This document shows positions 1 to 64,000 of a DNA stretch of 64,000 nt, piece by piece (position 1 is the stretch's first letter; the number at the start of each line of letters is the position of its first letter). A model generated the notes under the pieces. That model saw only the letters and a list, made by a program, of their open reading frames with translations, ran no database searches and had not been told where the DNA came from. This stretch comes from an uncultured bacterium (GTDB lineage Bacteria > Babelota > Babeliae > Babelales > JACPOV01), in assembly GCA_963744715.1 (NCBI GenBank), contig CAVUUR010000012.1:168926-232925 (forward strand), read 5' to 3'. The translations under genes were made by a program, and so were the position numbers.

Positions 1-61
1 AGCATTGATTTTATTATATATACATAATACATAAGCTTATTGTTTTGATGGTCTGCTTACG

Positions 62-182
62 GTCCTCCTACGCCAAGGCTTCGGCGGACAGCTTTCGCTT
101 TATGAGCAAAATATTAACTTTTCAATGTATGCCAACTCCTGAAAAAACTGGCGTGCCAGCTGAAGCTTTTAGCGAAAGCTGG
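62..182. repeat. Pair of inverted ~28-bp palindromic (REP-like) elements
   Basis: gtcctcctacgccaaggcttcggcggac (62-89); its reverse complement resembles ccagctgaagcttttagcgaaagctgg (156-182). Both fold as stem-GAA-hairpin-stem. Confidence 0.6.
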
Positions 183-256
183 TGCGCCTGGCAGGAGTCG
201 AACCTGCAACCTACGGATTCGAAATCCGGTACTCTATCCAGTTGAGCTACAGGCGC
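180..256 (-). tRNA. tRNA-Arg(UCG)
   Basis: Reverse complement GCGCCTGTAGCTCAACTGGATAGAGTACCGGATTTCGAATCCGTAGGTTGCAGGTTCGACTCCTGCCAGGCGCACCA; anticodon loop TT-TCG-AA, T-loop GTTCGA, encoded CCA. Confidence 0.95.
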
Positions 257-357
257 AAAAATTAGTACTAGTTATAGCAAAAAAAATGGTAATAATACCA
301 TGGGGAATTTAGTGTATCACTATTGCTATGATAAATCAAAATCTGCTCGCTTAAAAC

Positions 358-1092
358 TCATTCACATTGTGTAAAATAGGCCAAAAATTCTTTGTTGCCA
401 TCGGCGCCGGTAATGGGTGATTCTGTATACCCAACACACAAAAATCCGTTTTGCACAATGCCATTAATTACGTTCTTAATAACCGCTTCATGCACTGCCA
501 CGTCTTTAATAATACCGCCACGCCCAACCTGTTTTTTTTCTGCTTCAAATTGTGGTTTGATCAGCACGATAAGTTTTCCATTCGGTTTAAGAATTTTTTT
601 GACTACATCCATCACTTTTAATACCGAAATAAATGAAAGATCAAGCGTAACCAGGTCTACTAATTCGGGTAATGGTGGTAACAACCTCAAATTAGTGCGC
701 TCGAGCACCACAACGCGTGGATCATTGCGTATTTTTTCATGCACTTGACCATAGCCAACGTCAACGCCATACACTTTTTGCGCACCGCGTTGCAGTAAGC
801 AATCGGTAAATCCACCGGTAGAAAGTCCGGCATCAAGAACAATTAATCCATGAACATCAAGGTTAAAATAATCGAGTGCTTTTTCTAATTTAAGCCCTGC
901 GCGAGAAACATAACGCGGTTCTTGCGCGTCAACCGTAATAAGAGCATCGTGCGCGACAGCTGTTCCCGGTTTAGTAATAACTTTTTCTTGCACGGTAACT
1001 TTTCCCTGCATAATCAAACTTTGAATATAGGTTTTACTTAATGCAGGAAAGCGTTCTGCCACCAACGTATCTAAACGCTTTTTTTGAATCAT
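358..1092 (-). CDS. tlyA: TlyA family rRNA 2'-O-methyltransferase
   Basis: N-terminal S4 domain (KRLD), YVSRAGLKL, LDAGLSTGGFTDCLLQRGA, LIKPQFE, SPITGADGNKEF. Confidence 0.95.
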   Translation of the reverse strand: MIQKKRLDTLVAERFPALSKTYIQSLIMQGKVTVQEKVITKPGTAVAHDALITVDAQEPRYVSRAGLKLEKALDYFNLDVHGLIVLDAGLSTGGFTDCLLQRGAQKVYGVDVGYGQVHEKIRNDPRVVVLERTNLRLLPPLPELVDLVTLDLSFISVLKVMDVVKKILKPNGKLIVLIKPQFEAEKKQVGRGGIIKDVAVHEAVIKNVINGIVQNGFLCVGYTESPITGADGNKEFLAYFTQCE

Positions 1093-1095
1093 ATT

Positions 1096-2757
1096 TTAGC
1101 TTTTCTTGATATCATCATGCTCATTCATGGCAAATATTGGATTTGCTTCATACAATAATGATTCTTTATTTAATTTAACTAATAGTGATCTTGTTGTGTC
1201 AGAAATGGGGAAGAAATAATCTTTTGCTAAACGCACTTCTTCTTCCACAACTTTTTTAAACGGACAGACAATAAACACACCGTCAGTAGTTTCAATCGTC
1301 AAATCACCCGATACTAATCCTTTAAATAATACCGTTCGCAGATCATCCAGCGTTTTTACTTTTTGACCATTTACTTCACTTAAAATTGACCCTAGACCTA
1401 TGGATCGAGAACGCTGCGCTTGTGAATCTGGAAAGATGTGCGTAATAATTAATGCGGGATCCATTTGGTATTTCATTTCCGTATATTTTGCCAAACTAGG
1501 AGCATTATTAATAAGCAATGGTAGATGATTGATGCTCAACGGTTGCACAACCATGCCAGCAACCACTTCGTAATCAATTTTTTCATAACCGGGATATATT
1601 CTGCGAATGGGTAACAACTCAGCTTGATTAAAGCTGAACTTAATATCATGCCGCGTTCCGTGGCGGTATACCAGAAGATGTATTTCTTGACCTAGCGTTA
1701 ACTGTGAAACATAATCAACGATCGAAATTTTTTCACTATTCCATGCTAATTCGCCATAAAAATCAAGTTTATTACGGTTAATTTCATAAATCATATCCCC
1801 TTTTTGCACACCAGCTTTATGCAACGGACTGTCTTTATACACATCAACTACATATAATCCTCCCGATTGAGGATTACCCAAATACGTAGCTAACCGTTCA
1901 CTACCATTATTAAAAAGAATTCCTAAAAACGGCTTACGTAATAATTTAACGGTATGCAAATCATCAAGAATAATTTTTAATTCATTGATAGGAATAATAT
2001 AACCAACGTTTTGTGCATCAGGCGCGTATAAGGTATTAATACCAATGACATCACCATTCCGGTTAACGGAAGGTCCACCTGAATTGCCAGGATTAATAGC
2101 CGCATCAATTTGAATTAAATGCTGTTCATGCCCACTCACCACACCCGTGGTACTTTTTAATCCCTGTTGGCCCAGTGGATATCCCAGTGCCATAATTTCT
2201 TCAGCGCGATGCACTAAATTAGAATCACCCAACGTTAAATAAGGAATTTTACCTAACGCCTTTTCTAATAACGTAATTCCTTCAGTACGCATTTTTAATA
2301 AGGCAATATCACGTTCAGGGCTCACGCCAACAATATCAACGTCAATTTGCTCTTTGCCCAAAGAACAAGGAATTTGTATCCACACGGCTTTTGCCTGATC
2401 GATCACATGAGCATTGGTTACAATATATCCTTGACCACGTGAATCATTAATAAAAAATCCGCTACCGGTCCCTTGATATTGGCTCGGTGTTTTATACGGT
2501 TGCAGTAAATCAATAGCAGCAACTTGTGCAAATACCTGTACAACGCAATCTTTAACTTTTTCCTGCAAATCGGTCCATGGCTCACTGATTGAAACTACTT
2601 TTTCAACAATTTCCTTACGAATAATCGGTTGATTATCGCGCGCGACAAGTAATTCATGCAATTCTTGTTGCCGTTGGTCAAGTTTGTACAGATAAAAACC
2701 AATACCACCAAAAAATCCTATAACTAACAAAAAACGAACTATAGACCAAAAATTCAT
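1096..2757 (-). CDS. HtrA/DegP-like trypsin serine protease with PDZ domains and N-terminal membrane anchor
   Basis: VTNAHVI (His), DIALLK (Asp), DAAINPGNSGGP (Ser); PDZ-like FLGI and SPLHKAGVQKGD. Confidence 0.9.
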   Translation of the reverse strand: MNFWSIVRFLLVIGFFGGIGFYLYKLDQRQQELHELLVARDNQPIIRKEIVEKVVSISEPWTDLQEKVKDCVVQVFAQVAAIDLLQPYKTPSQYQGTGSGFFINDSRGQGYIVTNAHVIDQAKAVWIQIPCSLGKEQIDVDIVGVSPERDIALLKMRTEGITLLEKALGKIPYLTLGDSNLVHRAEEIMALGYPLGQQGLKSTTGVVSGHEQHLIQIDAAINPGNSGGPSVNRNGDVIGINTLYAPDAQNVGYIIPINELKIILDDLHTVKLLRKPFLGILFNNGSERLATYLGNPQSGGLYVVDVYKDSPLHKAGVQKGDMIYEINRNKLDFYGELAWNSEKISIVDYVSQLTLGQEIHLLVYRHGTRHDIKFSFNQAELLPIRRIYPGYEKIDYEVVAGMVVQPLSINHLPLLINNAPSLAKYTEMKYQMDPALIITHIFPDSQAQRSRSIGLGSILSEVNGQKVKTLDDLRTVLFKGLVSGDLTIETTDGVFIVCPFKKVVEEEVRLAKDYFFPISDTTRSLLVKLNKESLLYEANPIFAMNEHDDIKKS

Positions 2758-2944
2758 ACCTAGAGACCTTATTGTATAAATGCTTAAGTAGGTTTACTAT
2801 GACCTTTTCTCAACTTCAGCATACCAAAACCTTTAATAAAAACTAGGTCGCCTAAAAAGTCTGTTATTTGCAAAATCATTCACAACTGATTATTCTGAAT
2901 CTCATATGTAATTACAAATATTGGTTTTCAAGGAGTTTATTTTC

Positions 2945-4261
2945 ATGAAAGTTACAGAGTCAGCCGCTACACTTGATGCTATAATGGCTTTGTGTAAAAG
3001 AAGAGGTTTTGTTTATCAATCAGCGGATATTTATGGCGGTTTAAATGGGCTTTATGATTTTGGGCACTTGGGAACTCTGTTAAAACAAAATATTAGAAAA
3101 TCTTGGCTTGATTCATTGTATAAAACTGATAACGATATTCTTCTTATGGAAGGCGCTTTATTATCACCAAAACGAATATGGGAAGCCTCTGGCCATATTG
3201 AAAACTTTCATGATCCTATGGTTGACTGCCTCAATTGCAAACATCGCTTTAGAGCCGATGAAATTGATTTACAAAAACCATGCTCCCATTGCGGCAAAAG
3301 AGGATGGACTGATGTACGCACCTTCAACATGATGTTCAAAACAGAACTCGGTGCAGCCGCTGCACAAGCATCAGAAGCTTATTTGCGCCCTGAAACGGCA
3401 CAATCAATTTTTGTTAATTTTAAACAAATCATGACCACCAATCGCGTATCAATTCCCTTTGGTGTGGCACAAATTGGCAAGGCATTCCGCAATGAAATAA
3501 ATCCTAAACAATTTCTTTTCCGTATGCGAGAATTCGAACAAATGGAATTGGAATGGTTCTGCAAAGAACAAACAGCGCAAGAAGCGTTTGCTTTTTGGTC
3601 GGCACAGCGCATTGCTTTTTATAACACGATAGGTCTTACCATGGAAAAAATTCGCATACGCGCACATGAACAAGGCGAACTTTCTCATTATTCAAAAGCA
3701 ACCTCCGATGTTGAATATCATTTTCCTTTTGGTTGGAAAGAAATTGAGGGTATTGCTTATCGCGGTGATTTTGATTTGGCACAACACAGCGCTTATTCTG
3801 GAAAAGATTTACGCGTTTATGATGAAGCAACAAAATCTTCCTATTTCCCTCATGTCGTAGAATGTTCTGTTGGCGTTGATCGCCTCTTTTTGACTCTTTT
3901 CTTTGACGCGTATGATGAAGATAGTGCCGAAGGTGAACAACGCATCGTATTAAGATTTAATCCAACCATAGCCCCCATAAAAGCAGCTTTTTTACCATTA
4001 ACTAAAAAACAAACTGATCCAATGCTCTCACTGTTTAATGATATCAAGAAACGTGGGTGTATGGTGGAATTTGATGAATCCGGCTCAATAGGAAAACGTT
4101 ATCGCCGCCAGGATGAAATTGGTACTCCCGTTTGCTTTACCTACGACTTTGATACTGATAATGATAGATGTGTAACGGTGCGAAACCGTGATACTATGAA
4201 ACAGGAACGCATCAACATCGATCGCGTATCAGAGTATCTGGATAATCTGATAAAATCATAA
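2945..4261 (+). CDS. glyQS: Glycine--tRNA ligase (homodimeric alpha2 type)
   Basis: LCKRRGF, YLRPETAQ, AQIGKAFRNEI, FRMREFEQME, SIGKRYRRQDEIGTP. Confidence 0.97.
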   Translation: MKVTESAATLDAIMALCKRRGFVYQSADIYGGLNGLYDFGHLGTLLKQNIRKSWLDSLYKTDNDILLMEGALLSPKRIWEASGHIENFHDPMVDCLNCKHRFRADEIDLQKPCSHCGKRGWTDVRTFNMMFKTELGAAAAQASEAYLRPETAQSIFVNFKQIMTTNRVSIPFGVAQIGKAFRNEINPKQFLFRMREFEQMELEWFCKEQTAQEAFAFWSAQRIAFYNTIGLTMEKIRIRAHEQGELSHYSKATSDVEYHFPFGWKEIEGIAYRGDFDLAQHSAYSGKDLRVYDEATKSSYFPHVVECSVGVDRLFLTLFFDAYDEDSAEGEQRIVLRFNPTIAPIKAAFLPLTKKQTDPMLSLFNDIKKRGCMVEFDESGSIGKRYRRQDEIGTPVCFTYDFDTDNDRCVTVRNRDTMKQERINIDRVSEYLDNLIKS

Positions 4262-4277
4262 CCGTGCAGAGAATTCT

Positions 4278-4865
4278 ATGAATATATTACGTACCATGTA
4301 TGATTGGATGGGAAAACAAGTATATTCACCGTATGCAACGCCGATGCTAGCTTTTTTATTTTTTATTGAAGCTATTTTTTTCTTTCCGGTGGATCCAATT
4401 CTTCTTGTTTATTGCCTTGAACATCGAAAAAAGGCATGGTATTTTGCAACGGTTGCAACAGTAGCCTCCGTTCTTGGTGGTATCGTTGGTTATTACATAG
4501 GATTCGCTTTGTGGCAAATTTTTGGATCAGTTATTCTTGGGTGGCTCATTTCGCCGGAAAAATTTAATAATGCGGTTCAACTATTTAATCGATACGAAAT
4601 GTGGGCCGTGCTGATTGCAGGTTTTACTCCTATTCCGTACAAAGCCGTTACGTACACTGCCGGTTTTTGTAAACTTCCTATTATTCCCTTTATTGCCTAT
4701 TCATTCGTTGCGCGCGGCGCTCGATTTTATTTATTATCCTTTGTAATAAGCATGTGGGGAGTTCCTATAAAAGAATATATTGACCGGTATTTTAACCTCT
4801 TAGTAGCCTTGTTTTTAGTGTTCGTACTTGGGGCAACCTGGTTAATCCATCTTATGTGCCCTTAA
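4278..4865 (+). CDS. YqaA/DedA family membrane protein
   Basis: EAIFFFPVDP, ASVLGGIVGY, AGFTPIPYK, RGARF. Confidence 0.9.
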   Translation: MNILRTMYDWMGKQVYSPYATPMLAFLFFIEAIFFFPVDPILLVYCLEHRKKAWYFATVATVASVLGGIVGYYIGFALWQIFGSVILGWLISPEKFNNAVQLFNRYEMWAVLIAGFTPIPYKAVTYTAGFCKLPIIPFIAYSFVARGARFYLLSFVISMWGVPIKEYIDRYFNLLVALFLVFVLGATWLIHLMCP

Positions 4866-4881
4866 AAAAAAGGTTATTTAG

Positions 4882-6216
4882 ATGGTATTTAATAAAATTG
4901 TTCAATTTTCTCCCGGCCGCATTATTCTTTCTTCATTGCTTATTGCTATTGTGCTGGGAACATTGCTGTTATGGTTGCCTATTGCACGTACGGTTTACAT
5001 ACCGCTCATTGATATTTTTTTTACCGCGACCTCCGTCATTTGTGTTACCGGTTTATTAACAACGCCATTAACAAGCTTTACACCATTTGGACATTTCATC
5101 ATTTTAATTCTCATGCAACTAGGGGGACTGGGCTTAATTACCATGACTATTTTTATCATGTCATTATTTGTTGAATTTGGGCTCGGAACACAAATACTGG
5201 CCGGTAAATTATTGGAACTTGAATCATGGAAAAATATCAAAAACATGCTCTTTTTTATTATCAAGTTAAGCATCATTATCGAATTACTCGGTGCTGCCAT
5301 CATTTTTATTACCATTTATCATGAGTTTTCATTCGCGGAAGGAATTTTTTTATCCCTATTTCATGCCGTTGCATCATTTTGCGACGCTGGACTTTCGCTG
5401 TTCCCCCAAGGAATGATTTCTTATCAAAAAAATTATGTAATGTTAATGATAACATCTTTTTTAATGCTCTTCGGCGGCCTTGGTTTTATTACGTGGCATG
5501 AAATTTTATTGTATATCCGTTCATTTTTTGATCACAAAAAAGCACATTTTTCATTGCATAGCAAAATTGTACTATCAACCACCTGTTCAATTATTGTTGG
5601 CGCTAGCGCTTTATTTTGGATTTTAGAACGTAACAACACGCTCAACGCCATGAATCCATGGTTGGCTGCTTGTAACACACTCTTCAATACCATTTCAAGT
5701 CGAAGCACCGGTTTTTTAACGATTAATCCGCTCGATTTACACATAGCAACGATATTTATGATTATAGCCATTTCTTTTATTGGTTCATCGCCAGGCTCAA
5801 CAGGAAGTGGCATAAAAACAACAACGTTTGCCATTTTTTTAGCAGCAATTCGCACGGCAATATCAAATCGCACTTCGGTTCAAATTAAAGGAAGACGCAT
5901 TGCGCGGGATCAAGTTTATAAAGCCTTTGCAATAATGTCATTGAGTCAAGCATGGATCATTATAACTATTTTTTGTTTACTCATTACCGAAAAACAAGGA
6001 GATTTTTTGGATATTGTTTTTGAGTCAGCTTCTGCTTTTGCTACCCTGGGAATATCAACCGGCATAACTCCTTATTTATCACTGATGGGGAAATTATTTA
6101 TTATCGCCAGTATGATTGTGGGGCGAATCGGCTCATTAACGTTTATTCTTGCATTAAGAAAAAAACCAGAAACTATTGAATATCAGTACCCAGAAGAACG
6201 GGTAATGTTAAGTTAA
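4882..6216 (+). CDS. ktrB: KtrB/TrkH potassium uptake membrane subunit
   Basis: Pore motifs FTATSVICVTGL, SFCDAG, RSTGF, SAFATLGISTG; GSSPGSTGSGIKTTT. Confidence 0.9.
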   Translation: MVFNKIVQFSPGRIILSSLLIAIVLGTLLLWLPIARTVYIPLIDIFFTATSVICVTGLLTTPLTSFTPFGHFIILILMQLGGLGLITMTIFIMSLFVEFGLGTQILAGKLLELESWKNIKNMLFFIIKLSIIIELLGAAIIFITIYHEFSFAEGIFLSLFHAVASFCDAGLSLFPQGMISYQKNYVMLMITSFLMLFGGLGFITWHEILLYIRSFFDHKKAHFSLHSKIVLSTTCSIIVGASALFWILERNNTLNAMNPWLAACNTLFNTISSRSTGFLTINPLDLHIATIFMIIAISFIGSSPGSTGSGIKTTTFAIFLAAIRTAISNRTSVQIKGRRIARDQVYKAFAIMSLSQAWIIITIFCLLITEKQGDFLDIVFESASAFATLGISTGITPYLSLMGKLFIIASMIVGRIGSLTFILALRKKPETIEYQYPEERVMLS

Positions 6217-6231
6217 CAAAGGAAAAAATCA

Positions 6232-6873
6232 ATGAAATTTTGTGTAATTGGCTTAGGACGATTCGGTTATCACGTTGCTACAACCTTGGCGGAAAATGGC
6301 ATGGAAGTTCTCGGCGTTGAAACTAATGAAACCATCGTTGCATCTATCCGTGATTTGATAACACAAGCCGTATGCATGCAAGTGCATGATGAAACATCAC
6401 TCCGATCAATCGGTATTGAAGAAATGGATACGGTTATTGTTGCCATGGGGGAAAATTTTGCTGGCTCAATCTTAATTACCGCACTGCTTAAAAAAAGATT
6501 GCATATTCCACTCGTTATTACTCGTGCCGTGAGTGAAATTCATAAAGAAATTTTATTATTGATTGGTGCTGACCAAATTATTTTACCGGAACAAGAGGTT
6601 GGTAATCGTTTAGCTGACAATTTGAGTTTACCATTTGCCGTTCTTTCACGGCTTACCAAACAATTTGCAATTACCCAAATACACGCACCACAACATTTTG
6701 TGGGAAAAACAATTAAAAAAATAGCACTCTATGACAATTATCATGTTATGTGCATAGGCATACGAAAAGATAATGAAATCGTTCCGGTTAATAATGATTA
6801 TCAAATTGCTAAAGATGATCAATTAATTCTCGGTGGATCTAATAAAGATCTTGCCAATATTACACGGCTGTAA
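6232..6873 (+). CDS. ktrA: KtrA/TrkA potassium uptake regulatory subunit
   Basis: VIGLGRFG nucleotide-binding RCK domain; directly follows ktrB. Confidence 0.9.
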   Translation: MKFCVIGLGRFGYHVATTLAENGMEVLGVETNETIVASIRDLITQAVCMQVHDETSLRSIGIEEMDTVIVAMGENFAGSILITALLKKRLHIPLVITRAVSEIHKEILLLIGADQIILPEQEVGNRLADNLSLPFAVLSRLTKQFAITQIHAPQHFVGKTIKKIALYDNYHVMCIGIRKDNEIVPVNNDYQIAKDDQLILGGSNKDLANITRL

Positions 6874-7484
6874 TGAATAATGTTATTATTAACGCAGACT
6901 CAATTTCTCTCGCTTATAAAAAACGCTGGATCGGCTACCATTACATTCTTGCCAATGTTTCTTTTACTATTAATCGCGGCGAATGCATTGCTGTTATTGG
7001 TGCTAACGGAGCAGGAAAATCAACCTTATTAAAAATAATTGCTGGATTAATTATTTCAACCCGCGGAACGCTGAAACGCAACTACACCCGCATCGGTTAT
7101 GTTCCTGAACATAGTGCATTGCCACCTTTTTTAACCATCTATCAATGGATGCGTTATCAGGCGTACATTGCCCATAAAACCGATACTATTGATTATCTTC
7201 TTGAACGAACACACATAACGTCTTATGCGCATCATAAAATTCAATCATTATCAAAAGGAATTCGGCAACGCCTCTGCATTGCGCAAGCATTATTAAATAA
7301 TCCAGAGTTACTTATTTTGGATGAACCATTTTCTGGCCTGGATAAAACTTCTCATACCATCATGCAATCATTATGTTTTGATAACGCGGAAAAACGCACC
7401 ATTATCTATGCAACGCATGATGATCCGGTACAAAAAACAAATAGAATTTTCGGTATAGAAAACAAAACCATTAAAGAATATTAA
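6873..7484 (+). CDS. ABC transporter ATP-binding protein
   Basis: Walker A GANGAGKST, signature LSKG, Walker B LLILDEP. Confidence 0.9.
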   Translation: MNNVIINADSISLAYKKRWIGYHYILANVSFTINRGECIAVIGANGAGKSTLLKIIAGLIISTRGTLKRNYTRIGYVPEHSALPPFLTIYQWMRYQAYIAHKTDTIDYLLERTHITSYAHHKIQSLSKGIRQRLCIAQALLNNPELLILDEPFSGLDKTSHTIMQSLCFDNAEKRTIIYATHDDPVQKTNRIFGIENKTIKEY

Positions 7485-7485
7485 A

Positions 7486-7749
7486 TTATTCATCTACCAT
7501 GTCATCAAGGTCATCCTGTTCATAGTCATGCTTCTTATATTCTTTTTCATCATTTTCAAAATTTGTAATACTATCAATATTATTCAATTGTTGTTGCCCA
7601 TCAAAATTAACCAATTCATTTTCAACAAAATAATTGAAAGGCCCTGGCAATTGTCCTTGTTGTCCCATTTCTTCTTGCTGAAAAGCGTGCATATAATTGC
7701 TGGTAATGATGCACAGTATAATATTAATTATTATTATAAATATATTCAT
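7486..7749 (-). CDS. Small acidic secreted hypothetical protein
   Basis: Hydrophobic N-terminus ending MHA, RBS GAGGA upstream, D/E-rich tail. Confidence 0.55.
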   Translation of the reverse strand: MNIFIIIINIILCIITSNYMHAFQQEEMGQQGQLPGPFNYFVENELVNFDGQQQLNNIDSITNFENDEKEYKKHDYEQDDLDDMVDE

Positions 7750-7859
7750 ATAAATTCCTCTATTTGTATATGATGGGTATTTTATGTATACTTCTTTTGC
7801 TATAGTAACAAAACTTTAAAATACTAATAAACAGTTATGATTATTCAAAAGGCAATAGT

Positions 7860-8591
7860 ATGATTACCATGAAATATTTTTTGCTCGCAGTACTATGTAT
7901 GAGCATGCAACACAGTTTTTGTATGGAACAGCCAAAGAAAAAAGAAATAGTAACTACAAAACTAATAAAAATTAAAAAATGGGAAGATATACAACCCTTC
8001 GCTGGTCACGTTGTAGCATATAAAATAGAACCTTTATCTTTCATTAAACAATTTTTCTACGGCAATTCTGTTAATCTCGATACAATGTGCGGATATCAAC
8101 TAGACCCCAGTAAACCAATCAAATATGGACACATTGACGAGAGCCAGACAACTTGGTTATTGAAGCCTCACGCAAAATCGGGGGAAATAGGGTACATCAT
8201 GCGTAAGTTGTTAGAAAAAAACCAGGTTGAATCGCACTGTATCCTCGTAAACTCTGTCGTTAAATCATGCAATTTATCGATGTCCCACGTAACAACTAAA
8301 GAAATTCATCAAATATTAGCAGCAATAGATTCTGATAAAGCTGTATTTAATACACTTTTTGCTCCCAACAATACTCAACTTATATTGCAAAAACGCTTGA
8401 ACTATTTACATGATCTCAAGAAAGAGTATGCGGAACACATGGTTCAGTTTTTAAGGGCAGAACCTCGAACACAAACAATACATGGCAAAGAAATAGAGAA
8501 AAAAAACTACGAATACCAGAACGCATTTAAAAAACTTCCTATTGAGATTGTTCGTCTGATTGTAAACTTTCGTTATACTATAGAAAATTAA
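7860..8591 (+). CDS. Secreted hypothetical protein with C-terminal F-box-like motif (family A, copy 1)
   Basis: Signal peptide ...SFC-MEQ; C-terminal FKKLPIEIVRLIVNF; paralog at 9530-10211. Confidence 0.75.
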   Translation: MITMKYFLLAVLCMSMQHSFCMEQPKKKEIVTTKLIKIKKWEDIQPFAGHVVAYKIEPLSFIKQFFYGNSVNLDTMCGYQLDPSKPIKYGHIDESQTTWLLKPHAKSGEIGYIMRKLLEKNQVESHCILVNSVVKSCNLSMSHVTTKEIHQILAAIDSDKAVFNTLFAPNNTQLILQKRLNYLHDLKKEYAEHMVQFLRAEPRTQTIHGKEIEKKNYEYQNAFKKLPIEIVRLIVNFRYTIEN

Positions 8592-8642
8592 TTCATTTAA
8601 TTCAGTTTTGATATAATTACCCCGAGAACCTGGGTTGTTTTA

Positions 8643-8670
8643 TTGACAAGTAATATTTTATCTGTATTAT
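8643..8670 (+). promoter_or_regulatory. Sigma70-like promoter of family B gene (repeated at ~10265)
   Basis: TTGACA followed by a TATTAT box; conserved in both duplicated units. Confidence 0.55.
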
Positions 8671-8764
8671 TAGCTTAAAATACGGGTAAAATTATTTTTA
8701 AATAACACGCATAAGATATTTTTTAGTGTACTGGCTCAGAATATTCAGAAAGAATAAAAATATT

Positions 8765-9412
8765 ATGAAAAAATTATTATATAGTTTCATGCTCATCGGC
8801 AATGTATCCCTCTCTGGGATGATAGTACAAAATCGGCGAACATTTTCTCCCCCTCCTTTAAAACAATTATCTGCACAAGCATGTATCGATCATCAACTAG
8901 CCTATGTGAATCTCCCCAAGGAATGTAAAGATGCGATAAGGAAGTGTGTATTCTCCCCAACCGAATGTGAAAATTATCAAAAACCTTTTGATAATGGTAA
9001 TGTAGAATCAATTTTAGAACAGGCAAAAATCCTTGGCGATACTGAACGAATACAAAAGGCTCGTGAATATAATAAGGAAAAAATCTTAGAGGGCATATCT
9101 TCTCGTGAAACTATAAAAGATTATGTTACTAGACCTCATGAAATTCAGAAAGAAATACGTACCCCCATTAAACGATGGCTTGAAGTAAAAGAAAAAGATT
9201 TTATGTTTTTTTGTGAGGATCTATACGGGTCCATCAGAGATCGTCGCGAATTAGCCTTACTGCTTAATGATCCCGACATGATAAAGCAAAAAGAACGCTA
9301 TATGAGAAGAGCAAAGCGTAATCATATCATAACCAGGCTTCCGTATCATGCTCCGTTCATGATGAGTGACCCTTTATACGTTACTCGGAAAGTTGTTTCA
9401 AAAAATCTTTAA
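8765..9412 (+). CDS. Secreted hypothetical protein with N-terminal SOCS/BC-box-like motif (family B, copy 1)
   Basis: Signal peptide ...LSG-MIV; PPPLKQLSAQAC...LPKECKDAI; paralog at 10387-11058. Confidence 0.75.
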   Translation: MKKLLYSFMLIGNVSLSGMIVQNRRTFSPPPLKQLSAQACIDHQLAYVNLPKECKDAIRKCVFSPTECENYQKPFDNGNVESILEQAKILGDTERIQKAREYNKEKILEGISSRETIKDYVTRPHEIQKEIRTPIKRWLEVKEKDFMFFCEDLYGSIRDRRELALLLNDPDMIKQKERYMRRAKRNHIITRLPYHAPFMMSDPLYVTRKVVSKNL

Positions 9413-9529
9413 TCCAACTTAAAATAGTTTTTTTATGAGCAATGCACATACCCTTTATTGACAAATAACATCCACATTTTACTTTTTTAATAAAATAGCA
9501 GCGATTATTCGGAGGGTGAGGGTAATAGT

Positions 9530-10211
9530 ATGGTTAGCATTAAATATTTTTTGTGTGCCGTGATTGGTATAAATATGCAATACAGTTTTTGCATGGAGCA
9601 ACCAAAGGAAAAAGAAATACTAACTACAACAATGATAAAAATCCAAAAATCGGAAGATGTCGAATCTTTCGATGGTCATGTTGTAAAAACCTTTATCTTC
9701 AAAATTTCCTGTCGGAAATAATAAATTGTCTATTCTTGAGATAACACGCGGATATTCGCTAGACCCCAATCGATTAATATCTTATGGATTGATTAGCAAA
9801 AACAGAAGAGGATATGAAATATCTACGTTGTTAGAAAAAAACCAGGTTGGATCGTGGTGTGATCTAGACAACTTTACTATTGAATCATGCAATCTACGGA
9901 TGGGCCACGTAACAACAAAAGAACTTAATCAAATATTAGCAGTAATGCGTTCTGGCCAAGCCGCGTTTGACGTGTCTTTTGGACAATATGTAATTGCATT
10001 TGCACTTCAAATGCGCTTGGACCGTTTAAATGCCCTCAAGAAAGAATATGCTGAACATATGGTTCAGTTTTTAAGGGCAGAACCTCGAACGCAAACAATA
10101 CATGGCAAAGAAATAGAGAAAAAAGATTACCAATATCAAAGTCCATTTAAAAAATTTCCTATTGAGATTGTTCGTCTGATTGTAAACTTTCCTTATACTA
10201 TAGAAGATTAA
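9530..10211 (+). pseudogene. Family A copy 2, frameshifted
   Basis: About 11-nt deletion near 9685 relative to copy 1 (gta-gcatataaaata-gaacct versus gta-a-aaacct) splits the gene into ORFs 9530-9721 and 9726-10211. Confidence 0.7.
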
Positions 10212-10386
10212 TTCACTTAATTCAGTTTTTGATATAATTTCCTCGAACCCCTGGGTTATTTTATTGACAAGTAATACTTTATCTGTATTATATAGCTTAT
10301 AATACGGATAAAATTATTTTTAAATAACACACATAAGATATTTTTTAGTGTACTAGCTCAGAATATGCAAAAAGAATAAAAATATT

Positions 10387-11058
10387 ATGAAAAAATTATT
10401 ATATAGTTTCATGCTCATCGGCAATGTATCCCTCTCTGGGATGATAGTACAAAATCGGCGAACATTTTCTCCCCCTCCTTTAAAACAATTATCTGCACAA
10501 GCATGTATCGATCATCAACTAGCCTATGTGAATCTCCCCAAGGAATGTAAAGATGCGATAAGGAAGTGTGTATTCTCCCCAACCGAATGTGAAAATTATC
10601 AAAAACCTTTTGATAATGGTAATGTAGAATCAATTTTAGAACAGGCAAAAATCCTTGGCGATACTGAACGAATACAAAAGGCTCGTGAATATAATAAGGC
10701 ACAAATCTTAGAGGTCATATCTTCTTATGAAACTATAAAAGATTGTGTTACTGAACCATCGACATGGCTAGATAGGATTGAAGAAATACCTACCCCTAGT
10801 AATCAATGGCTTGAAGCAGGAGAAGAAACTCTTATGTTTCTTTGTGAGGAGCTACATAATTCCATCAAAAATCCTGATGAATTAGCCTTACTTCGTAATG
10901 ATCCCGACATGATAAAGCAAAAACAACGCTATATGAGAAGAATAAAGCGTAATCACCTATTAACCATGTTTTTGTATTATGCTCCGTTAATGGTGAGTGA
11001 CCCTTTATCCGTTACTTGGAAAATTGCTTCCAAAAATCTTCAATCCAATTCAAAATAG
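10387..11058 (+). CDS. Family B copy 2 (SOCS/BC-box-like)
   Basis: First ~310 nt identical by eye to copy 1; C-terminal half diverged. Confidence 0.75.
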   Translation: MKKLLYSFMLIGNVSLSGMIVQNRRTFSPPPLKQLSAQACIDHQLAYVNLPKECKDAIRKCVFSPTECENYQKPFDNGNVESILEQAKILGDTERIQKAREYNKAQILEVISSYETIKDCVTEPSTWLDRIEEIPTPSNQWLEAGEETLMFLCEELHNSIKNPDELALLRNDPDMIKQKQRYMRRIKRNHLLTMFLYYAPLMVSDPLSVTWKIASKNLQSNSK

Positions 11059-11163
11059 TTTTTTATTGGCAGTACGCATACCCTTCGTTGACAAATCACC
11101 GTTACTCAGATAAACATTATATGCGTTAAAAATTATTTAAAAATAAACAGGAGATATGTATTT

Positions 11164-11721
11164 ATGAAGCGTTCTTTATTTGCGGTAACGTTAGCAATTC
11201 TGGTTGGATCTGAATCAATTTCTGCTACTCCTGACAGTGATCAAAAAAATGTTTTATCACAAAACACAGCCGCTTTTGCAGCTCATAGTATAGTTTCATT
11301 AGGACTTGGATATGTAACCATAACCAAGAGCATTGACCTTGGCCGCTCCATTCCCGGAGAATATAGAGAACTACGCTACCTGGGCGCAAAGACATATTCT
11401 ACGCACAAAAAAACTAAAGAATTAGCAACCTTTCACAAACTACTCCCCAGAGTTGTAGAAGAGCATTTAAAAAATAGAAATCCCCTGACATATAGCGGCT
11501 TTCTAAAACAACTTTTAGATTATAATAACCAGGAAATACATGCATCCTGCTGCTATGCTAGTCTAGATACTATAACAACTAGAAAAAATCTGAAAATATT
11601 TGGATCCACTTTCCTCAAGCATAATACAAATCGTCTTGTAACGCTCGCAGTTTGCGGATATGGTACCTACTGGTTTGGCAAAAATGCTTATAATCAAATA
11701 GGTCAATCTAAAAAACAATAA
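11164..11721 (+). CDS. Secreted/membrane hypothetical protein (family C, copy 1)
   Basis: RBS CAGGAG, signal peptide ending SISA, two hydrophobic segments, conserved GYGTYWFGKNA. Confidence 0.75.
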   Translation: MKRSLFAVTLAILVGSESISATPDSDQKNVLSQNTAAFAAHSIVSLGLGYVTITKSIDLGRSIPGEYRELRYLGAKTYSTHKKTKELATFHKLLPRVVEEHLKNRNPLTYSGFLKQLLDYNNQEIHASCCYASLDTITTRKNLKIFGSTFLKHNTNRLVTLAVCGYGTYWFGKNAYNQIGQSKKQ

Positions 11722-11829
11722 TGGTTTTTTATTGGCAATGCGCATATCCTTTATTGACAAATAACGGTCACTCCGATAAACATTATATGCGTTGAAAATT
11801 ATTTAAAAAATAAACAGGAGATTCTATTT

Positions 11830-12414
11830 ATGAAGCGTTCTTTATTTGCGGTAATGTTAGCAACTCTAATTGGGTCTGAATCAATTTCTGCTACTCCCGA
11901 CAATGATCAAAAAAATGGCTTATCACAACGTACAGCCGCTTTTGCGGCTCATGGTTTATGCTCGATAGGGTTTGGATTGGCAACAGTATTTTTTGGAAAA
12001 CTTGCACATCAATTTGGCAATACGGAGGCCCGATATGATTTTACAAAGTTTCGTGATACACACAAAGCTTATAACTTTGCCCTCAACGAGGAAAAAGCTT
12101 TAACGTCCGCTCACGACATAATGCGTACGAGCGTAGATGCGCTCAGCAGAAATAGATCTTACTTTGAATCTGATACATCCTATGATAACTTTATAAAGCA
12201 ACTTAAACACTGCAGGGATGACATCGCTTGCCAAGCCAATAGAGCCTCATGGAATACTCGCCATTTGAACTTGAACAGAACTGACGCCATAATAAAACTT
12301 TCAGGGCCATCTGCACGCGTTGCAGCGTTAGGTTTTGTAGCCGCGGGCTGTGCTTATGGAACCTATTGGTTTGGCAAAAATGCTCACAATCGAGTGCGCT
12401 CCCTCAAAGAATAA
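11830..12414 (+). CDS. Family C copy 2
   Basis: N- and C-termini and upstream region conserved with 11164-11721; middle diverged. Confidence 0.75.
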   Translation: MKRSLFAVMLATLIGSESISATPDNDQKNGLSQRTAAFAAHGLCSIGFGLATVFFGKLAHQFGNTEARYDFTKFRDTHKAYNFALNEEKALTSAHDIMRTSVDALSRNRSYFESDTSYDNFIKQLKHCRDDIACQANRASWNTRHLNLNRTDAIIKLSGPSARVAALGFVAAGCAYGTYWFGKNAHNRVRSLKE

Positions 12415-12416
12415 TA

Positions 12417-12456
12417 ATAATTTTTACGGTCAAATAATATTGACCGTAAAAATTAT
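12417..12456. terminator. Bidirectional terminator-like hairpin
   Basis: ataatttttacggtcaa / ttgaccgtaaaaattat perfect inverted repeat between convergent genes. Confidence 0.75.
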
Positions 12457-12477
12457 GCAACTCATTAGTTCACTATG

Positions 12478-15400
12478 TTATTGTGATTCTAATGTGGCAA
12501 CCTTAGCCTTAAGTATTTCAACTTCATCGGCTAGTACTTTAAGCCTCGCAAGTAATAGCACTGGTAATTCATGATATTTAACCGTTTGCGGTTCTTTATT
12601 GTTATCATAAATTACTAAATCCGGCATAATATCCGCCACTTCTTCAGCAATTAAGCCATAATGAGTTTCGTCTGCCCACTCACGGTCTTTATAATTAAAC
12701 GTAACAGGTCTTAAATCAAGCACGTTAGACGAAATTATATCTTTAATATTTTTTTTATAGTTGCGAGAAGAAACCGCAACCCCAAGTTGACCCGCAGAAG
12801 AAACTAAAACAGTCGCACCGGTGACCGTAACGCCGGAAATACCAGCAATAAATGCAGATGTAGTACCACCAATACGCAACACGCCACTTTCTAGCGCGAC
12901 ACCATTAGAGTTTAAGTATATATTATTACTTTCACTGCCTCCTAAATTATTCCCTGCATCTTGACCTATTGCAATATTACCTGACCCAGATACCAAACTC
13001 TGAAGCGCACCCATACCAAAAGCACAATTATTATTTCCTGCACCGGAGAAAGCAACTAATGCACTAAAACCAAAGGCACAGTTACCACTAGCTCCAGACA
13101 TGGTTCTCCCGGCTGCCTCGCCAAATGCCGTATTAAAGGTTCCCATAGTTGCATTGCCAGCCAATTTTCCTACTGCGGTATTTCCGCTTCCATCGCTCAC
13201 CGAAAGGGCCATCGCCGTTCCAGAACCTGAAAATTTTACGGTACCACCTGATCCAGTAGTTGCATCAAGCGATAGCGAAATTCCGCTCACTGATCCTGAA
13301 TCATTACTGATGGTAAACGTCTGAAAGGTAGGGGCGTTGCCCGTACCGTTTGACGTTAATATTTGGCCAGCAGTACCAACCGCGGTGGTATTCAATAGAG
13401 TACCATCATAATACACAACGCCATCAGTATTAGTCATTGATGTAGCATTAGTACCACCATTTGCAATCGAAACCGGCGTTGAAAGAGCTATCGTTGCACT
13501 GCCGCCAAGTGATACTGGCGAACCGGTTACTGATATTCCCGTACCACTGTTTAAAGTAATTGAACTGTTAGTTAACGCAGCATTAGGTACCGTACCAAAA
13601 CTTGGATCGGCTCCCGTATTACCCAAAAGAACCGTATTGGTCGCTCCAACTGCCACTGAACTTAATGATCCACTACTATTACCAATTTGAACTGCGTGAT
13701 TAGTAGTACCCGATACGTTAACGGTCATAGTAGCGGCACTGCCAGACGTTGTTATATTATTGCCGCCTTCGATAGTAACGGTCGATCCGGAGATTGAACC
13801 GGTATTACCATTGATAGTTTCTATACTTGTCGCAAGTGTCTGAAAGGTTGGGGCATTGCCCGTGCCATTTGACGTTAGTAATTGGCCAGCAGTACCAACC
13901 GTGGTGGTATTTAATTTAGTGCCATCATAATACACAACGCCATCGGTATTAGTCATCGATGTAGCATTTGTACCACCATTTGCAATCGAAACCGGCGTTG
14001 AAAGAGCTATTGTCGCACTGCCGCCAAGTGATACTGGCGAGCCGGTTACTGATATTCCTGTGCCACTGTTTAAGGTAATTGAACTGTTAGTTAATGCGGC
14101 ATTAGGTACCGTGCCAAAACTTGGATCTGCACCGGTATTGCCTAAAAGAACCGTATTGGTTGCTCCAACCGCCACTGAACTTAATGAACCAGTACTATTA
14201 CCAATTTGAACGGCATGATTGGTAGTGCCCGATACAGAAACCGTCATAGTACTTCCACTGCCAGACGTTGTTATATTATTGCCACCCTCGATAGTAACGG
14301 TCGATCCGGAGATTGAACCGGTATTACCATTGATAGTTTCTATACTTGTCGCAAGTGTCTGAAAGGTTGGGGCATTGCCCGTGCCATTTGACGTTAGTAA
14401 TTGGCCAGCAGTACCAACCGTGGTGGTATTTAATTTAGTGCCATCATAATACACAACGCCATCAGCATTAGTCATCGATGTAGCATTCGTACCACCATTT
14501 GCAATCGATACGGGTGCTGCTATTGCATATGATAAGGTGGTAGCATTAGCAGTTACTGATAATCCTGAACCAGCAGTTGGTGTTATAAATGAAGGTGCAC
14601 CCGCACTCCCAAGAAGCACTTGTCCCGCTGTGCCCGCCGTTGTTGCTGTTATTGGCGAAGTTCCACTTCCTAATAAAACACCATTTGAGGTTAAGGTAGT
14701 TGCTCCAGTACCGCCGTTTGCAACTGAAACGGGTGTTGAAAGATTTATCGTCGCACTGCCTCCGAGTGATACTGGTGATCCGGTAACTGATATTCCTGTG
14801 CCACTGTTTAAGGTAATTGAACTGTTAGTTAATGCGGCATTAGGTACCGTGCCAAAACTTGGATCTGCACCGGTGTTGCCTAAAAGAACCGTATTGGTTG
14901 CTCCAACCGCCACTGAACTTAATGAACCAGTACTATTACCAATTTGAACGGCATGATTGGTAGTGCCCGATACAGAAACCGTCATAGTACTTCCACTGCC
15001 AGACGTTGTTATATTATTGCCACCCTCGATAGTAACGGTCGATCCGGAGATTGAACCGGTATTACCATTGATAGTTTCTATACTTGTCGCAAGTGTCTGA
15101 AAGGTTGGGGCATTGCCCGTGCCATTTGACGTTAGTAATTGGCCAGCAGTACCAACCGTGGTGGTGTTCAATTTAGTGCCATCGTAATACACAACGCCAT
15201 CAGTATTAGTCATCGATGTAGCATTTGTACCGCCATTTGCAATCGATACGGGCGTTGAAAGATTTATCGTCGCACTGCCGCCAAGTGATACTGGTGATCC
15301 GGTAACTGATATTCCTGTGCCACTGTTTAAGGTAATTGAACTGTTAGTTAATGCGGCATTAGGTACCGTGCCAAAACTTGGATCTGCACCGGTATTGCCT

Positions 15401-16425
15401 AAAAGCACGGTATTGGTTGCTCCAACTGCTACTGAACTTAATGAACCGGTACTATTACCAATTTGAACGGCATGATTAGTAGTACCTGATACAGAAACCG
15501 TCATAGTAGTACTTCCATCGCCAGATGTCGTTATATTATTGCCACCTTCAATAGTAACCATAGATCCCGATATTGAACCCGTATTACCGTCGATATCTGA
15601 TATGCCTGATCCACCGCTACCTGTTACAAAAATAGGTGACAGCCCCGGGCCGCGAGAAGTCAAAATTTGGCCAGCAATACCCACCGCGGTGGTATTCAAT
15701 AGAGTACCATCATAATACACAACACCGTTGGCATTAGTCATTGATGTAGCATTCGTACCGCCATCTGCAATTGAAACGGGAACCGTGAGATTTACGATTG
15801 GATTTGCCGTTGAACCCGTAATCGTTATTCCCGTACCACCAGTAACGGATGCTACGTTACCGGTACCTACCGGAGATCCATTAATCAACAAGGTACCATT
15901 TACACTTAAGGTACCATTTACTATTTCAAAACCATTCACTATCAATGCGTGATTTACTGCTAAAAATCCAACCGTTAAATCACGTTTGAATTTAGAACTT
16001 TTATAATGATTTTCATCAACATTCATATCACTAGGTTCTACATACAGATCACCTAAGATTAATTTTGTTTTATACTCCTCAATATCTGATCTGATGCTAT
16101 CTAATGGCGCATTGCATTCGTGTAACGCAATTGAAGCTAAGCATTCATCAACCACGCACATCATTGATGAGTACTCTGCAATATCTCCTTCATGTTCAAT
16201 ATCCTGGCATAACCTTTTGAATGCTAATGACCATTCATGATCAACCAAAACTTTTTCGAGTGCCAAAAGCGCCGTTTGAAGCTCTGGAGAAAGATATACC
16301 AGCTTAGCATTGTCAATCTCTTGTTTTTCTGATCGTTCATTACCTTGATCCAATGCAACTAACATGTTTGGTGAGAACGTAAGATATAACAACGATAATA
16401 ATATGATAAATTTTTTATTAACCAC
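12478..16425 (-). CDS. Large Gly/Thr/Ser-rich repeat fibre/adhesin protein with C-terminal peptidase S74 intramolecular chaperone domain
   Basis: Signal peptide, ~173-aa repeats (519-bp spacing), NTAFG/NIAIG beta-roll repeats, SSRNYKKNI...LRPVTFNYK...YGLIAEEV, terminal coiled coil. Confidence 0.85.
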   Translation of the reverse strand: MVNKKFIILLSLLYLTFSPNMLVALDQGNERSEKQEIDNAKLVYLSPELQTALLALEKVLVDHEWSLAFKRLCQDIEHEGDIAEYSSMMCVVDECLASIALHECNAPLDSIRSDIEEYKTKLILGDLYVEPSDMNVDENHYKSSKFKRDLTVGFLAVNHALIVNGFEIVNGTLSVNGTLLINGSPVGTGNVASVTGGTGITITGSTANPIVNLTVPVSIADGGTNATSMTNANGVVYYDGTLLNTTAVGIAGQILTSRGPGLSPIFVTGSGGSGISDIDGNTGSISGSMVTIEGGNNITTSGDGSTTMTVSVSGTTNHAVQIGNSTGSLSSVAVGATNTVLLGNTGADPSFGTVPNAALTNSSITLNSGTGISVTGSPVSLGGSATINLSTPVSIANGGTNATSMTNTDGVVYYDGTKLNTTTVGTAGQLLTSNGTGNAPTFQTLATSIETINGNTGSISGSTVTIEGGNNITTSGSGSTMTVSVSGTTNHAVQIGNSTGSLSSVAVGATNTVLLGNTGADPSFGTVPNAALTNSSITLNSGTGISVTGSPVSLGGSATINLSTPVSVANGGTGATTLTSNGVLLGSGTSPITATTAGTAGQVLLGSAGAPSFITPTAGSGLSVTANATTLSYAIAAPVSIANGGTNATSMTNADGVVYYDGTKLNTTTVGTAGQLLTSNGTGNAPTFQTLATSIETINGNTGSISGSTVTIEGGNNITTSGSGSTMTVSVSGTTNHAVQIGNSTGSLSSVAVGATNTVLLGNTGADPSFGTVPNAALTNSSITLNSGTGISVTGSPVSLGGSATIALSTPVSIANGGTNATSMTNTDGVVYYDGTKLNTTTVGTAGQLLTSNGTGNAPTFQTLATSIETINGNTGSISGSTVTIEGGNNITTSGSAATMTVNVSGTTNHAVQIGNSSGSLSSVAVGATNTVLLGNTGADPSFGTVPNAALTNSSITLNSGTGISVTGSPVSLGGSATIALSTPVSIANGGTNATSMTNTDGVVYYDGTLLNTTAVGTAGQILTSNGTGNAPTFQTFTISNDSGSVSGISLSLDATTGSGGTVKFSGSGTAMALSVSDGSGNTAVGKLAGNATMGTFNTAFGEAAGRTMSGASGNCAFGFSALVAFSGAGNNNCAFGMGALQSLVSGSGNIAIGQDAGNNLGGSESNNIYLNSNGVALESGVLRIGGTTSAFIAGISGVTVTGATVLVSSAGQLGVAVSSRNYKKNIKDIISSNVLDLRPVTFNYKDREWADETHYGLIAEEVADIMPDLVIYDNNKEPQTVKYHELPVLLLARLKVLADEVEILKAKVATLESQ

Positions 16426-16445
16426 GCCGTCTCCTTTTTTTGCTT

Positions 16446-19400
16446 CTAGTTCACTATGGTATTTTTTGATTCTAATGTAGCAATTTTAACCCCGAGCCTT
16501 CTAATTTCATCGTCAGTATTGAGTCTTTCAGCCTTAAGTACTGCAATTTCATGAGCTAATACTTTAAGCTGTGCAAGTAATAGCACCGGCAATTCATGAT
16601 ATTTAACCGTTTGCGGTTCTTTATTGTTATCATAAATTACTAAATCCGGAATAGTATCCGCCACTTCTTCAGCAATTAAGCCGTAGTGAATTTCATCTTC
16701 CCACTCACGGTCTTTATAATTAAACGTGACAGGTCTTAAATCAAGCACGTTAGATGAAATTATATCTTTAATATTTTTTTTATATCGGGCGGAAGAAGCC
16801 GCAACCCCAAGCTGACCTGCAGCAGAAACTAAAACAGTCGCACCGCTGACCGTAACGCCAGAAATACCAGCAATAAATGCAGCTGTAGTACCACCGATAC
16901 GAAGTTTCCCACTTTCTGCCGCGACGCCATCATGGTTTAAATATATATTATTGCTTTCGCTACTTGATAAATTACTTCCTGCGAATAGACCTATTGCAAT
17001 ATTACCTGTCCCGGTCGTCAAACTCACAAGTGCTTCTCCACCTAAAGCACAATTGCCATTACTACCAGTCGTTAGCGCAAGACCAGCTCCTAGGCCCACC
17101 ACGTTATTAGAGCTTCCCATAGTTGCATTTCCAGCTGATGCCCCTATTGCTATATTATTATTTGCATCGGTCATCGAAAGAGTCATTGCGGTTCCAGAAC
17201 CAGAAAATTTTACCGTAGCCCCAGCACCAGATCCAGCCTTAAGCGAAAGCGAGTTTCCGGTCACTGATCCTGAATCGTTGGTAATCGTAAATGTCTGAAA
17301 GGTAGGGGCATTGCCGGTACCGTTCGAAGTTAATAATTGTCCAGCAGTACCAACCGTGGTGGTATTCAATTTAGTACCATCATAATACACAACGCCGTCG
17401 GTGTTAGTCATCGATGTAGCATTCGTACCGCCATCCGCAATCGTCACGGGCACTGCTAGTGCATATGATAAGGTGGTAGCATTATTGGTTATCGACAATC
17501 CTGCCCCGGCCGTTGGTGTTATAAATGAAGGTGCACCTGAACTTCCAATAAGAACTTGGCCACCTGTTCCTGCTGTTGTTGCTGTTATTGGCGAAGTTCC
17601 ATTTCCTAACAAAACACCATTAGAGGTCAGGGTAGATGCTCCAGTACCACCGTTTGCAACTGAAACCGGCGTTGTAAGAGCTATTGTCGCACTGCCGCCA
17701 AGCGATACTGGCGAGCCGGTTACTGTTATTCCTGTTCCACTTGTTAAGGTAATCGAACTGTTACTTAACGCAGCATTCGGTACCGTACCAAAACTTGGAG
17801 CTGCGCCGGTGTTACCTAAAAGAACCGTATTCGTTGCGCCAACCGCTATCGAAGTTAATGAACCACTACTATTACCAATTTGAACAGCATCATTGGTAGT
17901 ACCCGATACAGCGACCGTCATAACAGTTCCACTGCACGTTGTGTTTATATTACTTGAACCTGTGCCTGAAATAGTAACGGTCGTCCCAGTAACGGAACCC
18001 GTATTACCATCGATAGTTGCTATACGCGTCAAAGCATTCTGAAAACTAGGAGCAACGCCGGCACCATTTGACGTTAATAATTGGCCGGCAGTACCAACCG
18101 TGGTGGTGTTCAATTTAGTGCCATCATAATACACAACGCCGTCGGTGTTAGTCATCGATGTAGCATTTGTACCGCCATCCGCAATCGTCACGGGCACTGC
18201 TAGTGCATATGATAGGGTGGTAGCATTATTGGTTATCGACAATCCTGCCCCGGCCGTTGGTGTTATAAATGAAGGCGCACCTGAACTTCCAATAAGAACT
18301 TGTCCACCCGTTCCTGCTGTTGTTGCTGTTATTGGCGAAGTTCCATTTCCTAACAAAACACCATTTGAGGTTAAGGTAGATGCTCCAGTTCCTCCGTTTG
18401 CAACCGATACCGGCGTTGAAAGAGCTATCGTTGCACTGCTGCCAAGTGATACTGGCGAGCCGGTTACTGTTATTCCTGTTCCACTGTTTAAGGTAATTGA
18501 GCTATTGGTTAGTGCAGCATTCGGTACCGTGCCAAAACTTGGATCGGCGCCAGTGTTACCTAAAAGAACCGTATTGGTTGCTCCAACCGCTACCGGACTT
18601 AGCGAACCACTACTATTACCAATTTGAACTGCATGATTAGTAGTACCCGATACGGAAACCGTCATGATAGTGCCACCATTGCCAGAAGTTGTTATATTAT
18701 TGCCGCCTGCAATCGTAACGGTCGATCCGGATATTGAACCCGTATCACCATTGATAGTTGTTATACCCGACGCGGCGGCTGATTGAAAGGTAGGGGCACT
18801 ACCACTACCATTCGAAGTTAATACTTGGCCAGCAGTACCAACGGTTGTGGTGTTCAATTTAGTACCATCATAATACACAACGCCGTCGGTGTTAGTCATC
18901 GATGTAGCATTCGTACCGCCATCCGCAATCGTCACGGGCACTGCTAGTGCATATGATAGGGTGGTAGCATTATTGGTTATCGACAATCCTGCCCCGGCCG
19001 TTGGTGTTATAAATGAAGGTGCGCCTGAACTTCCAATGAGAATTTGTCCACCCGTTCCTGCTGTTGTTGCGGTTATTGGCGAAGTTCCATTTCCCAACAA
19101 AACGCCATTTGAAGTTAAGGTAGATGCTCCAGTTCCTCCGTTTGCAACCGATACCGGCGTTGAAAGAGCTATCATTGCACTACCGCCAAGTGCTACCGGT
19201 GATCCGGTCACTGATATTCCTGTACCACTGTTTAAGGTAATTGAGCTATTGGTTAGTGCGGCATTAGGTACCGTCCCAAAACTTGGATCAGCACCCGTGT
19301 TGCCTAAAAGAACCGTATTGGTTGCTCCAACCGCTACCGAACTTAATGAACCGGTACTATTGCCAATTTGAACTGCATGATTAGTAGTGCCCGATACAGA

Positions 19401-21377
19401 AACCATCATAGTGGCAATATCATCGCCAGAAGTTTCTATATTATTGCCGCCTGAAATCGTAACGGTCGATCCGGAGATTGAACCCGAATCGCCATTGATA
19501 GTCGTTATACTTGTCGCAAGTGTCTGAAAGGTTGGGGCGTTACCGGCACCGTTCGAAGTTAATAATTGGCCAGCAGTACCAACCGTGGTGGTATTCAATT
19601 TAGTACCATCATAATACACAACACCATTGGCATTAGTCATTGATGTAGCATTCGTACCGCCATCCGCAATCGTCACGGGTATTGCAAGACTTATCATTGC
19701 ACTACCGCCAAGTGCGACCGGCGAGCCGGTTACTGATATTCCTACACCATCCGTTAAGGTAATTGAACTGTTAGTTAACGCGGCATTCGGTACCGTACCA
19801 AAACTTGGATCAGCACTCGTGTTGCCTAAAAGAACCGTATTGGTTGCTCCAACCGCCACTGAACTTAATGAACCGGTACTATTACCAATTTGAACGGCAT
19901 GATTAGTAGTACCCGATACGTTAACGGTCATAGTAGCGGCACTGCCAGACGTTGTTATATTATTGCCACCCTCAATAGTAACGGTCGATCCGGAGATTGA
20001 ACCGGTATTACCATTGATAGTTTCTATACTTGTCGCAGACGTCTGGAAGGTTGGGGCATTGCCCGTGCCATTTGACGTTAATACTTGACCAGCAGTACCA
20101 ACCGCGGTGGTATTCAATTTAGTACCATCATAATACACAACGCCATCGGTATTAGTCATCGATGTAGCATTAGTACCGCCATTTGCAATCGAGACTGGCG
20201 TTGAAAGAGTTATCGTCGCACTGCCGCCAAGTGCTACTGGCGAGCCGGTAACTGATATTCCTGTACCACTGTTTAAGGTAATTGAACTATTAGTTAACGC
20301 AGCATTAGGCACCATACCAAAACTTGGATCAGCACCCGTGTTACCTAAAAGAACCGTATTGGTCGCTCCAACCGCTACTGAACTTAATGAACCGGTACTA
20401 TTACCAATTTGAACGGCATGATTGGTAGTACCCGATACGGAAACCGTCATAGTAGTGCCACTACCAGAAGTTGTTATATTACTGCCAATGGGACCTGAAA
20501 TAATAACGGTCGATCCGGATATTGCACCCGAATTGCCATCGATATTTGCTATGCCTGACCCACCACTACCCGTTACAAAAATAGGTGACACGCCCGGTCC
20601 GCGGGAAGTTAAAATTTGGCCAGCAGTACCAACCGCGGTAGTATTCAATAGAGTACCATCGTAATACACAACGCCGTTGGCATTAGTCATTGATGTAGCA
20701 TTCGTACCACCATTGGCAATTGAAACGGGAACGGTTAAATTCACCACCGGATTTACCGTCGGATTTCCCGTAATAGTTATTCCCGTACCACCGGTAACCG
20801 ATGCTACGCTACCGGTACCTGGGGAAGATCCATTAACCAACAAGGTGCCATTTACACTTAACGTGCCGTTTACTATTTCAAAACCATTCACTATTAATGC
20901 GTGATTCACTGCTAAAAATCCGACGGTTAAATCACGTTTGAATTTTGAACTTTTATAATGATTCTCATCAACATTCATATCACCAGGTTCTACGTACAGA
21001 TCACCTAAGATTAATTTTGTTTTATATTCTTCAATATCTGATCTGATGCTATCTAATGGCGCATTGCATTCGTGTAACGCAATTGAATCTAAACATTCAT
21101 TAACCACGTACATCAGTGATGAGTACTCTGCAATATCTCCTTCATGTTCAATATCCTGGCACAACCTTTTGAATGCTAATGACCATTCATGATCAACCAA
21201 AGCTTTTTCGAGTGCCAAAAGCGCCGTTTGAAGCTCGGGAGAAAGATATACCAGTTTAGCATTGTCAATCTCTTGTTTTTCTGATCGTTCATTACCTTGA
21301 TCCAATGCAACTAACATGTTTGGTGGGAACGTAAGATATAACAACGATAATAATACGATAACTTTTTTATTAACCAC
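16446..21377 (-). CDS. Paralogous larger fibre/adhesin protein with S74 domain
   Basis: Near-identical N-terminal ~180 aa and S74 domain to the 12478-16425 protein, with more repeat modules. Confidence 0.85.
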   Translation of the reverse strand: MVNKKVIVLLSLLYLTFPPNMLVALDQGNERSEKQEIDNAKLVYLSPELQTALLALEKALVDHEWSLAFKRLCQDIEHEGDIAEYSSLMYVVNECLDSIALHECNAPLDSIRSDIEEYKTKLILGDLYVEPGDMNVDENHYKSSKFKRDLTVGFLAVNHALIVNGFEIVNGTLSVNGTLLVNGSSPGTGSVASVTGGTGITITGNPTVNPVVNLTVPVSIANGGTNATSMTNANGVVYYDGTLLNTTAVGTAGQILTSRGPGVSPIFVTGSGGSGIANIDGNSGAISGSTVIISGPIGSNITTSGSGTTMTVSVSGTTNHAVQIGNSTGSLSSVAVGATNTVLLGNTGADPSFGMVPNAALTNSSITLNSGTGISVTGSPVALGGSATITLSTPVSIANGGTNATSMTNTDGVVYYDGTKLNTTAVGTAGQVLTSNGTGNAPTFQTSATSIETINGNTGSISGSTVTIEGGNNITTSGSAATMTVNVSGTTNHAVQIGNSTGSLSSVAVGATNTVLLGNTSADPSFGTVPNAALTNSSITLTDGVGISVTGSPVALGGSAMISLAIPVTIADGGTNATSMTNANGVVYYDGTKLNTTTVGTAGQLLTSNGAGNAPTFQTLATSITTINGDSGSISGSTVTISGGNNIETSGDDIATMMVSVSGTTNHAVQIGNSTGSLSSVAVGATNTVLLGNTGADPSFGTVPNAALTNSSITLNSGTGISVTGSPVALGGSAMIALSTPVSVANGGTGASTLTSNGVLLGNGTSPITATTAGTGGQILIGSSGAPSFITPTAGAGLSITNNATTLSYALAVPVTIADGGTNATSMTNTDGVVYYDGTKLNTTTVGTAGQVLTSNGSGSAPTFQSAAASGITTINGDTGSISGSTVTIAGGNNITTSGNGGTIMTVSVSGTTNHAVQIGNSSGSLSPVAVGATNTVLLGNTGADPSFGTVPNAALTNSSITLNSGTGITVTGSPVSLGSSATIALSTPVSVANGGTGASTLTSNGVLLGNGTSPITATTAGTGGQVLIGSSGAPSFITPTAGAGLSITNNATTLSYALAVPVTIADGGTNATSMTNTDGVVYYDGTKLNTTTVGTAGQLLTSNGAGVAPSFQNALTRIATIDGNTGSVTGTTVTISGTGSSNINTTCSGTVMTVAVSGTTNDAVQIGNSSGSLTSIAVGATNTVLLGNTGAAPSFGTVPNAALSNSSITLTSGTGITVTGSPVSLGGSATIALTTPVSVANGGTGASTLTSNGVLLGNGTSPITATTAGTGGQVLIGSSGAPSFITPTAGAGLSITNNATTLSYALAVPVTIADGGTNATSMTNTDGVVYYDGTKLNTTTVGTAGQLLTSNGTGNAPTFQTFTITNDSGSVTGNSLSLKAGSGAGATVKFSGSGTAMTLSMTDANNNIAIGASAGNATMGSSNNVVGLGAGLALTTGSNGNCALGGEALVSLTTGTGNIAIGLFAGSNLSSSESNNIYLNHDGVAAESGKLRIGGTTAAFIAGISGVTVSGATVLVSAAGQLGVAASSARYKKNIKDIISSNVLDLRPVTFNYKDREWEDEIHYGLIAEEVADTIPDLVIYDNNKEPQTVKYHELPVLLLAQLKVLAHEIAVLKAERLNTDDEIRRLGVKIATLESKNTIVN

Positions 21378-21672
21378 GCCATCTCCTTATCTTTTTTATG
21401 AATATTCTCACCATAAACAAATAGCAAGATTGTAAGTCAAGACATATATCAATTAACTTTAATTTCAATAACTCAACGGACATTTTCTAACTCAGCCAAG
21501 TTAATAAACAGGAAAAACAAGAGCGCATGACACTATCAAAAACGTTACCCGTTAGTTATTTTTTAACGTAAGCATTTTTTACTTTAGAAACTCTACTTTT
21601 TAAATTTTTATTGTATACTGATTAAGCTTAATCAGTCTTATTTTCTGTCTACAAAGGAACGTTTTTTACAAC

Positions 21673-24600
21673 ATGTCTGCCCATTTTACTCACCTGCATT
21701 TGCATACTGAATTTTCTTTGCTTGATGGGGCAATCAGCCTTGATCGATTAATTGCATTTGGCAAGCAGCACAGTTTTAAATCGCTGGCTATTACCGATCA
21801 TGGTAATATTTTTGGTGCTGTGAAATTTTTTCAACAATGTAAAAAAGCTGGCATTAAACCCATTTTGGGCATTGAATCCTATTTTACCGAAGATATTTCG
21901 GTAAGATCGGTTGAAAAAAAATATCATCATCTTATTTTACTGGTGCAAAATGAGATTGGTTATAAAAATTTATGTAAATTAATTTCATTTTCCTATCAAC
22001 AAGGCTTTTATTTTAAACCGCGCATTGATTACCACATATTAGAAAAACATTCCGAAGGCCTTATTGCAACAACCGCTTGTTTAGGAGGCCATATTCCTTC
22101 ATTACTCATGAATGATCACTATGAGCAGGCAGAAAAACGGATGGATTGGTTTTTATCCGTGTTTGGGCATGATCGATTTTTTTTTGAAGTGCAACCAGAA
22201 GATCAACAAGAACAAGTAATGCTCAATAAAAAATTGTATGAGTGGAGTGCCAAAAAAAATATTAAACTGGTTGCCACCGCAGATTGCCACTATGTTTTGC
22301 CGGAAGACCGTGAAGCGCATGAAGTAATGCTCGCTATTCAAACACAACACAAAATGAGTGATCCCGATCGATTTACCTTTGGGCAATGCCGCGCCTATAT
22401 GAGAACCGCCGACGAAATGCTTGAGATTTTTAAAGATCATCCAGAAGCGGTGTGGAATAGTGGCTTTATTGCTGATCAATGCCATTTTGATTTTAAAACC
22501 GGCACCCTATTTTTTCCGCAATTTGTTATTCCTGAGCACCATACTGCTGACAGCTTTTTTACTACCTTATGTAACGAAGGGTTCAATGCACTTGTTACGC
22601 AAGGACGCATACCATCCGAACAATGTGAAGAATACAAACACCGTCTTGAAGTAGAATGTAGTCTCATTATAACAATGGGATTCGTTGGTTATTTTTTGGT
22701 AGTAAGTGATTTTATCCAGTGGGCAAAACGAAATGGTATTCCGGTCGGACCCGGCCGTGGCTCTGCTGCCGGTTCATTAGTGGCCTGGTCATTACAAATA
22801 ACCAATATTGACCCCATTAAATATAACCTCCTTTTTGAACGATTTCTCAATCCGGAACGGGTCACGATGCCCGATATCGATATCGATTTTTGTATTGAAG
22901 GTCGCGATACCGTTATTAACTACGTGCGGGATAAATACGGCCATGAAAAAGTTGGGCAAATTATTACCTTTGGTACCATGCTTGCAAAAGGTGTTGTAAA
23001 AGATGTTGCACGCACCTTAGGAATGCCGTTTGAAGATGCCAATGGCATAACCAACCTTATTCCCGAACAATTAAAAATAACGTTACATGAAGCTATTGAA
23101 CAAGAACCTCGTTTAAAAGAAATGATTGATAACAATCCTAAAGTGCATCATTTGTTTGACATCGCTTTGAAACTCGAGGGAATAACCAGACACGCTTCAA
23201 AACATGCGGCCGGTATCGTTATATCCCCTGAACCAATTGATGAAGTATTGCCGGTGTACGTTCCGCCAAAAAGTAATGAATTGGTAACCCAATATGCTAT
23301 GACCGAACTTGAAAGTTTGGGATTTTTAAAAATAGATTTTCTCGGTTTAAAAAACCTAACGCTCATCGATCGCGCTATCAAGTTAATTGCTTCTCAACAA
23401 GGAATTACCATTGATATTGATGCATTGCCGTTGGATGATCCGAAAACATTTACGTTACTAGGGCAGGGAAAAACATCAGGCGTTTTTCAATTGGAATCGG
23501 AGGGTATTAAAGAGGTACTGATCAAGCTCCAAGCGGAAAAGTTTGAAGATATTATTGCGGTAAACGCATTATACCGACCAGGGCCTTTAGGATCGGGCAT
23601 GGTCGATGATTTTATTCAACGCAAACATGGCAAACAAAAAATTAGTTATTTATTTATCGAGCTGGAACCGATATTACAAGAAACTTATGGCGTTATTGTT
23701 TATCAAGAACAGGTTATGAAGATTGCTTCTAGCATTGCTTCATATTCGCTGGGAGAAGCTGATATTTTACGCCGCGCGATGGGTAAAAAAAAGCCGGAAG
23801 AGATGGCAAAACAGCGTTCATTATTTCTGGAACGTGCTGCAAAAAATAATTTTAATGAAACAAAAGCCGGAGAACTTTTTGATTTAATGGCCTATTTTGC
23901 CGGTTATGGTTTTAACAAATCGCACTCAGCTGCTTACGCTCTTATTGCATATCAAACAGCTTATCTTAAAAGCAAATTTTCCTGCAGAGTTTATGGCCTG
24001 TTTAATATCGCTTGAATCAAGCAATGCCGAAAAAATGTCTTTTTATCTGCAAGAAACTAAGGATATGGGATTATCCTTACATATCTCCTAATATTAATAC
24101 TTCCCAGATCCATTTTAAGGTAATTGATGGTGCACTTCTTTTTGGGCTACAAGGTATTAAAAATGTCGGGTTAGCAGCCTTAGAAACTATTATTGAGGAA
24201 CGCAAAAAACAACCTTACAAAGATCTTTTTGATTTTTGTATACGCGTTGATTTACGAACTGTTAATAAACGGGTTATTGAAAGCCTAATTTGCGCCGGAG
24301 CCTTTGATCAATTACCAGGAAATCGCGCACAAAAGTATGAAGAATTATCGATTATTATGGATAAGGCCGTTGAACGGAAAAAAGCATTGGCAACCGGACA
24401 ACTCGGCCTCTTTGATAGCAAACCATCAGCATCTTCAACACAAGAATATGAAGGGCATATATTTGCTCCTCGGGCCGAGTGGGATATTAAACAACAATTA
24501 GAAAAAGAACGCGAAGTTATCGGTTTTTATTTAAGTGCCCATCCGCTTGATCCGTATCAACATTATCTACGCTGGCTTCCTCTCCTTTCTTTTGAGCAAG

Positions 24601-25124
24601 CATTGACCAACGCTCTACAAAAAAAATCCGCTCAAGAACAACCGGTAATAACCTACGGATTAATAACTACGAGCAAACAAGTTATTACTAAAAAAGGGGA
24701 TCGCATGGCTTTTTTACACTGTGAAGATACCGTATCAAAAGCCGAAATTATTATTTTTCCACAATTATTTAAAAAAGTAGAATCATGGTTAACGCAGTAT
24801 CGAGTTTTTATTATTAAAGGAGTTGTTGACGTATCGGCAACACAATGCAAAATAAAAGCAAATGAATTGGTTCCTGCAGAGCTCTTTTTTCAAGAATGGT
24901 CAGGTATAAAATCGATTTATTTAACCCTGCCAAATCAGTTTGAAGAATCGTTATTAACCACGATAAAAGAACGTTTGGTAAACGGAAAAGTACCACTTTC
25001 ATTAATTTTTTCCGATGCAGAAAAAAAATTATGTCTAAAAACTAAACAATCGGTTGCATTGGATGCTGCTACTATTCACCATCTCGAACAACATAAGATC
25101 AAAGTTACGGTTGTTCCTGCATAG
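21673..25124 (+). CDS. dnaE: DNA polymerase III alpha subunit (two apparent +1 frameshifts near 23970 and 24080)
   Basis: PHP HLHLHTEFSLLDG, GPGRGSAAGS, PDIDIDF, YGFNKSH; YLKANFPAEFMA and the C-terminal OB fold continue in successive frames. Confidence 0.95.
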
Positions 25125-25131
25125 GTTATTA

Positions 25132-25788
25132 TTAATCCTGAATAAATTCATAAGCTTTTTGATAGTAGGGCTCATCAATGGCACGTATCGTTCCCAAAAA
25201 GGCTTGTAATGCTGTACGATCATCTTGCGTATAAAGATATAGGAGGATTTTATGTAACCATCCTTCAACGTAGTATTCAGATTTATCATAATGATGTTGC
25301 AACATGGTAACGATCAAATATTCATACAAGCAAGCAGTAGCATTCATAGGCAGATGATCAACGTTATTAACAAGAGTGTTAATGGCGTCATATTCTTTTT
25401 TCTCAAAGAATAATCCGCAGAGCATGCTCATAATAGCGGCTAACCGCACATAATTTTTCTCTCCTTGATAAAGATCAATCAAGATAAGTAAAATATCCTC
25501 TGCCTTCGGTTGCAGGGTAATAACATGCTCATAAAGACCGGCCGCTTCCGGCAATTTACCATTCTTACGATACAATTGTGCTGCCGCTATATATTTTTCA
25601 CACGCAGCATTACTATCATTAAACGACAGTAAAATGTCCCCCTCAAGTTGATAGGCAAAAGCTTGATCATTAAATGAATGTACCAATAATCGATATAATC
25701 CTAATGCCCGCTCTCGCTCACCACGAACAACAAATTCAGCTAATTTAAACCATGCAACATTATATTTATCAGCAGGAAGATAACTCAT
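25132..25788 (-). CDS. TPR-like helical hypothetical protein
   Basis: AWFKLAE, AYQLEGDIL, AAGLYE helical repeat pattern. Confidence 0.6.
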   Translation of the reverse strand: MSYLPADKYNVAWFKLAEFVVRGERERALGLYRLLVHSFNDQAFAYQLEGDILLSFNDSNAACEKYIAAAQLYRKNGKLPEAAGLYEHVITLQPKAEDILLILIDLYQGEKNYVRLAAIMSMLCGLFFEKKEYDAINTLVNNVDHLPMNATACLYEYLIVTMLQHHYDKSEYYVEGWLHKILLYLYTQDDRTALQAFLGTIRAIDEPYYQKAYEFIQD

Positions 25789-25974
25789 ACTACAACCCTT
25801 CTTGGACAGACCATGCGCTCACCTTTTTTAGCATTAATATCAAAATAACAAGTTGCAAATTTTTTTAATAACTCTTGAAAAAATGGCCTGTTGCGTTGAT
25901 AAAAAAATAACTTATGTAAAAACATCATTGAAATTACCATAGGATAAAAACAAAAAGCAAGATGCGAAAAAAAA

Positions 25975-26049
25975 TGGTGCCGAGGAGTGGAATCGAACCA
26001 CCGACACTGCGCTCTTCAGGCGCATGCTCTACCACTGAGCTACCTCGGC
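25975..26049 (-). tRNA. tRNA-Phe(GAA)
   Basis: Reverse complement GCCGAGGTAGCTCAGTGGTAGAGCATGCGCCTGAAGAGCGCAGTGTCGGTGGTTCGATTCCACTCCTCGGCACCA. Confidence 0.96.
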
Positions 26050-26222
26050 ATTAACAGAATCATAGATAAGTACAATGTATGGTACCTTTATCATAATTTT
26101 TGTCAATAGTAGGGGTAACGACATTTTTACCTGCTAATACCCAACGGTAATTTGCCAACTGATTACTCCTTTGCTACGCTAATCATAATGATACTTAAAG
26201 ATCCATATTCGTTAGGTTTACT

Positions 26223-27266
26223 ATGCAATCATTGGAGTCATTTCAAAAAGAAATAGTACGCATACATGAAGAATTTCTATCTGCATTGGAACGCGCAAGC
26301 AGCCAAGAAGCGGTTGAAGAAGTGCGTATTGCCTTCTTAGGAAGAAAAGGCGTCATTACTTCCCTCATGGATAATCTCAAAGAATTAACTATTGAAGATA
26401 AACGAATAATTGGACCAGCTCTTAATCTACTCAAACAACAACTGCAAGAGTTGTATACGGCAAAAGAAAAAAAATTATCCGAAACGTTATTAGCACAAGA
26501 GAAAAACAAAAAAAAATCATTTGATGTTACGGCCTATATTCCTCGTTTGCCCAAAGGGAATCTGCATCCCATTACCAAGCTTCTTACGCACATTAATCGA
26601 TGTGCCATTAGTATGGGTTTTGAAATAGTTGATGGTCCGGAAGTTGAAACTGATTACTACAATTTTGAAGCGCTCAATATTCCACCTAACCATCCGGCAC
26701 GTGATATGTGGGATACCTTCTGGCTTGATGTGCCATCGTTGCTCCTGCGTACCCATACCTCGTCAGTACAAGCACATGTTATGCAAGAACGCAAACCACC
26801 ACTGGCCATTATTGTACCGGGAAGATGTTATCGGCACGAAGCGACTGATGCATCACATGATTTTTTATTTATGCAATTAGAAGGATTAGTAATTGGCAAC
26901 AATATATCTATGAGTAATTTATTAGCAACTGTTAAAACACTGATGCAAGCAATTTTTGAAAAAAAAGAATTAGCCATTCGTGTGCGGCCAAGTTATTTTC
27001 CGTTTGTAGAACCGGGCATTGAAATTGATGTTGAATGTCCTTTTTGTACCAGTGGTTGTTCCACCTGTAAACAAATTCGATGGATAGAAATATGTGGAGC
27101 AGGCCTTGTTCATCCGCATGTTTTGAATAATAGTGGCATTGATTCGCAACAATATTCAGGATTTGCTTTTGGTTTTGGCCTAACCCGCTTGGCTATGTTA
27201 AGCTATGGCATAGATGATATTCGTTTTTTACACTCAGGCGCAATTAATTTTCTCGATCAATTTTAA
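26223..27266 (+). CDS. pheS: Phenylalanine--tRNA ligase alpha subunit
   Basis: HPARDMWDTF, LLRTHTS, YFPFVEP, GFAFGFGLTRLAML. Confidence 0.97.
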   Translation: MQSLESFQKEIVRIHEEFLSALERASSQEAVEEVRIAFLGRKGVITSLMDNLKELTIEDKRIIGPALNLLKQQLQELYTAKEKKLSETLLAQEKNKKKSFDVTAYIPRLPKGNLHPITKLLTHINRCAISMGFEIVDGPEVETDYYNFEALNIPPNHPARDMWDTFWLDVPSLLLRTHTSSVQAHVMQERKPPLAIIVPGRCYRHEATDASHDFLFMQLEGLVIGNNISMSNLLATVKTLMQAIFEKKELAIRVRPSYFPFVEPGIEIDVECPFCTSGCSTCKQIRWIEICGAGLVHPHVLNNSGIDSQQYSGFAFGFGLTRLAMLSYGIDDIRFLHSGAINFLDQF

Positions 27267-27327
27267 CCATAAAAAATGATTTTTTTACTATGAAATATAT
27301 TAATCAATGGAAAAAAAGGAATAATTA

Positions 27328-28245
27328 ATGGACATTATTAAAGCAGTTATACCCGCAGCTGGATTAGGTACTCGTTTTTTACCATTCACTAAAGCGGTCC
27401 CCAAAGAAATGTTACCGCTCCTGAATAAACCGGCAATTCAATATATTATTGAAGAGGGATTAGCATCAGAAATAAGTACCTTCTTGCTGGTTACCTGCAA
27501 AGGAAAAGAAGCTATCGCTAACCATTTTGACCCCAATCTTGAATTAGAAACGTTCTTGAAAGAACGTGGCAAAATGGATTTACTCAATAACCTTAAAAAA
27601 ATAGAACGTTCTGCCCATTTTTGTTATATCAGACAATCAGAACCTCAAGGATTAGGCCATGCAGTATTAATGGCACAACATATGATTGGTAAAGAATATT
27701 TCGGTGTATTTTTACCTGATGATATTATTATGTCAAAAACACCCGCGTTTCAACAATTAGCAAAAATTGCTCGTCAAGAAAAAGCCAGCGTTATTGCGGT
27801 ACAAGAAGTACCCATGGAACAAGTTTCTTCATACGGCATGATAGGTATAAAAAAACAAATAACGCCGAACTTATTTCAAGTTTCTCATTTAGTTGAAAAA
27901 CCGGATCAAAAAGATAGTCCTTCAAATCTTGCCGTTATTGGACGCTATATTTTATCACATAAAATTTTTACGGCTCTCGAATCAATTGATACCGATAAAA
28001 AAGGTGAGTTACAATTAACCGATGCCATATCACAAATGATGTACAACAATGAAAAGGTATTTGCGTATAAAATACAGGGCATTCGCTATGATATTGGCAA
28101 TCCGTTAGGATGGATTAAGGCAACCATTGGTTGTGCATTACAAGATCCGCAAAGTGCCCAGATCATTCAAGAGTTTCTTAACGATAAACAAGCACTTGAA
28201 AGTTTTATCTATAATCCAACTAAAATTATGGAACACACATTATAA
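27328..28245 (+). CDS. galU: UTP--glucose-1-phosphate uridylyltransferase
   Basis: KAVIPAAGLGTRFLPFTKAVPKEMLP, GLGHAV, VEKP, ELQLTDA. Confidence 0.95.
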   Translation: MDIIKAVIPAAGLGTRFLPFTKAVPKEMLPLLNKPAIQYIIEEGLASEISTFLLVTCKGKEAIANHFDPNLELETFLKERGKMDLLNNLKKIERSAHFCYIRQSEPQGLGHAVLMAQHMIGKEYFGVFLPDDIIMSKTPAFQQLAKIARQEKASVIAVQEVPMEQVSSYGMIGIKKQITPNLFQVSHLVEKPDQKDSPSNLAVIGRYILSHKIFTALESIDTDKKGELQLTDAISQMMYNNEKVFAYKIQGIRYDIGNPLGWIKATIGCALQDPQSAQIIQEFLNDKQALESFIYNPTKIMEHTL

Positions 28246-28328
28246 TACCAAAAAAAGTTAATACTTTTTTGTAGTACATTTTGAGTTTGATATAAAAGAA
28301 TCATGAAATATATCCTGATTTTTTTATA

Positions 28329-29522
28329 TTAATCAGGCAATAGAATAGCAACAAGCTCCTTTAATTGTTGTTGATGTGGTTGATCCAAATTACTTGTAAT
28401 ATCTTCATCATCATTAATGTTAAAAATTGCATTAACCATATCTGCTTTGTAGCGAGCAAATTCAGGCGCATTAAAAAAATCTGCTTCGGGTGTGGTAGCT
28501 ACTTGTATTATTTTTGAAACTAAATCCAGTATGTTAATAGCAGCTCTTTTTTTGATATCGTTGTTATTGCTTTTCAAATCACTCAAATTTTTTGTAATAG
28601 TACTTATCTCACTATCAATTGCCAATACTTTAATCTTCATATCAACAATACTTGCCGTTTGAAGAACGTCTCTTAATGTTATGACATCGTCATTTTGTGT
28701 ACGATCAGCATTTGCTGAATCCAAAATAAGATACTGTGCCTGATCCTGTACCTTATTAACAACTACGGCTATCCAATGCGTGGAAGTACCGGCTATATAG
28801 CCAGTTTTTCCTACATATTCTCGAGAAAAAGCAAGCAAAAATACATGCGCAAAATTTGGCTGTTTTCTAAATTCCTCAATAGTACTAATCATGCTACTTA
28901 AAATTCCAGTACCACTCTCTTTCCGACTGGTATCAAGCCATTCAATATTATCAATAACGGTAAAATAAGCAGTCGGGTTTGCAATAGAAAGACCTTCCCG
29001 CCGTAAAACGTTAGAACCGGCAATTTTAATAACAAGTTCTTCTAGTTCATCTCCCTGTAGCCACGAACCATCCTTATTCCCTACATTGGTTCTTGTTCTC
29101 TCCCGAACAACTTCGCCTTTAAATTCATCGGCAAAATTAACGTAACTAATTGCTGAATAAAGCTTTTTTAATATATCGGGCCTTTGAGCAGGTTTAAGAA
29201 TATAGTTAAGCATTATTAAACCATTATACAATGCATAATAGCCACAAACAGCACCCCCCTTTTGCGGCAATGACCGCACTTGATACAACTGCAATGATTG
29301 ATTTTGAGCAATCCAAGGTAAATTTACCAATAATGGCTTAATAATAACTGGTTGAGGAACTTCAATGGATCCACTACCAATACTATCGTTTAATAGCTGC
29401 AAGCTATCGTTGAGTAATTCCAAATTTTTTTCGATCTCATCAAGTTGTGCATAATTCATTAATGGATAGGCAATAATCAAACAAATAGCGTTAATTTTCG
29501 GTAAAAACTTCACTGTTAACAT
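28329..29522 (-). CDS. Secreted papain-fold cysteine protease-like protein (Josephin-like)
   Basis: Signal peptide; PQKGGAVCGYYALYN ... THWIAVVV ... YLILDS. Confidence 0.6.
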   Translation of the reverse strand: MLTVKFLPKINAICLIIAYPLMNYAQLDEIEKNLELLNDSLQLLNDSIGSGSIEVPQPVIIKPLLVNLPWIAQNQSLQLYQVRSLPQKGGAVCGYYALYNGLIMLNYILKPAQRPDILKKLYSAISYVNFADEFKGEVVRERTRTNVGNKDGSWLQGDELEELVIKIAGSNVLRREGLSIANPTAYFTVIDNIEWLDTSRKESGTGILSSMISTIEEFRKQPNFAHVFLLAFSREYVGKTGYIAGTSTHWIAVVVNKVQDQAQYLILDSANADRTQNDDVITLRDVLQTASIVDMKIKVLAIDSEISTITKNLSDLKSNNNDIKKRAAINILDLVSKIIQVATTPEADFFNAPEFARYKADMVNAIFNINDDEDITSNLDQPHQQQLKELVAILLPD

Positions 29523-29689
29523 CTCCCGTTTAAGAATTTATATTCTTTACGGTATACAATTTTACCTTATTAAAGCAACCATTACGCCCCTATCAAAAAG
29601 GTATACGGAAGCAAAATATTGCAAATTGAAAATACAATAGAGTATGCTCATTGATGAAAATCTAACAGATCATGCAGAAGGAAATTGTT

Positions 29690-29839
29690 ATGAAATACTC
29701 ATCGTTGGTATTACTGTGTATCGTTTTTACGTATACTACGCTAACACAATCATGCCCTACCTGCGTAGCCCGTGTTGAAGAAAAAACTCCACCATTTTTT
29801 ACTGATGAATTTTATCCAGAATCTGCGACACCGGGATAA
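29690..29839 (+). CDS. Small secreted CxxC peptide (49 aa, not in the ORF track)
   Basis: RBS GAAGGA; MKYSSLVLLCIVFTYTTLTQSCPTCVARVEEKTPPFFTDEFYPESATPG*. Confidence 0.6.
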   Translation: MKYSSLVLLCIVFTYTTLTQSCPTCVARVEEKTPPFFTDEFYPESATPG

Positions 29840-29870
29840 TGCCTTAATAAGTCAATCATAGGGAAACGCT

Positions 29871-30098
29871 ATGCTAAAAAAAATAATTATTTTTTTTCTA
29901 CTGCCCCATTCTTATACTATTCATGCCGAATTAGGTTGCATGGATAACCGCAGATATGATGATTGTTCAACTAATTACGATTACTATTATGTATATTGTA
30001 CCTGCCCCTGCAGAAGATATGCCCGTTCATTTCATCGAGGTTTATGCGAACGATGTTTGCATTTTAGAATACCGCAAGATCTTGAATGTAATGACTAA
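29871..30098 (+). CDS. Small secreted Cys-rich protein
   Basis: Signal peptide ending IHA; eight Cys including CTCPC and CERC. Confidence 0.65.
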   Translation: MLKKIIIFFLLPHSYTIHAELGCMDNRRYDDCSTNYDYYYVYCTCPCRRYARSFHRGLCERCLHFRIPQDLECND

Positions 30099-30120
30099 AA
30101 AGTATTATTAATTTAATAAT

Positions 30121-30777
30121 TTACATAACCTCTATAGTCCAATTATCATCAATCTTAAAGGACCCTTTATTATCTACATTCTCCAAAATTCCCAAATAAG
30201 TTTTTTCCTTATTGCCCGTCTCAAAGTTCCAGATTTCAATAGTTTCATCTTTGGTTAAGAATGCTATTTTTTTTCCGGTAGGATCAAAGCCGACCTCTTC
30301 TGCCGAAGAACAAATAGTAGTACAACCCATATTGCGTTCTATATCCTCAAAGGCATGAAACACTCTAACTAAAGATTTTGTACAAACCATTAATGCCGCT
30401 TTACCTAATATCCCACCATCAGGATGAATTTTACAATCTAAAATATCATAAGGTAACGTAATTTCATTTTTTTCTATAGTGTGCAAGTCTTTGATATTAA
30501 TTTTAGTGATCTTATTATTTTCTACGCTCGTCAAATACCTGATTCCTTCTTTTTCCAAAACATTCCACGTAGATTTACCTATGATATCATGCCATTTGTT
30601 AATATGTTTTCGCTCTTTTTGTAAATTTTTGGACTTTTCCCACATATCTTTACTACATTGCTCTAAATTTTCTATTTTTATTGATGGCGATACTCTAAGA
30701 TGCATATATAATAAAGGATCCAAACCATAACTCAACTGAGCAACACTCAACATTGCAACAAGTGATAACATTCTCAT
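30121..30777 (-). CDS. Secreted protein with WD40-like repeat
   Basis: Signal peptide; VGFDPTGKKIAFLTKDETIEIWNFETG. Confidence 0.65.
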   Translation of the reverse strand: MRMLSLVAMLSVAQLSYGLDPLLYMHLRVSPSIKIENLEQCSKDMWEKSKNLQKERKHINKWHDIIGKSTWNVLEKEGIRYLTSVENNKITKINIKDLHTIEKNEITLPYDILDCKIHPDGGILGKAALMVCTKSLVRVFHAFEDIERNMGCTTICSSAEEVGFDPTGKKIAFLTKDETIEIWNFETGNKEKTYLGILENVDNKGSFKIDDNWTIEVM

Positions 30778-30811
30778 ACAACAAAACCTCTGTAATTATT
30801 TTTTTATTCTG

Positions 30812-31465
30812 CTATTTTTTCTCATTTTCTTTATTTCTATATTGCCAAACATCAGCAAAATTTACATTCGTTAAAGATTCTTTACACCTTGGCGAATCAC
30901 GTTGACTCCGGCTCCATATCTCAATAGTGTTATCGTTTTTTAAGAATGCCATTTCTTGAGTTGAAAGATTAAAACTAACATCTTTTGCTGGACAATCATT
31001 AATAAAAAACAGGCGTCCTTCATCGCGACCTTCCTTTACGCAATTAATGTTGATAGTATAGCATGCACTATCTGTACAAATAAATAAGCCTGACCGCCAA
31101 CTCCCTTGATAAAAAGGATCAAAATCAATTTTTGAAATCTTATCATCACTTATTGTAAACTTTATTATTTGATTTTTTTCGGTATCAAATTTAATCAATT
31201 CATTAGTATTCTTTTTGAAACTAATCCAATATGGTTTTCCTTCTTTCTGTATGCCCTTAGTAAATCCAACCATGGCATTTTGACGTTGTTTAATATCCTG
31301 TAATTCCTTCGGCAGTTTCAATTCTTTATTGAGCTCATTATTAAGCTTTTCTATCATATCCACCTTCATTGATGGCAATACACGCAAATGCGTATATATT
31401 AAAGGATTTATACCATAACCCAACTGAACAACACTCAACATCGCAACAAGTGATAACATTCTCAT
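30812..31465 (-). CDS. Paralog of 30121-30777 (WD40-like)
   Basis: Identical upstream ~35 nt and near-identical signal peptide; DVSFN...MAFLKNDNTIEIWS. Confidence 0.65.
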   Translation of the reverse strand: MRMLSLVAMLSVVQLGYGINPLIYTHLRVLPSMKVDMIEKLNNELNKELKLPKELQDIKQRQNAMVGFTKGIQKEGKPYWISFKKNTNELIKFDTEKNQIIKFTISDDKISKIDFDPFYQGSWRSGLFICTDSACYTININCVKEGRDEGRLFFINDCPAKDVSFNLSTQEMAFLKNDNTIEIWSRSQRDSPRCKESLTNVNFADVWQYRNKENEKK

Positions 31466-31572
31466 ACAACAAAACCTCTGTAATTATTTTTTTATTCTGT
31501 TTTTTTCTCACTGTCATAATAAAGAAAAAAAATTAACGTGTCAAAATAAGCACAATGCGTCCAATTGTTTTT

Positions 31573-33988
31573 TTACTTCTTATTCGTTGCGTTTCTCAAT
31601 AAAAAAGGGATCACCGAGTCAGCATTTAAAGAAACTGAATTAATACCGAGCTTTATAACAAAGTCAGCAATATCCGGATAATCCGAAGGTGCTTGCCCAC
31701 ATATGCCGCTATGTTTTTTATTATGTTGTGCACCACGAATTGCCATTTCAATCATTTTTTTTACGGCCGGATCATGTTCATTAAATAACGGCGCTAATAA
31801 TGCTGAATCTCTATCAACCGCCAACGTCGTTTGCGTTAAATCATTTGATCCAATAGAAAATCCATCAAAAAAATTGCTAAATTCATCGATCAATAAAACA
31901 TTAGAGGGCAATTCACACATCATATAGAGTTCTAAACCATCTTTGCCACGAACAAGCCCATGCTTTTTCATACGTTCAACTACTTCTTGAGCTTCTTGGG
32001 TTGTTCTCACAAAAGGAATCATTAATTTAACATTGCGCAAACCCATTTCTGAAAGCACTTTTTTCATTGCTGCGCACTCCAAAGCAAAAGCGCCTTCATA
32101 CAACGGGCTATAATACCGCGATGCGCCGCGCAACCCTAACATTGGGTTTTCTTCTACCGGTTCAAAATAGGTCCCGCCCAATAAATTTCTATACTCATTG
32201 CTTTTAAAATCAGAAAAACGCACAATGACCGGCCGTGGATAAAAAGCAGCGGCAATCATGCCAACTCCTTGTGCGAGAAGATCACAAAAAAATGTTTTTG
32301 CATCTGGATACGCAGAGGTAATCTGTTCAATCTGTTTTTTACACTGTGCATCAGTAATTTTTTCAGGCATTACGGCCGCCATAGGATGTATTTTAATCAT
32401 GCTACCAATAATAAATTCAATGCGTGCCAACCCGACACCATCAACCGGCAACAACGATTGCTGAAATACTTGATCAGGGTTTGCACAATTAACCATGAGC
32501 TCAATAGACAATTTGGGTAACGTTTCGATATTAATTTTTTTAGTTTCTACCGGCACATCTCCATCGTACACAAAGCCACGTTGCCCTTGAGAACAATCAA
32601 CCGTTACCATGTGTCCATGTTGGATACTACTCAGCGCATGTTCTGCCCCAATTACCGCAGGAATTCCTAATTCACGGCTAACAATTGCAGCATGGCTCGT
32701 TCTACCACCTCGCTCAGTAATTAATGCGGCTGCTTTTTTCATTAATGGTAACCAATCAGGATCAGTCATTGATGTTACCAAAACATCTCCCTGCTTGAAC
32801 TTGTTCACTTCAGGATCTTGTATGGTTTTTATAATGCGCGCGGTTCCACTCGCAATAGTTTGCCCAATACTTTGGCCTTCCACTATTACCCGTTTTTTTA
32901 GATCATCGTGGCTAATACCTTGTAAACGATATTCTATCAATTCAGATTTTTTTTGCTCATTATGAATGGTTTCGGGGCGTGCCTGCACAATATACAATAA
33001 CCCATCAACACCATCTTTGGCCCATTCAATATCCATAGGAGCCCATGATTTTTTAAGTTCCGAGTAATGTTTTTCTATGGTAAGTGCCATGCCAGCAAGC
33101 GCTAGTATTTCTTCATCAGATAAACAAAAATGTTGTTGTTCCTTTAATGATGTTTCAATAATGTTCACCAATGAAGATTGATCGGCAGAATACACCATTT
33201 TTTTTGTTTTTTGCCCCAGCTTTTTTTTAATAATAGGCTTAAAGCCTTGCTGCAACGTTGGTTTATGCACACAAAATTCATCCGGCGTAACCATTCCTTT
33301 TACAACCAGTTCACCCAAACCCCATGAAGCATTAATGGTGACCACTTGCCTTAAATCCGGTTTCCGTATCAAGGGTAAAAATAACGCCCGCAGTTGCTTT
33401 ATCAGAGCGCACCATTTTTTGAATACCAACCGAAAGTGCGGTATGAAAATGATCAAATTTTTTTTCGATCCGATACATAATGGCACGATCGGTAAATAAT
33501 GAGGCAACGCATTTTTTATAATAGGTCAGCACCTGTTCAATACCATGTACATTCAAAAAACTATCATGTTGCCCTGCAAAAGAAGCGGTCGGTAAATCTT
33601 CCGATGTCGCCGATGAGCGAATCGCAACAAAACATTGGTGTTCTTTATATAACGCACAAAGATCCTTATATGCTTGCCGTATTTCCGCCTCAAGATCTGC
33701 CGGAATAACACCACCTTCAAGTAATGTACGCAGTTCAGCACCAACTTTTTTTAAAACAGCGATGTCACTGGTTGTTGTTATGCGCCCCATTATTTTTTTC
33801 ATGCGATCAAGAAAATTATTAGCATTGATATAATGCCAATATGCTTGCGCAGTAACAGCAAAACCCTGCGGAATACGAATATTTTTTTTGCTGATGTGTT
33901 GTATCATTTCCCCTAATGAAGCATTTTTGCCGCCAACTAAGGGAATATCGTTAATCGTAATTTCTTGAAAATTTTTAATATAATGCAT
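31573..33988 (-). CDS. ppsA: Phosphoenolpyruvate synthase (apparent +1 frameshift at ~33350)
   Basis: VGGKNASLGEM, RSSATSEDLPTASFAGQ, GGRTSHAAIVSRELG, FSIGSNDLTQ, GICGQAPSDYP; extra G in TTT AAG G CAA GTG. Confidence 0.95.
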
Positions 33989-34076
33989 TGAATCCTACTA
34001 ACGTTAAAGAACGTTAAAACAACTTTTCTTCATACTAATAGGTCAATTGTAAAGTATTGATTACAAGCGCACAAGA

Positions 34077-34652
34077 TTATTTACGCTCATACGTTCCCAT
34101 AAGTTCTGCTTGCGCAAGAATATGGTCTTCCATAGCGGCAACAATTTCTTTTTTTGAAGCACCATGCCCGAGTGGTAATAACGTATCTAATGCGTACAAT
34201 CTAAAAAAATAACGATGTTTACCGTGGCCTTGAGGAGGGCACGGACCATGAAAACGAGCTTCGCGAGCGTCGGTCATCCCTTCGTCGGCTCCTTTAATGG
34301 TTGGTATGGAAACCCCTTGGGGAAAATTAAAAACTGTCGGTGCAATATTGTACACCAACCAATGAATCCATACTTTTCCCGGCGCATCCGGATCTTCCAC
34401 CATTAACGTAAAACTTTTAGTTTCGCTCGGTGCATTCTGCCACATTAATGCCGGTGAAATATTCTCGCCTTCACACGTATATTTTTTTGGTATAGATTGT
34501 CCCTGCGTAAATGCCGGACTTGTTAACGTCATCGCCATACTACCCCTAACTTTATTTGCTTTCATTTGACTACTATGCGTGCGCATTGAATGCAAACACC
34601 ACATCAATAAAATACCACTCATTATGCTAACAACTAGTGCTTTTCTCACCAT
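34077..34652 (-). CDS. YbhB/YbcL family PEBP (Raf kinase inhibitor-like) protein
   Basis: LTSPAF, NISPAL, EDPDAP, WIHWLVYNI, GPCPPQGHGKHRY. Confidence 0.92.
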   Translation of the reverse strand: MVRKALVVSIMSGILLMWCLHSMRTHSSQMKANKVRGSMAMTLTSPAFTQGQSIPKKYTCEGENISPALMWQNAPSETKSFTLMVEDPDAPGKVWIHWLVYNIAPTVFNFPQGVSIPTIKGADEGMTDAREARFHGPCPPQGHGKHRYFFRLYALDTLLPLGHGASKKEIVAAMEDHILAQAELMGTYERK

Positions 34653-34800
34653 ACTCTCCTGCTAAAAAACTTTTTTATATAGTACATCAAAATGGGATCA
34701 AAAATAGCAATAACTTATAAAAATATGCTACAATTAAGCACACTATTACACATATTTTCTGCCAATTTTTACTCACAAAAAAATTATTGAGGACCAATGC

Positions 34801-35478
34801 ATGAATACACAATCTATTGAAATAGAACTTCGTTATACAATTGCCGATACAACAGAATTAGCTAATTTCCTGGCATCGTGTACAAAATTACATCAAAAAC
34901 ATGATGTTGATATTTACCTTGATACCGTACAGGGGATTTTGTACGAACGCGGCATATTTATTAGGATCCGCAATAATAAAACCTTAGATATTAAATTCAA
35001 CAGAGCATGTCTTGATAATCCTGATCTTAGTTTGCAAGATTATTGCGAGGAACATAATTTTTCTCCCCCCCTACAGGAACATGATATTACAAGGCTCAAT
35101 ACATTAGCCCGCTCTCTTGGCTTGAAGCCAATTGATTGTTGTGCAAATCTTGAATGTTTTAAGGAGCAAAACTATTTAGGAACCTACTATATTGTTGATA
35201 AAGTACGTACTTCATATAAGAAAGATATGTTTACCATTGCAATCGATGAAGTTCTTGACCTTGGCATCTTTCTTGAAATTGAATTGATGACCGACAATAC
35301 TGATACCATTACGGAAGTAAAAAAATCGATGCAACAGCTTTTGAGTCCATTAACACTGGAGCCTTTAAAAACAGGATATGGCACTCTCTTATTGCGAAAA
35401 AATAACTTTGATCATTATTTAAAAGGCAGATTCATTCTTGAGCAAGACAAAATAAATCGCAAACAATCCATCACATAA
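34801..35478 (+). CDS. CYTH domain protein
   Basis: EIELRY, DIYLD, IRIR, IDEVLDLGIFLEIE. Confidence 0.85.
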   Translation: MNTQSIEIELRYTIADTTELANFLASCTKLHQKHDVDIYLDTVQGILYERGIFIRIRNNKTLDIKFNRACLDNPDLSLQDYCEEHNFSPPLQEHDITRLNTLARSLGLKPIDCCANLECFKEQNYLGTYYIVDKVRTSYKKDMFTIAIDEVLDLGIFLEIELMTDNTDTITEVKKSMQQLLSPLTLEPLKTGYGTLLLRKNNFDHYLKGRFILEQDKINRKQSIT

Positions 35479-35496
35479 AAAATTATTGGATACGCA

Positions 35497-36220
35497 ATGC
35501 AATTAAAATCACCTAAAACATTGATAAAACTTCTCTGCATAATACTTTTTTATTTTGCGGCAACAATGCCAACACATATACAGTACCCAGAATTAACCTT
35601 TACCTATGATTGGCGTAGCCGCATTATTGATGTAGTTGGCGGTTTAATTTTTCACAATAAGATACATGCTCAACACCGAGATCAATTAGAAACATTGTTG
35701 CCCCACCTTCGTAAAACCTGGAAACATAATTGCCCAATGCTCTTTGATGAAGTTTTTTCTTTTTTCAAACGAGGATTTAAAAAGAAAAACAAGAACTGCC
35801 CTTATCTATCTAAGCCACAATTCATCATATGGCAGCAATCTCTTGCTGTTATTAGGAATGCACGGTTATCTGGATCCCAATGCATGGATTTGTTCTGTAA
35901 ATCGTGAAGACGGTTTTACTGTCCTTGTTTTCCATGAATTATTACATTGCTGGGTTGATGACAATATCAACGGCACATCACCGCTGCTCACAAAGTATCA
36001 CAACGAGCATTGCGAGGTTCGCTCCCATATACATCTCATGGCTATACAAAAAATGGTATATACCAATATCAATCGTCCTGACATTGTAGAAATGCTTGAT
36101 CAATCATATCGACATTTGTGTTTGCCAACGTACCGCCGCGCATGGGAAATTGTTAATGACATTGAAGGTTGCGAGGCTGTAATTAATGATATTCTTGATA
36201 CCTTGAAAGCCCAACAATAG
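35497..36220 (+). CDS. Secreted HExxH hypothetical protein (frameshift in A-run at ~35785)
   Basis: Two overlapping ORFs joinable by removing one A; VFHELLH motif. Confidence 0.55.
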
Positions 36221-36263
36221 CGGGGTATTTATTTATCTGAATTTTTCACTAGAAAGAAGTTAC

Positions 36264-37085
36264 ATGCCTAAGGTTAACCTGCTTTTAACATTATTACTTT
36301 TTAACAGCACTATTTTGTTTCCACATTCATCAACGTTAGAAGACATAAAACATGCTAAAAACCATTATACCGATCGCAAAACAGTTTTTAGAGAAAATAT
36401 TACTCAATGTCATAATGAATCTGATGTAACAAAAGTAGCCACTGAACACATAACAAGGTACTTACTAACCCTATCTGATGATGAAATAACAAATATTCTG
36501 AATACACTATGTTATCATGCACAAAAAAGAAATCTTAATCAAAACTGTATTTTGCAACAATTGCAAGAATGCATGACCCAAAAGATCGCATATCACAGCC
36601 ATAGAATATATCATTATGATTATAAAGAAATCGCTATGAAATCTGTATTGTGCACAATAGCACTTGCATTTTGTTCAATAATCACAGGCATAACCTACAC
36701 TTTCTATAAAAAATACCATAAGCAATCAACTATCGAATATAATGAATTATCAAAAGATCTTGAAAAAATTGGTGTAACAATAAGCGAACGCTCTGTGAAT
36801 TATGGAAAAGAGCTCGTAACCTATATAGATATAACAGCCGCAGAGAATCTTTCTTCTGAACAACTGGAATATACTCGCAACTGCCAGAAAAAATTGGTCG
36901 ATCTTTATAATACAAAAGAATGGGCGATACAAGCAGAGATATTCGGTGGTGTTTTAGCATTGTTTTCGTGGCCTTCTGCGATCGGAATTTGTATAGCCTC
37001 CTTATTTCCTGAACATAAAAAGCGTTATGAAAAATTTTTGCATATACAAGAAAAAATTGATTATACCTTACATAATGCGGCGTAG
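36264..37085 (+). CDS. Hypothetical membrane protein
   Basis: Signal peptide plus two hydrophobic segments. Confidence 0.65.
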   Translation: MPKVNLLLTLLLFNSTILFPHSSTLEDIKHAKNHYTDRKTVFRENITQCHNESDVTKVATEHITRYLLTLSDDEITNILNTLCYHAQKRNLNQNCILQQLQECMTQKIAYHSHRIYHYDYKEIAMKSVLCTIALAFCSIITGITYTFYKKYHKQSTIEYNELSKDLEKIGVTISERSVNYGKELVTYIDITAAENLSSEQLEYTRNCQKKLVDLYNTKEWAIQAEIFGGVLALFSWPSAIGICIASLFPEHKKRYEKFLHIQEKIDYTLHNAA

Positions 37086-37163
37086 TAGTAAATATTACTT
37101 AATAGTTGCTAAAAAAAGCATACCTTGAAATCACAGAGATAAAATTCATCATTACAAAAATCA

Positions 37164-37204
37164 AAAGCTCAAGTTGGAATGCAACAAATCACAACTTGAG
37201 CTTT
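37164..37204. terminator. Terminator-like hairpin
   Basis: aaagctcaagttg / caacttgagcttt between convergent genes. Confidence 0.65.
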
Positions 37205-37227
37205 GTCATGCTAATACGATCTAAACG

Positions 37228-38409
37228 TTATTCACTCGTATAAGTTCTACCGTGAAAGAATTTACAATTACGATCTAATAATTTGTTAAATTCTTTACTG
37301 TCAAGTTCATCTTGTTGAGCTCGTGTTAATCTATCGGTATGTGCAATAAAAGTGCCGCCAAGCGTACCACGACAATGAGTTCCTTGTTTTGTATCCGGAG
37401 TTACCGAGATCGATTTAGGAAACATGTAAATGTATTCATCGTTCCCATCTTGTTCCACTTTGGTATAAATCATATAATCCATATGCGCAGTACCCGATTC
37501 TTCATTTAACATTATTAAATGACCACGCACTGAAATCATAGTATTATCCTGATTAAGCTCTCTTGCCCCCAAGCCAGAACAATTAAAGATAATTTCTTCT
37601 TCGATTTCATCAAACGAAGTTATTGCTTTATCTTCAACGGGTATACCTAATGCATCAACTTCAGCCCACAATTGACGCATGAGTGAGGTGGTATCCATAA
37701 AGTAGGTCATATATTTGACATATCCGGGATGCGTAACACCATTACCAAAATTGAGCGTAACAAATTCCTTTTTAGGAATTAATCCTTGCGCTTCGAGCTC
37801 TTCAACACCAGCTTCTGTTTCTTGGCTACAATATACCGGCATAAAACGCACCGCTTGCTGAGTAATATACGGATGTTTTCCTTGTTCAATTTGTTGATAC
37901 GTTTTAAATGTTGTAATACCGATTTCATTGAGATTGGCTTGTTCTTCTGGCGATGTCCTGACAGAAACTAGTGCAAAATACCCCGCAGCGCGCCACGAAG
38001 GAATATCATATCTATCCTTAGTAGTAATACCAGCTACGCGATACCCTTGGCGTGCTAGTTGCACAGCGCATGTTAATCCCATACAACCTGAACCAATAAC
38101 ACGAATAGGTTTTTCTTTGTTCAAAAAACCTTGTTCAAAAAGATTGATAGCTTTATTGACAGAACCAAACAGTGTTGTCCAGCCAGATCCACCATGGCCA
38201 TAACAATTGACAATAATCTTGGTTCCAGAATTTCCCTTAAAAACCTCTGTTGATATATTGAATTTTCCTTCACGCATTGGTCGGAAACATACTACTTCTT
38301 GTGCAATGGTCGCAGAAGTAATGGTGGGAGGAGTTAAAAAAACTTCTTGAGCAGCAAAAGCTTGCATAGTTAATAATAAAAACAATATTACACTACATTT
38401 ATTTTCCAT
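37228..38409 (-). CDS. FAD-dependent D-amino acid oxidase family protein, circularly permuted, with signal peptide
   Basis: CFRPMR and NCYGHGGSGWT precede VIGSGCMG; IIFNCSGLGARELN, SVRGH. Confidence 0.85.
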   Translation of the reverse strand: MENKCSVILFLLLTMQAFAAQEVFLTPPTITSATIAQEVVCFRPMREGKFNISTEVFKGNSGTKIIVNCYGHGGSGWTTLFGSVNKAINLFEQGFLNKEKPIRVIGSGCMGLTCAVQLARQGYRVAGITTKDRYDIPSWRAAGYFALVSVRTSPEEQANLNEIGITTFKTYQQIEQGKHPYITQQAVRFMPVYCSQETEAGVEELEAQGLIPKKEFVTLNFGNGVTHPGYVKYMTYFMDTTSLMRQLWAEVDALGIPVEDKAITSFDEIEEEIIFNCSGLGARELNQDNTMISVRGHLIMLNEESGTAHMDYMIYTKVEQDGNDEYIYMFPKSISVTPDTKQGTHCRGTLGGTFIAHTDRLTRAQQDELDSKEFNKLLDRNCKFFHGRTYTSE

Positions 38410-38700
38410 AAAAAAACCCTCTTATTTTATAAACATTCAATCAACGTAATTTCGCATTAATTAACAATGTTTCTTTGTAACTCCTTTCGGCAAGAATTAC
38501 TACAATCTAACTTTTTAAGAAGCTTATACTATCATAACTTTAATTTTTGCACATATTACTCTACAAAAACTACGAGTCATCCCTATTATGCTCATAATAC
38601 ATTGAAGAGGCATTCCGTCATAAAAAATTAATCGAGATATTAACAATTACTATCATTTTATTTTTGTATATTCTGTAATCCTGATAAAATATAGCAGGAG

Positions 38701-40335
38701 ATGAAAAAAACATCTTTAAATAGGGAAGCATTAATGAAATCTCAAAAAATCTGCATACTACTCATACTCTGTTTTTGTACATCATTAATACAGAAAACAG
38801 CCGCCAGTTTCTTAACCAACAATAAAAAAAAAGAACGTCAACCAAAACCACTATTCTTAGAAATAGATGAGTATGAAATTAAAAAAATGGCGTACACAGA
38901 CAATATAATACACATGGATTTTGCAAGATTCGATGATTCTACGCAACAGACTGCCTCTTTTCTTATGAATTATTCCGATTGTTATCCTACATCAAAAAGT
39001 ACTGTGTATTTTTCGCCAATATTAGATAAATCTAATCTAAAAATCGTAGATGCTCAGCATGATCTATTTACAGCAATAACCTACGGAAGCCCTGCATTAT
39101 TTGATCAAGCCATCCGTCAAGGAGCAAGTTTGGATGCTCGTAATAAATTATATAGCACACTTACATTTATTATGATAAACCATGAGGGAAAAATAGCTTC
39201 ATGGGATGATATTCAACGTGACAATTGGTCTCATTTGACGCATAGTAGAAAAATCTTTTTTGGAACAAATACCTTTAATTGGGATATTTTTGATCATACG
39301 CAACGTGCTTGCAATATGGGTGGTATAGCAAAACTTTTATCGGGTTATCCAGAGAAACTTTCCAAAGAACAGAAAAAAACAATGCGAGAAGATTTAGAAC
39401 AATTGCAAAAAGAACAACTGGCTATTCAAGAAGCACAAAGAAAACATTCTATTCCAACCTTTGACGTTGCATTATCCTGTGATTCAATTAATGATAATTA
39501 TTGTGCATATAGTACGTACGATGATCAGCTCTCAATTAAGATAAATCTAAGAAAAGATAACCTTGTAATGGGAGCAGCGACCCCAATAACAACCTGGAAA
39601 TACCCGTATTTGGATATTGATGCACTTGCTATGATATATGCAGCGGTTATGAGCGTCAATGATAGTGAAGGAAAAAAAATAGCAAATAACTTTGCACACT
39701 GGAAACTGTATCCTTTTTTCAAACAGCATGTAGTACGCTACCTTGTACGTAATATAGAGGAACAATGTTATTGTGATGAGCCATTATTACTTGATAATCT
39801 AATGATATTAGCGAACAACATCATTAAACATGATGGTATAGAAAACAATAAGAATCTTGATAGCAGTCAACAAATGTTTTTTAATGCACTTCTTGGCCTT
39901 TGTGCTGCTAAAGTAAAGGATAAAACTGATAAAAAATATGATTGGCCATCAGCACACCATACCTTAGTACATATGCTTCTTAGCAAACATCAAGGTAAAG
40001 AATTTCTTAAACAATTGTGCTCTCGTTCTGATTATTTTAGTCATACGACCCTGTTCAAGAATTTGCATATATCGAAGATAAAACCATTACTACAACAACA
40101 TCTGTTTCGTACCAATTTAGCACAAATTCTTACCCATCGCGGGTCACCTTGTAAAGACTGTAAACCTATAGCAGAAAACATTGCTTCTTATTGGAAATTA
40201 CAGGAAAATAAAAAATTTATTGAGTACTATAAAACCTGCGATAAGAACTATATTAAGAAAAATATTAATTCCATGCTTTCTGCTTTCAAAAAACTTGCTA
40301 ACCTTAATGTGATAAAAAATGAACTATTCGGTTAA
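38701..40335 (+). CDS. Secreted hypothetical protein with a single ankyrin-like repeat
   Basis: Signal peptide; LFTAITYGSPALFDQAIRQGASLDARN. Confidence 0.6.
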   Translation: MKKTSLNREALMKSQKICILLILCFCTSLIQKTAASFLTNNKKKERQPKPLFLEIDEYEIKKMAYTDNIIHMDFARFDDSTQQTASFLMNYSDCYPTSKSTVYFSPILDKSNLKIVDAQHDLFTAITYGSPALFDQAIRQGASLDARNKLYSTLTFIMINHEGKIASWDDIQRDNWSHLTHSRKIFFGTNTFNWDIFDHTQRACNMGGIAKLLSGYPEKLSKEQKKTMREDLEQLQKEQLAIQEAQRKHSIPTFDVALSCDSINDNYCAYSTYDDQLSIKINLRKDNLVMGAATPITTWKYPYLDIDALAMIYAAVMSVNDSEGKKIANNFAHWKLYPFFKQHVVRYLVRNIEEQCYCDEPLLLDNLMILANNIIKHDGIENNKNLDSSQQMFFNALLGLCAAKVKDKTDKKYDWPSAHHTLVHMLLSKHQGKEFLKQLCSRSDYFSHTTLFKNLHISKIKPLLQQHLFRTNLAQILTHRGSPCKDCKPIAENIASYWKLQENKKFIEYYKTCDKNYIKKNINSMLSAFKKLANLNVIKNELFG

Positions 40336-40440
40336 CGTAGTAAGTTGCTGCATCAACTGGTCAGTGCTTGGTGGAACCATCGCACATAAACCGGTTATCA
40401 AAAAGATTGCCACAACGTTTGCACAAATAATTTGTTTCAT
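40324..40440 (-). pseudogene. Truncated 5' relic of the 40492-42387 gene
   Basis: MKQIICANVVAIFLITGLCAMVPPSTDQLMQQLTTLTE* with the same upstream RBS region. Confidence 0.8.
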
Positions 40441-40491
40441 TACCTGCTTCCTTTTTTAGGAATTATTTGTTTTTGCGCTTCATCTGTTCGG

Positions 40492-42387
40492 CTATCTTTT
40501 TTCTTGAGCCGCTTTTATTTTGGCAATATTTTCTGGCGTCAATTGTTCACGCACTGATTTTTTTTCGATATCTTCAATGTCAATATCTTCAATAGTTTTT
40601 TTTAAAGATTTAGCATACTCCGCTAAAATCTGATTATAACCCTTTTTTTCTGCTTCATCTGCTAAGACAAAATAAAGCCTAGTTTGAGTTGGACTCACTG
40701 CCTTATAAACTTTTTCATTGTACGTAAAAAAAATCAGAACTTTCTCACGAAAAATATCAAGAACAACCTTAAAAAATGTTCCTTTATCACCTTGTAGACT
40801 ACTTTTCATAAGGTCAGAAAACATTCCTGTTATCTCACCTATAATAAATGTTTTATTCGCCCCAAGAATATAACCCTTATAAAATTCTGACCAACTTAGA
40901 AAATTCTGATCAATTGAATAAGAATTCTGAAAAGAAACTTTTTTAATGTAATGGGTAACAGAACCAGGAAGCATGGAAATAATAACAGGCATCGTTTTAG
41001 TATCAATAACTAACTCAAAAGGAATATCTTTCGCATAAAGAAGTATTCCAAACGGCTCGGCTAATTTGCCTTTTCGTTTAAAAAATTTTGCAATTTCCAG
41101 TGGCTCCGTACGTGTTTTGGCAAGAACCGATCCAATAGAAACAACCTTATCAGTATCAATAACAGAAAACCATGGCAATCCAGGAAATTTAATTTGGGGT
41201 AATGAAGCTAAAAGTTCAGATTTAGTTATCAATGGATCAACCAATTTACGATAGTCAATAATATCAGAGGTAGTTACTTGATGTAAAAAGTCATCATATT
41301 GCCTATCTGTTTTTACTTCTAGCCTTCCTTTTCCCATATACACCAGCACGGAAGGACCTGGTACTACTTTATCAGGCACTGAATCGGTAATAATAACAAA
41401 AGAATACGTTCTATCAATATTTTTTTCTATATCATTATACGCCAATACTACATTTAAACCTGCGGCGTAGCAAGAACTAATAAAAAGCAGCTTTGTAGTC
41501 ACCTTCTGATCAAGAAAAGCCAAAAATTTTTGAAATTGTTCAAAGTCGAGACCTATAATTGAATCACCTAGGGTTCCATGACCTTCTATGTATATCGCCC
41601 ATCGTGGTATAGCTGTTTTATTGGCCGCTGGGTATTCACCATTCGTTACAAAAATGTCAGGTAATGCCGTTATAAAATAACTGGCATATTCCTTTTCTGG
41701 TAATGGTTTTTTTATGTCAGTAAGCTGCACCGTTTGCATATGATTAACTTTAAGGCCCAATGCTTGCTCGGTTGATGTAATTTCTGTAGCCATGAAAGGT
41801 TCTAAACTTTTTTCACTTATCCCCTTGGCTTGCAAATATTTTTTAGGTAGCAAAAGATATAATGAATCATTAATCTTTTTAATCACCCATTTTTGTTGCG
41901 CAGTAGTGACATTGAATGATATCACAGAGAGCATAATGTCATTTTTTTCACGTGCATCTTCAGCAGTTAGTTCACTTTTATTAATTATAGTAGTATAACG
42001 TTTAAAAAGATTCTGAGGATCGTTTGGATTAATATTCCTAACGTTAGCAATTACTGAAGCCGATGCAACAATTGGGCCAGCTTCTTGCAGTAGTGCTGTA
42101 ACAAGACCATTACTAACAGCACCAAATTCCCTATTTTTTTCAGTATCATCTAAAAAAATTAAGAGTCCATGAGTGGCAAAAGGCCCAGGTTGAACTTCAG
42201 GACTTGGCGCTACAGGTTCTGGCTGCACCACCACTGGTACTGCTTTGAGTTCATTATTAAGTACTTCTAACCGATTGGTTAACGTAGTAAGTTCCTGCGT
42301 CAACTGGCTAGTGCTCGGTGGAACCATAGCACATAAACTTGTTCCCAAAAAGATGGCCATAATATTTGCACAGATTATTTTTTTCAT
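40492..42387 (-). CDS. Secreted protein with clan CD (caspase-hemoglobinase fold) His/Cys motifs
   Basis: Signal peptide ...LCA-MVP; WAIYIEGHG and KLLFISSCYAAG. Confidence 0.6.
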   Translation of the reverse strand: MKKIICANIMAIFLGTSLCAMVPPSTSQLTQELTTLTNRLEVLNNELKAVPVVVQPEPVAPSPEVQPGPFATHGLLIFLDDTEKNREFGAVSNGLVTALLQEAGPIVASASVIANVRNINPNDPQNLFKRYTTIINKSELTAEDAREKNDIMLSVISFNVTTAQQKWVIKKINDSLYLLLPKKYLQAKGISEKSLEPFMATEITSTEQALGLKVNHMQTVQLTDIKKPLPEKEYASYFITALPDIFVTNGEYPAANKTAIPRWAIYIEGHGTLGDSIIGLDFEQFQKFLAFLDQKVTTKLLFISSCYAAGLNVVLAYNDIEKNIDRTYSFVIITDSVPDKVVPGPSVLVYMGKGRLEVKTDRQYDDFLHQVTTSDIIDYRKLVDPLITKSELLASLPQIKFPGLPWFSVIDTDKVVSIGSVLAKTRTEPLEIAKFFKRKGKLAEPFGILLYAKDIPFELVIDTKTMPVIISMLPGSVTHYIKKVSFQNSYSIDQNFLSWSEFYKGYILGANKTFIIGEITGMFSDLMKSSLQGDKGTFFKVVLDIFREKVLIFFTYNEKVYKAVSPTQTRLYFVLADEAEKKGYNQILAEYAKSLKKTIEDIDIEDIEKKSVREQLTPENIAKIKAAQEKR

Positions 42388-42596
42388 TACCTGCTTCCTT
42401 TTTTACCGATTATTTTTTAGTTGTTTTCATTATGGCATAGCAGGTAAAAATTGTGCAAGTATTTTTCCACAGATAGCTCAAACTACGCTTTATTTTATAT
42501 CGATGTAAATATTTGCTTTTTTATTATATGCACGTAACATTAGTATTAAATACTTCTTAAATACAAGTTAACATACAATTTTTTAGGGACATTATC

Positions 42597-43118
42597 GTGT
42601 TTTTGCCACTTTTATTATTAACCTTTTTTACTGTTCATGGCCATTCATCTGAATATTACAATGTACAAGAAAAACTTAGCGCTATTACTAACAACCATCT
42701 GCAACTACTTAAAGATATTGAATACTCTATTACTGCTAATAAGGTCTTTTTATCATCAGAAGAATGTGAATTATTGATAGAACAATTGGAAACCATAAAA
42801 AAAGAATTATGTGCACGACCAAATGCAGGATTTTTAGTACTCCCTATGCTGGCTGCACTACTGTATGGAGCAAAAACTTGGCTTGATTATGCTGTAATTG
42901 AATCTTGGAAAGACGCTCCATTATGGCTAGAAATGATTATTGATAGAAAAAAACAAGAAGATATTTGCATGCACGATCTTTTACATTTCATTATTTTGCT
43001 ATGTGGAGCCTGCATAGTTAATCTAGAATATCATGAATCCGTCGATCATCTTTTTAGAAAAGAACGTATTTTGGAAAGAAACATTAATAAGCTCATAGCA
43101 ACTCTGAAAACTGCCTAA
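42597..43118 (+). CDS. Hypothetical membrane protein
   Basis: Signal peptide, coiled coil, two hydrophobic segments. Confidence 0.6.
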   Translation: MFLPLLLLTFFTVHGHSSEYYNVQEKLSAITNNHLQLLKDIEYSITANKVFLSSEECELLIEQLETIKKELCARPNAGFLVLPMLAALLYGAKTWLDYAVIESWKDAPLWLEMIIDRKKQEDICMHDLLHFIILLCGACIVNLEYHESVDHLFRKERILERNINKLIATLKTA

Positions 43119-43141
43119 AGAATTTTGCAGCAATTGTTATA

Positions 43142-44083
43142 TCAAGAAAATAAGCTTCCGAAGAAACTATATTTTTTGTTATTTTTTAATTTCTTTTCTT
43201 CTTTAAGACATGCAATAATTGCTTGTAGCGCACGCAGCCTCTTGGCATCTGCAGGGTGCGTAAAACATTCTATACGAGAACCATTCACTTTTTTTATATA
43301 TTCTTCTGCGCTCATAGCATAGTCTCGATGCTCTAACGCATACAACTGATCTGCTACAAATTCCATAGAATAACAAAGCTCACTCAGTATGGCACCTTCT
43401 TGATGAGGGAATGTCCCATTATAGAGAACATAATAGTTACGTGCCACATCATTGATTAATTCTGGTATATCAACACCGGTATGCATTCTCTTTAATGTAT
43501 GCTGAAAACCAATATGATCTTTGCAAACAGCTAATTGAGCTAAACCAAAACAAAAATCATCATTTTCAAGAATATGCGCAAGTTCATGATCAATTACCCC
43601 TTTGATTTCTTGCACACAATCTGTAGACCAATATAAACCAACACGAATTTTCAATGGGTTCCCCGACCATGAAGATGCTTTTTCTATACTTAAATTTTCT
43701 ATACCTCTTTTCTGTGCTTCTTCTACTATTGCTGACCTTATTACAACAGGAACTTGTTCATCGTGAATGCATTGCTTATGTTTTGCCAAGATCCCTAAAG
43801 CACGCTGTTGCCGACCCTCAAAAAACTCCTCAGCTTTTAATTGTCCCATCATGGGAGTAACACAATGTAAAAAAATATTTTTCTTCCATTGCACTAAATC
43901 TCGCGAAAATGTCTCTTTTACCGTTGAACCGTTGTTGAAAATGTCTTTTGTGTAGGCTAAAGCATGATGATTGATATCATTACCTGAATGCAAAAAAATT
44001 CTAGGCCAGTGAGGCATTTTGGGAGCCATAGGCAATAGTTGACTAGAAAAAAGAAGGGCGAGTAAGAGGAATTTTTTGAACAT
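43142..44083 (-). CDS. Secreted M48-like zinc metallopeptidase
   Basis: GVIDHELAHI, EFVAD, FTHP...R. Confidence 0.7.
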   Translation of the reverse strand: MFKKFLLLALLFSSQLLPMAPKMPHWPRIFLHSGNDINHHALAYTKDIFNNGSTVKETFSRDLVQWKKNIFLHCVTPMMGQLKAEEFFEGRQQRALGILAKHKQCIHDEQVPVVIRSAIVEEAQKRGIENLSIEKASSWSGNPLKIRVGLYWSTDCVQEIKGVIDHELAHILENDDFCFGLAQLAVCKDHIGFQHTLKRMHTGVDIPELINDVARNYYVLYNGTFPHQEGAILSELCYSMEFVADQLYALEHRDYAMSAEEYIKKVNGSRIECFTHPADAKRLRALQAIIACLKEEKKLKNNKKYSFFGSLFS

Positions 44084-44210
44084 ATTTCTCTCAACGTATT
44101 AGATTATATTTTTTATTGCTTTATTACTATTATACAATACGTGAGAATAAGTGCAAGTAGGACAACAAGATAAAAAACAAATCAAAAACAGCAAGAAAAA
44201 AGCTTACTAC

Positions 44211-44516
44211 TTATTTTTTGTACGGTTGAATAGCTAATTCTAATCCAAGAACATGAAGTACCGATCTTAAACTCGTTAATTTAGGATTGCCTTTCTTGGA
44301 TAGCATACGATATAAATTTTCACGATTAAGATTAGCTTCATCAGCAAGTGATGTCATGTCGCGATCTTGAGCCTCCAAGACATTTTTCAATGCTAGTAAA
44401 AAAACTCGCGGATCTTCATCCATAAGAGCTGCATTAAGATATGCATGCGCTTCTTGAGGATTTCGTAATGATTCAATAAGATATTCTTGATAATCTATAT
44501 ATTTTCTTTTTTTCAT
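44211..44516 (-). CDS. Addiction-module antidote (HigA/HI1420-like HTH antitoxin)
   Basis: AYLNAAL, FLLALKNV, MTSLADEANLNRENLYRMLSKKGNPKL, LHVLGLEL. Confidence 0.88.
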   Translation of the reverse strand: MKKRKYIDYQEYLIESLRNPQEAHAYLNAALMDEDPRVFLLALKNVLEAQDRDMTSLADEANLNRENLYRMLSKKGNPKLTSLRSVLHVLGLELAIQPYKK

Positions 44517-44590
44517 AGTATCGAACAAGTGTAGCTTTAAAACGATTACAAAGCAAGAAACATCAAATAAACCGCCAGAAATCTGCGTAA

Positions 44591-44735
44591 TCAATATTTT
44601 TTGTTATTTTTTAATTTCTCTTCTTCTTTGAGAGACGCTATAAGCACTTGCAGCGCACGCAATCTATCCAAACTTAATGGATGTACAAGACCTTCTTTGT
44701 CGCCCACACCATCACAGATAACTAAACCTGGCCAT
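44591..44735 (-). pseudogene. 3' relic of an M48-like gene paralogous to 43142-44083
   Basis: Translates ...GLVHPLSLDRLRALQVLIASLKEEEKLKNNKKY* versus FTHPADAKRLRALQAIIACLKEEKKLKNNKKY. Confidence 0.8.
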
Positions 44736-44799
44736 TACCTCAATAAAGAGAATTATCAATACCATTAACCCTAAATTACCCGTAATTAAAATATTCTAT

Positions 44800-44828
44800 T
44801 TGACACTATTTTGCAATTTAGGTATAGT
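44800..44828 (+). promoter_or_regulatory. Sigma70-like promoter
   Basis: TTGACA-17 nt-TATAGT upstream of the 44870 gene. Confidence 0.65.
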
Positions 44829-44869
44829 TATACTATATTATTTTTTTAATATTTATTTAAGGGACTTTT

Positions 44870-45190
44870 ATGAAAAAATTATTATTGATAGGTTTATTGT
44901 TTAATTCATACAACCTCGTTAAAGCAACAACCGATGATTTAGTGGAATATGAAAAATCACTAGTACAACAACAACGAAATGATATATACGAAGATAACAA
45001 AATCGGATCGACAGACACTCTTAAGAACGATGAAAAAATCGAATGGGAAGAAACTCTTAGAAAGATAGAAAAAAACAAACAATCAATACAATCATTTGAA
45101 CGTTCACAAAAATGCGAGTGGGCGTACCTTGGTTTAGTAGCCGGTACCGTTTTTACTACAACTTATATTGCTAAAAGCTTTTTAATTTGA
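44870..45190 (+). CDS. Secreted hypothetical protein with C-terminal hydrophobic anchor
   Basis: Signal peptide ending VKA, coiled coil, terminal transmembrane segment. Confidence 0.65.
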   Translation: MKKLLLIGLLFNSYNLVKATTDDLVEYEKSLVQQQRNDIYEDNKIGSTDTLKNDEKIEWEETLRKIEKNKQSIQSFERSQKCEWAYLGLVAGTVFTTTYIAKSFLI

Positions 45191-45281
45191 CGTTTGAGGG
45201 CAGTTGATCAAACTCTATTTTTTGTATACTCTATTAGAAAATAGATAATTTTATATATCAAATAACAAAAGGTAATTTTTT

Positions 45282-45737
45282 ATGAAATTTTTACACTTTA
45301 CACTTATTGTACTATATGCCACGCAGGCTTTTGGTATGCAAACCCAACAAAATCCAAAAGAAATAGTAAAAACTAAGTTAAATAGTGGTATAAAGGTCCC
45401 CGGTGGTTCATATATTTTTGTTTGTCCCGAATCGCCATATCACGGCCTGTATACGTTAGGTAAAAGCGAAAAAAGCAATGGGGTTGCAACATTGCATCTC
45501 ACACAACAAAAAGGTTATTTTTATAATAATACTTTTAATGTTTTAAAAACGATCGGCACCCCAATAACTATCGATGGCATTGGCGATGTTAAGAAAGAAT
45601 TAACGTTAACGTCAAAAATTATTGGTTTAACAGCCGTCGGGCTTGGAATTGGTGCAGGATATTATTTTAGAAATTCTCTTCCTACCTTTTCAACATCAGT
45701 GTTTACTAATTTTTTTAAAAAAATAAGTAGAATTTAA
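45282..45737 (+). CDS. Secreted hypothetical protein with C-terminal hydrophobic segment
   Basis: Signal peptide ...AFG-MQT; IIGLTAVGLGIGAGYYF. Confidence 0.65.
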   Translation: MKFLHFTLIVLYATQAFGMQTQQNPKEIVKTKLNSGIKVPGGSYIFVCPESPYHGLYTLGKSEKSNGVATLHLTQQKGYFYNNTFNVLKTIGTPITIDGIGDVKKELTLTSKIIGLTAVGLGIGAGYYFRNSLPTFSTSVFTNFFKKISRI

Positions 45738-45751
45738 AGTACTATACTATT

Positions 45752-45784
45752 AATAAGCCCCGATATTTTGGGGCTTATTTTTTT
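45752..45784. terminator. Intrinsic terminator
   Basis: aataagcccc-loop-ggggcttatt followed by a T-run. Confidence 0.8.
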
Positions 45785-45808
45785 GCAAGCAATAACAAAA
45801 CATTATTC

Positions 45809-47605
45809 TTAATGATCCAATTGGATTTTGCCTTGTATGAGTTCTTTATAATAATGAGAGTGTTCTTGTAATACGTGCGAAGTATAGGCATTAATCGCTT
45901 TTTCTTTGTGCAATAACGATAAATCGATGATACCAACCGCTTTTTGAATTGTTTTCAATCTATGTGCAACCACCAACGTAACAGAATCTTTGGCTAATGT
46001 TTCTATCATGTTAGTAATTGCTGCTTCACTCAGTTCATCTAAACTGCTGGTTGGTTCATCAATCAGTACTAACAATGGTTTGTAATAATGTGCACGTAAA
46101 TAAAGGCCGGCAAAATTTAATCGTTGCCGTTGGCCACCGGAAAGATTTAAACCACCTTCACCAAGCATCGTTGCTAAGCCATCATGCTGTTGTAGTACGA
46201 TTAATAACCCCACTTGTTCTAGTATGTGTAATAAATCTTGATCGGTATAGCCATGCTCTTCTGGCAATCCTAATAACAAATTATTTTTTATCGTACCGCG
46301 CATATTCGATGCAACCTGCCCTTGTAGCGCAATAAGTTGGCTGCGTACCGCATCGTTAACGGTATAAATATCAATGCCATTAATAACAATATTCCCTTTG
46401 ATTGGTTTTAATTGCCCACCAAGAATTGATAACAAGGTGGTTTTTCCACTGCCCGATGGCCCAATAATCCCATACAGTTTTGATACTTTTTGTTGCGAGC
46501 ATACCAGTTTGCAGGTGTGATCATTAAATAACATCGCTTTGCCATAATCAAAATAAATATTGCTTGCCGTAATAGTAATTGTTTCTACCTTGTTAATTTC
46601 TATCAAAGATTCCCCAAGAACGGGAAATGTCTCTTTGCCAAACGTAGGGATGAATGCAAATAAATCTTTAATTGCCGTTGTACTATGCGTAATTTTTCTT
46701 AATACTCGAGCAAAGCGCACCATCTCTTTTGAACTTTGCACGTATACCAAAAATAATCCTAGCGCTGTTGCTGCAGTCATCATCGTGGCTTGCATATACC
46801 ATATCAGTAACATTGCCAAAACAAACAGTGAAACAATATATAATGAACCCAATAAGGTAAAAAGTGTTGAGTAAGAAAACCACAATGATGCTTCAGTGCT
46901 CATATTTTCTGTAATAGCTATATGCACTATATTATTTCTAAAATTTGAAGCAAATGTAGCACGAATCAGTTGTATTTGCGTTAAATTTTCCATAGCCGTC
47001 GACTTAAATGCATCATCACTGGCAATAAAAGAATTTTCCCACAATTGACATTTATATTTTGCAAAATAATAGCCAATAGCAAGTATGCTGACAATAAAAC
47101 AGGTCATAACGCTCGCCAACAACAATGAATAATAAGCTAACGAAATAATTACCGTTACTAATCCCATTATTAATGGTGTAACTTCAAAGGTAATATGATC
47201 AAGAAAATCTTCATAACCGCGCGCGGCTCGTTCAATTTTTGCTAGTACCGATCCACTTGAACGATGAATATGGTAATGCGGATCAACGGTCAATAAATAT
47301 ACATAGGCATTTTGATAGATGCTATGAATACATTGCAATTGAAATGTTGTATTGAATTTCATTCGCGTAACGGCACACAACCAATCAATAAAAAACCAGG
47401 CAGTAAAAAGAAGTATGCACCAATAAAAACTATGCGCTTCAAATAATTTTGCAGCTATAAAAGGAACTAAACTCCAAATTACTTGAGTAAGCGTCGTAAT
47501 ACTAAGAACTACCAAAAACAACCATTTTTGTTGCCATGCTAAATACCACCATGGTTTGGTAAAATCTACGGGAAGTATGGTAAAATTTTTTAACCTATTA
47601 AACAT
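45809..47605 (-). CDS. ABC exporter (fused permease and ATPase)
   Basis: Six TM segments, GPSGSGKT, LSGGQRQR, LIDEPTSSLD, VAHRL. Confidence 0.9.
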   Translation of the reverse strand: MFNRLKNFTILPVDFTKPWWYLAWQQKWLFLVVLSITTLTQVIWSLVPFIAAKLFEAHSFYWCILLFTAWFFIDWLCAVTRMKFNTTFQLQCIHSIYQNAYVYLLTVDPHYHIHRSSGSVLAKIERAARGYEDFLDHITFEVTPLIMGLVTVIISLAYYSLLLASVMTCFIVSILAIGYYFAKYKCQLWENSFIASDDAFKSTAMENLTQIQLIRATFASNFRNNIVHIAITENMSTEASLWFSYSTLFTLLGSLYIVSLFVLAMLLIWYMQATMMTAATALGLFLVYVQSSKEMVRFARVLRKITHSTTAIKDLFAFIPTFGKETFPVLGESLIEINKVETITITASNIYFDYGKAMLFNDHTCKLVCSQQKVSKLYGIIGPSGSGKTTLLSILGGQLKPIKGNIVINGIDIYTVNDAVRSQLIALQGQVASNMRGTIKNNLLLGLPEEHGYTDQDLLHILEQVGLLIVLQQHDGLATMLGEGGLNLSGGQRQRLNFAGLYLRAHYYKPLLVLIDEPTSSLDELSEAAITNMIETLAKDSVTLVVAHRLKTIQKAVGIIDLSLLHKEKAINAYTSHVLQEHSHYYKELIQGKIQLDH

Positions 47606-47668
47606 GTTGTAAGCTTCGGTATAAATTTTTAATGCATGTGATAACTATGAAAATTTTATCTCTTATTG

Positions 47669-48316
47669 TCACTCATCATCAGCAATTTCATGCCAACCAT
47701 AACCAGTGCCAAGACTCTTCTTATGAGCCGATTCATAAACTTCCAAAGCTTTAGGCTGTGTTAAAAGTATTTTTTCAGCCAGCCCAGGATTAAGCATAGC
47801 AAGATCGTCATTATGCAGATGCAAAGCACTCAACAGATCTTTAAATTCATGTATAAATGCAATGCGCCCAAAGATGCGATAATCTAACATCTCGTCAAGA
47901 GCCAAAAAATCAAAACTATTGGCAGAATCCATAATGGCTTGATCATTACCTTCAATACTAAACTTCACCATAACATTAGCCATTCGTTCTTTCTTTTCCC
48001 ACCTCTCTTGCACATTATGGAGTTTTTTACTATGCAATTCTTCCAATATCTGTAACGTTGGCACAATCACCTTGTCCCAGATATTTGGCTTGATAGGTAT
48101 TGCAATTTTTTCTTGAATAGTACCTGCCAATTCCAAGCCCGGTTTAAGCACTGGTGAACACACAAGGTATTTTTTTGCAATGGTTCGTTCTTGATCACCT
48201 GCAAGCACAATAGTAACTGGTGCTTCCAGATTGTGCGTATTGGCAATTTCCATGCCACAACAATCAGAAAATAAAATACCGAGTAACAACATTTTCAGCA
48301 TACCATGTTTTTGCAT
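47669..48316 (-). CDS. Secreted Skp1/BTB-POZ-like protein
   Basis: Signal peptide ...CCG-MEI; VTIVLAGDQERTIAKKYLVCSPVLK...IAIPIKPNIWDKVI; ANSFDFLALDEML. Confidence 0.55.
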   Translation of the reverse strand: MQKHGMLKMLLLGILFSDCCGMEIANTHNLEAPVTIVLAGDQERTIAKKYLVCSPVLKPGLELAGTIQEKIAIPIKPNIWDKVIVPTLQILEELHSKKLHNVQERWEKKERMANVMVKFSIEGNDQAIMDSANSFDFLALDEMLDYRIFGRIAFIHEFKDLLSALHLHNDDLAMLNPGLAEKILLTQPKALEVYESAHKKSLGTGYGWHEIADDE

Positions 48317-48362
48317 AAAAACTCCTACTACTTTTTAAATCTTGTTTTTCCTGTATGTACTT

Positions 48363-48782
48363 TTATCTTGTATAACTATATAGATCATAAGCAAAACAAC
48401 TTCCCGCTATAATTGCTGACGCGACAGTTCTTCGCGCCATTATTTTAGATTTTGCTTTTGTTATAAATATTTTTTTTCTATACTCTTTGCGCAACTTAGT
48501 TAATTTTTTAATCAACTCTTCATTGCTGCAAACTTGTAGCTGTCTTGCCCAATATTTTGCTGACCTTCTCTCATAATGCATATCTTGTATTTCTTTCTCT
48601 AATGCATGGTATTTTACATGCTGCCATGTAGTAATCATTGCCATACCGCATGATGAAAGGAAACCAATCTTCGCTTTATTAGGATTATTGGAGACTTGCA
48701 CCTTATCATCAACGCCGTACATGGTATTGGTGCATACACTAAAAAAAAGTATTGTGCATACTTTTTTTACAAATACTTGCAT
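48363..48782 (-). CDS. Basic hypothetical protein with signal peptide
   Basis: Signal peptide, two short hydrophobic segments flanking a charged helix. Confidence 0.55.
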   Translation of the reverse strand: MQVFVKKVCTILFFSVCTNTMYGVDDKVQVSNNPNKAKIGFLSSCGMAMITTWQHVKYHALEKEIQDMHYERRSAKYWARQLQVCSNEELIKKLTKLRKEYRKKIFITKAKSKIMARRTVASAIIAGSCFAYDLYSYTR

Positions 48783-48850
48783 ACGGTTTTCCCCTGCATT
48801 TTTATTTTTTTTGAAAATAAGAATACATCAAATTGCACTATTATGAAAGA

Positions 48851-48892
48851 AAAACAGGTGATATACATAAGCTGTAACACCACCTGTTTTTA
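48851..48892 (-). terminator. Terminator-like hairpin after the translocase gene
   Basis: aaaacaggtg / cacctgtttt inverted repeat. Confidence 0.55.
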
Positions 48893-48902
48893 TAAACGCA
48901 CT

Positions 48903-50303
48903 TTAACAAACAATTTTATTTTGATCAATTGCTTTTTTGTAGGTTTTTCCTAAAAAGATTGCAATGAAAAACCAGGCAATCACAATACCAAAACCCAGAT
49001 ACGAGCTTAACATAACATGCCGCACTCTCCCTGCAAATTCTCCTAAGTTTTTTTGCAGCGGCGCAAGTGTCATGTTAAATATAGAACCTCCCTCTTTTGA
49101 CGCACGCGAACCAAAGGTTTCTATCCATGCCTGCGCTTTAAAACGAACATCATGCGTCGTTGGAATATACAATTGTTTTAATGCCGGGCCGTTAAGTGCA
49201 TAATTGATTGCTTTTGAGCCGATCATTAACCAAAAGAGAAATTTTAAACTATCAAGTGTCATAAAACCAAAAACAGCACCGCCTATAACAAGAGGAACCA
49301 GCGCAAGAGAAACGGTAATACCAAAAATCCTGGTGATATTATTTATACCAAGTAATAAACACACCAAGGTCATAACGTTAACCATAGAACCATATAGTCC
49401 TAAATATTCTGCATGTTCAGTACCGGCATAAGTTGCCGCAGCTAACACTTGAAAGTGCATATCAAAAATGGTCACAATAAATTCAAAGAAAAAAGTAGCC
49501 GCAAAAATTCCTAACAAATAACGGTGGGAAAGTAATAATTTCAGCCCTTCTAAAAATCCCGGCTCTTGTTCTTTTTCTTTTGTTTCTTCGTTTTTACCAT
49601 GATAAGCAATTAACAAATCTTTAGGTGTTGCGCGTAAAAAATATCTCACCAAGGCGATAACCGAAATCGTTAATAGTGCACAACTAAATACGGCAATACC
49701 GCTCGTCGTAAAATTAAATCGCCGTGGCAAACTCGTTATAAAATAAGGAGCTAAAATACCACCAATTTGTCCAATTGCAACAATAAATGCGAATCCTTTT
49801 TTTGCTGATTCTGGTTTTGTAATATCAGTTGTAAATGCCCAAAATAATGCAATTAAGAATGAGCCATAACTTTCAACAAATACGTACCAAGAAAAACCAA
49901 GCACTTTCGTAGCAAAACAGGCCAATGCACTGCGGCAGGTAATAACTTCTACGGGAGCTTGTCCGATAGATGATGTGGTTAATAACACCGCAAAAATAAC
50001 CGTTGCACAACCGTAGATTGCCGAAAGCATATAAAACATTTTTTCACGAGAAAAGCGATCTAACATTTTGGTATAAATCATTACCAAAGGGAAGAGCGTT
50101 AAAATTGATACGGTCTTTGCCCACGGCAAATACGCCGCGCCGACTAAATTTGCAAAAATAGCATTTTTAAGAACCCGCAAAGTCCAGTAAGCACCAATAA
50201 TGCATGAGAAAATGGCACCAAGCCGCATGAATTTTTTGAATTCTTCACGCTCAAAATCACCAAAAATCGGTTTCGCACAGGTTTGTAATAAGGAAATAAT
50301 CAT
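48903..50303 (-). CDS. ATP/ADP translocase (NTT/TLC family nucleotide transporter)
   Basis: YWTLRVLK, LPWAK, FVESYGS, FWAF, AKKGF, SKAINYALNGP, YIPTTHDVRFKAQAWIE; about 12 TM segments. Confidence 0.88.
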   Translation of the reverse strand: MIISLLQTCAKPIFGDFEREEFKKFMRLGAIFSCIIGAYWTLRVLKNAIFANLVGAAYLPWAKTVSILTLFPLVMIYTKMLDRFSREKMFYMLSAIYGCATVIFAVLLTTSSIGQAPVEVITCRSALACFATKVLGFSWYVFVESYGSFLIALFWAFTTDITKPESAKKGFAFIVAIGQIGGILAPYFITSLPRRFNFTTSGIAVFSCALLTISVIALVRYFLRATPKDLLIAYHGKNEETKEKEQEPGFLEGLKLLLSHRYLLGIFAATFFFEFIVTIFDMHFQVLAAATYAGTEHAEYLGLYGSMVNVMTLVCLLLGINNITRIFGITVSLALVPLVIGGAVFGFMTLDSLKFLFWLMIGSKAINYALNGPALKQLYIPTTHDVRFKAQAWIETFGSRASKEGGSIFNMTLAPLQKNLGEFAGRVRHVMLSSYLGFGIVIAWFFIAIFLGKTYKKAIDQNKIVC

Positions 50304-50451
50304 GAGATCCTTCTAGTATAATGTGTTAAGGTTGTAAACATCCCTAACGGTATTTCAGCCGCTCAGGATTAACTTTTTTCTAGAAGGGTACCCTTGTGCA
50401 CTAGATGAGTGCACAATTAATTTATTATAAAGGTTTCTTGATAGAAGTCAA
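50304..50451 (-). promoter_or_regulatory. Promoter and structured ~115-nt 5' leader of the translocase gene
   Basis: TTGACT-16 nt-TATAAT; hairpins at 50394-50416 and 50340-50369; 8-nt anti-SD. Confidence 0.55.
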
Positions 50452-50545
50452 TAAAAACGGTCCCTATTTTCCCATTGCACATTATTTTAGTTGTAGTATA
50501 ATATAATACATATTAGATAATATTTTTTAACTATTGGAGATTTAT

Positions 50546-51004
50546 ATGTATTTAAGAAATTATGGAACAATCGTAGGATTTTTAGCAGCGCTATGCACTG
50601 GCATTAGTAACGGTACCCATGAAGAAAATGTACAAAATGCATTTAATCGTGTTGAACATATAGTTCAACGACTCGAAACTAAAAATGCAAATCTTCGTCC
50701 TGATTTTGAAAAATTAATTAAAGAAACAACGACTGAGATTAATCAGTTTTCTCAACATAAGATCAATCAAATAGTTCATCTGATGAAATGTAAATTGGCG
50801 CAACCCGCTTGCGATTGGGCACGAAACGAGGCAGAAGCCAAACAAGCGTTAAAAGATCCTCGCTACAAACATTTCATAAAAATGAATCATGAATGTTCTA
50901 AAAATGATTGGGTTACCTTACTACCAACCTGCAAAGAAAATTGTAAAGAGATTCTTCTCGAACTAGTACTCTTATATATTTTTGAAAAACAGATAAAAGA
51001 GTAA
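50546..51004 (+). CDS. Secreted hypothetical helical protein
   Basis: RBS GGAG, signal-like N-terminus. Confidence 0.6.
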   Translation: MYLRNYGTIVGFLAALCTGISNGTHEENVQNAFNRVEHIVQRLETKNANLRPDFEKLIKETTTEINQFSQHKINQIVHLMKCKLAQPACDWARNEAEAKQALKDPRYKHFIKMNHECSKNDWVTLLPTCKENCKEILLELVLLYIFEKQIKE

Positions 51005-51232
51005 ATGTTACCGTAGCATTGCGGTCGTATATATAAATCATCAGCTTTTGCATTCACTGAAACGATAAAAAAATCGCCAACGTAATTCAAAAAAAACAAC
51101 TCGGCCAATATCACGACTGTTGGTCATAAAAAATATACAATCAAAAAATATTACATACTCGCACTTGTAAAAAAATAACATTTTCCCTACACTAAAGGGG
51201 TGTTTTCTATGTTTAACCTTCATAATAAGTGA

Positions 51233-51415
51233 ATGATGATGAAAAAAATAAGCTTGTTATTGTTAAGTGCTATCGCTTTAATAACACTCCCTGAATGCAA
51301 CAGAAATAAGAAAAAAGTTGCTGAATCAAAACAACTTTATACCGTCAGCAAACAATCAGATGCGAAAAAAAGAGTCGATGCTACTGGTATTGGCACATCA
51401 AAGGAAATTGCCTAG
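51233..51415 (+). CDS. Small basic secreted protein or lipoprotein
   Basis: KK plus hydrophobic core plus Cys; followed by a terminator. Confidence 0.5.
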   Translation: MMMKKISLLLLSAIALITLPECNRNKKKVAESKQLYTVSKQSDAKKRVDATGIGTSKEIA

Positions 51416-51466
51416 GGCAAAGAAGATCATTAAAACAATTAATTTCCTCATATAAGAAATTAAGCA

Positions 51467-51501
51467 ATAAGGAAAGCCTCACAAGCTTTCCTTATTTTTT
51501 T
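51467..51501 (+). terminator. Intrinsic terminator
   Basis: aataaggaaagc-loop-gctttccttatt followed by a T-run. Confidence 0.8.
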
Positions 51502-51576
51502 TAAACTGGATTTTTAACGATCAAGGTGCTACGCTACAAAAAATTATTGTACCTATCAAAAAAAGGGAGTGTTTCG

Positions 51577-52350
51577 GTGAAAAAGACGTATCTCTATCCA
51601 TTGTTATCAGTACTACTCATTATTATAATAATTATTTTACTACACACTAACCGTTTACAACGCCATGAAGATTCCGTGTGTCCTGTTACAGGAATATCAC
51701 CGGAAGAACAATCATCTAACCCTACGCAACAATTTTCATCGAGCAAAGCTATTTCCTATTATCCGGTAAAACAATTTGATTTAGCGGGCAAACTTAAAGG
51801 TCTTAGTACCAGTCAAATTAATCAACATAAAACCTTGTATGAGGGATATGTAAAAAAGCGAAATGACATTGCACGCGATTTAAAAACGGTAAACCGAGCC
51901 GACCAAAATCGTACGTATTCACCCTTTCGCGAATTAAAAGTTGAAGAGACGTATGCGGTAAATGGTTCTATTCTACATGAACTTTATTTTGAAAACATTG
52001 GCAAACAAGGAAGTGTGCCCGGACAACAAATGTCAACGTTAATTAATCAAGCATTTGGATCACTCGAAGCATTCAAAAAAGATTTAATGGAATGCGGACA
52101 ATGTTCTCGTGGTTGGGTAATTACTGCATACAGTTTTGATGACCATATGCTGCATAATTTTGTTTTTGAACAACATAATCAAAACGTGCCCGTACTTATT
52201 ATTCCGCTGCTTGTCCTTGATGTATATGAACATGCGTACATGATTGATTTTGGTATTAAACGTGATCCCTATCTTACGGTATTTTGGAATAATATCGATT
52301 GGGATGTTGTAGAACAACGCATTGATACCTGGGTTAATAAATTACGATAA
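51577..52350 (+). CDS. Fe/Mn superoxide dismutase with N-terminal membrane anchor
   Basis: HKTLYEGYV, LHELYFEN, FGSLEAFK, PLLVLDVYEHAY, FWNNIDW. Confidence 0.9.
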   Translation: MKKTYLYPLLSVLLIIIIIILLHTNRLQRHEDSVCPVTGISPEEQSSNPTQQFSSSKAISYYPVKQFDLAGKLKGLSTSQINQHKTLYEGYVKKRNDIARDLKTVNRADQNRTYSPFRELKVEETYAVNGSILHELYFENIGKQGSVPGQQMSTLINQAFGSLEAFKKDLMECGQCSRGWVITAYSFDDHMLHNFVFEQHNQNVPVLIIPLLVLDVYEHAYMIDFGIKRDPYLTVFWNNIDWDVVEQRIDTWVNKLR

Positions 52351-52404
52351 TCTTGCACATTCGTAGAACCGTTTGTACTACATCAAAAATAGTAGGTACG
52401 TAAC

Positions 52405-53442
52405 ATGTCTCATCCCGAAAACAATAATGATTATCTCGTCTTTGTGCTCTACGATAGCGTACATAACTCTGTTTTTGAAGGACAGGTATTAGAACCATTA
52501 CGCAAACAAAAAACTCACAAAAAAATTTTACTCATAAGTTTCGAAAAAAATAAAAAACGTTGTCCACTTTTTAATGAACCGGGAATAACGGTTATGTATC
52601 TGTCAAAATATCCTTTTTTAGGCAGCATCAGTTTGTGGCCTGCAATAATCAAATTGCGTAGCATTCTCCGTACACTTCCTGCATATACCCTCATCGCACG
52701 CGGGCCGTTAGCAAGTTTTATTAGTTTTTACGCCGCACAAAAAACACGATGTATGCATCTTACTATGCAAGCCCGTGGTCTACTTGCCGAAGAATATCAG
52801 TACGTTCACAAAAAAAATTCCGGTATTGCTCATATAATGCATCGCTATCGAACGTATCAATATCGACACCTCGAGCAAAAAGCATACACCTTACAATCAT
52901 CTTCTTTTCCGATCAAGATTGAAGCAGTCAGCAAAGCGCTTGCTGATTATCTGCAAACGCGATATGCAATTAAGTATAATCGCATACACGTAGCATTTCA
53001 TGATATTCCGAGCGTCATTACATCGCATGAGAAATTATTATGGCGAACAACAATGCGTGAGAAATTACATATTCCTGACAATGCGTATGTTTATTGTTAT
53101 AACGGATCGGCAAAAGCATGGCAATGCCCCGACATGGTTATCGATTTTTTTATGAAAGAATATGCAACAAATTCTAGCGCATTATTACTTGTATTAACGC
53201 AGGATAGGTTATTATTTAAATCACTACTCGATAGGTGCAACGTACCGAGTACTCATTACAGATTACTAACCGTGCATCATGCAGAAATATATCAATACCT
53301 TGCTGCATGCGATGCCGGATTGATTTTTAGAGAATCGCATATTCTCAACTGGATTTCACGCCCAACAAAAATATTGGAATACCAGGCAGTTGGTTTACCT
53401 ATTATCCATAACAAAACGGTAGCAATGCTGACGGAAGTATAA
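52405..53442 (+). CDS. Glycosyltransferase (GT4-like)
   Basis: YNGSAKAWQ, YLAACDAGLIFRE, SRPTKILEYQAVGLPII. Confidence 0.85.
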   Translation: MSHPENNNDYLVFVLYDSVHNSVFEGQVLEPLRKQKTHKKILLISFEKNKKRCPLFNEPGITVMYLSKYPFLGSISLWPAIIKLRSILRTLPAYTLIARGPLASFISFYAAQKTRCMHLTMQARGLLAEEYQYVHKKNSGIAHIMHRYRTYQYRHLEQKAYTLQSSSFPIKIEAVSKALADYLQTRYAIKYNRIHVAFHDIPSVITSHEKLLWRTTMREKLHIPDNAYVYCYNGSAKAWQCPDMVIDFFMKEYATNSSALLLVLTQDRLLFKSLLDRCNVPSTHYRLLTVHHAEIYQYLAACDAGLIFRESHILNWISRPTKILEYQAVGLPIIHNKTVAMLTEV

Positions 53443-53487
53443 GTGCACAGGTCAGCGCTAAACCTTGTATCCAATAGCTACGAAAAT

Positions 53488-54438
53488 TTATTCCTTAGTG
53501 TTTTGTAATGTTTGATAAAGCCATCGAGCTAAAGCATCGAGACATTCACTTATTTTAATTTCTTTCATTGCTGTGCCAACCGTATCAACCATATGAGCAG
53601 GCATCACCGATCTTATAACAGCATCTTGATATCCTACATGTGGTTGTGATGATATAAATAAACACATTCCTGGTTCTGGAGACAGAGAAAGCCATCGCCT
53701 GATTGTATCAATGGTAGTAGGTCTTTTTTTTGTACCATCAGCTGCAATGTTCATCGGCGTATCAACTAGTATCATTGGAATAGATGCTACATCTTTTGGC
53801 AAATCAGTTTGATCATACACAAACTGCATCATCTCAGATTCAGTAGTCGGCATTACAGCAGGAGCAACCCATTCTTTTTTAAAAGTGAAATAACCTTCTG
53901 GATTGATAAGTTTATCAATACTTTCTATCGTAGGATCCAACGGCCGCTCAGATCCTAAAAAAATAATGTTATCCCATCGAATGCCCAATTTCCAAAGATG
54001 AATAAGATCCATGAGGCGTTTCCTCACCGTTTTTACTATTCCTCCTAAAACAATAACATAGGTATAGTTCTTACATGAAGGAACGACAACGTCTATTAAG
54101 CCTACATTTTTGAGCGCAGTAGCTATTTGTTCAATATTGTCAAAGGTTGTATCTTCGAGTTCCCAACGTTCTTTTCCACTTGGTCGCAAAAATTTTTTTT
54201 GTGTTTGTTCAACGATCTCTTGTAACGACCCATTATGCGTAATATTAAAGAGTGTAAGTATTGTACCTACTGGCGAATCCGATTGATAATTGTTCACACA
54301 GGTTCGCAGATCATGTACCGTCTGCTCTTTTTCCAAGCTAAAAACTGATACTTCTCTACTTATAATGTTTTTATACCACAATGCATATGCTAATAAGGTA
54401 AACCCTACACACACTAACGTATTTCGTATTGTTTTCAC
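53488..54438 (-). CDS. Conserved hypothetical protein (possibly DUF218/ElyC-like), membrane anchored
   Basis: VIVLGG, IIFLGSERPL, TESEMM, RPTTIDT, ISSQPH. Confidence 0.6.
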   Translation of the reverse strand: MKTIRNTLVCVGFTLLAYALWYKNIISREVSVFSLEKEQTVHDLRTCVNNYQSDSPVGTILTLFNITHNGSLQEIVEQTQKKFLRPSGKERWELEDTTFDNIEQIATALKNVGLIDVVVPSCKNYTYVIVLGGIVKTVRKRLMDLIHLWKLGIRWDNIIFLGSERPLDPTIESIDKLINPEGYFTFKKEWVAPAVMPTTESEMMQFVYDQTDLPKDVASIPMILVDTPMNIAADGTKKRPTTIDTIRRWLSLSPEPGMCLFISSQPHVGYQDAVIRSVMPAHMVDTVGTAMKEIKISECLDALARWLYQTLQNTKE

Positions 54439-54541
54439 GATGGTTATCTCCTACTAGTTTTTATAACCAATACACTAATTTTTACCTATCTAGTAATAGC
54501 AAGAAATACAAAAATATCTAGAGGCCAGATAGTACCATTAA

Positions 54542-56011
54542 TTATAATAATAATCCGGCAATCATAGCCGATAATAAATTAGCGAGCGAAGCACCGAGCA
54601 CCGCCGTAAACCCTAATTGGCATAACCATGCACGTTTTTCTGGAACCAGTGCACCAATACCGCCTATCTGAATCCCAATACAGGAAAAATTTGCAAAACC
54701 ACATAATGCATAGGTGAGTAATGCAGAGGAACGGGCAGACAAATTCATAGTCATCATCTGTTTATACGCAATAAGTTCATTCACGGTAACTTTGATGCCC
54801 AATAATTGTCCCGCATGCAATGCTTCTTGGCCTGAAAAACCAAGCAAATACCCGAACGGTGCAAAAATATAAGAAAACAAATAGGACAAATTAATTATTG
54901 GTAAGGTGAGTGGGATATGCGCATATTGCAATCCATAATTGAGATAGGCAAATGATGATTCGAGTATCACGTTAATACCAGCCAACAATGATAAAAAAAC
55001 GATTAACATCGCACCAACGTTAAGCGCCAATGATAATCCATCAACGGTACCGGTTGCAATCGCAGAAAACATTGTTGATGTAGTTTCCTCTTGTTGGTGC
55101 ATAACACCATGTAACGTAGTCGGAACTTCTTCTTCCGGATACAATATTTTTGCAATAAGAATAGAGCCGGGAATAGCCATAACACTTGCGGTTAATAAAT
55201 GTACTGCTGGAACACCCATAATAACAAACACGGTTAAAATTGCACCGCTAATGGTTGCCATGCCGCTTACCATTACTACAAGAATTTCTGATTTCGTCAT
55301 TCTTCCTAAATAATGTTTAACTAACAACGGCGCTTCCGTTTGTCCCAAAAAACTATTAGCAATTGCGCACAATGTTTCTGCACCGGATGTGCCCAATAAT
55401 GGTCGCATTATTAAACTCACGTAATACACAGAACGTTGTATAATACCCCAATGAAAAAGCAAACTCATGCATGCACTAAAAAAAATAATAATAGGCAACA
55501 CTTTAAAGGCAAAAATAAATCCCCATGCATGTTCGGCATTAATTAAATTACCAAACATAAACCGAGAACCTTCATCGGCGCAGGCGTAAATATTATTAAC
55601 CCCTGCCGCTATTTTTTCAAGAACGTAGTGCCCGCTAGCGGTTCGCAATGCTAAAAATCCTATTGCCAATTGCAACAGTAGTGCATTAATGATAAGTTTT
55701 GGTTTAATTATTTTTCTATTGTTAGAACATAACACTGCAATAGCAAGGATAACGAGAATACCAAACAGATTCCAATAACGGTTATGTTCCACAAAATATG
55801 AGTAGATATCGTTGCCCACTGCCCCGAATCGTTCAGTCATATAACGCCCGCTAGCAGTGCGATATAAGAAAAACAGCAATGGCAATAGGAACCACATTGA
55901 CTTAATAATATGCTTGGGTTTAATTTTTTTAAAGAGTACCAGAGCAATAATCACGAACGCGCCAACCAAGTTCCAAGAGAAATTATACCCAAAAAAATAT
56001 GAATCAAACAT
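54542..56011 (-). CDS. NupC/CNT family nucleoside transporter
   Basis: FAFKVLPIIIFFS, ANSFLGQTEAPLLV, NELIAY, YALCGFANFSCIGIQIGG. Confidence 0.93.
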   Translation of the reverse strand: MFDSYFFGYNFSWNLVGAFVIIALVLFKKIKPKHIIKSMWFLLPLLFFLYRTASGRYMTERFGAVGNDIYSYFVEHNRYWNLFGILVILAIAVLCSNNRKIIKPKLIINALLLQLAIGFLALRTASGHYVLEKIAAGVNNIYACADEGSRFMFGNLINAEHAWGFIFAFKVLPIIIFFSACMSLLFHWGIIQRSVYYVSLIMRPLLGTSGAETLCAIANSFLGQTEAPLLVKHYLGRMTKSEILVVMVSGMATISGAILTVFVIMGVPAVHLLTASVMAIPGSILIAKILYPEEEVPTTLHGVMHQQEETTSTMFSAIATGTVDGLSLALNVGAMLIVFLSLLAGINVILESSFAYLNYGLQYAHIPLTLPIINLSYLFSYIFAPFGYLLGFSGQEALHAGQLLGIKVTVNELIAYKQMMTMNLSARSSALLTYALCGFANFSCIGIQIGGIGALVPEKRAWLCQLGFTAVLGASLANLLSAMIAGLLL

Positions 56012-56216
56012 AGGTGAGTCCTTTAATTTTTTTTCTAAATATTATAATTTTTTTCGTTCATTTAGTATAAATAAAAAAATGATACTATCATAGCGGTACC
56101 ATGAAAAAAAATAATGCATTTCTAGTATACTATTAAAAAAACAGGAACTAATAATTGTTCGCAATTGTTATAAAATGGAGTATGTTAAAACGCGGTAAAC
56201 AAAAAAAAGGAATACT

Positions 56217-56345
56217 ATGAATCGATTGATGTATTGTGTATGTATAGTTATGTTATTTTTCGGAGTTCTACGCAGTATGCAACAACCACCAACGCAAGAA
56301 CCGCCAACCACGAGCACACCTAAAAAATTCATGCACAAACAATAA
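56217..56345 (+). CDS. Tiny secreted peptide or truncated effector relic (42 aa)
   Basis: RBS AAGGA; MNRLMYCVCIVMLFFGVLRS-MQQPPTQEPPTTSTPKKFMHKQ*. Confidence 0.45.
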   Translation: MNRLMYCVCIVMLFFGVLRSMQQPPTQEPPTTSTPKKFMHKQ

Positions 56346-56371
56346 TGGCTAATGTACGAATTACTTAATAA

Positions 56372-57442
56372 TTATACGGCTATTTTTTTTCGACGTTCTA
56401 CTTGTTCTTGTGCCATGAGTGCTTGAATAATTTCATCAAGATCCCCTTCCATAACCATATCAAGTTTTTTCAACGTCACATCAACTTGATGATCGGTTAC
56501 GCGATTTTGAGGAAAATTATACGTACGCACTTTTTCGGAACGCATACCGCCACCAATCATTTCTTTTCGTTTTTGGCTTTCTTCAGTTTCCTGTTTTTCT
56601 TTTTGTGCTGCTAGGAGTCGGGATTGCAGCATCTTCATCGCTTTTGCTCTATTTTTATGTTGAGAACGTTCTTCTTGGCAGGCAACCACAATACCGGTTG
56701 GGATATGAGTAATACGGATAGCCGAATCAGTTTTATTAACATGCTGACCGCCTGCACCTCCGGCGCGATAGGTATCAACGCGCAAATCGCTTGGTGATAT
56801 TGAATATTCAACTTCCTGTGCTTCAGGCAATACCGCCACCGTTGCGGTTGAAGTATGCACACGCCCCGATGTTTCAGTTTTTGGTACTCGTTGCACCCGA
56901 TGCACACCAGCTTCATGCTTTAAATGTGAGTAGGCACCCTTACCTTCAATATGCAACGTAGCTTCTCGAATGCCACCAAGATCCGTCTGACTTGAGTCAG
57001 CTAATGAAACGTCCCATTTTTGTTTTAGGGCATAATTGGTATACATTTTAAGTAAATCAGCGGCAAATAGTGCGGCTTCTTGCCCACCAGTACCGGCACG
57101 AATTTCCAAAAATACTGAGCGATCATCTAATTCATCGGGCGGATATAATAAGGTTTCTAATTCCAATTCCTGTTGTTGCAATTTTTTCTGCAACGTAGCC
57201 AGTTCCTCATGAAACAGCTGTTTCATCTCCTCATCAGAGTTGGAACTTTTTGATAGCTGATCTTGTACCTCAGCTATAAGGTTTTTTGTTTTTTCCAGGC
57301 CTTTATGCTTTTCCAAGAGAAAGGAAAGGCGCGCATGTTCTTTTTGAAGAAGATGTCTTTTTGATGAATCCAAAAGCGGTGCGGTCAGCTCTTTGCTCAG
57401 TTCATCACACCGCTTCTGCCATTCTTGCCAGGGAAGTTCCAT
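56372..57442 (-). CDS. prfA: Peptide chain release factor 1
   Basis: EIRAGTGGQEAALFA, HRVQRVPKTE (PxT), GGQHVN, RTYNFPQNRVTDH. Confidence 0.97.
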   Translation of the reverse strand: MELPWQEWQKRCDELSKELTAPLLDSSKRHLLQKEHARLSFLLEKHKGLEKTKNLIAEVQDQLSKSSNSDEEMKQLFHEELATLQKKLQQQELELETLLYPPDELDDRSVFLEIRAGTGGQEAALFAADLLKMYTNYALKQKWDVSLADSSQTDLGGIREATLHIEGKGAYSHLKHEAGVHRVQRVPKTETSGRVHTSTATVAVLPEAQEVEYSISPSDLRVDTYRAGGAGGQHVNKTDSAIRITHIPTGIVVACQEERSQHKNRAKAMKMLQSRLLAAQKEKQETEESQKRKEMIGGGMRSEKVRTYNFPQNRVTDHQVDVTLKKLDMVMEGDLDEIIQALMAQEQVERRKKIAV

Positions 57443-57445
57443 AGC

Positions 57446-57679
57446 TTATTTTTTTTTACTAGATTTACTAGGTTTATCAGATTTTTTATTGAATCGTTTT
57501 TCAAACTTTTCAATACGTCCTGCAGTATCAATTAACTTCTGTGATCCGGTATAAAATGGATGACAAGAAGAACAAATGGTTACCCTAAGTTCTGGCATTG
57601 TTGAACTGGTCACAAAAGAGTTTCCGCATGCACAATGCGCAGTAATTTCATGCATTTCCGGGTGTATACCTGTTTTCAT
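57446..57679 (-). CDS. rpmE: 50S ribosomal protein L31 (zinc-binding type)
   Basis: [27 protein letters not shown]. Confidence 0.97.
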
Positions 57680-57795
57680 AAAAACCTCCTATAGTAGCTA
57701 TTATAATAAAAATCTTTTATGTAAGTATTACTTAAAAATAGAAAATTGTAAATATGCCCCTTGCATATAACTACCTGGCGACTGCATTTTTCAGG

Positions 57796-58587
57796 TTAAA
57801 CACAATCCAAGCGTTTTTTAAATAATCGCAGTGAGCTCAGCGCAAATATGAGGGTAAAAACCCAAATCATAGCCAAACAGACCCAAATATTAATAAACCC
57901 TTCTTGCCCGAGGGTAGCCGCGCGCATCCCTTCAAAGGTGTATACTAACGGGTTCGCTAAACTGATACCTGCAAACCATGGTAATGCTGTGTACATAGTA
58001 GCCCAAGAAAATTGAAATCCGGCCAACGTAAATAACTGCCATCCCCAACGTATCCAAAACCGCCCAAATCCGAGTACATCTTTAACCCATAGCGCAATGC
58101 ATAAGGAAAAAAAACCGAACATGATATTCATACTTACATAGATTAAAACCGTTTTAATTAATGAAATATTACCTAACGCCGATCCATGATTTCCTAACAG
58201 GAGAACGCCCAGCGGGAAGATAAATACATTAAATATTGCGGCTTTTATTGCGTACACTAATGCCGTTTTTACACATATGAGCCAGGATAAACTGGGCAAT
58301 GAAAGCTCATATGCTATTGATTTTGGCCCGGTTAAATCGGTTACCAAATCACCGGCATCGGTACCGGTTGCATTAAAACACATGCCTATTGCTGATGCTG
58401 AAAGCATAAATGCTCCAAAGTCTGCCGGCAAACCAAGTGAAGGCATTATATAACCACTAACAAAGATCATGCCAATAGGAAGCAATAAAACATCGAGTAA
58501 ATTTTGCCAAAAATCTTTGGTGATTACGCGTAAATCGCGCCATATAAGCCAGAAAAAAACTGAATATGCTAAACGCATCGTTTTCAT
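57796..58587 (-). CDS. ABC-2 type transporter permease
   Basis: Six TM segments, NPLVYTFEGMRAA; adjacent to an ATPase. Confidence 0.85.
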   Translation of the reverse strand: MKTMRLAYSVFFWLIWRDLRVITKDFWQNLLDVLLLPIGMIFVSGYIMPSLGLPADFGAFMLSASAIGMCFNATGTDAGDLVTDLTGPKSIAYELSLPSLSWLICVKTALVYAIKAAIFNVFIFPLGVLLLGNHGSALGNISLIKTVLIYVSMNIMFGFFSLCIALWVKDVLGFGRFWIRWGWQLFTLAGFQFSWATMYTALPWFAGISLANPLVYTFEGMRAATLGQEGFINIWVCLAMIWVFTLIFALSSLRLFKKRLDCV

Positions 58588-58604
58588 AACATTCCTTACT
58601 AAAT

Positions 58605-59348
58605 TTATTGCTCATCAATAAGATGAATAAATACTTCTTCAAGATTTTTTTTACTGTATGAACTCATTAAACGTTCTGGCGTTTCTATTAGTAGAATTAA
58701 TCCGTTATGTAACACACAAACACGATCTGAAAGAATTTCTGCTTCATCCAAATAATGGGTGGTCAATATAACGGTAACCCCTTGGTCACGCAGTTGCTTA
58801 ATGAATGCCCATAATTCTCGTCGTATGTGCGGATCAAGCGCCACTGTTGGCTCATCCAAAATAACCAAACGCGGGTCATGAACTAAGGCCCGTGCAATTA
58901 ATAGACGTTGTTTATAGCCACCAGATAATATTTCAGGCAATGATGATGCATATGGTTTTAGCTCAAATTGTTCCATCAAACTATCGACGCGCTTACGAAT
59001 TTCTTCATACTTCATACCAAAATAGCGTCCCGCAAACATCAAATTTTCTTCGACGGTCAAATTCTTTTCAAAATTAGGTTTTTGAGGGCAAAACCCTAAT
59101 ATCTTACGATAGTTGATAAGGTTTTGATAAATCGATTCACCTTCAAATAAGATATCACCGGAACTTGCAGGATGCACCGTAGCAATGATTGATGAAAGGG
59201 TTGTTTTGCCAGCACCATTAACACCCAATAAACTAATAATTTCACCTTGATTAATCGTTAACGAAACACCTTTAAGCGCTTCTATCGTTTCATTATTACG
59301 TCGATATGTTTTTTTTATGTTATTAATAGTTAACAATGTAGGAGCCAT
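58605..59348 (-). CDS. ABC transporter ATP-binding protein
   Basis: GVNGAGKTT, LSGGYKQR, ILDEPT, TTHYLDEA. Confidence 0.92.
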   Translation of the reverse strand: MAPTLLTINNIKKTYRRNNETIEALKGVSLTINQGEIISLLGVNGAGKTTLSSIIATVHPASSGDILFEGESIYQNLINYRKILGFCPQKPNFEKNLTVEENLMFAGRYFGMKYEEIRKRVDSLMEQFELKPYASSLPEILSGGYKQRLLIARALVHDPRLVILDEPTVALDPHIRRELWAFIKQLRDQGVTVILTTHYLDEAEILSDRVCVLHNGLILLIETPERLMSSYSKKNLEEVFIHLIDEQ

Positions 59349-59588
59349 AGATATCCTAATTAGGTATAAAGCAAATAGAACTTATAAAAATTATAGAAAA
59401 ATAACAAAAAATAGAATTACTTTTGTATGGAGTAATTTCGTCACTATGATGCCGATAAAAAAGGGCTTAGTGAACCATGTGAGTCAAAAATCAGATATTT
59501 CCACGATACAGATACCTCAAGGCAAAAATTAGGAAAAAACATTACTAATCTACTCTATCATATTCATTTTGTCAATATTAACACGTTA

Positions 59589-60143
59589 TTATTGTGCTTT
59601 TTTTGATAATAAATCAAACGTAGATTGAAGAAAACTTTCTAGGCTATTAGCGTCGTAATGTGCCACATCTTGTTCGTAGCGATCAATTTCTTCCCTATTA
59701 TCGATAACGAGCATGGTTGGTAAATGATCAATTTCACTATGCTCTGCAATACGAAAAAGTTCTTCGGCATTGATGCGAACCCACTTAGCACTATTTTTAT
59801 GGTTTTCTGCTACATGCATGACAGCAGTGCGCATTGTTTCCCATTCTTGGTTATCCTTAAAAAAAATTACCACCACAGGATCCTTATAATTAAGCACTTC
59901 TGCTTCAAATGCCATTTCGGCAGGGCTAAAATTTCTTGTCAATAAGATTATACCTTCTTGAGATGTATCATCTTCTAATACTTTAGTAAGAGCATCTTCT
60001 TGGATTAATTTCATAATAATATTTGTTGATGCTGTAAGATCGATAACTACTTCCTCTTGATCTCCTTTAATAGCATGTTTTTCCAAACTCTTACATGCGG
60101 GTATTAATAACATTAATAGTACTAAAATTTGCAATACAAACAT
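59589..60143 (-). CDS. Thioredoxin-fold protein lacking CxxC, possible lipoprotein
   Basis: FEAEVLNYKDPVVVIF, KWVRINAEE, LPTMLV (cis-Pro); LLIPAC lipobox-like. Confidence 0.65.
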   Translation of the reverse strand: MFVLQILVLLMLLIPACKSLEKHAIKGDQEEVVIDLTASTNIIMKLIQEDALTKVLEDDTSQEGIILLTRNFSPAEMAFEAEVLNYKDPVVVIFFKDNQEWETMRTAVMHVAENHKNSAKWVRINAEELFRIAEHSEIDHLPTMLVIDNREEIDRYEQDVAHYDANSLESFLQSTFDLLSKKAQ

Positions 60144-60176
60144 TTAACTCTCCGTTATCTTTATACACCGTAAAAA

Positions 60177-60674
60177 TTAATAATATCCCGCACGAAAATG
60201 GCGCGTCCTTTTATGCTGCTTAATTGCCCCCTCCTTATCAAAACTTTCTTCACATTGATTGCAAGGATATGGCAACAGATCATGCTTTATTCTAAAGTGA
60301 CTTGCTGCAAGACCCCATCCAGAAAAATCTTGCCTACATGCTGGACAAAATTTCTGTTGCTCAGAAAAGAATTTTCGAAGTTCCGAAGAATTTGATGTTT
60401 CTATAGCAGCTAAAAAAATTTCAGGCGTCATAAAATCGGGTATTACAAAGCCGACTCCCTTACTGTCTAACATGCTCCTAATATTTTTAAGTTCATCGCA
60501 ACCGGAAAGATGCTTTGGCATTTCACGTAGAAGAAAAGGTCCTTTATTACACCCGTTACAATATTGCAAATCATCAGTAGTACTTGTAATTTTGATGATT
60601 TCCATACCAAATATTGGATCACTCAAAAGGCACAACAATATACTCAAAACATAACTATTAATTACTGTATTCAT
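60177..60674 (-). CDS. Secreted C2H2 zinc-finger protein 1
   Basis: Signal ...IFG-MEI; CPAC..F......SHFRIKH, PYPCNQCEESFDKEGAIKQHKRTRH. Confidence 0.85.
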   Translation of the reverse strand: MNTVINSYVLSILLCLLSDPIFGMEIIKITSTTDDLQYCNGCNKGPFLLREMPKHLSGCDELKNIRSMLDSKGVGFVIPDFMTPEIFLAAIETSNSSELRKFFSEQQKFCPACRQDFSGWGLAASHFRIKHDLLPYPCNQCEESFDKEGAIKQHKRTRHFRAGYY

Positions 60675-60682
60675 CGTTATGT

Positions 60683-61663
60683 TCAATCAATTTTTTTACG
60701 AAGTCGGGTAAAAATCAATCCACGTCCATAAGGAAATTGTGGGGGCAAAGCTTGCTTACCATCTAATATATTATGTTCTGTAGTTCTATGAAGTGCAAGA
60801 TCGCTTTTCTTAAATATTGTTCTACATTCATCACAAAAACATTGTCTCGAACCACCCTTTTTCTTACTGTTTTTTTTCTTTATTCCCTTTGCCACCGATA
60901 ATAGTTCACATCTTTTATCATGTTCCTTAATTTGATGTTTCTTAAGATCTTGCTGATGTGAAAAATCTTTTTCACATTTAGCACACGGATAGGGTTTTCC
61001 GTTATGCTCGCTCCTGATATGCACCGCAACATGCCCCCATCCCCATACTGTTGTAAAGCGACATAATGGGCACTTTTTTATCTCTTCCGATGACGATCTC
61101 ATTTCTAATAACGATGTCCTTACTCGGTTAACACGTTGTTTTTCTCGATTTTGTACCACATTCAAATCACTACCATCGCAATTACCTTCTTGCTGTTCTG
61201 GGCGATACTCCGATGCACTAACAAATATTGGGTGGGCTACGGCCTTATGGCCTTCAAGATCTTTTTTACTAAGAACTTCCCCGCATTCATCGCAACTATT
61301 TTTTGCCGGACGACCCTTTTTTCTTACATCCGATAAAAGTTTCTCTGCATTCATTTTTTCTTGGACAAGCAATGATGAACTTAAATCTTTAGCGTACGGT
61401 TGCGGCTTTTCTTGATATTCAGGTATCGTTAATATAGCTCCTTTTTCATGCAACATCTTTGCAGTACGTAGTAATGCGGGGCATTGAACGATATGATTTA
61501 ATAATTTATCTTCGGAACCTTGATCAGTCTTGCACATATTACAATATTGCTCAGTAATACAAGAATTTTCATTATTATTTTTTTCGATCTCCATACCAAG
61601 TATTGGATTACTCAAAAGACAAATAGTTAGACTAATGGTATATTGATTGATTAATGTATCCAT
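60683..61663 (-). CDS. Secreted C2H2 zinc-finger protein 2
   Basis: Signal ...ILG-MEI; about five fingers including KPYPCAKCEKDFSHQQDLKKHQIKEH; basic KKKNSKKK patch. Confidence 0.88.
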   Translation of the reverse strand: MDTLINQYTISLTICLLSNPILGMEIEKNNNENSCITEQYCNMCKTDQGSEDKLLNHIVQCPALLRTAKMLHEKGAILTIPEYQEKPQPYAKDLSSSLLVQEKMNAEKLLSDVRKKGRPAKNSCDECGEVLSKKDLEGHKAVAHPIFVSASEYRPEQQEGNCDGSDLNVVQNREKQRVNRVRTSLLEMRSSSEEIKKCPLCRFTTVWGWGHVAVHIRSEHNGKPYPCAKCEKDFSHQQDLKKHQIKEHDKRCELLSVAKGIKKKNSKKKGGSRQCFCDECRTIFKKSDLALHRTTEHNILDGKQALPPQFPYGRGLIFTRLRKKID

Positions 61664-61784
61664 GGATCATTCTTTCATTTTTAAAATAATTATTGCAGAT
61701 ACTGTAACAAAATTAAATACACTTGTAACTACAAAAAATATAATATAATTATTTTGAATTTTTTTCGTGCGAGTGTAGAGATAA

Positions 61785-62596
61785 TTATGGCTTATGCATA
61801 CGTATATGATTATCAAGCTCTCCCTTATTGGAAAAATCTTCTTCACATGAAATGCACGGATATGGCTTTATTAAATGCTCATTGTTCAAATGCTCTGCAA
61901 GCCGGTTCACTACGGAAAAACCTTACGCGGTTCACACACTAAACATGTTCTAACCTTTTGTTTTGATAAGAAGCTCCTGAATGTTTTAGAAAGTTGTTCA
62001 TAATCCTTTGACTTAATGGATGTTCCTATCACACTAACGTCACCAATCCTGTAATTATTCTCGGTAAACACTTTTGCAGCTGTTGGCAAGAATGCATTGG
62101 CTTTTTCTGGGCAATACACCGGTGTCCCAACTAATATGTGATGCACTAAGGCTTTATGTTCCACAAGCTCTGTTTCACCGAACATTTTCCCACATTCACT
62201 ACAACTATAATGTGCTAGCCTATCCCTTTTTTTACGCACAGGTTCCACTGCAACCCTTGTATATAGATTTTCTTTATTCGATATTTCACACATAGCGAAC
62301 TGACTTTTTCTTTCATACATTAATTTGCTCACAACGATTAAATAATCACACTGAGAAATATGTTCCATTAATTCATCATTTGAACGAAAAATCTTCTTAC
62401 ATATAAAACAGATTGCGTTCTTTTCCAAATTCAGAGAATCAGAAAAATGCTTTTGTAATCCATCTTGAGAATAAAATGTTTCATTACATCCTGTACAAGC
62501 AAAATTTATAATTTCCTCGGTCTCCATACCAAGGATCGAATTACCCAAAAGACAAATAGCTATACTAACGGTATATTTATTCATTAATGTATCCAC
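61785..62596 (-). CDS. Secreted C2H2 zinc-finger protein 3 (frameshift in T-run at ~61918)
   Basis: Signal ...ILG-MET; adding one T extends the ORF with RLAEHLNNEHLIKPYPCISCEEDFSNKGELDNHIRMHKP*. Confidence 0.8.
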
Positions 62597-62785
62597 GCAT
62601 AATTCTTTCACTTTTAAAATAATTATTGCGGATACTGTAACAAAATTGAATATACTTGTTAACTACAAAAATATGGTAATACTTATTTTGAATTTCTTTT
62701 TGGTTCTTTTTAATTTTTCATGTTCATAAGGTAAACAACCAAAAAGACTCCTCTTTGCTGTTTAGCTTATTCACTTATTGTTTTC

Positions 62786-63701
62786 TTAAATGGGGTTAAG
62801 AGATTCCCAGAATACCTCATCTTTATGCGTCATTTGATGCTTTTTAAGTTCTTCTAGGCGGGAACAACCTTGTGAACATATATTACAAGGATATGGGGCT
62901 ACTTTATGTACCTTCTTAAGATGCTTTGCAAGACCAAGCCACTCTACGAATGTTGTTTTGAGGCACATTCTGCAATAGGACATGTTCTTATAGTAGTTCG
63001 ATCAAATAATTTTGACCTTATAGGGTCATCCAATTCTTTGTGTCGATAACATTCCTTATTATGATTTTTAAGATCATATCCTTCTGCAAAATCTTTTTCA
63101 CAATTGCTACACGGATATGGTTTCATGTTATGATGATCCTCACAGTGCATGCGCAACATTCTACCATGCACAAAATGTCCTACCCGGACTCGACGGACAT
63201 TTTAGCGCCCTATTTAGGAATGACGTTCGAGCGTCAATTTTATTACATGATTTTTGATGAATATAAAGCTCTTGTTCTACGTCAAAATCTTTTGACAATT
63301 GTTACAAGGATACGGGTTCGCAGAATATCATTTCTAGCATGCCGTGCAACCTGTCCCCATCTATCGAATGTCATTTTTGGGCACAATAAACACCTAAGCT
63401 CCTTATTCAAAAATAATATTCTCGATGTTTCAGTTATGGATCTTTCTTGAAAATCTTTATCCGTAACATTTAACGCCGGCGTATTTCCTGATGCTATGCA
63501 TCCGGATAACAACACCGCTTCTTCCCTGAACGGTTGCAAGATTTCCCCGGTACTCCCCAGTTCAAGCCATCCTTCGATTTGCTTATTACCACTATCACTC
63601 AAGCTATCATACGTTCTTTTTTTACTGTTCATCGCAAGAATCTGATTGCCAAGTAAAAAAGCACATACAATAATAAAACATTTATTAATTAATTTATTCA
63701 T
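62786..63701 (-). pseudogene. C2H2 zinc-finger protein 4, broken by several 1-nt indels (decay or sequence error)
   Basis: Signal ...ILA-MNS; three finger pairs with PYPC linkers spread over different frames. Confidence 0.7.
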
Positions 63702-63887
63702 TTATAATTCACCGCTTTCTAAGAAACTATTCCAAATACAGTATAATAATTAATATTATATAATTAAGGCTATTCTTGCAAGACCCCTTTTTAAGCCTCT
63801 TCCACTTCGTGTTTATTGATTTTCCCAGAACCCATGATATACACTATCAAAAAAATTTCTATTGCCATTAAAAGGATACCGTAGATC

Positions 63888-64000
63888 ATGTGTACTGGAA
63901 TTAGGCTCATCTCAGAAAATAGATCGATTATCTATGCACGTACCTTAGAATTTGCACGAGAAATCCGCTCAAATATCATCATGATTCCTCGTAACTATGC
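63888..64000 (+). CDS. Linear amide C-N hydrolase (choloylglycine hydrolase/penicillin V acylase family), 5' partial
   Basis: MCTGIRL...IYARTLEF with Ntn-hydrolase N-terminal Cys; RBS AAGGA. Confidence 0.85.
   Translation, partial: MCTGIRLISENRSIIYARTLEFAREIRSNIIMIPRNY

Follow-up and report, generated by a model that had tools for sequence, protein, structure and literature searches.

Arrays of Cys2His2 (C2H2) zinc fingers are typical of the eukaryotic Krüppel-type factors (PF00096/PF13465), such as ZBTB7A, CTCF, PRDM9 and Zif268. The bacterial locus described here resembles these factors in finger motif, in the predicted beta-beta-alpha fold and in its best PDB matches, and its relatives in the phylum Babelota also share with them TGEKP linkers, a 28-residue period and the usage of base-contact residues. 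In contrast to the eukaryotic factors, the Babelota genes are bacterial, intronless and equipped with a predicted export leader, and the fingers of the locus itself are scattered, partly non-canonical and devoid of TGEKP linkers. A similar logic of a DNA-reading repeat array, an NLS (NLS-like motifs in Babelota) and arrays of paralogues is described in PMC7819608 and PMC7382252 for the TAL effectors (AvrBs3/PthA) and the Btl proteins of Mycetohabitans; the acidic segment found in many members of the Babelota family is a further TAL-like feature. TAL effectors have a different fold with repeats of 33-35 residues and are type III secreted, whereas the Babelota proteins have predicted Sec-type leaders and no T3SS (type III secretion) marker was found in the genome studied here. 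The function of TAL effectors is proven, while that of the Babelota zinc-finger proteins is inferred.

Within the phylum, the ankyrin, F-box, RING and Ulp1-like proteins with signal peptides in Babela and Chromulinavorax follow the same design of a leader plus a eukaryotic domain and are likewise expanded in tandem. These are protein-interaction or ubiquitin modules, unlike C2H2 arrays, and no discussion of C2H2 arrays was found in the literature passages searched on these proteins. Poly-finger bacterial proteins annotated as C2H2-type are also known from Burkholderia sp. MS455, Cardinium and Salmonella plasmids, in Burkholderia as four genes in tandem as in the present case. Five translated proteins from these sources start without a hydrophobic leader, unlike those of Babelota, the Burkholderia proteins have more than 500 residues ahead of the first finger, and no functional paper on any of them was found in the literature searched. 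Ros/MucR proteins carry a single cytoplasmic finger and thus have a different architecture. They too are bacterial proteins with a Cys2His2-type zinc site.

The DNA analysed here, referred to as the window, is a stretch of 64,000 nucleotides from a Babelota (Dependentiae) genome of 1.26 Mb that is 86% complete. An earlier note based on the sequence alone had described four tandem genes for secreted zinc-finger proteins in this window. Four tandem genes were confirmed on the minus strand, with starts at 63701, 62596, 61663 and 60674 and running downward. The array and its surroundings comprise the following features.

56372..57679, minus strand: prfA and rpmE, bacterial housekeeping context
57796..59348, minus strand: ABC ATPase and permease-like gene that serves as a conserved anchor
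59589..60143, minus strand: thioredoxin-fold protein with a hydrophobic leader and without CxxC, gene downstream of the array
60177..60674, minus strand: gene 1, intact, 165 aa (start set by alignment with paralogues)
60190..60360, minus strand: finger-pair module, gene 1 copy, one of six copies (DNA alignment)
near 60920-61090, 61790-61960, 62820-62990, 63040-63215 and 63240-63410: other finger-pair copies (DNA alignment)
60683..61663, minus strand: gene 2, intact, 326 aa (motif reading, Pfam, AF2 model of the pair)
61571..61765, no strand assigned: upstream region and leader-coding start of gene 2, copy of 62504-62698
61785..62596, minus strand: gene 3, GTG start, one frame break near 61915 (Pfam and DNA alignment)
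62504..62698, no strand assigned: upstream region and leader-coding start of gene 3, copy of 61571-61765
62786..63701, minus strand: gene 4, some four frame breaks from about 63325 to about 62990 (Pfam and DNA alignment)

Gene 1 encodes a leader ending in G before M-E, one C2HC-like finger and a C-terminal pair consisting of a Trp finger and a canonical C2H2 finger. In gene 2, a leader with the same ending is followed by a C2HC finger, an RKKGRP patch, a short-loop finger, the finger pair, a Lys-rich patch and another short-loop finger. Gene 3 has three finger-like motifs in its N-terminal 228 codons and a finger pair in the shifted tail. Gene 4 encodes a clear leader ending in A before M-N, KKR directly after the leader and the finger pair three times, with one finger lacking one of its Cys. 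The duplication of upstream regions claimed previously (61665-61750 versus 62600-62690) is real, but its extent had been understated, since the 195 nt of 61571-61765 and 62504-62698 are 80% identical. The six finger-pair copies have a mean column identity of 66% in the DNA alignment, and the three intact pairs share 34-39% protein identity with invariant metal ligands and PYPC. Local duplication and divergence are supported.

The current assembly shows no open frame for genes 3 and 4, which fits assembly error and decay alike. It is improbable that the array as a whole is a decaying expansion, with genes 3 and 4 reduced to pseudogenes and little function remaining in genes 1 and 2. Gene 4 has about four breaks within some 340 bases, a density suggestive of decay when compared with 1.1 breaks per kb near contig ends, but the assembly also has breaks in 15 of 92 conserved genes, including five of six less than 5 kb from a contig end, and dnaE and PEP synthase are split within the 64-kb window. 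The conserved neighbours at the contig end of the array are unbroken, one finger of gene 4 lacks a Cys and a profile of the N-terminal module matches none of 260 other genomes of the phylum, all of which would fit decay; the invariance of metal ligands and PYPC in the divergent intact pairs argues against it.

The array lies at a contig end, and the best full-database matches of one canonical family member are mostly animal proteins, both of which could point to an assembly contaminated by eukaryotic or viral DNA. This explanation is hardly conceivable and was rejected. The array is contiguous with prfA and rpmE, its GC content of 0.35-0.37 is like that of the rest of the contig, and its genes are intronless with bacterial leaders. 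Furthermore, the ABC ATPase/permease anchor adjoins finger genes in the Babelota genomes G098 and G099 as well, and finger arrays also occur inside single-contig Babelota genomes. Contamination is refuted by this synteny and by the single-contig relatives, and the bacterial origin assumed at the outset is supported by contiguity, GC content and synteny. A functional link between the finger genes and the ABC transporter was not adopted, because there is no finger gene at the orthologous ABC locus of genome G101 and none upstream of seven more distant ABC loci. A link with the thioredoxin-fold neighbour was rejected, as no finger genes are linked to it in the sole relative found.

Five of the genome's nine matches to the strict pattern C-x2-4-C-x12-H-x3-5-H lie within these 3.5 kb. 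Two of them are in gene 1 and one each in genes 2, 3 and 4, so that multiple strict fingers, previously ascribed to every gene, are present in gene 1 only. The remaining fingers have loops of 11 or 13 residues or Cys as fourth ligand. The Pfam zf-C2H2 scan suggested in the earlier note placed eight of the genome's nine PF00096 matches in the four genes, with two domains over the curated cut-off. In a Pfam search of the genes, pieces of genes 3 and 4 exceed the cut-off, with 43.4 bits (PF00096) for the main frame of gene 3, and gene 1 stays below. The finger signal in the array is beyond chance. The linkers, formerly likened to those of Krüppel, do end in PYPC, but the window genes have no TGEKP-type linkers, solely x-x-x-P-Y-P-C linkers that form pairs rather than arrays. 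Scored for base-contact residues against the family, 14 of 16 fingers rank under the 30th percentile and seven at or below the 8th, and no acidic activation-like segment was found in the four main frames tested.

An AF2 model of the gene 2 pair shows two beta-beta-alpha fingers with a pLDDT of 85, leaning on an alignment with 79 related fragments, whereas the single-sequence fold reaches a pLDDT of 32. Compared with DNA-bound fingers, the modelled pair deviates by about 6.5 Å rmsd without a match at E <= 0.001, and the inter-finger angle in this model is unreliable (pTM 0.56). In all three intact pairs, the first finger has an invariant Trp at helix position +1 and Ala at +5; Trp +1 occurs in 0 of 536 other Babelota fingers. 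In tandem CWCH2 pairs (Zic/Gli/Zap1), Trp is located between the two Cys of both fingers according to PMC2837044, unlike in the window pair, where it is located at the helix start of the first finger only. Altogether, the window's four proteins are atypical of the family, and signs of DNA reading are weak.

The proteins might be exported host-directed effectors whose fingers bind proteins, ubiquitin or RNA instead of a DNA sequence. This alternative is rather unlikely overall and agrees better with the window's four than with canonical family members. It would account for the invariant Trp and Ala, for isolated C2HC and short-loop fingers, several of which are acidic, and for Pfam matches below cut-off to UBZ, jaz and Zap1 fingers; TAL and MucR Pfam matches are absent from the window genes. 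However, the best PDB sequence matches of gene 2 are DNA-binding fingers, and the family retains DNA-type linkers, finger spacing and animal-like contact residues.

The view that C2H2 proteins are rare in bacteria does not hold for Babelota. Matches to zf-C2H2 are found in 100 of 261 Babelota genomes from 13 of 21 families, 59 over cut-off, compared with one of 14 controls, and PF13465 is found in nine of 29 genomes (28 near-complete genomes and that of the window) and in none of 14 controls. In a sample of 95 family proteins, which favours the best-scoring genomes, 50 genes lie on contigs of at least 200 kb and 67 in tandem. TGEKP-type linkers make up 160 of 392 family linkers and occur in 26 of 34 genomes with linked fingers, and the 28-residue finger spacing was counted in 238 intervals. 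The residues at positions -1, 2, 3 and 6 match those of animal fingers (JS 0.02-0.04 against an animal set chosen by similarity to one family member). The 535 sampled fingers represent 452 different contact-residue sets. In paralogous fingers of the relatives, pN/pS at contact sites is 0.96 and not clearly above 1, a contrast that is biased because finger pairs were chosen on non-contact codons. Acidic-aromatic windows are present in 40 of 83 family proteins versus 4%, and 42 of 83 carry an NLS-like motif ahead of the first finger, compared with about 15% in two controls.

No description of this family was found in the literature searched, apart from automatic labels in a 2016 supplement; the phylum-wide C2H2 family is apparently undescribed. 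Among 811 candidate homologues of gene 2, only gene 2 itself was recovered. With one canonical member, a GTDB pattern scan returned its own locus only and a viral-contig scan gave no match. A metagenome scan with the finger pair yielded three eukaryotic proteins, presumably Spalt-like, that are irrelevant to the array, and an Atlas search yielded assorted C2H2 clusters at low recognition as leads only.

All four window genes start with a hydrophobic leader followed by G/A-Met, in agreement with the leader and Met+1 reported before. Genes 3 and 4 pass a signal-peptide heuristic, which also passed at least seven plainly cytoplasmic proteins among 128, but genes 1 and 2, with no Lys/Arg in the leader n-region, fail it. 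By this heuristic, 83 of 91 family proteins have a signal-peptide-like start versus 397 of 1111 ORFs genome-wide, and in 62 of the 83 a Met, mostly preceding Glu, Asp, Gln or Asn, directly follows the predicted cleavage site. NLS-like basic patches, previously noted for the array, are present in gene 2 (RKKGR and KKKNSKKK) and gene 3 (RKKR), whereas gene 1 has none outside its fingers.

A Sec leader alone delivers proteins to the periplasm. The products might accordingly be periplasmic or surface proteins with structural zinc modules that never enter the host cytosol, but this is very improbable: the proteins carry neither an anchor nor an envelope domain, the family is enriched in NLS-like patches and acidic segments, and in the window's genome Met+1 occurs in none of nine envelope-resident families and in three of six ankyrin proteins. 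Exported DNA binders could also have targets other than nuclear DNA within the host, for example DNA of co-infecting giant-virus factories or mitochondria. PMC6561590 and PMC12644861 report, respectively, that Chromulinavorax remodels the host mitochondrion and that giant viruses take part in multipartite associations in these hosts; given the enrichment of NLS-like motifs, such targets are very unlikely.

We give about even chances to the explanation that the four genes arose by local duplication as a degenerate branch within a Krüppel-type C2H2 family spanning Babelota, whose proteins are predicted to be exported and likely act as transcription-factor mimics on protist host chromatin. Of this, the tandem duplication, the bacterial setting, the C2H2-type motifs and the phylum-wide family with its anatomy are established, and the export route and host action are proposed. 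The idea of exported, nucleus-directed mimics is consistent with the sequence anatomy of the phylum-wide family and suits it better than the window's four genes. The proteins would be exported by Sec and cleaved to leave Met at position 1, and would then cross the outer membrane via a type II/pilus secretin system or vesicles. Secretins and GspF/PilC are present in the window's genome, and no match to T3SS (FHIPEP as marker), VirB4, TssC or DsbB was found in this 86% complete assembly; a route from the Babelota periplasm to the host nucleus was not found in the literature searched. In the host cytosol, the proteins would load zinc and fold, and they would enter the nucleus via their basic patches or, being small, by diffusion. 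Finger arrays would read DNA, and acidic segments of canonical members would recruit host machinery. The window's proteins may bind with low specificity or via a partner, using the two-finger unit, and genes 3 and 4 are possibly spent copies.

More tentatively, it is suggested that, throughout the phylum, Babelota use the Krüppel array as an arsenal of programmable transcription factors for export to protist hosts, with each lineage expanding its own tandem array. Met+1 would mark host-cytosol cargo and provide a host-like stable N-terminus, and the window's array, with its new Trp-finger pair, would be a branch private to its lineage. Babelota are widespread obligate parasites of protists, and the discussion of host control has so far centred on ankyrin proteins. 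For Babelota, Met+1 is a simple candidate marker of host-directed cargo. The 452 contact-residue sets constitute a natural library, and target motifs are predictable from the partly known C2H2 recognition code and testable against host genomes. If the proposal is true, more than one third of Babelota genomes would encode effectors based on the commonest animal DNA-reading scaffold, in parallel to the TAL effectors yet with a host-like fold.

The tandem array of four C2H2 zinc-finger genes, all on the minus strand, is a real feature of the window.

60674-60177, minus strand: gene 1, open frame, 165 aa
61663-60683, minus strand: gene 2, open frame, 326 aa
from 62596, minus strand: gene 3, one break near ~61915
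from 63701, minus strand: gene 4, about four breaks, ~63325 to ~62990

In a Pfam zf-C2H2 scan, as proposed in the earlier note, eight of the nine PF00096 matches of the genome fell in the array, as did five of the nine strict C2H2 motifs found by a genome-wide motif search. The multiple fingers claimed for each gene hold only if non-strict ones are counted: strict fingers number two in gene 1 and one each in genes 2, 3, and 4, and the remainder have loops of 11 or 13 residues or Cys as the fourth ligand. The repeating unit, present in six copies, is a finger pair: the first finger carries Trp at helix position +1 and Ala at +5, the second is canonical, and the linker between them ends in PYPC. 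Among 536 other Babelota fingers, none has Trp at +1. The pair of gene 2 is predicted to form two beta-beta-alpha fingers (pLDDT 85, alignment of 80 fragments). Its top PDB sequence matches are Aart, ZBTB7A, PRDM9, and CTCF, and the fold matches of the model are DNA-bound fingers at ~6.5 A rmsd, with none at E <= 0.001. The reported duplication of upstream regions was recovered as a 195-nt repeat of 80% identity spanning upstream DNA and the leader, i.e., the predicted signal peptide. In each of the four leaders the last residue is G or A, with Met next; the leaders of genes 1 and 2 have no basic n-region and did not pass the signal-peptide heuristic. The gene 2 product (60686-61663) also carries a basic patch, RKKGRP, which is absent from gene 3 and resembles an AT-hook core.

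The genome has a size of 1.26 Mb and is 86% complete, with the window at one end of contig C12. Its assignment to the phylum Babelota, described in PMC12172432 as intracellular bacteria of protists, follows from the TLC ATP/ADP translocase encoded in the window and from the name 'Candidatus Dependentiae bacterium' borne by proteins in genomes of the same family. The array is preceded by prfA, rpmE, and an ABC ATPase gene and has the GC content of the contig (0.35-0.37); its origin from contamination is extremely improbable. The gene 34 bases downstream of gene 1 (59589-60143) encodes a protein with a thioredoxin fold, no CxxC, and a lipobox-like leader. Two giant repeat proteins rich in Gly, Thr, and Ser, each with a leader, are encoded in tandem (12478-16425 and 16446-21377). 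The first contains DUF7592 repeats and, at its C-terminus, a Peptidase_S74 chaperone domain, which suggests trimeric fibre adhesins. Duplicated orphan genes with leaders also occur as pairs elsewhere in the window (7860-12414 and 30121-31465) and indicate that genes for exported proteins are commonly duplicated in tandem in this genome.

The assembly contains indels: frame changes affect 15 of its 92 conserved genes, at a density of 1.1 per kb in the outermost 5 kb of contigs and 0.13 per kb in the remainder. Each of the genes for dnaE (21673-25124) and PEP synthase (31573-33988) is divided between two overlapping frames, which is consistent with assembly indels. The contig end is no more than 1.2 kb from gene 4. 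Three observations speak against assembly error: the four breaks within ~340 bases of gene 4 exceed the contig-end rate, the ABC ATPase gene adjoining the array is the sole intact one of six conserved genes near contig ends, and one finger of gene 4 lacks one of its Cys. For these breaks, error and decay are about evenly matched; as an explanation of the whole array, decay is improbable.

Finger proteins are widespread in the phylum. PF00096 was detected at E <= 0.01 in 100 of 261 Babelota genomes, the window's own included, from 13 of 21 families (59 genomes above the curated cut-off), and in one of 14 control genomes; PF13465 was detected in nine of 29 Babelota genomes (the window's own and those with a completeness of 97% or more) and in no control. 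A sample of 60 regions, in which canonical members are over-represented because most regions were picked around top-scoring matches, with single-contig genomes and same-family loci added, yielded 95 ORFs with at least two fingers, spread over 36 genomes in 8 families; 50 of these ORFs are on contigs of at least 200 kb and 67 belong to tandem arrangements. Rows of eight leader-bearing finger genes are found in G013 (L055 7101-15936, up to 12 fingers per gene) and in the single-contig genome G024 (L096 5949-16967, up to 10). Within the window's own family, G098 and G099 carry leader-bearing finger genes immediately upstream of the ABC-prfA block that adjoins the array here; in genome G101 the block is present without finger genes. 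Since the N-terminal module of the window's proteins had no match in 260 other Babelota genomes and finger genes occupy the same site in G098 and G099, the array is a private expansion that occupies an old site.

Leaders were scored in 83 of 91 family ORFs with a closed 5' end versus 397 of 1111 ORFs of the window's genome, by a crude heuristic for which at least 7 of 128 checked positives were cytoplasmic proteins. NLS-like motifs precede the first finger in 42 of 83 proteins and occur anywhere outside the fingers in 48, compared with ~15% in length-matched and shuffled controls. TGEKP-type linkers make up 160 of 392 and are found in 26 of 34 genomes. Acidic-aromatic 30-residue windows are present in 40 of 83 proteins versus 4% of control windows, an excess that reflects disorder in part because the control windows are mostly globular. 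Residue usage at contact positions -1, 2, 3, and 6 tracks that of animal fingers (JS 0.02-0.04; 490 fingers from 70 named animal matches selected by similarity to one family member), and 452 distinct contact sets occur among 535 fingers. The pN/pS ratio is 0.96 for contact and 0.16 for core codons, which is no proof of positive selection. Action of the finger proteins on DNA targets other than host chromatin is very unlikely.

By motif and design, genes 1-4 are classed as family members. They have no TGEKP linker and, in the four main frames scanned, no acidic window, and 14 of 16 scored fingers fall under the family's 30th percentile for contact residues. Judged by sequence, they are poor candidates for reading long DNA sites. 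Binding of proteins or RNA, the main rival to DNA binding, fits the Trp pair and isolated fingers of the window; for the finger proteins it is a possible but rather unlikely explanation.

For export, the genome encodes two secretins and two GspF/PilC loci, and FHIPEP, VirB4, VipB, and DsbB gave no match in its 86% complete sequence. According to PMC4378268, no secretion system other than type II was detected in Babela, and its leader-bearing ankyrin proteins were considered likely to enter the cytoplasm of the amoeba. For Chromulinavorax, PMC6561590 reports signals on 44% of proteins and vesicles budding early in infection. In the window's genome, 150 of 397 leader-bearing ORFs (for example at 47669-48316) have a small residue and then Met just after the hydrophobic stretch; the corresponding counts are 34 of 396 for a control window further downstream and 70 of 491 for leaderless ORFs. 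This Met after the predicted cleavage site (Met+1) is followed by Glu, Asp, Asn, or Gln in 56% of cases versus 21% after internal Met, and is present in 62 of 83 finger-family proteins. Eukaryotic NatB substrates include starts with Met-Glu, Met-Asp, Met-Asn, and Met-Gln, and an N-terminal Met is stabilising. Among the 128 of 397 leader-bearing ORFs scanned with Pfam, Met+1 was found in 0 of 9 members of envelope-resident families (our own grouping: TolB, FKBP, OmpA, DUF2807, M23, OmpH, amidase, TamB, ABC binding protein) and in 3 of 6 ankyrin proteins; a flagged thioredoxin and an M3 peptidase were excluded from the envelope group because their families do not fix location. The pattern hints at a cytosolic destination of the cargo, and an envelope role for the finger proteins is decidedly unlikely.

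No description of Babelota C2H2 finger proteins surfaced in searches of openly readable papers, among which 'Dependentiae' plus 'C2H2' gave 0 results. Neither 'zinc' nor 'finger' led to a C2H2 passage in the main text of PMC4776705, PMC4378268, PMC12172432, or PMC12644861; the main text of PMC6561590 has 'zinc' once. Automatic C2H2 labels in the supplement of PMC4776705 include those of five SOIL31 genes, three SOIL82 genes, and an ankyrin fusion of Babela. Annotated poly-finger proteins occur on six matched plasmid records, and the scaffold is therefore not unique to Babelota. A plasmid of Burkholderia sp. MS455 (L138 6544-20562) carries four tandem genes with 6 to 17 C2H2 fingers and without leaders; this array looks independent. 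It adjoins a gene annotated as cycle-inhibiting factor. C2H2-type proteins are also encoded on plasmids of Cardinium, an arthropod symbiont (L139 5222-6049), and of the enterobacteria Salmonella and Pantoea, one of this set with an RHS-core annotation. Among known systems, the TAL effector class (PMC7819608, PMC7382252) comes closest in its way of working.

Every step beyond the sequence anatomy of the finger proteins is one that we infer: they would be exported and released, loaded with zinc in the host cytosol, imported into the nucleus, and would act on chromatin as transcription-factor mimics, the most likely course of events, given an even chance. The main interest is the phylum-wide family exposed by the array, above these four degenerate genes.
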